NCBI GenBank assembly: GCA_030265395.1
Contig: JARFYF010000074.1
Location: forward strand, 87,385,893 to 87,449,892
Length of the DNA stretch: 64,000 nucleotides
Reading direction: 5' to 3'
Origin: Rhina ancylostomus
Taxonomy: Eukaryota
A program made the translations under genes and the position numbers. Position 1 is the first letter of the stretch; each line of letters starts with the position of its first letter. This document shows, piece by piece, positions 1 through 64,000 of the stretch. The notes under the pieces are model-generated. The model was not told where the DNA came from. It saw only the letters and a program-made list of their open reading frames with translations, and did no database searches.

Positions 1-1879
1 CCAGCATGGAATCCATGTGCTGGACAACAAGGCATTAATGGAGCCAAATGAGGGCCAGAACTCAGAACCATGACATGTTGTCCATGACAGAGGGGCTGCT
101 TATCAATTATGACATTTTTAACATGTTACTCTGTGAAACATTGTTTCAGAAAATGATGGTGCATCACTTTGTCAAATGGATTATTTTTATAAAAAAACTA
201 ATCAGAGGTGTTCATCTGCACAATCTATTAATTCTTGGGAATTCTGTTACATCACACAACATCAAAGTGGTTTATTATTTATAATCTACTTGAGTGGTGT
301 CGCTTGTACTATTTATGCAACAAGTGCCAGCACTAAATTTAGATAAAACAGAGGCGAGAGTATGTTACAAGACAAGTAACAGAGGGGTTCAGATTACATT
401 ATGAACCACAAGCTAAAATTGAAGAGATTTATCAACATAATCTGAATTTAAAATGGACTGTTTTTGAAAGAGTCTCTGCATACTTTTATCCAACAAAACT
501 TTATTGAGATTCAAGGAGATTCCTTGATCATTTGAGAGTCACACAATGATCATGAATAATCATACAATGATTATGCATTACCATTAGTAATGCCATTATT
601 TTTGCTTTGAAAAGCAAGCAAAAGGAAGAAAGAACACTCCACTTCTATGGTGTGATTCTCACAAATTGAGTAATTTGGCCAAAAGTGACCCAACAGAACA
701 TGAATTATGCCAGTCAATGCTTGCTATCGAGGTATGTTTCCTTTAGCCTACAACATAGTGGCAGCATTATTTGGCTTTCAGGGGACTAATAATAGACTTT
801 GCTGCCAAAAATCATCAGCCACCTTGCCACTATATCAAAAGAACTAAGGAGAGATTTAGTGTAACTCATACTTCCAGAAAAATTTCAATGGATCTCATAA
901 TAAGCATCCTCAACTATTCATTTCAATGATTGGACAGATCATATGTTTAGATAGAATCTCCAACATTATTATTGCACTATATAATTTAGCCTACAAAAAG
1001 ATCAAAGATGTTGGCAACAATCAACTCAATCAACCAAGATCATTAAACAAGATCTAATGGATCAATATTTTTACTTAAGTGACCCAAGTTTCCAAAATGT
1101 AATTAACATCTCCATATATTCCAATATCTTAGATAAATGAAATCTTTCCTCCAGTAAGCTCATTCTAAAATGAAAATTATTCATGCATTTTGCAATAAAA
1201 CAATTATAAAGGCACATCAGGAATTAGTCAACTATCTTTTATGAAACTAAACCACATTTTATACAGATCTATTCCATGTGTTTTGCTCATGTGCTTCCCT
1301 TTAGTCAAAACTTGCCATGTGTATCACCTTCATTACCAATGGAATTCCTGGAACACCCCAATGAGGAATTCAAAGTACATCCCTAGTGGCATGGATGCTC
1401 AGTGATGAAATGAAAACAAAGGAACCAATGCTGACCCTAAAAAGCTGAATTAATTGGATCTCAAAAACTTTTCAAGGTGCTCAGTCCTTCTACCCCACAC
1501 CACTAATCAAAACCCCTCCCCACCATCACCACCCTATCACCACCACTGGTATTTGACCCTGCTGATTCTATTCCATTAGGAAATTAAAAAATGCACTTCC
1601 TCTGACAAATTGGGCACCACCATCTTGCTTTCTACGGAAATGAAAAGCAAACTGCTTTATCTGGTAGCTAGTATGAAAGGTTTGTGTTGCATAGAAAAGC
1701 TTAATACTCCAACTATATTACAAGGCTTCCCTATATCTAAAATTATCTGGTGGTCTATTTGGTCACAGTGCTTGCACTAAAACTATCAAAAGTAGTTCCC
1801 AGGAAGAAATGGAATGGTAGGTACCTTTGTATCTGTAGAGGCTGGGCTATTGATCAGGAGTCATCAGTTCAAATCCCAC

Positions 1880-2225
1880 TATTTATTTCCCATCCTTAAT
1901 TGCCCTTGAGAAGATAGTGGTGAGTTCCTAAATTCTTTTATTGAACAAACTTCCACAGTGGCATTGCATAGGAAGTTCCACAATTTAGATCCAACAACAA
2001 TGAATTTAGTATATTTTTAAGTTGGGGGGGAGGTGATGGAGGGAAACCTGCAGTTGGCAGTGTTCCCATTTGCCTATACCCTTTGTCCGTCTTAATGGTA
2101 CAACATGTAGGTGTTGTATGAATAGCCTGGGCACATAACAGCTGTCAATTTTGTACATGGCACACTTGTAGCCACAGAGCGATAACATGGAGGAGAAACG
2201 AATTTCTACAGTGCTGAATGACATG
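1880..2225 (-). mobile_element. 3' fragment of a CR1/L2-group LINE (same family as 52060-53930)
   Basis: Diverged reverse-complement similarity to 53280-53930, e.g. tttcccatccttaattgcccttgagaagatagtggtgag. Confidence 0.55.
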
Positions 2226-2659
2226 TCATAGACTAAATTTTTGCAGTATTTGCCAATGGCAGCTGTATAGAGATTGTTGTGATGGTGTTAACTTAGTCTA
2301 TTTTCCCATTATTTGTACTCCAAAATGGGTAAAAAAAAAGTTGTTCAATCAGGAGTAAATGAGTTTTTGAATAGGAAGTGCTAAGTCCTACTGAACAAAT
2401 GTGAGAAAAAATATTGCTGCAGATATTCCTTAAAAATAAAAAAATGATCTTTTTGTTCTGCTTTATCTTTTCTTGTCTTGCCTTCAATTTCAGTCTGTAT
2501 TTTGTTTACTTTAAAATAATTTAAATGTAATTTATATTAATAGTATGTGGTAACAGAGAATAGTTGAGAGCATTAGATAGAGCAAAGGTTACAGAGTCAA
2601 AAGTGCTGTTATTATCATGCTATGTTATTGCATTTATCTTTTAATAACACAGAGTTTAT

Positions 2660-3155
2660 TTCCTCTTTATGGACAATTTGTATGGTTCTGAGCGTGCCCG
2701 ATATCTCAGGCATAGCCATAAAGAGTGCAACCATAAATTTACTTTTTCTAGATCAAAGGTCTTGCTTTGAGAACTTGCCTGGTCCCAAGCTATGCCTGTA
2801 TCCTGTGGGATATGTTGAACAGTCCTTGTTTCAGTTCTATTCTGACCCATTTCCCCTTTGGCACATTGATAGTTGTACTCATACAGAACTGGAAATTTTC
2901 ATTACTGCCAATTTCTATCCTGCTTTCACTTTTACATGGTACATATTATTCTCTTCACTTCCCTTTTTTGACCTCTCAGGGGATAGGCCTGTGACTAATA
3001 TGCATTATAAGCCCACCAGCTACCACAGCTACCTTGACAACAGTTTCTCCTACCCTGCTTCCTGTAAGGACTCCATTCCATTCTCCCAGCTTATTTATCT
3101 GGGTCATATTAGTTCTGATGATGTGACTTTCCACAACAATGCCTCTGAAATGTTG
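2660..3155 (+). mobile_element. Decayed Penelope-like element, RT C-terminal region
   Basis: ORF 2622..3182 contains TNMHYKPTSYHSYLDNSFSYPASCKDSIPFSQL, resembling the Penelope YKPTDSHSYL..S.HP..CK..IPFSQ motif. It resumes at about 4276-4510. Confidence 0.75.
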
Positions 3156-4275
3156 ACACAAGAGGGACTTCAGGTGCTGTAAATCTGGACCAACACACAC
3201 AAAATGCTGGAGGAACTCAACAGGTCAGGCAGCATCAATGGAGGGAAATGAACAGTCGACGTTTTGGGCTGAGACCCTTCATCAGGACTGGAAAGAAAGA
3301 GGGCAGAAGCCGAATAAAAGGGTGGGGGGANNNNNNNNNNNNNNNNNNNNNNNNNNNNNNNNNNNNNNNNNNNNNNNNNNNNNNNNNNNNNNNNNNNNNN
3401 NNNNNNNNNNNNNNNNNNNNNNNNNNNNNNNNNNNNNNNNNNNNNNNNNNNNNNNNNNNNNNNNNNNNNNNNNNNNNNNNNNNNNNNNNNNNNNNNNNNN
3501 NNNNNNNNNNNNNNNNNNNNNNNNNNNNNNNNNNNNNNNNNNNNNNNNNNNNNNNNNNNNNNNNNNNNNNNNNNNNNNNNNNNNNNNNNNNNNNNNNNNN
3601 NNNNNNNNNNNNNNNNNNNNNNNNNNNNNNNNNNNNNNNNNNNNNNNNNNNNNNNNNNNNNNNNNNNNNNNNNNNNNNNNNNNNNNNNNNNNNNNNNNNN
3701 NNNNNNNNNNNNNNNNNNNNNNNNNNNNNNNNNNNNNNNNNNNNNNNNNNNNNNNNNNNNNNNNNNNNNNNNNNNNNNNNNNNNNNNNNNNNNNNNNNNN
3801 NNNNNNNNNNNNNNNNNNNNNNNNNNNNNNNNNNNNNNNNNNNNNNNNNNNNNNNNNNNNNNNNNNNNNNNNNNNNNNNNNNNNNNNNNNNNNNNNNNNN
3901 NNNNNNNNNNNNNNNNNNNNNNNNNNNNNNNNNNNNNNNNNNNNNNNNNNNNNNNNNNNNNNNNNNNNNNNNNNNNNNNNNNNNNNNNNNNNNNNNNNNN
4001 NNNNNNNNNNNNNNNNNNNNNNNNNNNNACTGCCTGGAGGGGATCAACAGGGAGGGATGAGCAGGCAAGGGAGTCATGGATAACGCAATCCCTGTAGAAA
4101 GCGGAGGGGGAGGGGAGGGGAAAATGTGCCTGGCGGTGGGATCCAATTGGAGATGGCAGCAGTTGCAGAGAATGATATGTTGAATGTGGAGGCTCGTGGA
4201 GTAGTAGGTGAGAACACGGGGAACTTTATCCCTGTTATGTCAAGGGGGGAATGAGGTGAGGGCAGATGTGCAGGA
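3156..4275 (-). mobile_element. Younger Penelope-like element (terminus plus body, spanning an N gap) inserted antisense into the older one
   Basis: Typical terminus (aaaatgctggaggaactcaacaggtcaggcagcatc) at 3200-3240. The minus-strand peptide DPTARHIFPSPPPPLS follows the gap. Confidence 0.7.
3253..3290 (-). ncRNA. Minimal type I hammerhead ribozyme motif (G12>A mutated) in the Penelope terminus
   Basis: Minus strand reads CAGUC-CUGAUGA-A-GGG ucucag CCC-AAAA-C-GUC-GACUG: stem I CAGUC/GACUG, CUGAUGA box, stem II GGG/CCC, (G>A)AAA box and GUC cleavage triplet. Confidence 0.7.
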
Positions 4276-5459
4276 GTGTTTCCATAATCATTGCACCCCT
4301 TCTATTATAGTTGAAGGGCTCTCAAATGCATCTCTATTTCCCACACTTCTACTCTCAGCCCTTCTGTCCCTGTAAATCTGCTTCCCAGCTTCCACCCTAC
4401 CACCCTCCATATTCAACAGATTAGCTTTTGTAATTTCTGCCACCTTCAATGAGATTATACACTCAACATATTTTATCCTCCAATCCTCATTCAGCATTCT
4501 GAAGGGCACATTGTCATTAATACATCTGCCATGGTGTAAATCACGTGGAATTACCGACTATTTCATGGAAGTTTGTTATTCAGCAAATCCAGTGTGTCAG
4601 AACTTAAGAGGATTTTCATGCAGCTGCCTTTTAACTTTGTGGTGAGTGGCTTTGCGTTGGACTAGAGCCCCAGGAGATGGAGGCAGGTAAGAGTTTTGGC
4701 TTCCTTACCTGAAGGGCATTGATAAACCAATTGAGTTTTTAATGAGAAATGGCAACTTTCATGATCACTTTTTCCAGGTTCCAGTTCTTAAATGACAGTA
4801 GTTATTCAATCCCACTAGTAACCTGCCAATTTATAATAATGAACACATGATCCCTGGGTGACTGGTCCACTAAGAATAATTATACACTGACATTCACTCT
4901 TAAGGAATCACACTTCAAAATAAAAGGCAAGGGTTTAATTGGTAGCAGACAAGTAGACAATGGCACTACAGTGATAAGAGGCCATTGCAATGTTCTTTAA
5001 TTTCTTGATGTTAGAACCAATACTGTAAGACTTTATAAAATATGGATGTGGAAGATAGCCATTCTCCAGCATAAATACAAACACCAGATGTATGGAATTA
5101 TGCCGTCAAATGAACTAATGCCATCATCCAAATCCTTTCATCCTGGACTGGAGGCAGACTCTATTTTACTAGTATGAAAGATGTGGCAAAGGTGAATTTA
5201 CTCCTCATTTTTGAAGATGTTTCTGGCAAAAGCGAGAAAAAATAGTGTAACCTTAAATCAAATGAAATATTGTACACAACTGTTGCCTTTTAGTACACAA
5301 ATTTTCATTCTTTTTGAAGGTGCTAACATCAGATATTCTTTAGGCTTCCTACAGGGAATCATAAACTTACATTATATTCTTTATGGATTATATGCATGCA
5401 CAACATCTGATACTCAGACTATATTCAGTGTCTATGATAAAATAATGTAGAATATGAAG

Positions 5460-5745
5460 CATCTTTCAGATGAGATGTTAAATCAAAGTAACCTGCTTTC
5501 TCAGGTAGATGCAATAGATTCCATAGCACTAGTCTTAGACAGCAATCTCCATTGACTAGGCCAATGTTTATCCCTCAGTCAAGGTTCCTTATCTAGTCTT
5601 TATACGATTTCTACATATGGAAACTGTTAGCATCTTGGCTGCAAATTTCTGACATAGGAATTGTCACTTCAAAAAATGCTCCATTGGCTACAAAGTGCTT
5701 TGAAATGAAATAGAAACAAGCAAATGATTTACAAGTGCAAAACTT
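5460..5745 (+). mobile_element. Degenerate Deu-domain SINE (SacSINE1/AmnSINE-like)
   Basis: atctttcagatgagatgttaaatc...ggccaatgtttatccctca...cacttcaaaa...cattggctacaaagtgctttg resembles the recalled DeuSINE consensus and the copies at 21520 and 35040. Confidence 0.6.
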
Positions 5746-7096
5746 TTTGATGCAACAAAGTATCTTCCTATTGTGGAAAAGGGACACTTTCGCCTAGAAA
5801 TTCATCTTGGGTGTTGACTTTCATTGACAATACTGGAATGAATCTTTGAGGCAGAGTACAACATGCTGACATGACTGTATAGTATATTTAATGTTACTGA
5901 GTGAGAATTAATTTCTAAGCAATGTCTTCACATATAAAAAAACAAAACTGCTGCAGATACTCAACAGTTCATTCAGCACCTTTGTGAGAAATAAGTTGGT
6001 GACCATTTTGTTAAAAGGCCACTGACCTGAAATAACACTGTTCACAGCCAATGTCTCCTTTCTGCATAAATTGTTTTCTATAACAACCATAACTTTTAGC
6101 ACTTACTTGATATACTACCCATTGCTGATTGCATGAACTGTAGATATATCGCTGGAACAATTGTTCATAGTTTTAATGTATCTCTCATACCTCAAGGTTC
6201 TATAAACCAATTATTGCAGACCAGTTGCTGTGACTGAAGATAAGCTGCTAACTATGTCTTGGATTATCCTGTTTTTTAAAATATTTCACTCTTTTAGGTC
6301 AACTCCCAAATATTTTCTACAGGAAGGAGATAAAAGTAAATTCTTATCACCTCTCTGTAAGTAGAAGTGCACAACCAGTTTCCAAAAAGTCCAAGAAAGG
6401 CTCAGAGGGATGATTCAATAACCATCCATGTAGAAAAGTGCCTCTTATCCAGTTAAAAATTCCTTATGTTTGTTCAGTTGAAATCAAGGACTCAAAACAA
6501 TGGAGAGCAGTGGCCACAAGGCCGCATAATCACTCCATGTCGCAATTTGTGTATGATACTGTAATTTTGCTTGAAACAAGCAAAAATTTGTTTGCCTGAT
6601 TTTTGCAAACATGCGTTTGAACAATGAGATACTTTTGAAACAGATCATATAAGTGCAATTGGAATTGTTCTGAATATAACAGTCCCAGAACATGCCTATA
6701 AATTAAGTCTAACATAAATAATTTAAATGCAGTGGGCAGCAGGGGACAACTTGTTAAAATAATCATATAAAATATCAAGATGATTCAGTGATAAGAAATT
6801 AAAATAATGATACTGTCACTTCCCCAGCTTTGATTACGGAAGTCCCTTGCACTCTCAAGATCCCACAACAAGGCAAATTGAAAACAACTTGCAGATGTGT
6901 TAATGTCACATGAATAGTTTGGAACAGAAATGCTTGGTGCAAGATTTGTGGCAAGCATTTGCTTGTTTAAAATTCATTGGCACTGGATTACTTAGTACAC
7001 AACTTCACAAACCATTTAATTGCAAATCAATGGTGTATTACCAGACCTGGCCTGCATCTTTCTTCGAGACCTGCAAATTACATATTACGTTTCCTT

Positions 7097-7370
7097 ACAA
7101 CATAGAAAGAGGCCATTCAGCCCATCAAATACATGTTACCTCACTTTTTCCATGTAACCTATTCTCCCCATGTACCTGATTCTCCTACTACTCATTTACA
7201 CTATGGTCAATTTCTAGGAGGCAATTAACCTATCAACCTGCATGTCATTGGGAGGTAGGAGAAAACTGGAGCACCTGGGGGAACCCATGTGGTCACAGGG
7301 AGAATATGCAAACTCTATATAGACAGGAGGTCAGAAGCAAACCTGGTCACTGGAGCTGTAATGCAGCAGC
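7097..7370 (-). mobile_element. tRNA-derived V-SINE (HE1-like)
   Basis: Reverse complement of the V-domain (ggagaaaactggagcacctgggggaacccatgtggtcacagggagaatatgcaaact) plus the CR1-type 3' tail (ggccattcagcccatc). Confidence 0.7.
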
Positions 7371-7739
7371 AAAATGTTCATTAGGTACTCCTTAAAGCAA
7401 CATATGAGAATTGTGGAGCTATCAGCAAGCTCCATTAAGTTTCACTGATTTTCTTTCTTACATAATAATATTGCAGTTAAGTAATGAATGACAAGGAGCT
7501 AACCAGGGACGGAAAAAGAGAAATGTACTTTTAACAGACCCAACTCAAGTGAATAAGCATCCCAAACAATTCATTTTTATATTGGCACTGAGATCTGAAG
7601 TACACTTCAGGTATTCCAAACAGATTATGGGGACATCCTTTAATTAATAAATAGTTGGGGTTTAACTACTTGAACAAGGGAGAAGGCTCCAGATGAAGCA
7701 TTGATTTACTTTTAATGAAGTAAAATCTATTTGATAGTC

Positions 7740-8560
7740 ATGATGTGGCCTTCTCTATGTCAGGGAAACCAAACTGAAACTATTTTGAAAATTGCCTCAA
7801 GGGTGACCCTGAGTTTGCAGTTGCCTTTCACTTGAATTCTCCAATCTGACCTCTTTGCCCTCTTACACAGTTCCAATGAAATTCTATGTAATCTCAAGGA
7901 ACTGCAGTTAAACTTCCAATGTGATACATTACAGACTTAACACTGAATTCAACAATTTCAGATAATCAGCCATTCCAGTTTTGTATCTCACGTTTCCAGC
8001 ATTCATTCTCTTTTCTCTCTCTCCTCTGTTATGATATTTTGGATTTCATTCTTCTCTCAATTACATCTCCTCCAGACACTTCTGTTGTTTTATACTAGCC
8101 TTCACCGTCTTCTTTCAGCTGGCATCTCCACTCCTGGTGTTACTTCATCTCAATTGATCACCTGACTGCTATTCTTCCCCTCTTCTTCCCTCTACCTCTC
8201 CCCCTTCCTCTGCAACTTTTAACTTTTCCCAGTCCTGATAAATAATCATCTACCTGAATATGAAACTCGCTGCCATTGGGAGTGGTTGAAGTGAATAGTA
8301 CAGATAGAAGGAGAGGCTGGACAAACAATTGAGGAAGAAGGGAGTACTGGGTCATAATGATGGATATTTAGATGGAAATATAGAAGGAGGTTTAAAGGAG
8401 GCATAAGTGTCAGTTTGGACTGTTTGGGTCAAATGGCCTGTTTCTGTCGTATATCCAATATAATGCCATCTACAGTGTTAACTATTTATCTCCCACTGAT
8501 GCTGCGTAACCTCCTGCGCCTTTCCGGCATTTTCTGTTTCTATTTCAAATTTCTGGCAAA
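7740..8560 (+). mobile_element. Decayed Penelope-like 3' part and terminus, interrupted by a short CR1 3' fragment (~8270-8460)
   Basis: GIY-YIG-region remnants, a pyrimidine-rich stretch, decayed cagtcctgata..tacctgaa, then the terminus ctgatgctgcgtaacctcctgcgcctttccggcattttctg. Confidence 0.5.
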
Positions 8561-9250
8561 TTTCTCAGTCATGTTGTGATACACATTGGGCACTGACCAC
8601 TTAGAAAGTCCCAGACAGCAGTACAATAAAATGGGGGACCATCACCATATGTGCAGATGAACCTGGGTGCCAAAGATTATGGGTCAAATTTTAATGCAGT
8701 TACATGTGAAAGCTTTTCACATTATCAGTGCATAATCTGTAAAAAACATCTCAATGTCTGTAATACTTTAATGCTAGAATTTTTGTTTTATATCCAGTTA
8801 ATAATGTTCTCAAACTATTTTTAAATGAGGCATGATTGAAATAGGTATATTAAAAAAGTGAAAGTCAGCGTCTTCAAAGCATCAAGGAACTGTTCTGTAT
8901 GAAATCTCAATTTAAAACAATGGACTGAGAAAATACTTTGATGTGGATGGTGGAATCATTTAGGGTTTTGACCCTCTTAAAGAAGAATAAATAAGTAAAA
9001 ACATTTTAATGGAAAATTAAATGAACCCAATGCAAAACATGTGATCAGGACTGCAGAATTTACCTTCACTTATATAATTTCACATAAAGAGTATTTTTTA
9101 TTCTAACAAAATGCATGTGCAAACCTGGTCCAGAAATAGCAACTTCTGATATTCTATAGCATTACAGTATTATTCTCTGAGCAGATTTAAAATGTTCATT
9201 ATAGTGTTGAGTTTACACAGCAGTTTAATGTATTTTCCAGTGAACCCATT

Positions 9251-9480
9251 AAGTTGAAAGGAAGAGTGGGAAAGTGGGCCCTGATAGTTTAAAGAAAGCA
9301 TGGGAAACAGGGCCTTGGTAAGTTTAAAGGGGTGTGCAAAACAGGGAATCAGTGCGTATAAAGGAAGCTTGAGGAAAGGGCCCCAAATGATTTTAAATTG
9401 GGACAGGAATTGGGGCACTGGTATTTAAAAGGAATGCCAGAAATAGGGCCCTCGTGCATTTGAAGAAGCTCAGGAAAAAT
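9251..9480 (+). repeat. Degenerate ~34-35 bp minisatellite, ~7 units (approx. agtttaaaggaagcatgggaaacagggccctggt)
   Basis: Unit starts at about 9252, 9286, 9321, 9355, 9390, 9423 and 9457. Confidence 0.7.
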
Positions 9481-9794
9481 CAACCAGTGATTCAAATGCT
9501 TAACTACTGAGATTTGACCAATGTGACAGTGAATTATCATAGTTTTGTGGTAGCAGAAATCCTGTCCTAGGCTTGGAAATTTGGGCACATGGCAGTTACA
9601 AGTTAATAGTTCTTGAGGCACTCCTGATTTTGAATCTTGAACCTGTTTTCCATTGAGCCACTGAGCTGCAGAGAATAACAAGGCCCAGATTCTGAACATC
9701 CTTTCAGTGAGTGAAAGTGACTAAGAATGCTATGTTACTTTGTACACTGTTCCTGGAAAACTCCAATAAGAAGACAACTCAACAACTGAAAGAA

Positions 9795-11391
9795 TTGCTT
9801 GGGAAGCTGAAAGGTCTGAAAGTGGATAAGTCACTTGGACTGAATGGACTGCACTCCAGGGTTCTGAAAGAGGTGGCTGAAGAGATTGTGGAGGCATTAG
9901 TAGTGATCTTTCAAGAATCACTATAGTCAGGAATGGTTCCAGAGGATGGGTAAGTCACAAATGTCACTCCACTCTTTAAGAAGGGAGGGAGGCAAAAAAC
10001 AGGAAATTATAGACAAGTTAGCCTGACTTCAGTGGTTGGTAAAATTTTAGAGTCCATTATTAAGGATGAGGTTTTGGGGTACTTGGAAGCACATGATAAA
10101 ATAGGCCAAAGTCAGCATGGCTTCCTAGAGGGGAGATCTTGCCTGACAAATCTGTTGGAATTCTTTGAGGAAGTAACAGACAGGATAAACAAAGGAAAGT
10201 CAATGGATGTTGTTTACTTGTATTTTCAGAAGGCCTTTGACAAGGTGCCGCACATGAGGCTGCAAGATAGAAGCCCATGGTATTACAGGAAAGGTACCAG
10301 CATGGATCGAAGGCAAAGAGTGGGAATAAAGGGGGCCTTTACTGCTTGGCTGCAGATGACTAGTGGTGTTCCGCAGGGGTCAGTGTTGGGTCCGCTACTT
10401 CTCGCGTTATATGTTAATGATCTGGTTGATGGAATTGATAGCTTTGTGGCCAAGTTTGCTAATTATACAAAAATAGGTGAGAGGCGAGTAGTGTTTAGGA
10501 AACAGGGAGTCTGCAGAAGGACTTGGACAGGTTGGGAGATCAGGCAAAGACGTGGCAGATGGAATACAGCATAGGGAAGTGTATGGTCATGCACTCAGTA
10601 GAAGGAATAAAGGTGTAGTCTATTTTCTAAATGGAGAGAGAATTCAGAAATTGGAGGTGCAAAGGGACTTGGGAGTCCTAGTGCAGGATTCCCTAAAGGT
10701 TAACATGCGGGTGAAGTTAGTAGTAAGGAAGGCAAATGCAATGTTAGCATTCACTATGAGAGGACTAGAATATAAAAACAAGGATGCGATGCTGAGGCTT
10801 TATAAGGAGTTGGTCAGGCCACATTTGGAGTGTTGTAGGCAGCTTTGAACCCCATATCTAAGGAAGGATGTGCTGGCATTGGAGGGGGTCCAAAAGGTTT
10901 ACGAGAACGATTCCAGGGATGAAAGGGTTAATGTATGAAGAGTGTTTGATAGCTCCAGGCTTGTANNNNNNNNNNNNNNNNNNNNNNNNNNNNNNNNNNN
11001 NNNNNNNNNNNNNNNNNNNNNNNNNNNNNNNNNNNNNNNNNNNNNNNNNNNNNNNNNNNNNNNNNNNNNNNNNNNNNNNNNNCTAGGACCAGAGGGCACA
11101 GCCTCAGAATAAAAGGATGTCCCTTTAGAACAGAGATGAGGAGGAATTTCTTTAGCCAGGGGGTGGTGGATCTGAGGAGTTCATTGCCATGGAATGCAAT
11201 AGAGGCCAAGTCACTGTGTATATTAAAAGCAGAGGTTGATAAGTTCTTGATTAGTAAGGGTGTCAAAGGTTACAGGGAAAGGGCTGGAGAATGGGGTTGA
11301 GAGGTAAAAATAAATCAGCCAGGATTGAATGGGGGAGCAGAATCCATGGGCTGAATGGCCTAATTCTGCTCCTATGTCTTATGGTCTTATG
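9795..11391 (+). mobile_element. 5'-truncated CR1 LINE (HER1-like) with RT pseudogene and 3' tail
   Basis: ORFs encode SQHGFLEGRSCLTNLLEFFEEVT, FQKAFDKVPH, SGVPQGSVLGPLL and RDLGVLV with frameshifts. It ends in a (tatggtct)-type tail. Confidence 0.92.
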
Positions 11392-12034
11392 AAAGCAGCT
11401 TGGAGCTGGCTCCAGCCAGCTTCTTCATGGATTACATTGCAATTGTTTCAAGAAGGTTAAATGGTTCATAACTGATCATGTGTTTAGTGAAAGGATACAG
11501 ATGGTTGAATTGCAAACAACGATGAGTCTCCTGACCTTTAAGTTTTAAGCAGACAATTCTAAACAATAGGCATTGTAGCAGGGCCTGATTATGTGCTCAT
11601 TTGATGTTTATGACCCACTAAGTAGAAATCAGGATTGGGAGGTCTTGTTGAATTTCCCAGACTGAAATTAATGAGGATAATTGTCAAGATCCATCTGCTG
11701 CCTTGAACATGATGAGCTCATTTAGCATAGAGACAAGTTCTTCAGTGGAGATAATGATCTAGTGAGCCATCAGGGTATCTAAATGTTTACAGGTTTTCTA
11801 CTGTTGTCCTGGCACAACTGGTGCAATATTAATGGAACTTGAAAGGGGACAATGCAACTTGTTTGCTGGAATTACAGCGGTTAAATTAGAGACTTGATTT
11901 CAAATTATTGTAGACTAAAATTCGTATTAGCATGTTATTTTAATAGGAATTTGACATATGTTTTCCCTTTACATATATTTATAAGAGTAGGGAAATAAAT
12001 AGGCTTTGCTTGCAACAATCCACCTGAACAAAGT

Positions 12035-12213
12035 GCAGTAATAATCTAATAATCCAGTACCCTCGGAATTTTGGTTCTACCATCTAGCAGATTTTCTGAA
12101 TTATTGGTTACTCCAATTAGTATCAGAACACGCTTTTATTTCACTTTTTTTTTACGTTTCATGGCAGTATGATCAATTTTCCAGTAAAATCGGTGAGTTT
12201 AAAGGAAGTGGGA

Positions 12214-12248
<35 letters not shown>

Positions 12249-12500
12249 CGCATCCCAGCTCCGGCTGCAAACCTACTCACGACCCTGACCCTTTAGTGTT
12301 CCAGATCCCAGCCCCAATCTGACCACACGCCTGGTCCACAAACTTAACCCCAGCCCTAGCTGCACTCCCGACCCCCAGCTTTGGCCATATATCCCACTTG
12401 AATTCTGAATCCCTGGCTCACATTCCTGACTAATAACTGAGCCAGATGCTGAACCATCAGAATTTCCAAATAATCAGATGCCAGATTGTTGGCAGTTTAG
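12035..12500. mobile_element. Degenerate MITE-like element (Tc1/mariner-pogo type ends) with internal (AT)n and C-rich short repeats
   Basis: Imperfect inverted ends cagtaataatctaataatccagtac ... gatgccagattgttggcagtttagt. It carries one unit of the 9251 minisatellite at about 12196-12216. Confidence 0.4.
12217..12245. repeat. (AT)n microsatellite
   Basis: Direct reading. Confidence 0.95.
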
Positions 12501-13059
12501 TTAAAGAGGAAAGGGGTATAAACATAGGGACAAGGTGCAGTGTGTACGCATACTAAAACCTAATTGTCTTGGCATTGTAATATATGTAAAACCACACATT
12601 AAGATGGCAAGGTAATCGTGTGGCAGTGTTAAGAAAAACCCCCAATGCCTAAGGCACACAAAGGCATTGTCTTCATGAGCTTCTGCCATTGAAGTTAATG
12701 GAGATTCTGGAGGAAGTATGTTGCAAACCAGATTTGGGGAGGTTTAAGTGATCACGAGGGAAAGGCCAGGAGTAATGGGAAGGGCAATTGAGGTGTGAAA
12801 ATGGGAGACCATGAGTGCAGGGAGGGGATAGGGTGGGTTTTTTTCTGGAAATAATCAGGGTGTGGGAAGATTAGCTGTGGAAGTAACCTACCTGGGGGAA
12901 GATGGTCACCTCAGGTTGCCCTGCTGCAGCCAGTATGGTCATGACTGAGACTAACTCTCCAGTTAAGACCTGGTTGAGTGTGGTTTGGACCTCATATGTG
13001 TGGTAGAATTTTGTGCAAGTAACATAAAATGAGCATTTAGTACGATGACTAAAAATCAA

Positions 13060-13215
13060 AGAAAAACATTGATGCTAAAATCTGACATTAAAACAGAAAA
13101 TGTTGGAAACAATCATCATGTCAGGTAGCATCTGTGGAAAGAGAAACAGAGCTAATGCTTCAGGTCTGGGAGCCTTCATCAGAACTGGGAAAGAGAGAAA
13201 ACAAGTTAGTTTTCA
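13060..13215 (-). mobile_element. Solo Penelope-type terminus with a decayed hammerhead
   Basis: Minus strand reads cagttCTGATGAaggctcccagacctGAAGCattagctctgtttctctttccacagatgc. Confidence 0.6.
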
Positions 13216-13483
13216 GTGGCAGAGTGACTTACTGTATGTGCATGTGCCCAATGGTTTCTGTGCATATACATGTCAAGTAGGTGGGATATTTTTTAAGCTG
13301 CTCTTTAGTTCATAAGTGTGTTATATTATTTGATGGAATTTCTAGGCCAATGAATGTGCAATAAATGTTTTGGATTGTTAAGGCCATGAAACTAAGAAAG
13401 ATGGCATCACAGAAGAAACAGCTATTAACAGAAAGATTTCCAAATTCACATGAAGCAATTTATAAATTGTTTTTAAAACTTCA

Positions 13484-13898
13484 TTTACAGCGTGGTAACA
13501 GCCCTTCCAGCCCAATGAGTTGGCACCACCTATTTTAAACCCATGTTAACCTACCCGTATGTCTTTGGAATGTGGGAGGAAGCCAGANNNNNNNNNNNNN
13601 NNNNNNNNNNNNNNNNNNNNNNNNNNNNNNNNNNNNNNNNNNNNNNNNNNNNNNNNNNNNNNNNNNNNNNNNNNNNNNNNNNNNNNNTCCAGCCCAATGA
13701 GTTGGCACCACCTATTTTAAACCCATGTTAACCTACCCGTATGTCTTTGGAATGTGGGAGGAAACCCAAGCACCCAGAGGAAACCCATGCAGACACGGGG
13801 AGAACGTACAAACTCCTTACAGACAGCGACAGGAATCGAACCCCAATCGCTGGCGCTGTAATAGCATCACGCTAACCGTTACACTACTGTGCCGCCCC
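13484..13898 (-). mobile_element. Young tRNA-derived V-SINE (3' part duplicated across an N gap)
   Basis: Minus strand shows tRNA-like A/B boxes (ggggttcgattcc) and a V-domain; highly similar to 18940-19193. Confidence 0.85.
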
Positions 13899-15794
13899 GG
13901 TACATATGAAATATGTAATATTGACCGTAATATGATCTGAAAAGGGAGTTCTGGAAATAAACATGATTTTGAAATTAATATGGATCTTCACATTCTGAAG
14001 TACAGTGGCTCTTGCCAGTACTAATAAATGATGTAGTCTCTCACAGAATAGCAATGCTCCTCCACACATGCATTATACTTCAGAGAGATAGCAATCTTCT
14101 TCACATTAACTTCCCCGGTAGGTCTACTTGTCTTTGAAATTCAGTCAGCTTTAGATGCAGGTATTACCACACATTCATGTATCATAAGTATAACACTGAT
14201 AAAAGGTATGTCAGGAAAAAACATTAAGAAATAGACTTTAACCGGTGAGATGCTTTGAAAATTGTTAGCTCTCCACTTTGAATATATTATCGTATGTCAC
14301 CACTGCACCAATACCTGTCTAGAATAAGAAATGAATGCTGAATTTTTAGTAGACAATTCTACTGTATGGGTAAATTTTTAATTATATAAGCTCTTATTTC
14401 TCAATCTCAACACAAAATTGAATATCTAAAATAATATAAAAATGACTGAAGTTGAGAAGACAATTTTCAAATCAAACTTTGGTAATGGCTAATATTCCAT
14501 AGGAATTAATTGATAGTTCAATACCATAAATTCACCATATCATGTATATCATAAACATATTTGTTTCTTCTGTATTGTTTCAAAATTGTCGAATTTTTAG
14601 GGGGGCATGCTGAAAGGAAATAGGTGTGGACACATAGATCAGGGTGCATAGCTACTTGCATGCAACTACCAATGCTTGAAACAACCAGAAGTAGGCTATT
14701 TCAATTATCATATAGTTGATGCATTCAATCAACATCCACCTCTTTAGTTTTGCTGAGCACAAGTCAAATGCTCATTATCCATTAAAAGTGGGTACAAGAA
14801 AGATAATGCTGTATGCTCTCATTGCCATTTTGAAACGAGAGGCTGCAAGTAATGCAATATTCTGATCCTTTCTCTAAAAATTATAATCCAAATATAATCC
14901 AAATAGCTGGAATATTTGGGGTGTTTCGAGATGTATAACCCCCTTCAGTAGAACCTGAGTTCCTTTTAGGATAATACTGAATTTGCCTTATTTGATGAAA
15001 GATGAGGAGAATGAACAGGATATCCTGAGAAAAAAAAAGCATTTTGCTTCTTAGAGACTGCATTTATTCCACTGGAGTTTACAGAACAGTAGTGCCTATG
15101 AAGATTTCACAAGTGTGACAATATGATAGCTCTGGCATCTGCTAAACTGCATGGAAAGTTTTCACTGTCCTTATCTGGATATACATACATACAGTACATA
15201 TCTCCACCACCGAATGTTCCAAAATTTCTTTTCTAGAGAAACAGCATCACAGTTGGTTATCAGCTCTGCCTGCCGTCCATTATACAGTGCTTCCTAATCT
15301 CTGAGTAAGCACACACCATTGCAGTAATGATATTGTTGAAGCAGGCAGGCACATATTTTGTCTCATTTGGGCAAGTTCCTCTGCTATCCTCCCAATCAAA
15401 GTGTCAATACAGAACTGAGCCCTGAAAGGCTGAGATAATGGTCCCTATTGCTACCAACAACAGAGATAGAAAGAGAAATTAAGCCCAGCAAGCATATATT
15501 AGGGAACCAAGAGAAAGATTAAGAAGAAGGAACTCAAAAGTAGTAATTTCTGGAATATCATATGATAGTAAATACAGAAATGGGATAATGCAAATAAACA
15601 AAGAGGCATGGAGGGAGGGAAGGGTTTAGACAGGGCATTAGGCGTACTCTCAGAGAGATGGAACATATTGAGGTTGAATGGGTTGTTTTTCAACAGGGCT
15701 CAGAGATGGGTTCACTAATCCTGCGGTGGAGTGTTTATCCTCATCTAGTAAGGGGATGGGCACCAGCATGTAGCAAGGAGAAGGGAGAAACAAT

Positions 15795-15940
15795 AGAAAA
15801 TACCAGAAACACTCAGCAGGTCAGGTAGCATCTGTGGAAAGAGAAACTGTTCATATTTCGGGTCAACCTGAATTGTTAACACTATTTCTTTTTCCACAGA
15901 TGCCACTTGACTTGTTTAGTTCAGGTTTCCAGCATTTGCA
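15795..15940. repeat. Fold-back (inverted) pair of Penelope termini
   Basis: gcatctgtggaaagagaaactgttcatatttcgggtc | aacctgaattgttaacactatttctttttccacagatgc. Confidence 0.75.
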
Positions 15941-16049
15941 ATTAAGCAAGGTGCACAGGGGACTGAAAGGGACTAAAATGAGCAACAATGTGATCCTTTA
16001 AATGGAATTAGACTGAGAGATAACACAAGAAAGTCAAAAGAAGATAACC

Positions 16050-19000
16050 TTACAGTGAATGTAAGTTAGCAAAGAAGTGTGGTATCACAAATGCAACCAC
16101 AAAAAGCCAATAAGGATCACGATATTATGATAGAACAGAGACCTGGTTTAAAAGAGGGTAGGATTGTGCACTAAATATTCTTTGGTGCAAGATGTTCAAG
16201 AAAGATAGGGAAGATAGGAACGATTTAGCAATATTGATAAAGGAGGATATTGCATTGTTGGAAAGAGAGGATGTACTTGAGGGTCAGGGACAGAAAACAT
16301 ATGGTTAATGTTAAGAAACAATAGAGGCTCCATCACACTATGAGGAGTAATTCATGTTCTACCTCATAGTCGGAAGGATTATAGAGCAAAATATTTGCAG
16401 GGAAACGACAGAGATTTTTTTAAGAACTGTAAGCAATCTTAATGGTGGACTTCAACTATTCTAATGAAGACTGCGGTAGCAATATGACAAAGGATAAGAT
16501 TGGGTAAAATACCTGAAGGGTGATCAGAAAGTTTTCTGTAAGCAAATAAAAACCTAAGAATTACTTGGATAGTACATAGGGCCTTTCAAGTCTGCTCCAC
16601 TTTTCATGGTTGGGATGGTGCCACTATTCTACCTCATCACCATATTCCCAAATTCCCCAAAGTGTCTAAAAATTAATCTTGCATTTAAAATATCCAACTA
16701 CTAACAATCATTGCCCTCTGAAGTGAAGAATTCCAAAGATAGTGCAACAAAATTTCTCAGTCTTTAATAACTTATGTATTTTCTTGATGCTACGCTTCCT
16801 GGTTCTGGATTCTCCAGGAGGAGCAAAAAACCTCTCAACATCTGCCCTATCAATCCTCTCAGAATCTTGTATGTCTTTAAATCCCTCTCAGAATCACGTG
16901 TACTTATTTAACAGCTTATTTCTGATCCAATGTGAAAAGAGGCTTTGCTGGATGTATTTTTAAATAATGAAATGAATCAAGTGATCCAAATATCAGTGGG
17001 GAATACTTTAGGCAACAACCATCTTAGTATTGTAAGAATTAAATTCACTAAAGAGGAGCACAAGGTGCAATTTAGAGTAAAAATACTTAATTGACAAAGG
17101 GTCGATTTCAGTAGGTTGCATAATAGTTGCCATCTGGAATCAAAGATGCAGGCAAAACGGTAAATGAACAAATGGTCTTTAAAGAGATATGGTGTGTATA
17201 CTGTCTGGATATATTCCTATGACTGGCAAAGACAGAGTGACCAAAGCCAGAACCTTTAGTACAATGGGAAGATAAGGTGAAAAATAAAAATCTGGTCTTT
17301 GACAGATGTCATTTTGCTAATACTGATGAGAATCAGGCTATATTTGGAAAGATCGGAGGGGAAGTGAAAATAAAAGGAAGAGTAGGAAAAAGACAGTATA
17401 TAAATAAACACTAATTCACTTAAGGAAAAACAAAGTCTATAAGCATATAAATTGTCAACAGGTAGCAACAGCAGATATGGAACTGATCATGAACCAGAGT
17501 CTTATATCTAAACACAGAGGCTTGACGTTTGGCAAGAGGTACTAAATAAGTACCTTGTATCAGTCTTTAACAAAGATGATGCTGCTGCCAAAGACATTAT
17601 AAAGCAGAATATAGTTTAAAGAAGGGTGAAAGATGAAACACAGCGGCTATCGACTAGTTTGTTTAATTAATCTTGGGACTGGGGAGCTACTAGAATGATA
17701 TTCTGGAACTAAGTTAATAGTTACTTGGACAAGTGTAGATTAATAAAGGAAACTCAGCAATGATTGATAAAGATAAATCATGCTTAACTCATCTGAGTTT
17801 TTGAAAAGATAACAGAGAGGGTTATTTGGGGTAATGGTTGCTAAATTACCATATAATAGGCTTGCCAGCAAAATTGAAGCCCATGAAATAAAAGGGGAAG
17901 AGGCAGCATATCAATTTCATATGAATATGTGGAGGTAATAGTGGTGAATGATGGCGCTCCAAAGTGGAGGACCATATACAGTCAATTTTCTAAATAAGTA
18001 AGTACTTGTGTCTTTGGTATATAGAGCACAATTTTAAAAGTTCCACATATGGTAAACGTGAGGATAATGATAGACATTTGATGATATTTTTATATATTCG
18101 TTCACAGTATATGAATGATATTATCAAGGCCAACATTTATCACCCAATGCTGTAAGCCCCTAATTATTTAGTGACTAGCTAGCCTATTTCAGAGTCAGTC
18201 ATAATGGTGAATCTGAAGTCATCTATGGGTTAGACTATGTAAAGAGGTCAGATCACCTTCCCTGAAGGATATCAGTGAAATGGATAGGATTTTCATGGTC
18301 ACCATGAATAATATTAGCTTTTAATTCTAGATTTACCTAATCACTTTAAAGATTTGAAACCCACTGCCATGATAGAATTTATGTTCAAGCCCCTGAACTA
18401 ATTGTTTACATTTCTGAATGCTGATCCAATAGATTAATCTCTTTTCTATTGTATCCTGTCCCATATCTGTGGTAAGATGGGCAGACATGTACCAGATGCT
18501 CTAGCAATGCTGAGAAGAGCAAACTGATACATTTCCATGGGAAGGACAAAGAGAAGCAATGTAATCTAAAGGTTGGGGACAGGAACAGAAAAATTCAATG
18601 AAGGTATCAGGATAAATTAAAGGTCACTAAAATGTAGGCCTCATCCTGTCCTTTGAAAATAGACACGTGGAAAAGTAATTATATTGAAACCCTGTAAAAT
18701 TTTGGTTCAACTACAATTCTAGGCAACATTTTTCAAAGCCCAAGAGAGGTGCAGAAGGGACTGTAGTTACATTCATTAGAATACAGAAATCGGGGTTGTC
18801 CCATTTACAACAGAGAAGGCTGAGAAGCGATTTGATAGGCATGTTGACAGCCACGAAGGGTCTAAATGAACCAAATAAAGTGAAACTGTTCCCAAATGCA
18901 GCAGGTTTAGAACCAGAAACAGATCTAAGAAAATTCTTAAAATTAAAATTTAAAATTTTATTTACAGCATGGTAACAGGCCCTTCCGGCCCAACAAGTCC

Positions 19001-19440
19001 ACGCCGCCCATTTTAAACCCCAAATTAACCTACCCATACATCTCTAGAATGTGGGAGGAAACTGGAGCACCCGGAGAAAACCCATGCAGACACGGGAGAA
19101 TGTACAAACTCCTTACAGACAGTGACGGGAATCAAACCCCGATCGCTGGCGCTGTAATAGCATCGCACTAACCGCTACACTACCGTGCCACCCAAAGAAA
19201 CAAAGGTGAAATGAATTTTTTCACACAAAAAGCCATTACAATTTGGAATGCAATATCCAAAGAGATGTTTGAAGTAGATTTAATCATTGCTTTTCAAAAG
19301 AAATTAGAGAAGTACTTCAAGAGAAAATAATTGCAGGCCAAAGGAGAAAGAGCCAGAGAATGGTGTTAACTAGAATGCTGTTACAAAAAAAACAGGCATA
19401 GTCTTCATAGACTGAATGGCTCCCCTTATGTTTTTACAAT
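16050..19440 (+). mobile_element. Old, heavily decayed long CR1 ORF2 (endonuclease to 3' end) with nested insertions
   Basis: Endonuclease-region remnants at 16100-16500, RT remnants at 17700-17990 and a CR1 3' end (gactgaatggctcccctt) near 19410. Nested: antisense CR1 3' end at ~16545-16880, SINE at ~18090-18460, V-SINE at 18940-19193. Confidence 0.6.
18940..19193 (-). mobile_element. Full-length young V-SINE
   Basis: Minus strand: gggtggcacggtagtgtagcggttag (A box), ggtttgattccc (B box), V-domain, CR1-like tail gggccggaagggcctgttaccatgctgta and an AT-rich end. Confidence 0.88.
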
Positions 19441-20587
19441 ACTTTGACTCTATGGCAGCCTTGATCATGTCCAAATGATCCTGGAGCAGCTTTCTTGATT
19501 GAATGCTTCCCCTGCTTTGTTTGTCTGCAGCTCCTGAGAACTTCAACAATCTCTGATGAACAGAAAGCAGATTCATTTAAAAGCTAGGCTCTTGAGCTAG
19601 TCTTTGCAGCTGTAGATGAAGGTGATTTCACCCCTGTTGTGATGCTTTTCCCCTTTTTACAACTAGCTTAAGTATGCTCTCTGAATTACCTTGTGTACTG
19701 CCTCATTATTACCAGTCTTTGCAAATTTTTTGGAAGTTCAATTGACTGCTTTGCAATGTCAAAGTATTCACCTTGGACAGGCTGATGGAATCGAGAGTTG
19801 GAGGCTTTCGTGCAATCATTCATCATCTCCAGACTGCGCCTCTTTAGAGCAGTGGAAAAGATGAGTCCAGTCCCACATATGTGCTAGGGGCATGATAGAA
19901 AAAGTAAATTGTTCCTTTTTGTTTGGCCTAGACTGCCCTGGTAGCAGCAAAAGACATAGTGTTCTACAGTTGACACTTAAAGGTTCAAGGACCCAGAAGT
20001 TCTAGTCACAAATATTTTACTCTCAACGATCCCAAGAGAAGCCTTCTGTTATACATGTAGGTATAATAACATTAAGAAACATGTTTTTAAGAAGCTATGG
20101 ATTGACCATTTATAGGCAAGATGAATGGANNNNNNNNNNNNNNNNNNNNNNNNNNNNNNNNNNNNNNNNNNNNNNNNNNNNNNNNNNNNNNNNNNNNNNN
20201 NNNNNNNNNNNNNNNNNNNNNNNNNNNNNATGGAACATAGTTATGGTTTCTGTCATTAACTTAATCACGTTTCTGACATTTGGCACTTTAAACTGCAATA
20301 TGGTATTATTAGTTGCAAATTCTGAATCTCTACAACATGTGTTGTTAAGTTAAAGTTGTTAGAATGTTTCATTGCTAATTTTACAACATTAATGTTAACG
20401 ACTGCATTCAGGGGCACAATTGTTTACATGTTATTTTAATATATAGTAGTCTCTATATGGGAAAACTTCACAGTGTTAACAATTTGAAAAGCACTACTGA
20501 GCCTCATGATGATGTTCAGTGTCCAACATGGCAATTTTCGTGTTTCAATTGTGCTCAAAAATTAAATCATTAATGGAATATTTAATT

Positions 20588-21130
20588 GGGCGACACAATG
20601 GCGCAGCTAGTAGAGCTGCTGCCTCACAGCGCAAGAGGCCTGTATTCAGTCCTGACCATAGGTGCTGTCTGTGTGGATTCAGTACATTCTCCCTGTAATT
20701 GCATGGATTTCCTCTGGGTGCTCTGGTTTTCCCCCACATCCCAAAAGCATGCAGATTGGTAGGTTAATTGGCCACTTAACCCTCGCGGGTAGGTCAGTGG
20801 GAATTTGGTGAGGATGTGGGGAGAATAAAGGTANNNNNNNNNNNNNNNNNNNNNNNNNNNNNNNNNNNNNNNNNNNNNNNNNNNNNNNNNNNNNNNNNNN
20901 NNNNNNNNNNNNNNNNNNNNNNNNNNNNNNNNNTCCTCTTCTGATTTCTGAGGCAAGATTCCTTCCAGTTACTGCCTGTGTTTGTCCTGAGGAAGTATCC
21001 TGACTCCAGTTATGTATCAGTGCTGCATTTGGGTTCTCTGAGTTTGCTCTGGATCAACATTGTGACAGGATTAGTGTAAATGAATAGGAATGGGCTGAAG
21101 GGCCTGTTCCCATGCTGTATTCCTCTAGGA
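20588..21130 (+). mobile_element. V-SINE, second subfamily (interrupted by a gap/insert)
   Basis: gggcgacacaatggcgcagctagtagagctgctgcctcacagc head, V-domain, tail gggctgaagggcctgttcccatgctgta. Confidence 0.75.
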
Positions 21131-21519
21131 CACTGAACTATAAATAATGTTTCTGAGTAAAATGTCCTAATGTATTTCAAAACATTGAAATAATTGCTTA
21201 TACTGTTTATTATCTCTATGATGTCTTAATTTATTTGCCATTTTACTTGCAATAGCAGTAAATAAAGTATGCCAGAGGCAATTTCTGGCTGGAAAATCTG
21301 GTAGAAGCCCTAATGGTGTATCAGTCCTTTTTTGCACCTATCAAACTATACTAACAATAATCATTTGAATGAGTAAATCAGAAGCATGTATCTTTCCCAG
21401 TACATGTACCTTTCCCGCAAGATTATGTTCCAAATGTCCATTTTTGCTCATTGTTAACACTTTGAAGTTTCACCTTTCTGAGATGAATATACATTGACAT
21501 AATACCTAAACATTTATTC

Positions 21520-21865
21520 TTGGTGCTGAGTCAGTGGATTGTGGATTCAAGCTGATACTGGAGATCTAAGCACAAAACCAATGCTGGAATACCAGCACAA
21601 TATTGACAAGGGATGCCTCATTGTTGAATGTGACATCTTCGGAAGAAATATCAAACGAGGACCTATTTACCCACCAAGGTCAACGTAATGGTTCTCATTA
21701 TATTCTCTGAAAAGAGCAGGACATATCTTCTGGTGGCCTTGCTGACAATTATTCTTTAATAAACATCAATAAAGCAGAATATCTAGTCATTTATCTTTTT
21801 GCTGTTTGTAGGATTTTATATGGCAAAACCCAGTATCATCTTTCCTTACATCAAAACAGGATCTA
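21520..21865 (+). mobile_element. Degenerate Deu-domain SINE
   Basis: ctgagtcag..tggattcaagc head and catcttcggaagaaatatcaaacgagg core resemble the recalled DeuSINE consensus. Confidence 0.55.
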
Positions 21866-22949
21866 TAAATAAAACATCTGGCACATCAATGTCCTTCAGA
21901 GAAGGTATCTATCTTCCTCAGCTAATCTAGCCTATATGTGATTCATCGATTGGTCAACTATTAACTTTCTTCTGAAATAGCTTAAAAGGCCACTAAGTTA
22001 GGGCTGGACAATAAATGTTGGCAACGTTCATGTTCCACGAAAAAGAAATTTAAATGCTTTTAGAAATTTATGTTCACTTTTGCAAAAATTGCAATTTGTG
22101 TATTTGAAGGAATATTCGATATAGTTCCAACTCAAATATTGTGTTAATTATTATTCCTTTTGTGTAAAATCCATGAATCAATGGTTTCAATTTTCAGTAA
22201 AAAGCAGGTGCAAAATGTGATTCTGAACTGCCACTTAAAATCTTGTAGTCCAAAGTGAGAGAAAAGAAAGTTTAACTTATCTAGTCAGCTTGAATCACTG
22301 TTAATCATAAGCTTTTATTCAAGTGTGTATTTCATTCATTAGGTTCTTTAGGTAGTCAGCTTTGGGGATCTATGTTGGTTATTTCTTTAGTGAACTTACC
22401 AGCCATTTTGATTTTTGTATCTTGGATTGGAAGATTCCAGAATCTTTGTATATACACATTTCCATTGTCACACCTAATTTTGTTTTTTTTTAAATTTTAT
22501 TTTTATTCTCAATTCCCCAGTAGTGTCTTTAGTGCTCTACAAACTTCCTTCAGAAATAAGGAGACCAGTTGAGCTTTAGACTATTCTACAACTGATTGTG
22601 TTTATAATCTTCTGCCTGATCAGCTGATTGAAATACTTTTTTTAAGGACAAAACAACTGTGCCTGTTTTTGTCAAGTTATATGTTCAGCATTCCAATCTG
22701 GAAAGATCCTCCATCTAGTGGCTAAGATAAAAACTGATCATGATGGCATGAGTTATCAGGCCATCTTGATTGGCAAGGAACCTTAAACGTGCAACCATAA
22801 ATGCTGGGGTTATGAACTCTCAATTAAGAAAAGCTTCTTATAACGCCAACATTTTTATAAAATTGGTAGAGCTGGGTTAATTGTGAAAATGGAAATTTAA
22901 AAAAAAGATTTATAACAGGTAAGAAATGTTAAACATTAATGTGAATAGA

Positions 22950-23297
22950 TTGTGTTTTTTCTTGTAAAAATTGTGTATAATTTATGTTTAATTCATGTTT
23001 TTCTTGTGAATGCTGCTGATATAATGCTACGTGCCTGTGATGCTGCTGCAAGTAAGATTTTCATTGCACCTTTGCATACATGCACTTGTGCATATGGCAA
23101 AAAATTCAACTTTGATTTTTTTTNNNNNNNNNNNNNNNNNNNNNNNNNNNNNNNNNNNNNNNNNNNNNNNNNNNNNNNNNNNNNNNNNNNNNNNNNNNNN
23201 NNNNNNNNNNNNNNNNNNNNNNNATTGCACCTGTGCATACATGCACTTGTGCATATGGCAAAAAATTCAACTTTGATTTTTTTTTACTTTGACTTTG
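22950..23297 (+). mobile_element. 3' end of a non-LTR retroelement with a (tttgac)-type tail; partly duplicated across an N gap
   Basis: gcctgtgatgctgctgcaagtaag..ttcattgcacc..catacatgcacttgtgcatatg..., ending ctttgactttga. Family not determined. Confidence 0.5.
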
Positions 23298-23579
23298 ATT
23301 ATTCAACTAAAATGTCATTATTTTCATATTCCAAATGTAAAAGAATTCTGTACTTTCATGCCACAAACCCTGTAACTGTTTGACACCCAGCTGTGTTCCT
23401 AATTGCATGTCCACTAAGACGGCTTATTTCCATGTCCCTAACATAAGCCATGTATGTCCTGGTCTCAGATCATATGCTGTTGAAACATTTGTCAATCCCT
23501 TTGGTAGCACTAGAAGGCTATTCTAACCCATTCCTAGCCTATTCCAGCCTTCCAATCTATCATTGTAAAAGCAGAGGCC

Positions 23580-24470
23580 ATTGAAAGCGCTGTTATGTCC
23601 ATGCTCACACCAAATCCTGTTCCTCCAATATATCTATGATCCCTGACCCACAATAATTTCAGGTTAAGCAGGCCTTCATTTCAAAATGTTTACCCTTGTT
23701 TTCAAATGCACCCTTAGCTTTACTTCTCCTTAGTTCTACAATCCTCCAAGATATCCACGCTTCTCCAATTCTGGCCTCTTGTGCATTCCAAATTTANNNN
23801 NNNNNNNNNNNNNNNNNNNNNNNNNNNNNNNNNNNNNNNNNNNNNNNNNNNNNNNNNNNNNNNNNNNNNNNNNNNNNNNNNNNNNNNNNNNNNNNNNNNN
23901 NNNNNNNNNNNNNNNNNNNNNNNNNNNNNNNNNNNNNNNNNNNNNNNNNNNNNNNNNNNNNNNNNNNNNNNNNNNNNNNNNNNNNNNNNNNNNNNNNNNN
24001 NNNNNNNNNNNNNNNNNNNNNNNNNNNNNNNNNNNNNNNNNNNNNNNNNNNNNNNNNNNNNNNNNNNNNNNNNNNNNNNNNNNNNNNNNNNNNNNNNNNN
24101 NNNNNNNNNNNNNNNNNNNNNNNNNNNNNNNNNNNNNNNNNNNNNNNNNNNNNNNNNNNNATTTCACCATCGGTGACCATCCCTTAATCTGCCAAGGCCC
24201 TAATTTCTAGAATCCCTTGCTTCAAGCAGTCTCCATCTCTTCCTCTTGTTCTTCTTTCAGGTCCTTCTTAAAACCCATCTTTCAAGTAAGCTTCAACTAA
24301 CTACTTCAATGGCTCGATGCCAATGAATGCACTCCTGTGATGCTCCTTGATGGAGGATCTTTCCAGAGTGGAATGCTGAACATATAACTTCACAAAAACA
24401 GGCACAGTTGTTTTGTCCTTTAAAAAATGGAAATGATAAAGGTGTTTTATAAGTACAAGTTGTTATTTTG
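23580..24470 (+). mobile_element. L2-type LINE 3' fragment
   Basis: ctccaattctggcctcttgtgcattcc, ccttcttaaaacccatcttt and the terminal ataagtacaagttgttatt are typical of L2 3' ends. Confidence 0.55.
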
Positions 24471-27259
24471 GTTAACTTAAAAAAAGTTTTAACATTGTAA
24501 GTAATCCAAATACAAATTAGATGAGGAGTAGGTATGATGGATTCCTGACCATTAACCTCTGAGGAGTCAAAGAAAACTGAAATGTGAAACTGGAAAACCT
24601 TATTTTGTGAGATATATGGCTACATACTGCCTTTAGATAAAGCAGCAAGAAATCCTATTCATAAAAAAATTGTTTTATTTTACAAATTTATGCTCCTGAG
24701 AGAAAGATTCACATAATCAGTGCACACATCAAGAATTAGTTTGGTGTTTAGAGTCCCTGATTCATTTCTTATGATTTACTGTCCATTAAAATAACAAAGT
24801 GCTAGGCTGACTTGTTCCTAATGTTAAAGTCAGAAAATAGCTACCCTATTCTATTACAGAAATACCTTTAAACTGTTGCAAAATGTAGAGATAAACTGAA
24901 GTGAGCATAGCTTTTACACTTAAAACTACAAGGGCATTGGAAGGTGAATTTTATGGGATCTCCTTTCAGTGTCCTTGTGGTTTATGGGTGCTCAAGTTGT
25001 TTGTGACACAGATGAAAATCACACAGCAACTTAATCTTTTTCCAATCAAATAATAGCTTCACAATGTCAAAATACTATAAGAAAAATTATGTACCTCACC
25101 TATATAACTTGTCACAGATGCTTAAAGGGATATCACAGTCACTGTCTATTTTTATATGAAAAGTTCACCCATGTTCAGCAGATCTAACCAAATGATGCTC
25201 AGATAAACTTGATTTGCACAGTCATGTACTCTTACATCTAGCTTGACATATTTTGATCTTTTTCACAACGATTAAGGGTGACAATCCATTGAGTTGCATT
25301 CTGACACATGCTGCAGGCATCAAATCTTGCTGGACAGACAAGGAGCAAGAATGAAACTGCAGTGACATCAAGCACTGGCATTTCCAGTTGCCTGGAGACA
25401 TCTAACCTATATGTTCTGATTTTATCAGTTTACCACTTCATTGCCCCCCAACCCCCCAGTCCCCAGGTCTGTTAACAATGGTCTAATGAGGTAATGGATA
25501 GATGAGAAAGTGAATTTTTATGCATCAATGAGAATAGGAGTTTACACCACAATGTTTAGATTACAGTATGCTCTAAACTTCGTAATAGCATTAAAACCAA
25601 ACTTTTACGTTTTACTGCTGTTTTAAGCTCTGTTACCCTTTGTCAATAGTTATGCTTGTGCTTTGAAATACTGTTGCAGCATTAATGCGTCATCATAGGA
25701 GCATGCTTTTATGCTGGTATGTTTTATAAATACACAGAAAACCTATAGATGCTTGGTGCTGCATGTTTATATAAGTTACTGACTAAACCCAGAGGGCTGC
25801 ATTTATACTGTCCATTCATATTGTCTTTGCAATTTGCTCCAACATGACAAAATAGTTTAGTAAAAAATCGCAATGAAGGTTATTAGAACCGTTGTCTCTA
25901 TGATCTCAGGGTTAACTTTGTATCCTACTACAACTAACATACTTTTCCTTTTCTATCTGCTAAGCGTAACTTTCCGTTGTTCTCTCCAAGTTAAATTAAT
26001 TTGAAGAGCACATCAGCAGGCAGGATTCAGTTTCCCCAGTCTTGTTACTTTAAGGATCTATAAACCGCTTGATGGGCCCAGAAACCGAGCATGAATATGA
26101 AAGTGGTTTTGCGTGTAATTTTCCCCGGAAGCTGCATCAATCACGTGCTTCAGTCTGTAAGTTTTTTGAAGGGCAAACACGAAAGGGCAGGACCAGAGCT
26201 GATCAGGAAGCGTGACTCCTTTTTCTATGGTGTGATTTTAGAGCTTTTCACTGCCTGAAAAGTCGTGACTTCTGCTTGCTGGTCTGTTTACTTCACTGGC
26301 AATTTAATCCGACCCCTATGAAGATTGATATTTTTATTTCGTATTTGAGAGCTTCACCCAACCTATTTTTCTCAAATCAGTCTTCCTTTTAAATGACCCA
26401 CTGCTGATTAAAAATATCGGAAAAAGAATGTCAGCATTCAAGTCCAGTTTTATGGGGGAAGAATGTGCTTTCTGTATCTGTAGTATAATTATGTTGCTGA
26501 GACTAACCTTAAAGGTCTACATGGCAGAGCAGTCTGAGACGAGTACACTAACCTTTCTGAAACAAAAGGGAGAGTCGAGCCTTATACTCATTTAGGCGCG
26601 TTGAAATATGCTCGTTAACAATAGAAGTACGATTCTGGGAGACGTGATAAGGAGATACATAAATCGCCTTTTTTGTTCACGTTGTTAAAGTAGGCTGATT
26701 GAATGATAAGATTCACTACATTACAGCCGTCTCCAAAAGACTGTCATTGCAGAGAATCTTAATGTTAAATCATTATGGTCATGGGAAAGTCTTTTCCAAG
26801 TTTAGACGCAAAACATNNNNNNNNNNNNNNNNNNNNNNNNNNNNNNNNNNNNNNNNNNNNNNNNNNNNNNNNNNNNNNNNNNNNNNNNNNNNNNNNNNNN
26901 NNNNNNNNNNNNNNNNNNNNNNNNNNNNNNNNNNNNNNNNNNNNNNNNNNNNNNNNNNNNNNNNNNNNNNNNNNNNNNNNNNNNNNNNNNNNNNNNNNNN
27001 NNNNNNNNNNNNNNNNNNNNNNNNNNNNNNNNNNNNNNNNNNNNNNNNNNNNNNNNNNNNNNNNNNNNNNNNNNNNNNNNNNNNNNNNNNNNNNNNNNNN
27101 NNNNNNNNNNNNNNNNNNNNNNNNNNNNNNNNNNNNNNNNNNNNNNNNNNNNNNNNNNNNNNNNNNNNNNNNNNNNNNNNNNNNNNNNNNNNNNNNNNNN
27201 NNNNNNNNNNNNNNNNNNNNNNNNNNNNNNNNNNNNNNNNNNNNNNNNNNNNNNNNNNA

Positions 27260-28600
27260 CCGGGCAGTTTGCCCCCAGGACCGAAGGCAGCCCCCCCCCC
27301 CCCACCCCGGCGGGAGACGACGTCTCGAGTGAGCGCCTTTCAACCGTCGTTTAAAAAATAACCGACGTTGGGCGAGGCGCAGGGCGCGCGTCGCGGCCGA
27401 TCTGCTCCGAGAGGAAGGTGACGATTGAGCAGGAAGGGTGGGGGGGGGGAATAACCTAGAAACTCCGCCGGGCTTCTGATCTCTCCGCTACCGCCAGCCG
27501 ACCCAGCGAAGATGGCACGGGAAAAGTCCACGGATGATGGTGGAGGATGGAAGAAATTCCTCTGGGATTCCGAGAAGAAGCAGTTTTTGGGCAGGACCGG
27601 CAGTAGCTGGGGTAAGTAGCCGGCTCGCTTCTCTTCCCCCCCCCCCCCCGTCCCGGTAATCGGTCTCGTTTTTCTCCTCTTTCCACACCCCCCCCCAAAA
27701 AAAACAAAGATATGTTTGGGTGGCGGTTAATGGTCCACCACGCTAAAGGCTGCGAGGTGTTGTTGGTGGATTATCTGGGAGTAATTAGTTTAAAAAAGAG
27801 TGTAACCATGGTGTGAGGGCGACTTGGACCGATTTTAGACAAAAGCGTGGGTGTAAAATGGTGCGCGCTTGTGTGTGAGAGAGCGAAGCAGTTAATGGCA
27901 CCGGCTTCCGCCTTCCTGTAACATGCGTGACTGTGGCGGGCGTGTGTTCAGAAGCAAATAAAAGTCAATGTGAAGGACATTGTGTGTAGGGGGGCAGGAG
28001 CCCGGCCGCTGTTTACAGGCGCGGGCGCGTCACAAGTACGTGGTCGGCGTTTAAAGGGATTGAAAGAAAAAGGCTGGGGGATCTGGGGGTGATGGTTGCT
28101 GGCGTCGTCGTGGTCGGGGAGAGGGGAGGCAGGAGGGTTGTGTGTGGAGGCATAGCCCGGCGTTTTGGGGGGGGGGGAAGGATCGTGGGGGAAGAGAGCG
28201 AGAAGTTTGCGCGCACGAGTTCCGCAGTCCCAAGGTTGTTCAAGGTGGCGGGCTCGGCCGAACCCCACATGGCAGCCGCAAACCCGGAATTGGTGCGGAC
28301 GCGCCGGGTGGTGGGGGATTCCCCCGTTCCCCTCCCCGGGGGGGGGGGAGGGCGGCGGAGGACGGAAGGGTCTGTGTGTGTGGGGAGGGGTTGGAGGCAG
28401 AACGAGCTTGATTAAGGTGGCGGGAGTGGAAGCGAGGAGGAGGTGGTAAAGGATCGGGATTTCGTCTCTTAGCAACCGATGGTTAACCGGCGTGTCGGAT
28501 CCGTGCACCCGGGCGGGGGGGACTGATCGTCTGGATCCGCAGAAATCAGTCACCAGCCGGCACTGCCGTGCAGGATTTATTATAAAAGTACACAATCTTA
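27260..28600 (+). promoter_or_regulatory. CpG island covering the ATP1B1 promoter/5'UTR, exon 1 and start of intron 1; TATA-like TTTAAAAA near 27350
   Basis: Abrupt rise in GC and CpG content in an otherwise AT-rich, CpG-poor window, centred on exon 1. The upstream part is lost in the gap at 26817-27258. Confidence 0.8.
27512..27611 (+). CDS. ATP1B1: Na+/K+-ATPase beta-1 subunit, coding exon 1 ([33 protein letters not shown])
   Basis: ATG in a strong Kozak context (gcgaagATGG). The WKKF-W..EKK..LGRT..SW N-terminal beta-subunit motif is present. The exon ends at G|gtaagt; 100 nt, phase 1. Confidence 0.97.
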
Positions 28601-29049
28601 GTAGTACGGCAGTTTTAAAATAAACCCCCGTTTTCGAGCTTTTGTTTTCTTCATGTACCAATAAACATCCCGCAATGGTGTCATAAGTTGATTAATTTTT
28701 GGCCCGAGTCTCCACCCTTGTCCTTGGAAATTTTTCTGAAGACCTTGAAAGTCAGTCAGTTGAATCTTGCTGCTCAAAAGCGGGCCGCGTGAATTTTAGA
28801 GAAAAGCATCAGTGTGGGCCAGTACCAGGCCAACCTATCGTATCCTCCTACCCCTTCCCACCCTTGAGTCATAACTTCAAATTGCATCGCGATAAAACAC
28901 TACTTACAGCAATAGTGGAACATCCTGAGGTCGAGCTTAGTCGTCATTTGGACAATGAATCGCCTTTAGGCATTTGATATCTCTATAACTACTCTGCAGT
29001 GTTCATCTGAAGTTTAAAGAGTAATGTCGTTTTCTGTATTATCTTGTAG

Positions 29050-29178
29050 TCAAGATACTTTTATTCTACTTGATCTTTTACGGCTGCCTGGCTGGAATCT
29101 TCATCGGAACCATTCAAGTAATGCTACTCACCATCAGTGATTTCGAACCAAAATACCAGGACAGAGTTGCACCTCCAG
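29050..29178 (+). CDS. ATP1B1: ATP1B1 coding exon 2 (transmembrane helix; [44 protein letters not shown])
   Basis: Acceptor ttgtag| and donor |gtatat; 129 nt, frame continues from exon 1. Contains the FYGCLAGIF and YQDRVAPPG hallmarks. Confidence 0.97.
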
Positions 29179-30101
29179 GTATATCGCTTTAGTATTTTTA
29201 AACGTATAAAGGGGTGGAAGATATAGATAAGTGTATTGGGAGCTGATGATAACGTGTAATTGGGCTTTAACTGTGTAAATTAATTCAACGCACTGGTGTG
29301 CTTATCGATGTGTTGGAGTAGAAAAAGCTTGCGTGTTACAGTACCACTATGCTAGGAGGCAACTGGGAAGGTCACTTGTAGTGATATGCAATTTAACTTT
29401 CGCATTGTTCCGCCGAATTCGGGCTTTATAAATTTGAGGGTTTCTTGAGGGGTAAGTGTGTTGTATTTACCAAGATTGCATTTAAACAAAAAACGAATGG
29501 CTGCTTAAAGGGACATTATATTCACTGGTGTTCACGTGGGCTTGTTACGCTGGGTTATGCCACCATAATTTGTAGTGTACTACATTTTGATTGCTATTGA
29601 AGAACTTAAAAGGGGGCTCTTATGTTGCTTGCAGACTACTTGTGTAATATGCACCACAATGTACTTATTACATAAAGGCCTACTTTGTTTTTAAAATTCC
29701 AGCAGTTAACGTGGTGCTAAGGTATAACTGCCCTAGATGTTCAGTATTGTGTTGTGCAAGTAGCTTATTATTTTCTGAGCCACTGTTATTTCTGATGTTT
29801 ACACACGTAATTACAAGTCTTCTCTGTAATTAGTCTGCCCTAAAACAGGAACAGTAAAACAAGATGCTGCTCTATTGTTCCTAATCCATCCAGAAGATGT
29901 GCATACTTCGGAATATTCCAAATCCTGATGGATCTCTTGTATCCAGCTATTTTAAGTGACTTCAGATTTGCAATTGCAGTCCCAATATTAGTAACATACG
30001 TAACCATTGCTTTACTTAATAGAATAATTACTTTAAAAACTAAATATCCTGTGGTTTCAGTAAATTTATTAATTATCTTTAAATTTCAACTTCATTTTTA
30101 G

Positions 30102-30257
30102 GTCTATCGCGTACTCCATATGATGCAAAAACAGATATTTCCTTTAGTGCTTCAAACCCAAGCTCCTATGAAAAATATGTGAATGGTCTGAACAAGCTTT
30201 TGCAGAATTACAATGATTCACAACAAGGCGGCACCTCTCCTTTTGAGGATTGTGGCA
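30102..30257 (+). CDS. ATP1B1: ATP1B1 coding exon 3 (LSRTPYDAKTDISFSASNPSSYEKYVNGLNKLLQNYNDSQQGGTSPFEDCG)
   Basis: Acceptor tttttag| and donor |gtaagt; 156 nt. FEDCG motif; overlaps ORF 30179..30391. Confidence 0.96.
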
Positions 30258-33200
30258 GTAAGTCTAAAGAAAATGTTGGTTTACTAAGTGTGGTATGGAA
30301 GAACACTGCTTTCCTGACAGAGTACAGAGAAAAAATGGGAGCACGAGTTCTTAAAAAAACACACACAAAGCATGGTATTCTGGGTGACTGATTCAGTACT
30401 TGTAAATTAAATAGAGCATCAAACTTGCTGGCAAGAAGATTGATTATTCAGATGCCAGTTCAGCCTAAACAGCAGCTTTTTACTTTGTGAGATAACTATT
30501 TACCTATATCATAGCAAATAGTACAGGGTAAATTGCCTTCTAAAGCCTCACTTTTGTGTGAATTTTTGGCATCTCTAGCATAGGCAAGACTTGCCTGATG
30601 CTCCTTGCTCAGGAGTTGATTTTATTTTTAGAAAACAGCCTTTAGTCCATTTAATAAAATATAATTTGCCCAGTCACTTTAATGCAAGTGAATTTTGATA
30701 TTGGGCTAAATTTGTTAAGCAAGGGGACAACATCAGCATGTACTAACTTCTGCCCTACTCCCTCTTCCACCTTGTCCACTGTTGTCACGATACATGTGTG
30801 GCAAGGGTGAAGTTTTTTAACATTTCTAATGTACAATTGCATCCACACTTGAGCTCTAAATTCATCAGTGTGGTTTACCTACACACAGCAATTAAAGGTA
30901 TTTGGCAATGTCTCAGAATTGGTCTGGAGAATTGTTGAAAAGCTATTTTGTGCTTAAATTTGCAGATTTGGTCTTGATCAACTTGTGAATTTTAGGATTG
31001 TCTAGTCAGCCTAAGCTCAGTGAAACTCTCATGACTCTTAAGTCAAATCATATTGAAACCATATACTTGAGAGACAAGTTCACTGGCTAGGATTGTACAA
31101 GAAGGTATGGTGGCACTATTAATGCTGATTATTTTGTCATGTGAATTATGCAATCAGATGGGAAAATTTCCAACTGTGTGCATGAATTGTATGGAGTTGC
31201 TATTAGCAACCCACGAGGTATTCATTAAGTTCTGAAAATATTGTGAATTTCATTCTACTGTAATTGATTACCACTGGTACTGAAAATTATCCATTTGAAG
31301 TGTTGTCACATCCCCTAAGATTTTAATCCATTGCTGGAGATTTGAGGTGGGATTTCCTTCAAATACACTTGTCATTCTTTCTAACTTTACTATCTTTACC
31401 TGATTTGGGATTGTTAGAATCAGTGCTGTTTAAATCAATTGGTTCTAGGGGGTATGCGGAGTTGATTGTCCTATATAATTTTCCACATTGCCTGTAGAGG
31501 GAGGTGTGCTAAAATGGATTTTTAATTTGTCCAAGTGTAAGTGCAAAATCGCAGCTATTTATATGGCCTGATGCATTGGTACAGTTTCATTCAGATTCTC
31601 CCCTATTGAACAAGCTCATTTGGTGGCTGAACTGAGATCCTGTTTGATCTAGATCTTTTGTTACTGTTATCTCTCGTCAAACTAGCACTTAATCCTCGTC
31701 TAGTACTAGAGGTTAAAGTTTAATTTAGTGATTGCTGTCTAGTAAGATTATTCTTATAGGCCAGCCAACAAAAATATACCAATTAATACATGCTAATACA
31801 CATCATTGGTGTTGCAAGCTTGTGCCTTGACAATCAATTGTTTTGTATCTTGCTCTGATATTGGTTGTCTTGGACTGTTAAAGGATGCAAGGACCTCTTC
31901 TGAAAAGGTTTTAATTTGAGCAGAATTTTTTAAAAAAGACCTTAAAAGCATGATCTAGTGAGCTTGCTTGCCCTTATCACCTTTACCCTGTCACTCCACA
32001 CCACAACACTCCTTTGATTAGCAAGAACCTGAAACCTTTCAATGGAAACAGGAATCCTTTTTGTGGGCAGAGTATTCTGGCAGGGCAGGCATTTTTAAAT
32101 CTGAATTTGGGTGAACTTGTATCCACTCTCAAAGTTACTGGAAGTGTACCAGACTTTCAGTCCTGTTTATCAGGGGAATGAACTGAAAATCTCTTTGCCT
32201 TTTCTTGGTAATTAGTAAGGTGATCTTATCTTTGATTCCTAAATGACACAAAACTCTTTTAGAATTGCTCATTCACTTCGAACAAGGGTAACTTAAAAGT
32301 ACCTGCAAAGGNNNNNNNNNNNNNNNNNNNNNNNNNNNNNNNNNNNNNNNNNNNNNNNNNNNNNNNNNNNNNNNNNNNNNNNNNNNNNNNNNNNNNNNNN
32401 NNNNNNNNNNNTGCAAAGGATTGGGTATAATTGAGAGATTTGAATACACAAGAATTGGTTCTGGTGGAGATCCACAGTTGTTTTCTTGTGTTTATCCCAT
32501 GCTTTATCCTGTGCAACGTTTTGCTATGTAATGGGTGTATCTTTGCTACTAACAATTTTAGCAAAGGAGAATGTATTGGAACCTCTGTCCTTTGTTCTTG
32601 AACATTGTTTAAATTTTTGAATTTTAAACTACAGAATATTGGAGGAAGGGGATTTTTAAAAATAAATCTTTCATATTGGCCTAGTTTTTTGTTAAAGCAG
32701 GGCATATTATGATGTAGCCTTCTGGCCTTTGTATACTGAAGGGACAGAAGATAAAATAATGCCTTGGAAGTTGTGGAAAAGGAAGCTGTTAAAAGGTGTT
32801 CAATGCAGGGTATCTTAAGGATCCTTGTGATAGTCTGCTGATAGAACCATTAGCTATTAACCAAAGAGACTGGAAATAGAATGAATTAATCAAATCAAAC
32901 TGAAGGAAGGATTGGATGGAGGCAAGAAGAAGTAGATTTTAAATTTAAAAAAGAATACCGTTAGTAGAATTGAAATTCTACAGTTAACTTAATGAAGGAA
33001 ACATTTTATTTACATTGTTAAATAAGCCTACCATGGCAAATTAAATTGGTAATTGTAACACATGGTGCACAATGACATTGAGGATAAATTGCTGGTTTTT
33101 GAGTGGATTGTTGCAAGCTGTCCAATCATTGATGTGCCATTTCTTCAAAAGTTAATGACATTTATATTTATGACATTCATCATAAAGTTCAAGGCAACTT

Positions 33201-33808
33201 GCACCTCTTATTTGTTGAGTGTGTCATTTTGTGGTTTCAACTTAGTTCTGGCTCCTCCAATGATTTTACTAAATGGTTCACTGAAATTTTACGAAAATTA
33301 AATGCCAGCAAGAAAAACATTGATATTTGCTGTTTTACAGGGTCCAAAAGTTTTAGTAAATTTGTCTCAAGTTTTTATTATTCGCAACCCATTTCCCCAT
33401 GATTTCCAAACAATGCAATGGCAATGACTTCTGCACTGGGTGTCAGCCACCACAAGCTAATGATAATTTTAAGTTTTCTGAGCCAAAGATTATTTTCAAC
33501 GTAGCCTATATTATAGGTTGCTTGCTGTTTTCAGGTGCTGTGGTAGCTTTTCCATTGATTTCTTTTCCAAGGCAGAAGAATAAGTCTTGGGTATTTTAAG
33601 TACAATGAAAAAAATTATTTCTGTATGGAGCATGTTTCATATTTTTCTATACTTTGGGGAAAGGGGCAGGGGGGATCAACTGAAAATCTGAGGAGTTATT
33701 TTAAGTGTTCCAGGTTTTGCTTGATTCTATTTAATATGCAGTTTTAGTTGAATGCATTGTAATTGTTTGTAAAATGTGTTAATAATTTTACAATATCTGT
33801 TGCTTTAG

Positions 33809-33993
33809 GAGGGCCTCAAGAATACAAAACCAGAGGTCCATTAGATGATTCTGAAGGACAGAAGAGAGTATGCAGATTTTTGCGCCAGTGGCTTAAAAAT
33901 TGCTCTGGAATCGATGATCCTAGTTATGGCTATGGAGAAGGAAAGCCCTGTGTCATTGCGAAGCTCAACAGGATCGTTGGTTTCTATCCTAAG
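33809..33993 (+). CDS. ATP1B1: ATP1B1 coding exon 4 (GPQEYKTRG...VCRFLRQWLKNCSGIDDPSYGYGEGKPCVIAKLNRIVGFYPK)
   Basis: Acceptor ctttag| and donor |gtagaa; 185 nt. CRF, NCSG and GKPC..KLNR motifs; inside ORF 33763..34008. Confidence 0.97.
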
Positions 33994-34590
33994 GTAGAAC
34001 TCCTTTGATGAATGAAAACAAAATTTATAACCTTGGGTTATTGCTACATGATTTGTAGAATATTCTGCACTGGAACATTATTGTTAGAATAGGGACACAA
34101 TTCCATATTTGTAGTAATCAAAAACTAGTTGCAAAATACATTGCCAAACAAAAATCCAATGAGGTTGCTATTAGTATTATTCAGGGCAGTTTATTCAAGA
34201 TAATGCATTTTGTCACAATTTAGCAAAGTGAAAAATATTTTGTATTCCTATTGACTGTCAGGATTATTTTTATTGCTGATGTGTTAATGCAGAGCATCTA
34301 GCAGAAAACAGTATTCAATGTGTTTTTAAAAAGTGCATTGAAGCTTCTACAAGTTTGTGTGCAAGAATTAATTTCAACAGAATATAAGGGCACAGTGCTG
34401 TTTATGCAAAGGAAATGTAGTGTGGATTGACCTGCATTTTCTGGATGTCATTGCTGGCTATTTTTCATTGATAATTGCTACATTGAAGTAATCTTTATAA
34501 TAATCAATTATTTATACTAGTGTACAGTTTAAAGTGTTAAATTGTGTAATTTTAAGTGGATGTGATTGGTTACTGAATTTTTTCTTTTAG

Positions 34591-34674
34591 CCTCCAAAAA
34601 ATAGCACCGATCTTCCTGGAGCGTTGCAAGCAAATTATAATCCATTTATTCTTCCAGTTCATTGTGAAGCAAAG
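34591..34674 (+). CDS. ATP1B1: ATP1B1 coding exon 5 (PPKNSTDLPGALQANYNPFILPVHCEAK)
   Basis: Polypyrimidine tract + ag| acceptor and |gtaagt donor; 84 nt, phase 0 at both ends. Confidence 0.95.
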
Positions 34675-35039
34675 GTAAGTGATACTTGGTTTCAAAGCAG
34701 AGTGAGGGTAATAGTTGTGTTCCATTTAGCTTAGATGGATGAGCTTTGGTCTTTCTGTGAATGCTGTTTTAATATTCAATGTCTTCAGTAACCACTGGCT
34801 GACGAGTATTATTGTCTCAAGTGCTTCAACTGATGTATTTTCTGGAGGAGCAACTATGCAGTAACCTCTTTTGATCTATCGGTGTTCCTTGCATCAAAAT
34901 AAGATGGGCACAGTAAATCTGGTTTGGTTGGTTGCAGTTTGCACAAGGAGTACATTTTGCTCCTTATTGAAGTTGGGATCTCGCAAATACTGCTAGACAG
35001 ACAGCTAAGATATCTGTTAAGCATTTTATAAAGAACAGG

Positions 35040-35232
35040 ACCTTGTTCTGTTGTTTATCCCTCAATCAGTATCACTTTAAAAACTACATGTATTAGCCTT
35101 ATGAGATCTTGTTGGGCAAATCGGTTGCCATCTTTCAACACAACATAGTGTGCTTCAAAAAGTAATTGGGCAATGAAGAACTCTGGGGTATTTGGGGCTT
35201 GTGAAAGGACATGATAAATGCAAGTCTGCTTG
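35040..35232 (+). mobile_element. Deu-type SINE 3' half in ATP1B1 intron 5
   Basis: tttatccctcaatc...cttcaaaaagtaatt...gtgaaaggacatgataaatgcaagtc. Confidence 0.55.
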
Positions 35233-35689
35233 TCCTTTGCATGTTACCACTTTTGCCATAGCTTTGTGGACAGTTTAAATCAATTATAAATGTATGCTAA
35301 TAGTTGTTTTAAAGTCTTAGCCATTTCAATTCTTCTCAATTAATTCTCCCTTCTATTTATCCTCCATCTCCTCCCTCTTCCACCACCATCCTCTGTAGGA
35401 ATGAAGGAAATAGGAATGGGAGTGAGCTATTACTGCCCCTCCAACCTGTTGCACTGGGCATTATCATGGCAGATCTGATTTTCTGTCCAATCATTGTAAC
35501 CCTTGATTTTCTGTACAGTCCAAAAGTCTATCTTTGTCAATATACTAATTCGCTTATCATTCACATCTCTTTAGGGTAAATGCCAAAGACTCTCAATCCC
35601 TGAGATGAAATTCCTTCTCTATCAGACTTTTCCTGGAAGGTTGACATACAAATATTGGTAGAAAATCAGAGGGTGGTGGTGGCAAAGGT

Positions 35690-37030
35690 GAGGTAGGAAG
35701 TTTTCAGTAAAGGAAAAGTACTAGGCAAGCTAATGGCACTGAGCACTGATGTTCCCTGGATTTGATGGTCTGCATCCAAAGAAAATTGGATGCATTTGTA
35801 AGTGCTTGACTCCAGAAAGGTCCTAGCTGGTAGAAAAACTGAATATGAATCCCTATTCAAGAAAGGAAGAGAAACAGGAAACTACAGGCCAGTTTGCTCA
35901 ATCTCTGTCATTGGGGAAGTGCTAGAATCCATTATTAAGGAAGTAGTAGCAAAGCGTACATTAAGGCTTTGAAAGGTGAAGCAGGTTTGATAAATTTGAT
36001 TTGAAGAGATGTGGGTAGATGGATATTTGTATGTTTCTGGATTTCAAAAACATTTGATAAAGTGGCACATAGTCATTGCATAGTTTGTGGGTGGTAGCAT
36101 TGTCAAGAATTGTTAGCAAACTGAAAACAGTTGGGCTAGATAGGTTGTTTCCAGGTTACTAGTGTATCTAGTGGAGTACCATAGGGATCAGTGCTGAGGC
36201 AAGAGTTGAAGGATACAGATGGAAACGGTCTTTGGCCCATGGAATCCACACTGACTGTCAACCTCTAATTTACACTAATCCTACATTAATCCCATTTCTA
36301 TTTGCACATTCTCATCAGCTGCTCCCCGATTTGACTACTTACCTATACACTAGAGGCAATGTGCAGTGTCTAATTAACCTACCAGCCTGGAATGTAGGAA
36401 ACCAGTGCACCTGGAGGAAATCCATGTGGTCGTAGGGAGAACATGCAGACTGTGCACACAGCAACTGAGGTCAAGATTGAATCCAGGTCTCTGTCATGAG
36501 ATAGCAGCTCCGCTAGCTGTATGACTGCTGCCACAGTTGTGATGAAGGGACTGAGGTATTGTAGTCACATTTGCTGAAGGTGCAAATATAGGGAATGTGC
36601 ATTGTGAGGAGGGCATGGTCTAAGGTTTCATGAATAACTTAAGTGAATGTAGAAGTATGATGTTGGGAATTGTCTGGTTTTCCACTTTTGGTATAACAAC
36701 TGGAAAACAGAATATAAAGGGGGAGAGATGACAAAATGCCATTCTATAAAGGGACCTTGCACACAAAAAACAAAGCTAGAATGCAGTTACAACAATAAGT
36801 AGGAAGGTAAAAGAGCTGTTGCTCTTCTGCAAAGCAAAGGCTACAGATAAAGGTTATGCCACAGCTAAGCTTTAAAATCATGCCTGAGGTATTATTTGAT
36901 CTTATTTGAGGAAGAATAATTTGAAGATTCACTGGAGTTATTACTGAGATGAGTGTTTTCTGAGGAATGTAGTGCAAGACAGGCCTATGCTCATTGAAGT
37001 TTGGAAGAATGAGGTGATTCTATTGAAACT
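35690..37030 (+). mobile_element. Decayed CR1 RT fragment in ATP1B1 intron 5 with a nested antisense V-SINE (~36215-36533)
   Basis: ggaaactacaggccagtt, ctagaatccattattaagg and agtggagtaccatagggatcagtgctg parallel the 9795 copy. Confidence 0.7.
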
Positions 37031-38605
37031 TTGCATTTTATTGATTAATGCACTTTTTATGCCTTGGAAGTTCATGTGAGAATTCCTTCCTACTTTCTTG
37101 CCACATACTGTTACTCCTCTTGTCATTGCCATCTGAAGAACAAGTATCAGAATATTAATGATTTTAATGGACCAGATGGAACTGTTGCTAGTCTGTCCTT
37201 CGAAAAACACAACTGATGCCAGTATATCTGACCTCTGCTCAGCTGGCCACAAGTACAGTAATGCTTCCAGATTTTATTGAACTGAAGGGCAAGATGTCAA
37301 ACTGTTTAAGCCATTGGGGTTATAATTGGGGGGTGGAGCCTTGTGTTCTGTTGCTACAAGATCTGAACTAGGATGTTCAGTGGAGGGCACTAGTCTAGGA
37401 TATTCAAGGGTGCTGCATTGGGTGAGTGGCTGTGTGATTTGAAAGCAGGTGATTGAAACTGATCTGGCCCAATATGTAGACTAAACCACATGACCAAGAA
37501 AATCAAATAATGTTTTTATAATGAGAATGGAAACTATTTGCATTTTGCAGGCATTTCCTTAACCAAGAATGAACATTTTTATCAAAATTCATCTGTTGAT
37601 GCTGTTTTAGTTTCTGTAATTTCCATTTAGTTGGCAAGTGTACAGATCAAGGCATAAATGTGTTTGAGTATAAATGATCATTTCAATGAGATTGGTAATA
37701 GAAAATCACTTTTGGGCAAAGATTCTTTGGGTCCTGAATGATGTTGAGGATTGAGGGCCATTGTAATAATAGTACAAATTCTGGCTGCACTTGCTCCTTT
37801 TGAAGATCCCTGCCGCATAAATTGATCATGTAGTTGTGAATGGTTAGCATGTCCTTCACTTTCCGGTTGCAGTATTAGGAAATCTCTCATTGCTTTCAAA
37901 GGGACAGTTTTTGAGGAACTTGCAAATGCTGGCACGATGATGAAAAAGACCTGATATTTCTGTGCTGATGTGCACACACTTGATTAGTCAGTGATTGCTA
38001 AGATGCCCAGTGATGAAGCCAATCTTCCATTATCCTGAAATCAATAGCCCCTGTTCTTGCACCACCACTTTATTTCTACGTGGCCCATGGTGGACTCAAT
38101 GCAGGGAACCTGGCTTCAACAGTTCAGCTGAGTGCAGCGTAGCAGCTGGCTCAGTGTAAGTATCTGGCTATATTTGCTGATTATTTTTGATAGCCAGTGA
38201 GTCTATCTCTGAGTCTGTTAAAAGCACTCCGGAATGTTTGAATGGCTATGATATTCACATGTATGTGGGGGTAAAAAAAATTTAAAGATGATTTCAACCA
38301 CAACACGAAACAATATAACAATTATTAGTGTGTTTTTGTAGAATATTAAACTTATCTATATATTAATATAGTCTCCCTGTAGCAGGCACTGCTTTGCTGA
38401 GCTAAGATTCATGGCTTTTCAGCTGATTTTTCTGAAGGTGCCAGAAGGAAGAACATTATTTGTCAAAAAACTCATCCATACCTTTTGTTACAATCTCATT
38501 TGTGTGCTGTCTTCCTTGCTCTAAATTTGAAATGATTCACTCTAGCTGCCTATATGCTAATTTCCTCATGGATGTACTGAATTTATTTTTTTTTCTTTGT
38601 TTTAG

Positions 38606-38869
38606 AAAGATGAAGACAAACACAAAATTGGAAATGTGGAATATTCAGGCTTAGGAGGATTTGGTGGCTTTCCTTTGCAGTACTATCCATACTATGGCAA
38701 GCGCCTGCAGAAAAGTTATCTTCAACCCTTGGTTGGTATTCAGTTCACCAACCTCACGTACAACATGGAGTTGCGCATTGAGTGTAAAGTGTTTGGTGAT
38801 AATATTTATTATAGTGAAAAAGATCGCTCGCAGGGGCGCTTTGAAATAAAAATTGAGGTTAAAAGCTGA
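38606..38869 (+). CDS. ATP1B1: ATP1B1 coding exon 6 ([15 protein letters not shown]...[20 protein letters not shown]...[11 protein letters not shown])
   Basis: Acceptor ttttag|; YYPYYGK and YLQPL motifs; TGA followed by TAA. Exon lengths sum to 100+129+156+185+84+264 = 918 nt = 305 aa + stop. Confidence 0.97.
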
Positions 38870-39720
38870 TAACTGCAATAGAATTTGCCCCTTATTACAA
38901 ATTAGTCTTGAACAAACTGTCATACATATGGGACCTACACTTAATCTGTATGCTTTACACTAGCTTTCTGCATCTAGTTATGTAAAATAAAAGCAATAGT
39001 AGTACATATTTATTCTACTGTAAATGATACTACTTGAGCCATGGGTTTGCCCATTACTGTAAATTATAATTCCACTAATGTGTAGCAGTGTTTCTGTCCT
39101 TTGGGTATTGCTGCCTTGTGCCTCATGTGGGTTTGAGTGTACAGTACTGTAGTGCATTCACTGGTCTTTCAAGCCATGTTGCAGTTTTTTAAGCAAACTT
39201 CGCTTTCCAAGTTGTAAATACTCTGAAAATTGCAATGGTACTTCATTCTGTTATGCCCATGTGTATGAACATACTGCACTCTTTTTTTTTGTCAGGAGGG
39301 TGGGTGGGTAGGAGAATATGCTTTTTTTTCCTTTTGGCAACATTGGTGCAGGGTGCTGGGTTTTATTACACTTAGGTTGGAGGTTGAAGCAGAACTATGT
39401 TGAGATCTGGGTCTGGTTGTCAAGCTACTTTGATTAATTAAAGGTTATCTGCTGGAGCCATCATGTCATGTCTTTGAATGCTTTAACCAGTTATGGTGAA
39501 AGATTTTATATTTATGCAGTTGTACAATTTTTCTGCAAAGTGTAATGTATAAAAGATACCAAAGTCACTGGTAAAATCATCTTTATTTGAAGTAAACCAA
39601 TGCAGTAGGATGTTCATGTTAAAATGCAAATGCAATGTAACATCTGTAAACTTGTTTGGAGAACAGTGCTCCTCACCTGATTTAAAGCATCAGAAAAATA
39701 AAACTTAAGAACCCATTGTT
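38870..39720 (+). other. ATP1B1: ATP1B1 3'UTR with several candidate poly(A) signals (AATAAA at 38986, 39697; further at 39840, 40051)
   Basis: The hexamers are seen directly. The UTR end is inferred and there are no transcript data. Confidence 0.7.
39582..39587 (-). promoter_or_regulatory. Candidate NME7 polyadenylation signal (AATAAA on - strand)
   Basis: tttatt on +, about 170 nt downstream of the NME7 stop. Further copies at 39362-39367 and 39009-39014. Confidence 0.55.
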
Positions 39721-39755
39721 GTGGAACTTTTCTGGAAGTTAACATTTAGGCCTTG

Positions 39756-39788
39756 TCAGTTGTCCAAAATCTTGAAAAAATACTGGAC
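39756..39788 (-). CDS. NME7: NME7 (nucleoside diphosphate kinase 7) terminal coding exon (VQYFFKILDN*)
   Basis: Minus strand reads tttacttttcag|GTC CAG TAT TTT TTC AAG ATT TTG GAC AAC TGA. This matches the vertebrate NME7 C-terminus as I recall it, and NME7 is the known convergent neighbour of ATP1B1. Confidence 0.93.
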   Translation of the reverse strand, partial: VQYFFKILDN

Positions 39789-41039
39789 CTGAAAAGTAAA
39801 AGGTTTAACTATAAGTACATGATGGTACTGAAGTACACCAATAAAGCCAAACACATATTCAACAACCCTTGGGATTGCAGATGAAATACTCTGGTGTTCA
39901 CTTTGACACTTCTGCAGGTGTCTAGCTATTAGAAAATAACAGCAAGTACAATAGGACTTTGATGTAGGGTGGAAGGCTCATAGCTGCACAATGTGGCCAC
40001 TGCATCTGTTGCATTTTATATTTATAGTCAAACTACAGCAGTTCCCAAGCAATAAAATGGGAGATGTCAGGTCCTGGAAGAAAGCTAATTATTGAAATTG
40101 GTTTCAATGTCTTTAAATTTATGCCAAATATTCAGTGGACCCTGTCTCAATGACAGCTATGATAGTATGCAAAATTCACTATGGGGGTTTATAGCTGCCA
40201 GTGGTTAAGTGCAGCTAGTTACCAATACTGAGAAAAAGCTCCTTGTGCTACACTGAGCTATTATTCCAACAGCAGTACATTGGGAGCTAGCTGTATAGAA
40301 TGAGCAAATAGCCAACAATTTGAAAGTAATTTATATTAAAATCTGCTCCAAATTTCCCAACAATCTTGGGTAATAATCATCTGTGTGAATCAAAATTAAG
40401 AACTTCATTTGTTCTATGAAGTTATTGTGCATTTCAGTTCTAGATTCTAGGAAGAGGAATGTATTCTCTAGTTGGTTACACTAGGATAAAAGCAGCTGAA
40501 AGTCAGTAACTTTGGTTTTGAGGATTAATTTGGTAACACTGAGCCATTGAAAAGGCTTAGTTTTCCTGTTATACTATAGTGTTTCAATTTACTAAAATCT
40601 TGCATCTAGTTCACATTACTTTTAACCTTTATCATTTTTAGTCATGAGGCTCTTGAATAAAAACCTTTCAATCTGGCTGTTGCTTTTTATGGGATTCCCA
40701 GGTTATTGATGTTAATCTGTCATCTTGCATTGCAGCTTATTCAACACATTGTTTGCATATTATGAATGCTCACCAAACAATGACATTTATATATTCCCAC
40801 TGATCAACCAGTCTCCTAAGGTAACAAACCTGTGAACATTTTAGATTTAAAAAAACCCTACTTTTTGATGTTCTATTTTGTATAACACATTTTGGTGCTT
40901 CTATATTGATTTGGATTGAAACTAGAAATCTGGTCCCAAGATTAAATTTGGGCAAAAATGAAAGTTGATATATCATCAGCCACTGAAGCCATATAGTTTG
41001 TTCCAAGACTTCACCTGTAAACTAGCTTTTCTTTCCTAC

Positions 41040-41147
41040 CTCCAGAACTCCATCTTCCAGAAGGTCTGTACAATGCACTGCATTCTGAACTTTAGTTTTT
41101 CCATAGAGGGCACGCAAGCTGTGAGGCCGTAGGTGACGAGCTATTTC
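41040..41147 (-). CDS. NME7: NME7 penultimate coding exon (EIARHLRPHSLRALYGKTKVQNAVHCTDLLEDGVLE)
   Basis: Minus strand ttttgtag| ... |gtagga; 108 nt, phase 0. NAVHCTD motif of the second NDK domain; splices in frame to 39788. Confidence 0.95.
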
Positions 41148-41664
41148 CTACAAAATTTAGAAGTGATTTAATTATCCTTTTTTGAAAGCCAGAGAACAAA
41201 CTTGTCCTTTACCATATATTACCCCTATATTAAAAGCTAAGTTTCTACATTTGTCAAAAGGCATTTGTATTGGAGCATAAAATTGGTATCAAATATCCTA
41301 AATGAAGGATTGAGAGATATGGTTGAATCAGAACAATAAATCATCCATTCTTTCTATGGCATTGAGTAGAAATCCAATTGATATCAAATTGGCTTGTTTT
41401 TTTTAAATGATAGGAACCCCAGAAGGAAGCAGTCTGGCTGAAGACGGCTGCAACTGTTTCACTTAATCTTTGGCATTCAGAAAATGGACTCTGTCATTAT
41501 TCAGCCTGGGAATGTTTTTAGAACAGTCTATTAGCCCACCATTCATGGTAATGTTAGGACTGCAGACCTTTTATCTGATCCACTGGTTGTGGGATTACTG
41601 AATGCTGCTTTTACTGTTAATGTAGATATTGTAGCTTTTACAGGTTAGCACTTCATTTTTAGGA

Positions 41665-41745
41665 TGCAGGTCCTCCCCAGTTTAAGATAGGGTTCCATTC
41701 CTGAGAACTTAATACAAACAGTTCGTAAGTCAGAAATGCAGCCAC
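41665..41745 (+). mobile_element. Possible Tigger/pogo-like terminal remnant
   Basis: caggtcctccccagtttaagatagggttccattcctgagaac..gttcgtaagtc resembles recalled Tigger-type ends. No partner end was located. Confidence 0.3.
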
Positions 41746-43199
41746 CTGGCAATACATTTAAATAAAAACAGACTGACCAAGGGCTAAGTGTAGTTAAACC
41801 AGAGCATTTAACTTAGCCATTCAGATTTCTTTGGTAAGAAGCAATTATATTGTAGGAAAATTATTCTCAATTTCTCTGTGCTGTGGTTAATGGTTTTAAT
41901 AACAAAATCCATCACGCCAGTCTCTCTAACACTGGTTCATTTCTGCAGGCTGTCTATAAGATCTTTACCAACTGCAGCTCCCAGTGAACCAGGGTTGGCA
42001 AGGCCAGTGTTTACTGCACAATCCTAATAGCTCTCAAGATTGTAGTAGGGAGCCCCTTCTTTGAAGCATTGCATTCCAATGGGGTGACAATTCATTATCT
42101 ATTTGTCCAGTCTTGATTTTCACAATACTGTATAGTTTGCATTTCTGAATATTACATTAATTTCTACTCTCCATGTTTACTCTCCATGTTTACCTATTTC
42201 TAACATTGCAACTGCATTTGGTGACACAGAACCTGCAGTTCTGGGATCTCAAACTATTACCATTTGTCTTGGTATGGAAGGAGTTAAAACCACCGCCGTG
42301 AAGTAATACTGCTTTTTCAATGCATTGTTCAGGTTTCACAGTAAGATCTGGCTTTAGACTTCACAGATTGGATCAAAACGACAAACACTCATGAGCTAAA
42401 TGCCAGAGAGAATCAAAAGGCATCACTTAACCGTGGATGACATCAAGAAGCTTTAGTATAAAATGTATCAATCAAATACTCTCTGGGATCTGGAATAATA
42501 CTTGACAGAAACGGTATGGTTTTAGTTGGCAGCTGACCATTATAAGCATCAGCACAGAGTGCAGGATATCTTCAGGGAAGTGGTCTTAGTCTAAATATCT
42601 ACACCATCAGCGTCAATCTTCAGTCTAATTGTAATCTAGACACAGGGCTATTCGCTGACAGCCCTAGTGTGTAGTTCCTTCCACCACTCCTTGAACAATG
42701 AAAAAGACCAATCTAGGTATTTCCAGACTTGGGAGTTGCAAGTGATAAGTAACATGTATCATGTAAGTGTCAAGCAGTGACCACCAATAGTGAGAAAAGC
42801 CCCAGCCATCCATCAATGAATACCCCATTAGTGAACGGGGTCCACCACTGACAAAAGAAGCAGATCGTGGCCAAATAGTAGCCTTTCTGGGTTAGAATGC
42901 CACTCCAGTGACGAGATCAAAGGTGCAGCTCTCGAACCCTAACATGCCATCAAGTGAGATACTTATGTCTAATTGGTTATGAAGACTCCCCTTCTGTTGT
43001 ATGTAGTGTGGAGGAAAATATTCTTAATACTGTGGATTAACCACCCAACAGCAAAAACGTTGATGCATACAGCAACAGATAAGTGTAGGACTTGGAGAGG
43101 AAATCTGCAATTTGATTCAACAGTGGGAAACAGAAACCTTTCCGACTAAATCTGGAGTTAGGCAAACCTGCCCTCCTTTGTCTTGTTTATTATATTGTA

Positions 43200-44520
43200 T
43201 CAAGTGTTTTATCAATAGGTAGAATGTGGGGATAAAGAGTTAAGACATTATGCAGGGGTTCAAGTTGAAGCTTCCATGTACACAGATGATGTCACCACCT
43301 TCTGTTAGAACCACTATGTCTTCAGATTAATAAGCATCTGTGACCTATCTGAACTCCCTCAGGTGCCAGTGTGAATTGCAGCCATGCCATGTTTTTGGTA
43401 AAAACTGATTGATAGTTGTTTCAAGTCAATTCCTAAGAATGCTGCGTATGTGGTTCAGAGAAGCTGGGGAATGCTAGAAGATGATCAACTTGGTGAAACT
43501 TGCAGATTAGTTGCCTGAATTTTACAGTGTGGACCATATAACCATGGTGAAGCAGAAGTTGGGATTATGGGAGCAGCTTTGCTGCTTGATTGCAGAAAAG
43601 AACCTGGTCATCAAATATGAGACATCTTTGGTCTTAATGAGGTGAAGGCGTGACCTAGACTCCACAGCAATGCTCACCCAAGATATCTTCCATTTCATCT
43701 GCAAATTGAAAATGAATTGTGTCTATAATGATATGATGTACTAAACTCAAGGAAAGGTGGGGAGGGGAGTGTGAAATATACCCAATATGGTCCTTATCCC
43801 ACATAATGATGGTTAGCTTCATGTGTGGCTGTGTGTAGATTGTAAGCACGCAAACATAAAATGTCACTGCATGCTATGGTCCTGATTTTGCAAAGGATAG
43901 GTCTGGCCACATTGTCAGGGAAACTCCATTCAGTGAATTGTGCTATCTCACTTGTCCCTCATAGAAATGGTTGCACATAAGAACACCTATGACTGCAAAT
44001 CAATAAGGCAGTGTCTTCAAGGCCTTGGGGGAATTGATGATAGTGGATCCTTTTGGATGGTTCAAAGTCATTTGACAGAATGTCTCATTAATGGAAGTTT
44101 CAAACAAGCATCAAGCCCTTCACCAAAGCCAGAATCTCGGTGGCACTGTGTAAGCACTGCCCTCGAGGTAGCTGTGGTGGGGATGAGACTCAGTTATCTC
44201 CTTCTGGAATCTACATTTGTGAAGGAGTCTGTAGAAGGATCCAGTGGTCTTTGTCAATGGTCATCCATACACTATATAACACTGGACTCTGTCCCTTTCG
44301 TACTGCTTCTGGGGATGCACACATTCAAATGTCAACTGCTGTTGGAAGGTGATCAACTCAGTAAAAGACACACTTTTGTCGCCTGAAACTTGTTGGTCTT
44401 CAGTGAATGTTGTAGAGTGGCATATTCCAAAGTCCAGGAATGTTGAGGGATGCACTGAGGCTGATGCAGCCACCACAAAGGCTCTATGTTCAAAAGCCAC
44501 AGCTTGAGGCCCTCCCACTG
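43200..44520 (+). mobile_element. Decayed Tx1/L1-clade LINE (RT to C-terminus)
   Basis: gttgaagcttccatgtacacagatgatgtcacc translates to V-E-A-S-M-Y-T-D-D-V (YxDD), followed by a degenerate ..SICD..EL.SGA.VN.. stretch typical of Tx1. Many stops and frameshifts. Confidence 0.6.
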
Positions 44521-44924
44521 CATATTGAGAGGCTGGAACCCATGTAAAAAAAACCCTCATTGCTTTAGTAATGCATATGGAAGAAAAACTGCAGTCATGC
44601 TAATACTGAAAGCAAATGAAGTGATACATCTTATATTGTGAATAGTGACATATGAATGTATTATACTAATATTTGCAAAATTTATGCATGAAGAATAATC
44701 TTGAGAGAAAAAGTACATCATACTTAGCAGGCTGCAAATCAACATGCAAATTCATCATCTACATCACACCATAAAAGCAAATCAACATCATGGCAGCAAA
44801 TATGCAACAAAGATATTGTACTCATGACTCCTTAAAAGTTCTCCATCTATATTTTAATTCAGGGGTACAATTAATGGGTTCTGCTGCAACAACATTCAGG
44901 AAGCTTGAAACAAACTACAGTAGA

Positions 44925-46520
44925 GCAGAACACTGGAAGAACTCAGCAGGTCAAGCACCATCTGTGGAGACATTCAACAGGGAGAGAATGAAGGGCAGAC
45001 AGAACCAGATGGGAAGAGGAGTTGAGGAAGGTGAACAAAGGGAAAAGAAAACTGGTGAGCATGTGTGGGAGAAGAACACTAGATGCGGGGGTTACTTGAA
45101 ATTTGAAAATTCAATGTTTACATCAGTGGGTTGTCAACTTCCCAAGCAGGATACAAGATGTCATTCTTCCAATTTGTATTTGGCCTCATCTTAGCAATGG
45201 AGAAGGTCAAGGACAGACTGGTTGGCATAAGAATGGGAAGGAGAATGCAAAATGGCCTTTGTGGAGAGAGTGCAGGTGCTCTGCAAATCGGTCACTTAGA
45301 CTACACTTGGTTCCACTAATATCGAGGAGGCCACTTTGTGAGCACCAAGTGCATTAGACCAGGTTGGAAGAGGTGCAGGTGAACCTCTGCCTCACTTGGA
45401 AGGGCTGCTAAGGTTCCTAGCTGGTGATGAGGGAGGAGGTGAATGGAAACATGTTAAACATCCTACGACTGCAGGGGAAAGTGTTGGGGAAGGGGCAATA
45501 GTGGGTGGGACACGATGAGCAGACCAGGAGTTACAAAGAGAGTGATCAATGTGAAAGTACAAAGGGGGTAGAAAGAGCAAGATGCGACTGGTGGTGGATC
45601 ACACTGGAAATGGCAAAAATGGCAGAGAATGGTGCAGTGAAAAGTGAGGACCAAGGGAATTAACATTACTATTGCTGTTTGGAGACACAAGAGACTCTGG
45701 ATACTAGAATCTGTGGCAATAAACTAACTGTTGGAAGAATTCAGCAAGTCAGGCAGCATTTGTGCAGGGAAATGGACAGTTGACATTTTGGGTTGAGACC
45801 CATCACCTAGACTGAAAGACGAGANNNNNNNNNNNNNNNNNNNNNNNNNNNNNNNNNNNNNNNNNNNNNNNNNNNNNNNNNNNNNNNNNNNNNNNNNNNN
45901 NNNNNNNNNNNNNNNNNNNNNNNNNNNNNNNNNNNNNNNNNNNNNNNNTAGTGAAAAAGTCTTGAGAAGCAATAGGTGGAGGTATCAAAGGGCTGCAGAT
46001 TATGGAATCTATTGCTGTTCCATCTCGGGAGAGGAGGGTTTGAGAGCAGATGTATGGGAAATAGAGGAAATGTGTGCAAGGGCTCCATCATCCATAACAG
46101 AGGGGAAGCCCTGTTTCGGGAAGAAAGAGGACATTTCAGAAGCTTGTGAGCAGAAGGCCTTATCTTGAGAACAGATGTGGTGGAGATGGAGAAATTGAGG
46201 AAAACATTGAATGTTCCAATTTCAGATACCCCAGTGTTCTCCTCCAACACATACTTCACCCGTAGATCTCGTCTTCTTACTTTGTTCCTCTTCCCCATCC
46301 CTACCCCCATCTGGTTCCACCTATCACCTACCAGCCTCTGTCCCAGTCCCCATACTGCTGTACATTTGGCAATCTTTCCACTTCCCTCTCAGTCCTAATG
46401 CAGCATCTCAGCCCGAAACGTTGATTTACACCTTTTACCTCCACAGATGCTGCTTACACACTGAGTTCTTCTAGCATGGTTTGTTGTTCCAGATTCCAGC
46501 ATCAGCAGTTTCTTCTGTCT
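44925..46520 (-). mobile_element. Penelope-like element body (GIY-YIG end/RT C-terminus) between inverted termini, with a nested terminus insertion at 45680-46008
   Basis: Termini at 44925 and 46390-46520 face opposite ways. Minus-strand peptides LIPLVLTFHCT and a degenerate E.HL.S.LGS.QPTD.NIEF are seen. Confidence 0.7.
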
Positions 46521-47074
46521 TCAGATAAAAGAACAGGTCTCTTGATCAATGCTACAATGGAAGCTACCCTTCTTGGTAACGTCCAATCCCTGGGGAATAA
46601 TGGATTAGTTCTTTCAATGTTTTCTATTATCCACAATCATACTTTATAATTAAATTTCCATTCTATATTGTCCAAATCAAGGTTCATAATTCTATGTCTG
46701 GCTTTCTTTAAACCTGAAGCCCTTGTTTTGGACTCCTCACAAATTTGACATGGAATTCCGTTATGATACCTCTCCCCAAAGGACTGTCATCAAAAGGTAC
46801 TAATCTCCCATTACACAATACCAAATCTAAAACAGCCTGTTGCGTATTTGCTTCCTCAAGGTGCTGTTATAGAAAACTCTCCTGAACATATTCCATGGAC
46901 TTATTCTCGAAACTATTTATTGCCAGTTAGTTGACCCACTCTACACAAAGATCAAAACATCAATTTTGTTGCATGCTCTCCTATTTCCTGACCCATTCTC
47001 TGTACAATATTATTACCGTTGGGGGTCTACAAATTACCCCCAGTGTTTTCTGCCCCATGCTACATCTAGACTCT

Positions 47075-47205
47075 ACATTCCAATTTTGATGAAGGGTCAC
47101 AGATAGAAAATATTGATTGTTTCTCTTTCTGCAGATGTTGCCTGACTTGCTGTATTTTTCCAGCATTTTCTGTTTGTGTTTCAGATTTCCAGCATCTGCA
47201 GTTTT
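47075..47205 (+). mobile_element. Solo Penelope terminus with decayed hammerhead, adjacent to an antisense CR1 endonuclease remnant (~46700-47075)
   Basis: ttttgatgaagggtcacagatagaaaatattgattgtttctctttctgcagatgttgcctgacttgctg...cagatttccagcatctgcagt. Confidence 0.6.
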
Positions 47206-48701
47206 TTTGATTTTCATTAGCTTTAGCCAACTTGGTTTTGCACATACATGCAACTTTTGAACAGGATGATATACAATACCCATAAGAAAAGAACGCATCA
47301 TGATTAAGACAGAAGTTCTAACACTAAGACACTTCACAGTACTACATTAGAGGGGGAGACAAAATAGTGTTTCTAGGATGGGGGTTGAAAACAACCTTCT
47401 GACCAAGGCAAATACCTAAAATTAGCCAAGTTTTACTTTAAAACATTTATTTCATCAATTGAATAAAATTAAAATTGTAGTGATAGATTTACACAAGTAA
47501 ATAACACCCAGGTCTCATTTATCAGACTTGTGCTTCCAACCCATTTATTCTCACAAAGGTCTCCTTTATCCTCATCTTTCACCCAGCCATCAATGATTCA
47601 CCCTTCCAATAACCTACAACATAATCCACTTTCAAACAAACATTTCACTGTTCTAGACCAACTGGTCCATTCTTCCCTATTCTACCATACCAATTGCTGA
47701 CTATTATTCTCTACCCAGCTTCTTGTAAAGCTCCAGCAAATACAATGCCTTTCCATCTATTTCCTTAAACCTCAGTGTCCAGGGCTTCAAACAAACTTCT
47801 TAATTTATGTAGTAATTCACATAGAGCTTCTCCAAATAAGTATGTTGCATTCATTGCATGGGAAAGGAAACAGCAGGCTTAACATCTGTCTGTGGTCATT
47901 TCTTAGCAGGCTTCATTTTACAAGTGTAAAGTAGGCATTCAAGCATCTAGCATGGTGCCTGCATGCACATTCCACCATAAAGGCTCCTGCATTGGTGCCC
48001 TCAGCACATTCTTGATGGGCAATGGTTTCTTTGCATTTCAAACAGGGATCTTGACACCCATTTCAGAACTCCAGCTAAATACATTCATAACTGAACACAG
48101 CATGTAAAATACTGCAGAGGTGGAGGAGCCCATTAAGCTCTTAAGAAAATTAAAGCCATGAAGGTTCATTTATTCAAAAGGATATTCCTTAATAGTGTTA
48201 AAAGATAATACCATTAAAATAGCATTTAGTAGCCAGGGAAGGAAGTGGAAGATATAGGTATCAAATCTAGACTCATCTCAGTTGTGTGGAAATGTCTTTA
48301 AGAATGGATGGAGAGATTGCAAATCTGAAGACTGTTCTGCTCAAAAGAAGTCATGTGTAAATGACTCAATAATAGTCACAGAAATTATGCATTTATTATG
48401 GATGACTGGCAAAAAAAAATCAGATAAACTTTTCATACAGATTAGCTAATAACATGGGGGTTGTCCTTTTTGAAATTGTTTGAGAAAGAAAATGGAGGGT
48501 TTAAACACACATTGTCTGTGATTGTATAGTAGCAGGGAAGAGGTGGTATCATAAGGAGAGTCTTGGCCTAGAAGTTTTGCTTTCATGTGGCACATTAAAC
48601 CAGCATTGCAGGGGGATCCACTCCAGTTTTGAGAGGCTCTGCTGCAGGAGCAATATTCTATTATGCATAGAACCCAAGCAAATGCAACAGAATCAGGCTT
48701 A

Positions 48702-48860
48702 TGGGCAGCACAGCTGAGCTGCAGATTGTGCAGCCGTCTCACAGTTCTAGTGACCCTGGTTTGCTTCTGATCTCTGGTGCTGTGTGGAATTTGCACATTC
48801 TTGTGACATGGGTTTCCCCACGAGTTCTTGATGGACCAAATGGTCTCCTTCTATGTTATA
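48702..48860 (+). mobile_element. Internally deleted V-SINE
   Basis: tRNA-like head, partial V-domain (gtgtggaatttgcacattcttgtgacatgggtttcccc) and tail gatggaccaaatggtctcctt. Confidence 0.55.
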
Positions 48861-50419
48861 AAGAAATAGGAGTCCTAACTGTGAAAAAGTGGACAAAGGC
48901 TTTTCCTTCTCTAGCTCTGTTCATGCAAAGCTAACAGAGGAATTCAGGTGGATCATAGTGTAAATGACTCAATGATAGTTGCAAAAAAGTTAAGAGCGAA
49001 TTATGAGACGATAGGTCCACAGCTAGGTATTGAGAATTGCCAAGACTGAGACAGGGAATGGGGACACTGGTGAAAGTCAACTAGGGCGAGAGTATAGGGA
49101 TAGGGAGTTGGATAAAGCAATTGAGTATAGGGTGGGAAGGGAAAGGATGGAGAAGTGCCTGGAAGCACCAAACATGAAGAGGTGGGGACATGTACCAAGT
49201 AAAACTTAAAGGGGTCATCTACGAGAAGATTGGTACTTCAGATTCACTGGCAGAATTCCAGGTAAAAGGATCTCAGAGAATTATGTCAAAGACTATCGGT
49301 GGGATTTATTCTGGGAATCTTGGGCAACATCTACACCTAAAGAAATAGAATCTGGTCAACATCACACTGCTGTCTGTGGAATTTGCTACACATACAAACT
49401 GGCTATTGAATTTCCCACATTATTGCACAAAATCAAGAGTAGACCATTTAATCTTCAAAGCTGTTCTGCCATTTAATGAAATCATGCAAGGTTCCAATTT
49501 GAAGGAATGATTCCTGAATATATTTTATTCAAAAATTGAGTAGAAACTATCTGGTCCTGGGGTAGTTGTAAAGCTTTAGGATATTATTTCATTACTGTTA
49601 CTTTATGTATTAACACTGATGTATTAACAGTATTAACACTGATGTTAATTTAGCAAGTCTCTGCACCCAATTCATTATTCATTTCCTAATATTTCTTTTT
49701 TCTAATTAACATCAATATCAAAATAATTTGCTTTTAATAAGGCTTCTTTTTATTCATACTCCTTTTCATACATCTATCACCTTTTTGTTGTTCATTGAAT
49801 CTCTCCCATTCACCAGGATTAATCCTAATTTCTGCCTCTCATACATTTTTTAATGTTGTCCCTTACCTCTTGGTCTTTAGCCCTTTTTATGTCAAGCAAA
49901 GTACTTTCACCTTAGGAACGTGAAGTATATTAAAATCTTTTTTGAACATCTCCAACCACCCTGGTTCACGATTTGCTCGGTTTACCCTGGATAGGCTCTG
50001 ACTCATCACATGGAAGTCAATCCCATTGAATGGTAGAATGTTCATGCCCATTTCATTTTTCTTCCTTTCAAACATTATATTATGATTATAATATTATCAT
50101 CACTATTGGGTAAATATTTATGCAAAGACTGGACAAACCAAATTAGCAGTGTGGAGGATGAAATCATGTGTTGTGAAAGATGTGGTTTTCTAGATCAGCA
50201 TTGCTGAGAAAACAACAAGAGGCTATTTTAAAATCTAGCATGCTATACTGGGAAAGAGTTTAGTGATGATTTGGTAGTGAAGGGACCTTTAGGGAACTAT
50301 AGTCATACCTTGCTGCAATTTTATATAAAAGATTGAAAGTGTGTTGGTTCAATGTGAAGTCAGAGTCCGAATAAAACAAACTACAAAAGTGTTTGAGGCT
50401 TTTCCGATATTTTCTGGAG

Positions 50420-51440
50420 TTGTCCCTTTATTCAAAAAGGGCAGTCTGGAAAAGCCTCAAAACTGCAGACTGGTAAGCTTTTAATCAGTGGTAGGGAACT
50501 TGTTGGAGAAGATTCTGAGGGACAGGATTTTCGTTCACTTGCAAAGCCAGGGACTGAATAGGTGTCAGCATGGTTTTGTGCAGGGGAGATCATGTCTCAT
50601 GTATTTGATTGGTTCTTTTTTGAGGAGGTAACAAAGAAAATTGATGAAGGCAGAACAGTAGATGTGTTTTACATGGACTTTAGTAAGGGTTCTTGCAAGG
50701 TTCCACAAGATCCCACATGGCTGATCCAAAAGGTTAAGGCACAAGAGATCCAAGGCATGTTGGCAAAGTGGATTCAAAATTGGCTTGGAGATAGGAGGCA
50801 GAGGGTAGTGGTGTTTTTCTGACTGGGAATCTGTAACAATCTGTGGTGTACCACAGAGATAGGTGCTGGGAACCTCAATGACTTGGATGAGAATGTAGGC
50901 GCTAAGATTAGTAAGTTTACAGACAACACAAAAAATTGGAGTTGTAGAAGACTGTCTAAGGATACAGCAGGACATAGATCAACTGGAAAGTTGGGCAGAG
51001 CAGTAGCAGATGGATAATCCAGACAATGAAGCAATGCATTTTGGCAGGTCAATTTCAAATTCTAGAAGGACAAACAGAATAAATAGCAGGGATCTTGGGA
51101 GCATTGATATACAGAGAGACCTTGGGGTGCAAGTCCACAGCTTATTGAAAATGGTAACACAGATGGGTAGGGTAGTGGAAAGAGGCATTTGGTATGTTTG
51201 CCTTCACAGGCTGAGGCATTAAGATTTGGGATATTATGTTGCATTTTATAAAACATTAGTCAGACTGTACTTAGAGTATTGTGTACAGTTCTGGTTGCTA
51301 TATTATAAGAAGGATATGGTAGCAATAGGGAAAGTGCAGAGGAGATTCACCATGATGCTTCTGGAATGGATATCTGTAGTTATAAGGAGAGATTGAATAG
51401 ACTGGGTTTATTCTCCATTTCCGTGCTGTACAACTCTATG
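50420..51440 (+). mobile_element. Decayed CR1 RT fragment
   Basis: ORFs encode FFEEVTKKIDEGRTVDVFYMDFSK, WIQNWLGDRRQRVVV and QRDLGVQVHSLLK. Confidence 0.85.
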
Positions 51441-52059
51441 ATTTACTTTCTTTGTGTGTTAGATGTGCCCAATAAAACATTAGAGGAAGAATCTTCATGT
51501 TATATCCTGCCAGGACTATAGAGCAGCCGGCTGCTCTATTACTCTTTCCCTTCAGGATGATTCAAGAGACAACCATCTGGAAGAAGTGCATTAAATGAGC
51601 CACGGGACATAAACATCCAGGAATATCTGGAGTAGAACATAAGGAGCAAAACATTACAAAAAGGAAAAAAAAAACACTTTAAAAAGATAAATGTGAAAAC
51701 CCTCATTGAATGTTTTTAAAAAACAGCAATTATGGAATCCTAGCCTTGCATCCATTTCAGAAACAAAATAAATTAAAATAGTACATGACAGAAATACACA
51801 GCAATACAAGCAGCATCTAAAATAGGGGAAAAGGTCAAGGAAATTTGTTTTCTGATGTTGAGCAAGTTACTATTTTGAACATTACCATCTTCAATGCCTA
51901 GCTTGAAAATTTAGCTTAATGTTTAGATTCTTAATATTTAATGTAATTTACACTGTAATAGTAACAGAAGAGCAATTATAACGAACTTAGTAAAGTTCAG
52001 ATTTGTGTTGGCAAGATAATCCAAGACAAATAGAGAAACTATCCATCTTAGCTTTCTTC

Positions 52060-53930
52060 TGAGATCACCACCATTACAGAAGTCAGCCTCCAGCTAAGTC
52101 CATTTCACTTCACATGGTATCAATAAACAGCTGACAGCACTGGATACTGCAGCTACAAGACCAGATAACCTCTCAGCTGTAGTACTGGAGACCAACACTC
52201 CAGAACTAGCTGCACCTCTAGCCAAGCTGTTCCAGTACAGTTATAACACTGGCATCCAACAGTCAGTGGGGAAAATTATTCACATCCCATTCACAAAAAG
52301 CAGGACAAATACAATCTAGCAAATTACTGTCCAATCAGTTCACTCTCAATCATGCGCAAAATGATGGAAGGTGTTGGCGGTTCTATTGTATTGCTCTATG
52401 GTTCTTCTATGGTTCTATCAATAAGCTACTCACTGATGCCCAATTTGGGTTTCATCAGGCCTGCTTGGCTCCAGACATTATCATGGCTTTGGCCCAAAAA
52501 TGGACCAAGGGACTGAAATCCAGAGGTTAGGCGAGGCAAAAGTGACTTGCCTGCACAAGGTAAAATTTCACTGAGTTTTGCATCAGGAAAACTGAAGTCA
52601 ATAGGAATCAAAGGAAAAATATTCCCTGTGCGAGTGGAGTCATAGCTCACACAAAGGAAGATGGCTGCGGTTCTTGAAAATCAATAATCCCAGCCCCAGA
52701 AATTGGAGTTCCTCAGGACAGTTACTTAGGTCCAACCATCTTCAGCTGCTATATCAATAAGCCTCTTTCCAGCTTTAAGTCAGAATGATGTTAAGTTCTG
52801 TTTGCAACACTCAGTACATGAAACTTCCCATGCCTGCATGTAATAAGCCCTACACCACATTCAGTCATGTGTTGATCAGTGGCAAGTAACATTTGCACCA
52901 CAGAAACATCAAGCAATGGCTATCCCCAACAAGAGAGAGTCTAACCACCCACCATTGGCATTCAATCTCATTGCCATTACTTGGTCCATCACCATCAATA
53001 TCCAGGGTATCACTATTGACCAGAAGCTCAATCAGACTGGTCACATTTTTGTTGGTACAAAAATAGAGGCTGGATATACCGTGGTGAGTGACTCATCTCC
53101 TGACCCCATCAAGGCCTTTTCATCATCTACTTCCGGCACATATCAGGAGCACGTTGGAATATTCTCCACTTACCTGGATGAGTGCAGTTCCAAACATTTG
53201 CAAAAAGCTTGACACCACCCAGGACAAAGCACCCTGTTTGATTGGCACACCATTAACCATTCTCTTCCCCACCAGCACATCGTGGCTGCGGTGTGTACCA
53301 TCTACCAAATGCACTGCAGTTACCTGCCCAGGCTCCTCTCACTGCACGGCTCAAACCAGTCACCTCCACCACCAAGAAGCACAAGTGTAGCAGATGCATG
53401 GAACCACCACCACCCACAGGTTCCCTTTCAAATCATGCACCATACTGACTTGGAAATATATCACTACTCCTTCATTGTTGCTGGGTCTAACTACCCTGCT
53501 CAGTTATTACAGCTGCTGCCTCATAGCTTCAGTGACCCATATTCAATCCCAATTTGTAGTGCTGTCTATATGGAGTTTGCACATTCTCTCACTGATGCAA
53601 GGATTTCCTCCCATACCCCAAAGATGTGCAGATCGGTAGGTTATATGCCAGTGTAAATTATCTCTATAGGTGATTGGTAGAATATGGGGGGAGGTGGATT
53701 TGATGGGAGTGTGGGAGAATGAAGTGGGCTTAGAGAAAATAGTTGCCCAATGGTCGGCGTGGACTCGGTTGGCAGAAGGACACATGTCTGTGCTGTATTA
53801 CTTTAGGACAACAGCACAGTGGCAGTATCTTCACCAGAATATCAGCTACTGTTCAAGGTGGTGGGTCACCACCACTTCAACAATTAGGTATGGGCTATCA
53901 TTGCTGGCCTTGCCAGTGATGCCCAATTCC
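52060..53930 (+). mobile_element. CR1/L2-group LINE (second family), RT to 3' end, with a nested V-SINE (~53490-53805)
   Basis: ccagaactagctgcacctctagccaagctgttccagtacag (PELAAPLAKLFQYS), ggagttcctcaggacag (GVPQ) and ORF AHIRSTLEYSPLTWMSA..KKLDTTQDKA. A further decayed copy lies at ~42300-42870. Confidence 0.8.
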
Positions 53931-54529
53931 TAAAAACATACAGCAGATAATGCTGGATAGTAATAGGGGTAGAGCCAGCATATAGAGAAGACAACTAAAA
54001 TGTGTATTTTAAATAGAAGAAGTGTCATGCCAGTAAAATGTGGCTGACATTTTATTTTTCCACTTTAGGAATACACTTAAAATGTATTAGAGGACAAGAC
54101 AAAACTTTAACATATAGAATTTACTACCAATACAGAAAATCAAGGTAACTGAGAAATGTTAAATTTAACTGCATAGAAAATAGATGTTGCAAAAAAAAAA
54201 TCCCTGACATTACTGGGTTTGGCATTCATTCAGCTTGTTTAAATTCCCACTGGGTACTCTGAAGGATAACCCCTGTTATTCTTAACTGGGTTAAGAAATG
54301 TACAACCTCTAGGAATAACTTTGCTTTGGAAATATCTAGTTATTAGTTTGAATATTCTCTGGCTGGAATTTTAATTGATGACAGTAAAGCTTTCCTTCAG
54401 ACAAAGGAAGCAATTAAGCCTTTTAGCCTTAAGTATAGAATCAGATGTACTATGCACAGGAAACACAACTTAATATAGCATTCAGTAACACCCCTATTGT
54501 CATAAATTGTTGACGATGGACCGGAAAGG

Positions 54530-54532
<3 letters not shown>

Positions 54533-54560
<28 letters not shown>
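54533..54560. repeat. (CA)n microsatellite
   Basis: Direct reading. Confidence 0.95.
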
Positions 54561-54562
<2 letters not shown>

Positions 54563-54888
54563 ATTCTTGTACACAAGGTTATCAGTCTGTTTCAAATACT
54601 GACCACAGAATTTTTAACTCATATTATATGTTAGCTTATATGTTAACTGAGGACAAAACAAAGCTGGTTATATTTTCATTTCCTTTTTTTTCCAAATCTG
54701 AAATGTTTTCATAGGATAAAATGTTGGAAGGCATATCCATGAACTTTACAAGGAAAAGGAAATTCCATGCTCAACAAATTTTTATGCTTTTTTCCTCATG
54801 ATTACAGAGGCGAGTTTGATTGTGGGGAGGCATGGTTATTGCACCTGTATTCTCAGCAAGAGATCCACGCCATTTTGATCAAAATAAT

Positions 54889-54995
54889 CAGAATGTTGGA
54901 AGAACTCAGTGGGTCAAAGAACATCCATGGAGACATGCATCCATCCTTTGCCTCCACAGATGCTGCTTGACTCACTGAGTTCTTCCGGTGTTCTG
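54889..54995. repeat. Hairpin made of two inverted Penelope termini
   Basis: cagaatgttggaagaactcagtgggtcaa... / ...ttgactcactgagttcttccggtgttctg. Confidence 0.8.
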
Positions 54996-57179
54996 TCTTT
55001 TTTAATTCCCATTTCCAGAATCTGCAGTCTCTTTTGTCTTCAAGCAATTTTGANNNNNNNNNNNNNNNNNNNNNNNNNNNNNNNNNNNNNNNNNNNNNNN
55101 CACAGACTACTTGCTTGGGGTGAAGTGGGTATCTGGTAACCTCCCACTGAAGCTATTAAAGCATAAAGAAAAAGACACAGGAAAAGTAGCAGCAATGCTC
55201 ATCATTCAGTTTTTCTACAAATCACATACTATTGGATCTGCAATTAGTGAATTTTCATTAATGTTCTATGTAGATATTTACAAGAATGGCAAGAGTCATT
55301 ATCCATTGGTAAATGTCAAACAACAAACAAATTATAACTGCAAACATAGAATGAGTAAAAATACAGCTTTAGTTCAAAGATATCAGACTGGTTTAGAACT
55401 ATTTATTGCAGCAGTTACATGAAACAATAAAATTCTTTTTTGGATAAAGTACTAGGAAAAAAGTCTTAAAATATTAATTGTCAGGTTTTTAAAAGGAATC
55501 TGTTAATTGAAATTAAAATGAGCATTTTCATATTTGGAAATAGTGAAGTTTTAAGGAGAAGTATGTTGGCAAAAATAAGTTAGCTAATGCAAACCTAACA
55601 CAGACTGCTAAAAATTCTGCTCAGGTTTCCACGCAGCATGAGAAAGAAAGGGAGAAAGTGATGAATGAATGACCTGTACAACAACTATCTCTAATAGGGA
55701 GCTTCTACTCATCAGATGAAACATGTGAATAATTGAATCATTCACATGGTTAATCTAAATCCCAATTAAGATTCCACTTTGATGCTCACTAGTTCTCCCT
55801 TTAAGTTAAGTTGGCAATGTACAACAGCATATTGGTAACAGGAATAATACAAAATACAACTTACTCATTTACAAAAGTTACAGTCAACACCACATAGAAT
55901 TTTTCTTCAAGTTTTATTCTAAAACCCTGATAGTAGATCTGATTGCACATTAGACAGTTAATATTTGCTTCACCTATCTCTATCTTTGTGATGATAGATG
56001 GAAGAATATTGTTGACTATACCTACAGAAAACAGTAGAGATAAGTTCAAGGAAAGAATAATTAATTAAATATACTCAAGATGTGAGCAGCACAAGGGTCA
56101 TCAAGGATACAAAAATGGGGAGAATCAAGGTAGATGTCAGAAATTAAGAAAGAGTGTAATCTGTAAGTATTTGGAATGATTTCACTGGAGTAGATTAAGA
56201 TAACTGATATTCAAGAGATGTTTTTAACACAGAAGGCTTTTGAAAGGACAGGTGACTATATTCTTTTGTTGACAAGAATGAGAAGATGTTACTAACTTAT
56301 CACCAAGAAAGTGGGCAAAGATCCTAGGAAAGTTATGGATGCACAGTTATTAAGAACATGATTGCTTCACCACAGTGAGTGGTTGACGGTTTATAAGGGA
56401 AAGTACATTTTTCACAAAAGGTACAAGTGTTTTCACAACATTGAAAGAATATATTAAGAAAAATCAAGAAAGAAACAAAGTCAAAGAAACTGAGTTTTTA
56501 AAACTGTAAAATGTCTCAATGTGGCAGAATTAACAAAATTACTTATCTACTAATATAATTTTTCCAATAGTTAACTTTATGAAAACTTCTAAATGATGCT
56601 TGCAGCTACAAAGAAAAAAATGCAATGGCGAATGCACAATTACATCGTTAAATAGCAGTAAGGATTACTTGTTGCAGCAACTGGAATTGTTTATAAGGCC
56701 TACAATTCATGGTGTAGACTGTAACATCATGCTACTTTCCAACTTCCAGACAGCTATCCTATATGTGTTTTCTTTTTGTATAGGAGGTCTGATTTAATTG
56801 AACATTGCCTCACTTGAATAATAGGGGTTTAATCAACTTATGACGACATTCTACAGTGTACAGGCTAACTAAGCAAACAGATCTGCTCATTTTCTGAAAT
56901 CTGTGTTTAAAATTAAATGTATGTTAACTTTTTACATCCTGAAGTAATTATCTCTTTCTTGGGAAAATAGCAATTTTGAAAAAGTTACAGTAAAGTCACT
57001 GATCTAGACGTGTTGAGTGGAATCTGCTGCCCACATTGGACCCTTGGATTCCCCATAGCCACACACCGTCTGCTTGTTGGAAGTGGACTGGACCTGACTG
57101 GTGAAGCACTTGTTGCACAATACGATCAAGTCACTTGTACCGACTGGAGAAGCCCCACTCATTAATCTCCAGAACACTA

Positions 57180-58015
57180 ATGGAAACAGGAGCAGAGCAT
57201 GCATCCCCTCATGCCTGCTCCAACTTTCAGGAAAATCATGGCTGAACTTTTATGTTGCTTTGCTGAACTAACCAATATCCTTTGTTAATACCCTTAATAT
57301 CTAGAAATCCATTAACTTTTGTTTTGAATACTCAGCCAGAGCAATCATAGCACTCTTGGGTGGAGAATTTTAATAGTTTACTACCTTCTGGGTGAAGACA
57401 TTTATTCTCATGAATGACTGACCCATTACTTTGAGACTGACAACCCAGGTTCTACAGACTGCAGCTGGAGGAACATTAACTCCACTTTACCCTGTCAGCA
57501 TGTATAAGAATTTTATTGTGTTTCATTGAGTTCATCTCTCATTCTTTCAAACTTGAAAGCATAGATTCAGCCACATATTCTTGAGAGAAACCAGTCACCC
57601 CAGGAATCAATCTGGTGAACCTTTGATGCACTCCTACTATATCCTGCATTAGTTAGAGAGACCAGACTTTATACACATTATTCCATCTACAGTCTCACCA
57701 GGGCCCCTTTGCTAACTGGAGAAAGCAGTCTGTGTTTGAACTCAAATCCTCTCATAATAAAAGGGCCAACATATCACTCGTCTTCCTAATTGCTTGCTGA
57801 ACCTGCATATTAACGTTAAATGACTCACGTGCAAGGATGCCTAGGTCTCTTTGAACTCCAACCTTCCAATCACTCACCATTTAAAAGTAAACTTTATCCC
57901 CCTCTATCAAAGTGAAATAATCTCACATTTTTCCACATCATATTCCATCCGTCTTGTCCTTGCCCATTCACTTAACATGTGTATCCATCTCCCAGTGTCT
58001 CTGAATCCTCCTTGC
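57180..58015 (-). mobile_element. Decayed CR1 3' portion
   Basis: Reverse-complement CR1 3' features (gggtggagaatttt..tttactaccttctgggtgaagacattt; tcttcctaattgcttgctgaacctgcat). Confidence 0.65.
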
Positions 58016-58029
58016 CTGTCCAATTTAGC

Positions 58030-58620
58030 TGGCTGAGTGTAACCAAGGCTACAAAACTGGAGATGTTGCCTGGGAAAAGACACTGATATTTACTCACTTG
58101 TCCTTCCAGTGAATTTGGAAGACTTGCAGAAATATTATAGGTAGAATCTTTCCAGTGTTTTGAGGTGCCTGCTATAGGTAATCCAGGTCTCAGAAGCATA
58201 TAGGGCAGGGATCACTGCTGACCCGTACCCAATGGGTATTGTGCCAGGTTTGATATCTTGATCTTCAAATACCCTTTCCTTCAGTTTATCAAAGGTTGTG
58301 CTGGCGCATAGAAGGCAATGGCAAATTCATTACTGAAGTCTGCCTTTGCCAAGAGGTGACTGCTGAGATATGAAGTGATCAACATTTTCCCAGGTCCTTT
58401 TGTCAGAAGGCAGTGTGGTGCTGCAGGGGCAGATTGATAGAGGACCTTTGTTTTGTTGAGAAGAAGTTCGATCCTCTCAGTGAACAAGTTGAAGACGACT
58501 TGAAGATGGGTGTCTGAGGACAGGCAAACACAAGTATCCTCTGCACACTGCAACTCAACTCCCGAGGTTCAGGTGACCTTGGTTCTGGAGACTGGTTGCC
58601 CTAGGTTGAAAAGTTTCTTT
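58030..58620 (-). mobile_element. RTE-clade LINE RT fragment
   Basis: ORF 58281..58553 reads (L)QCAEDTCVCLSSDTHLQVVFNLFTERIELLLNKTKVLYQSAP...YLSSHLLAKAD, resembling RTE LQYADD..AHS...LQ...L.LN..KTKVLYQP...YLGSHLS.KAD. Confidence 0.7.
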
Positions 58621-61507
58621 TACCACATGACAATTTGAAGGAAAATACACAGAGGTGCACCTGCCTCTATACCTCACTAAACCCTTTGGCTCCTTCAGTC
58701 ATGATGGACCATGTAACACTTTCATCTGGCAGCTGAATTTGACAAATTCTTCTTCACTTTACATTTACTGCTTTGCAGCATGCAACCATGATCCCATCTA
58801 ATGGCTCTACACAGATCAGAGTATCTTCAGTCTAATCTTTAACCATTTCTGCCTCCAACTTTTAAAGACACTTTTTGATATTTTATAACAATTGGATTAC
58901 TCAACAGAATGGCACAATAGAATTCAAATATTTAGTAACAAGATAAGAATTTCTACCACTGATGGAAACAAATTACAGATGCTACCTTAATAAATATGGT
59001 CTAATAACAAAATGGAAGTAACTCATGTACATTTTGCATTTAATTAAATTGAGATTTATATAGTTAGCTTTAAAAAAACAATATTGTAGAGACTATTATA
59101 CATTTCATGAATAAAATATTTTATTATTGANNNNNNNNNNNNNNNNNNNNNNNNNNNNNNNNNNNNNNNNNNNNNNNNNNNNNNNNNNNNNNNNNNNNNN
59201 NNNNNNNNNNNNNNNNNNNNNNNNNNNNNNNNNNNNNNNNNNNNNNNNNNNNNNNNNNNNNNNNNNNNNNNNNNNNNNNNNNNNNNNNNNNNNNNNNNNN
59301 NNNNNNNNNNNNNNNNNNNNNNNNNNNNNNNNNNNNNNNNNNNNNNNNNNNNNNNNNNNNNNNNNNNNNNNNNNNNNNNNNNNNNNNNNNNNNNNNNNNN
59401 NNNNNNNNNNNNNNNNNNNNNNNNNNNNNNNNNNNNNNNNNNNNNNNNNNNNNNNNNNNNNNNNNNNNNNNNNNNNNNNNNNNNNNNNNNNNNNNNNNNN
59501 NNNNNNNNNNNNNNNNNNNNNNNNNNNNNNNNTAAGTAAAGGAAACCAAGGAAACTGAGTCATAAGGCCTAGTGTTCACTTTTCGTTTTTTTTTGTCATC
59601 ATATTCCAAACCAGTGAAACTGTTCATATTAACACATTTGGATGTTGAGTAATTTAAATAATATGAAGAAATGACAATGTTTACAGTGGCACATTTTTGG
59701 ATAATTTATTCCACAAAATGCTAGAATAATGCACTTTTATAAAAAGTTTGTACAAAATTAATAAAAATGGTATTTGCCAAAACTTTCTGCTGCTATTATG
59801 CAAACTTCCAGCATTATTCATTGTTGCTTCTATTAATTACTACTCTTCAAATAAAGCACAATCACACTCAAAAACAGTAGCTAACTGAGCAAAACTAATT
59901 AGAGATTGTAAAAATGTATGTGAGAGATTAGGTTTCTGCCAACACTTTCTTCTGGCATCAATGGCTATTTCCATTTTGATTGTTTACATATGCAAAGGAG
60001 GGCCTAATAGGAGTCAGGTTTTTGTTTATTACATCCAAAGATACTAACGCCAGATACTAAGGCAGCATATCAGATGCCAAGTCTGGGGGCATCCTGCCCC
60101 ACAACCCCAAGTCAAATGTTTTAAAGACCCCCGTTTGATGTTATTACTTTTTATGATGTCTTTTTATAGAGCTGTACAGCACAGAAGTGGGCCCTTCAGC
60201 CCATCATGTCCATGCTGAACTTTTTACTTGTTTACACTAATCCCATTTGCCAGCATCAGGACTACATCCTTCTATGCCTTGCCTATTTAAGCGTCTGTCT
60301 AAGTGCCACTGAAACCTAGTAATTGCATCTGATTCCACCATCTCTTCTGGTGTTAGAACAGCCACCTTGGTTATAGAGTACTAAAAATTCAGCAGATGCA
60401 TTTCTCGTGATACCTACATCAGGCTCCTGGATCTCACTTTAATCCTCCTCCTCTTCCACTGCTCATTAGAAATAATGTAGAAGGGAAGTAAAGTTCTAAA
60501 ATATCTTGCTGTCATTGACCCCTAACAAATTTCCCAGCTTCTGTGGGAGCTGTCAAAAGAGCCTCCAAATGGTAAACATAACTTTAGCTATTTCTGAATG
60601 TGATCAACAATGCAGCCAGAACCCATCATATACTAAATCTAAGCTGATTAATTCTCTAGTTTGATATCATAGCTTGAAAAAAGTTTTATGGGGCAAAACA
60701 ATATGGCAAGAGAACTGGATTATTTTAGAGCAATGTTGCATGATATTGAGCAGCTCAATGTTTTTCACTTCAATTTGTGATACATTGCTTCTTCAAAACA
60801 ACATTCTTGGCCTTTGTTTATTGCAGGAAAAATATTCACCACACAATTGTTCATTTTTGATAACAGGGAATTCTTTTGGACTTCAAATATCCACATCTAC
60901 TGTTACAGCAATATTGTCCAAGTACTGACTTTTCAAGGCAATAATTGTTAGCTTGCAAAAGGTGGGAGTAGAATGGGCAATTGTTATTGCAATTAACAAT
61001 GTTTTATGCTGCACAGTAACAGCATCACATGCTTGGATGATTGTAAATTCTAATTTCTAAGGAAATAAACTTTTAATTTACAAAGAACAATTGTTAGAGA
61101 AACTCATTTTGCTATTCACAGTACAACATTTGAAACATTGGGAAATTGCACTCTGCATTTCTAGTGCAGCACATGTATTTTCATATAATGTTTTGGATTG
61201 CCGTGCATGTTTTCTTGCACGTTTGAGGACTTTACAGTATGATGAAACTAAATACTTTGTCTCCTAAGCAGTCTTTTGTACTCTTCCTTGAGCATTTACT
61301 TTGAGATTTATCAAACAAAGAAAACAGTTGGAGTTGAAGTCATAGTTGTTTGGACAGAAGGGGCCAAGTTCTTCTTTGAACTCAGGGTAATGGTTATATA
61401 TTTGGGAAAAAGAGAGGAGAATTGTGAGCAATACTAACTAACGTGAGAATCAGGGTGGGGAAGCAGGAATGTGGTTTAGTGTCATGGAAGGAGGTTGTTA
61501 AAAGTTC

Positions 61508-62712
61508 ATAAGACCATAAGACATAGGAGCAGAATTAAACCATTCAGCCCATCAAGTCTGACCTGCCATTCAGTCATGGCTGATTTATTTTTCCCCTCTC
61601 AACCTAATCTCCTGCCTTCTCCGTCACCTTTGACACCCTTACTAATCAAGAACCTATCAACCTCCCCTTTAAATATACCTAATGGCTTGGCCTCCACTGC
61701 CATGATTCATGTGCAATGAATTCCACAGATTCACCATCCTCTGGCTAAAGAAATTCCTTCTCATCTCTGTTCTAAAGGGACTTCCTTTTATTCTGAGGCT
61801 GTGCCCTCTGAGTTTCCAGTAGACTCTCTCACTACTGGAAACATCCTCTCCACGTCCACTCTATCCAGGCCTTTCAATATTTCAGCACATCCTTCCCTAG
61901 ATACAGGGCCCAAAACTGCTCACAATACTCCAAATGTGGTCTGACCAACACCTTATAAAGCCTCAACATTACATCCTTGCTTTTATATTCTAGTCCTTTT
62001 CAAGTGAATGCTAACATTGCATTTGCCTTCCTTACTACTGACTCAACCTGCAAGTTAACCTTTAGGGAATCCTGTACTAGGACTCCCAAGTCCCTTTGCA
62101 CCTCCAATTTCTGAATTCCCCATTAAGAAAATAGTCTACGCCTTTATTCCTTCTACCAAAATGCATGACCATACACTTCCCTATGTAGTATTCCATCTGC
62201 CACTTCTTTGCCTATTCTCCCAACCTGTCCAAGTCCTTCTGCAAACTCCCTTCTTCCTCAACACTACCTGTCCCTCCACCTATCTTTGTACCATCCACAA
62301 TCCTAGCCACAAAGCTATCAATTCCATCATCCAGATCATTAACATATAACATGAAAAGCAGTAGACCCAACAGTGACCTCTGCAGAACACCACGTCACCG
62401 GCAACCAACCAGAAAAGGCCCCCTTTATTCCCACTCTTTGCCTTCTGCCAGTCAGCCAATCTTCTATCCATGCTAGTACCTNNNNNNNNNNNNNNNNNNN
62501 NNNNNNNNNNNNNNNNNNNNNNNNNNNNNNNNNNNNNNNNNNNNNNNNNNNNNNNNNNNTACCATGGGCTCCTATCTTGTTTAGCAGCCTCATGTGTGGC
62601 ACCTTGTCAAAGGCCTTCTGAAAATCCAAGTAAACATCCACTGACTTTTTGTCTATCCTGCCTGCTACTTCCTCAAAGGATTTCAACAAATTTGTCAGAC
62701 AAGATCTCGCCA
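61508..62712 (-). mobile_element. 5'-truncated CR1 LINE, same subfamily as 9795-11391, in the NME7 intron
   Basis: ORF 62339..62713 reads RSCLTNLLKSFEEVAGRID..DVYLDFQKAFDKVPHMRLL. The tail cataagaccataagacataggagcagaatt is the reverse complement of 11362-11391. Confidence 0.92.
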
Positions 62713-64000
62713 TAGGTTTGGAGCATTAGGAAGGGGAGAATTTAGATATCTGGATTAGAAGGGATGGAAGTGGCACAGATGATACTTGTGGATCTCTTTT
62801 CTCCCTCAAGTAAGGGCAGCATGGAAAGATTAAGTGGCAGAAAAAATACCATTGGGGTTCAAATCTGATCATTTACAATATTTACTTCAGCAATGTGCAA
62901 AAGAAAATGCATCTTCAGCATCACACAGCAACTAATACCATCCCCCTTTATGCTCTTTAATTAAATAGTAACATAAAACAGTAGATCCTAACCCAAACTA
63001 AAGAACCATTTTTATTCTAAGACAAATATTTTTGTTTATTGTGATCTCATTTATATACATGATGCATAATATTGAGATGTAATTAATTTGCTAATTTTTC
63101 CAACATTTTCCGCACAATAATAGACTTCAATCCTAACCAAGTGATCTACGGTGGAGGAAGCAGTTATCTGGAGAAGATAACTAACAACACATTTCAGAAA
63201 GCTGCTTGCCCTGATCCAAGAAAGTCTGTGGCTTTTTTTTGGCAAAAGTATTGCAGCTGTCGTAGAGATGACAGAATGTAGGACATTCAGCAGATACAAT
63301 AGCATTATATCCAGTCTAAGATGCATCTTCTCAAAGGCTCCTTGATATTCTAACCAATTCTTGGGAATTTTTTGCTCATGACTACTCAGAGTGGAGTAGC
63401 AGCATTCTGGACGGTATGGAGAAGTCCATGCATCAAAGGCACAGAAAAGTGCTGCAGAAGTAGCAGGAGCACATTATCTCATAAAAACCCAGCCATCCCA
63501 TGAGGCACTTCTTTCCCTATTAGCCTCAATCACTTCAAAGCCTACGAATCCCCAGAATGAAAGAAGTCATCCAATCCTGACAGACTGTAAAATGAGACAT
63601 ATACCTCCCTCAATAATTATATCAGAATTGCACCAGACCGAAGCCTATAGCAAATAGGAGTAAATTATCTATACGACTTAAAAAGCAGAATATAGTTAAG
63701 TACATAGGCTAAAACTTTACAAATGATTAATTAGGCTTTGGCTAAAATACTCTAAAAGATATTACAGAGGGCTTGGAGAGGTTGTAGAAAATTTACTCAA
63801 ATGGTACCAAGGATGAGAAACCTTATTTATATGGAGAGACAATAGAAACTGGTACATTCTCCCTTCACAAGAAAAAGAATAAGACAATATTATACTCAAA
63901 ATCATGAAATATTTAGTTAGAAGGTGATTTCAAGTGAAAGCAGCACCAAGTTAAAGTGAAAGGTAAATGAACAAAACATTACATTACATAGCTGAGAATT

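Follow-up and report, generated by a model that had tools for sequence, protein, structure and literature searches.

A minimal hammerhead motif in a truncated, likely Neptune-type Penelope-like element of Rhina ancylostomus and its core-altered sister lineages

The minus strand of a 64,000-nt stretch of the Rhina ancylostomus genome (hereafter, the window) carries at 3253-3290 a short sequence that a first-pass annotation took for a compact self-cleaving ribozyme in the terminus of a Penelope-like element (PLE). The locus raises the questions whether this is a hammerhead at all, whether this copy could still cut, and whether cutting matters to the family that spread it. We consider it very probable that this is a minimal hammerhead (min-HHR) motif near the 3' end of a 5'-truncated PLE copy, likely of the Neptune clade and likely dead via G12>A at a CpG, with a master RNA that would need help to cut and with copies made from uncut RNA.

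The letters read exactly as annotated. Stem I comprises 5 bp (3290-3286 pairing with 3257-3253), the CUGAUGA box (C3-U4-G5-A6-N7-G8-A9, 3285-3279) is intact, an extra A follows A9 at 3278, the palindromic ACGU leaves no loop 3, C17 is nucleotide 3258, and the G12-A13-A14-A15.1 box is broken, as 3265 reads A at G12. Of the parts named by the annotation, stem I, the box, the extra A, the G>A change and ACGU stand, but the 3-bp stem II is better drawn with 4 bp (3277-3274 with 3269-3266), the last pair being U-G, closed by a tetraloop. Further min-HHR features (stems I and II, G10.1-C11.1, an extra nucleotide past A9, and U16.1-H17) are present. The analogy with the CChMVd hammerhead, offered earlier for the extra A, is real (PMC3376415) but needless, since the extra nucleotide is listed as a consensus trait of the PLE min-HHRs themselves (PMC4209133).

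A chance likeness to a hammerhead in an ordinary repeat would agree with two observations, namely, that the Rfam search of the window gave no hammerhead match up to E=10 and that the CTGATGA word occurs in it at chance level (13 seen vs. 12.8 expected). Against this, the descriptor (G or A at 12, 5-bp stem I) has 3253-3290 as its sole match in the window and no match in 100 Markov nulls, the motif sits in a PLE terminus and fits the published consensus, and the changes between subfamilies fall on paired or free sites; hence we regard coincidence as highly improbable.

The PLE copy spans about 4278-3150(-), that is, ~1.1 kb (Table 1), and is nested antisense inside an older PLE, whose RT resumes on both sides (2745-4506); no target-site duplication is evident by eye. 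The GIY-YIG region of this copy is hidden by N, and the order RT, GIY-YIG, pLTR was seen in four related loci (L127, L106, L118, L120). The first of them has, on one strand, RT, CxxC linker, GIY-YIG, pyrimidine-rich UTR, an intact hammerhead and a tail of about 130 nt. This order in relatives, together with the match to L127, bears out the assignment of the motif to a PLE terminus. Of the 30 loci selected by RT, a same-strand terminus follows downstream in 11, the query's own locus included, and most of the remaining ones stop in N or at a contig end. Among 30 intact-copy loci (L031-L060), 23 have a run of N at most 300 nt upstream, vs. 3 downstream; the C/T-rich PLE UTR is an assembly breaker.

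Table 1. Features of the hammerhead-bearing elements in the window.
Feature	Coordinates	Strand	Basis or details
Older PLE RT fragment, left half	2745..3140	+	E 4e-21; query positions 61-186
pLTR tail 3' of hammerhead, reaching the family's 3' end	3150..3252	-	84% to L127 over 3330-3147
Minimal type I hammerhead motif	3253..3290	-	G12>A at 3265, loop II G>A at 3270; predicted cleavage between 3258 and 3257
Pyrimidine-rich UTR end, closing in CAG within stem I 5' strand	3291..3330	-	sequence
Run of 698 N, expected place of GIY-YIG region and most UTR	3331..4028	.	
Decayed PLE RT end and linker start; 5' truncation near 4278	4029..4278	-	78% to L127 over 227 nt (4278-4052); tblastn E 3e-22
Older PLE RT fragment, right half	4297..4506	+	query continues, positions 194-259
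Probable old-subfamily copy split by about 210 nt	8229..8558	+	front 8229-8260, tail 8471-8558
Terminus of the old subfamily (3-nt loop II), with changes in A15.1 and stem III	13070..13190	-	blastn, profile
Head-to-head fold-back pair of termini	15792..15937	.	profile
U4A-lineage terminus, core decayed further	45695..45817	-	profile
C-at-9 lineage terminus, G5>A, stem II broken, GAAAC kept	46387..46509	+	blastn, profile
Old-subfamily terminus, decayed	47078..47202	+	blastn, profile
Head-to-head fold-back pair of tails without hammerheads	54870..55028	.	profile

The translations of L118 and L127 contain a CX2-5CxxC linker between RT and EN. Because this linker marks Neptune or Nematis and is missing from Penelope/Poseidon (PMC8557442), the element likely belongs to the Neptune clade, the linker being a trait common to Nematis. 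Pfam matches of the related proteins were below cut-off (RVT_1, E=0.00045, in L119; GIY-YIG, E=0.034, in L118), with no match in two of five; all three PLE fragments of the window yielded no Pfam family, and the PDB search with the L127 RT yielded no match. Partial tandems and inverted truncated copies, a trait of EN+ PLEs, are found at 44895-46509, 15792-15937 and 54870-55028, and a fold-back partner is present in 5/29, 7/30, 1/21 and 10/25 loci of four locus sets.

Many copies are short hammerhead-plus-tail stumps, two intact motifs lie 170 nt apart (L034 and L035), and PLE-pLTR-derived retrozymes have been reported in one chondrichthyan (bioRxiv 10.64898/2026.07.22.740005), all of which would suit a motif belonging to a non-autonomous unit, retrozyme or SINE-like, able to cut and circularize in tandem arrays. 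The 3253-3290 copy, however, is single, with a PLE ORF upstream; only 4 of the 29 loci with intact copies have a same-strand neighbor within 600 nt, and no array, let alone a non-coding tandem one, is present within the window. We therefore give the retrozyme reading very little chance. The L034/L035 pair (G000:C7:74622926 and 74623096; same strand, with an N run between) is a candidate natural dimer or an assembly duplicate.

Further termini were called with a profile built from random genome copies, with a reversed random sample as a control; it found 12 in the window (61 kb of called sequence) and none in the reversed sample. Four of the five additional copies claimed for the window, those at 13147, 45776, 46390 and 47081, align to the 3253-3290 motif by blastn and to the profile. 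The fifth, at 8229, was missed by the profile (16-nt match, E=5.2), but compared with the old-subfamily UTR and hammerhead front it scores 56, the best of 30 references (shuffle maximum 42), in low-complexity DNA, and it is probably one split copy, because its tail resumes beyond the gap. All copies had been thought to look inactivated, and indeed no window copy passes the strict descriptor. The idea of one poolable consensus had to be abandoned: the six copies represent at least four subfamilies and are unfit for pooling, because two of them, at 45776 and 46390, belong to lineages (U4A and C-at-9, respectively) with altered cores in their own masters. These two lie in a composite at 44895-46509, consisting of the C-at-9 terminus (+), an inverted RT piece, the U4A terminus (-), linker, GIY-YIG, UTR and a hammerhead-less tail; the parts from the linker to the tail (45634-44895) follow the U4A terminus on the same strand. 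An Rfam match to plastid psbJ at 54899-54985 is explained by the fold-back pair of tails.

In order to place the window in the genome, nine large contigs were sampled at even spacing in 80 pieces of 10 kb each (800 kb in all, of which 684 kb is called sequence). In this random sample the profile detected 144 termini, and none in the reversed control, in agreement with the genome-wide spread proposed earlier; scaled to 2.2 Gb, this gives an estimate of about 400,000 termini, and the window density is average. Of 113 random hammerhead-spanning N-free copies, only four keep the core by regular expression, and the strict descriptor including stems has two matches in the whole sample; some 5,000-11,000 core-intact copies may thus exist genome-wide, a rough figure derived from 2-4 per 800 kb.

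Exact intact 38-mers with both CpG guanines number 65 (control, 0). With the 11.1-12 dinucleotide, and the loop CpG, left free, we counted by hand CG 45, TG 31, CA 21 and other 3 among the first 100 of 405 matches listed, where TG and CA did not differ significantly (p=0.21). Because both CpG decay products occur, the master had G12, and the sequences indicate that the master core of the 3253-3290 subfamily was intact, including G12 of the GAAA box. The G>A change is accordingly well accounted for by CpG decay, as had been suggested, and the expectation of an intact consensus holds for this copy's own subfamily but fails for the six copies taken together. A candidate G12A master lineage, prompted by an excess of A (19) over T (5) among 35 clustered, unselected copies (three of the original 38 lacked the motif and were removed), is ruled out by the same CG/TG/CA split. 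Among the first 100 of 575 matches listed (hand count), G is kept at the catalytic G12 in 49 and at the free loop-II CpG in 48; non-CpG core sites are changed in 16/350 cases vs. 26/489 for other non-CpG motif sites (p=0.75), and tail sites in 117/1605, the core being slightly less changed (p=0.08). Since core sites decay like the non-core motif sites, inserted copies show no clear selection on the motif, and the decay is neutral-like.

The change of G12 to A abolishes hammerhead cleavage. Given that G12 acts as the general base (PMC6155905), and that it has been changed to A at a CpG, the 3253-3290 copy is likely a dead relic rather than an active min-HHR member. Domestication by the host, with the element cleaving a host transcript, could draw on this being the best-kept copy in the window (fold z=-1.9) and on the core-intact copies estimated above; but G12 is lost, the motif lies upstream of ATP1B, about 25 kb from the first mapped exon, and the 93% best match to other copies fits a younger subfamily and not selection. 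With no sign of host use, we think domestication extremely improbable.

The ATP1B gene encodes a Na,K-ATPase beta subunit (PF00287) at 29049-38845(+), with coding exons at about 29049, 30083, 33832 and 38606-38845. The annotation had the family spreading into introns as well; none of the six copies lies between the mapped ATP1B coding exons. The GC-rich stretch at about 27300-28400 is probably the ATP1B promoter and first exon. When contigs from four runs were aligned to 40000-59000, all joints were repeat-driven and no exon could be read. The window also holds two copies of a LINE-type RT element (9954-11393 and 61505-62725; RVT_1 E=2e-14), about 86% alike and in opposite orientation, and near-identical short duplications at 13506-13766, 22637-24427 and 23063-23284 (79 and 61 nt beside 100-N gaps, and an 82-nt inverted pair), likely in part assembly artefacts.

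Clustering of 181 unselected copies (188 minus seven dropped for N) resolved several subfamilies. By hand count, 69 of 83 old-type copies, whose loop II has 3 nt, carry U at position 2.1, and position 1.1 holds A in 57 and G in 21. Where the loop has 4 nt, C occupies 2.1 in 95 of the first 100 matches listed, out of 2,386. The first stem I pair (2.1-1.1) has thus moved between C-G (young) and U-A (old), with U-G seen between. Pair 10.1-11.1 is G-C, G-U or A-U, and 10.4-11.4 is U-A or U-G across subfamilies, while N7, a free core site, is U, A, C or G. A set of 22 genomic copies, related to one another and mostly selected by pattern, has stem II paired throughout (100%) and a covariation score above that of all 500 shuffles; the pairs changed on both sides, two in these same rows, are matched by 243 of the 500 shuffles, and the outer two stem I pairs are often broken. 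With one clear double change and three one-sided changes, i.e., few independent events, the comparison proposed as a check on stems I and II gives modest support to the view that subfamily changes keep the inner pairs of both. The ACGU palindrome (15.1-16.1) is present in 22/22 rows, most of them pattern-selected for it. A second 6-nt palindrome, centered on the cleavage site, occurs in all subfamilies (GUCGAC, GUUAAC, or GUUGAC with a wobble); it could form a competing inactive dimer, or may simply follow from the stem I sequence.

The folding model disfavors unaided activity. Nearest-neighbor energies, which contain no tertiary terms, favor for the monomer a non-catalytic rod in which GAUG pairs with CGUC (-12.7 vs. 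-10.5 kcal/mol); for two molecules, the best co-fold reaches -33.7 kcal/mol, and the active dimer lies far above it at -19.9 kcal/mol. In an active element, the RNA is predicted to fold into a hammerhead only with help, coming either from a second pLTR copy, which would provide a 4-bp ACGU stem III, or from the element's own protein; the aided hammerhead would cut weakly after GUC, and genomic copies would most likely be reverse-transcribed from uncut RNA, with the motif as cargo. The 3253-3290 copy has no intact partner nearby; its nearest same-strand motif is 10 kb off and broken. The dimer-type label of the annotation goes back to the literature. Among published min-HHRs, activity was absent in monomers and weak in dimers (PMC4209133). 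The Poseidon_Ac hammerhead, the only one of a PLE assayed together with its own protein, cut just in the presence of that protein, and insertion in vitro did without cutting (PMC11167929). The role of PLE hammerheads has been termed unclear (PMC8557442).

The 5' junctions of the copies speak to the same point. Among 118 readable random copies, 41 start at -10..+4 from C3 and 44 at +5..+39, and only 13 around the cut (+25..+34, the cleavage site being +28); the front excess is significant (p=5e-4), though alignment drop-off in the low-complexity UTR could inflate it. Of 90 front-intact copies, 33 have clearly foreign flanks, 45 UTR-like ones and 12 unclear ones. Copies start at the front edge of the ribozyme, not at its cleavage site, and since the ends gather there, they come mostly from uncut RNA. 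The front edge resembles an initiator and may be a start site; with its pyrimidine tract and CAG, it may also be a splice acceptor. In D. virilis, an intron ends at helix I (PMC4209133). No real spliced copy joining the ORF end to the hammerhead was found in all loci examined, and because no shared upstream exon was seen in the 33 foreign-flank copies, a start site or an RT stop is favored. A cap-derived G was considered as well, since 8 of the 10 copies that begin precisely at -4 have G at -5; with several of these being fold-back junctions with purine-rich partners, the pattern was given no weight as support.

Two sister lineages bear on whether cutting is needed at all. When U4 was left free, U occurred 61 times, A 31, C 7 and G 1 among the first 100 of 108 matches listed (hand count). 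The U4A state is linked to its own tail (12/18 vs. 2/36, p=4e-6) and also to its own UTR, the lineage has 2,577 matches on 26 fixed sites, and a PLE ORF lies directly upstream in 2 of 21 U4A loci (L205, L220). In the second group, C follows G8 in 31 of 37 copies and is tail-linked in 19/24 vs. 0/36, with no ORF within 1.5 kb at the C-bearing loci. In this C-at-9 lineage (L222-L246), loop II is UUCG, stem I spans just 3 bp, and fold-back partners are more frequent than in any other locus set (10/25 loci). The A adjoining stem II never varies (22 rows). Among 113 random copies, 10 are U4A-like, 11 C9-like, 29 canonical and 63 unreadable. Changes in the hammerhead core are usually crippling, and U4C lowers activity (PMC3088659); the literature search for activity of U4A or C9 hammerheads found no paper giving a measurement.

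Both lineages spread widely with altered catalytic cores in their masters, which suggests that cutting may be needless for jumping. A broader reading is that the fold is kept for a non-cleavage job (RNA 5'-end definition, protein binding or RT stop), with catalysis relaxed even in active masters. The U4A and C-at-9 records given above argue for it, as do the starts at the front edge and the catalytic mutants of Poseidon_Ac, which left insertion in vitro unaffected (PMC11167929). On the other hand, apart from these changes every subfamily master seen retains its core, canonical cores occur in the two youngest-looking subfamilies, the altered lineages could have been mobilized in trans, and, given the invariant A next to stem II, the C at 9 may be an insertion before the true A9. 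We view the non-cleavage role as a tenable minority reading. Tentative, and to our mind rather doubtful, is its sharpest form, a natural knock-out, in which U4A, with its own RT/GIY-YIG ORF, and C-at-9 reached thousands of copies after putatively crippling core changes, stems and front-edge starts being kept, so that the hammerhead would serve as a structural mark of the 5' end, and transposition in vivo would not require cleavage. The preferred reading remains that of a master RNA cutting with help and of copies made from uncut RNA. The 3253-3290 copy is in itself unimportant, one among about 400,000 decaying termini; the family, in turn, comes with canonical, U4A, C-at-9 and old GUU-type motifs, all 38-39 nt long. 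They form a matched natural series in which the genomic success of each type is on record, and which could link catalytic ability to amplification.

Finally, we compared the family with known systems. Lunse et al. reportedly described small hammerhead variants cleaving as dimers, which are said to be PLE-associated, with a short stem III and a dimer model, and may include U4 or A9 variants. The closest likeness is to the PLE min-HHRs (Cervera and De la Pena 2014, PMC4209133), which are type I, with CUGANGA plus one extra nucleotide, G10.1-C11.1, no loop 3, palindromic 15.2-16.2, a stem I of 3-5 bp and a U-rich 5' flank, and which occur mostly as single dispersed copies from truncated PLEs, with some opposite-strand pairs; an oyster row of their Fig. 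S3 has the same GUC/GAC stem I. Unlike in those rows, stem II here is short (4-5 bp), and about 400,000 termini are estimated; all Fig. S3 rows examined carry U4 and A9, the amplified U4A and C-at-9 lineages being absent among them. The supplement file searched has no shark or ray row, and, one chondrichthyan retrozyme report apart, the literature search brought up no paper devoted to PLE hammerheads of sharks or rays.

The coding part resembles Neptune (or Nematis) EN+ PLEs (Craig et al. 2021, PMC8557442) in its RT, CX2-5CxxC linker and C-terminal GIY-YIG, as well as in partial tandems and inverted 5'-truncated copies beside the pLTR; unlike in those elements, no intact ORF was seen among the loci here. 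Poseidon_Ac (Frangieh et al. 2024, PMC11167929) likewise has a pLTR hammerhead and no end pile-up at the cleavage site, with short inserts expected from internal RT initiation, but it belongs to another clade, lacks the linker Zn motif and starts its ORF inside the hammerhead; activity was shown there and is putative here. Earlier publications already cover PLE-terminal min-HHRs with their extra nucleotide, Neptune elements of fish, and dispersed copies of truncated elements; the core-altered lineages are the addition made here.
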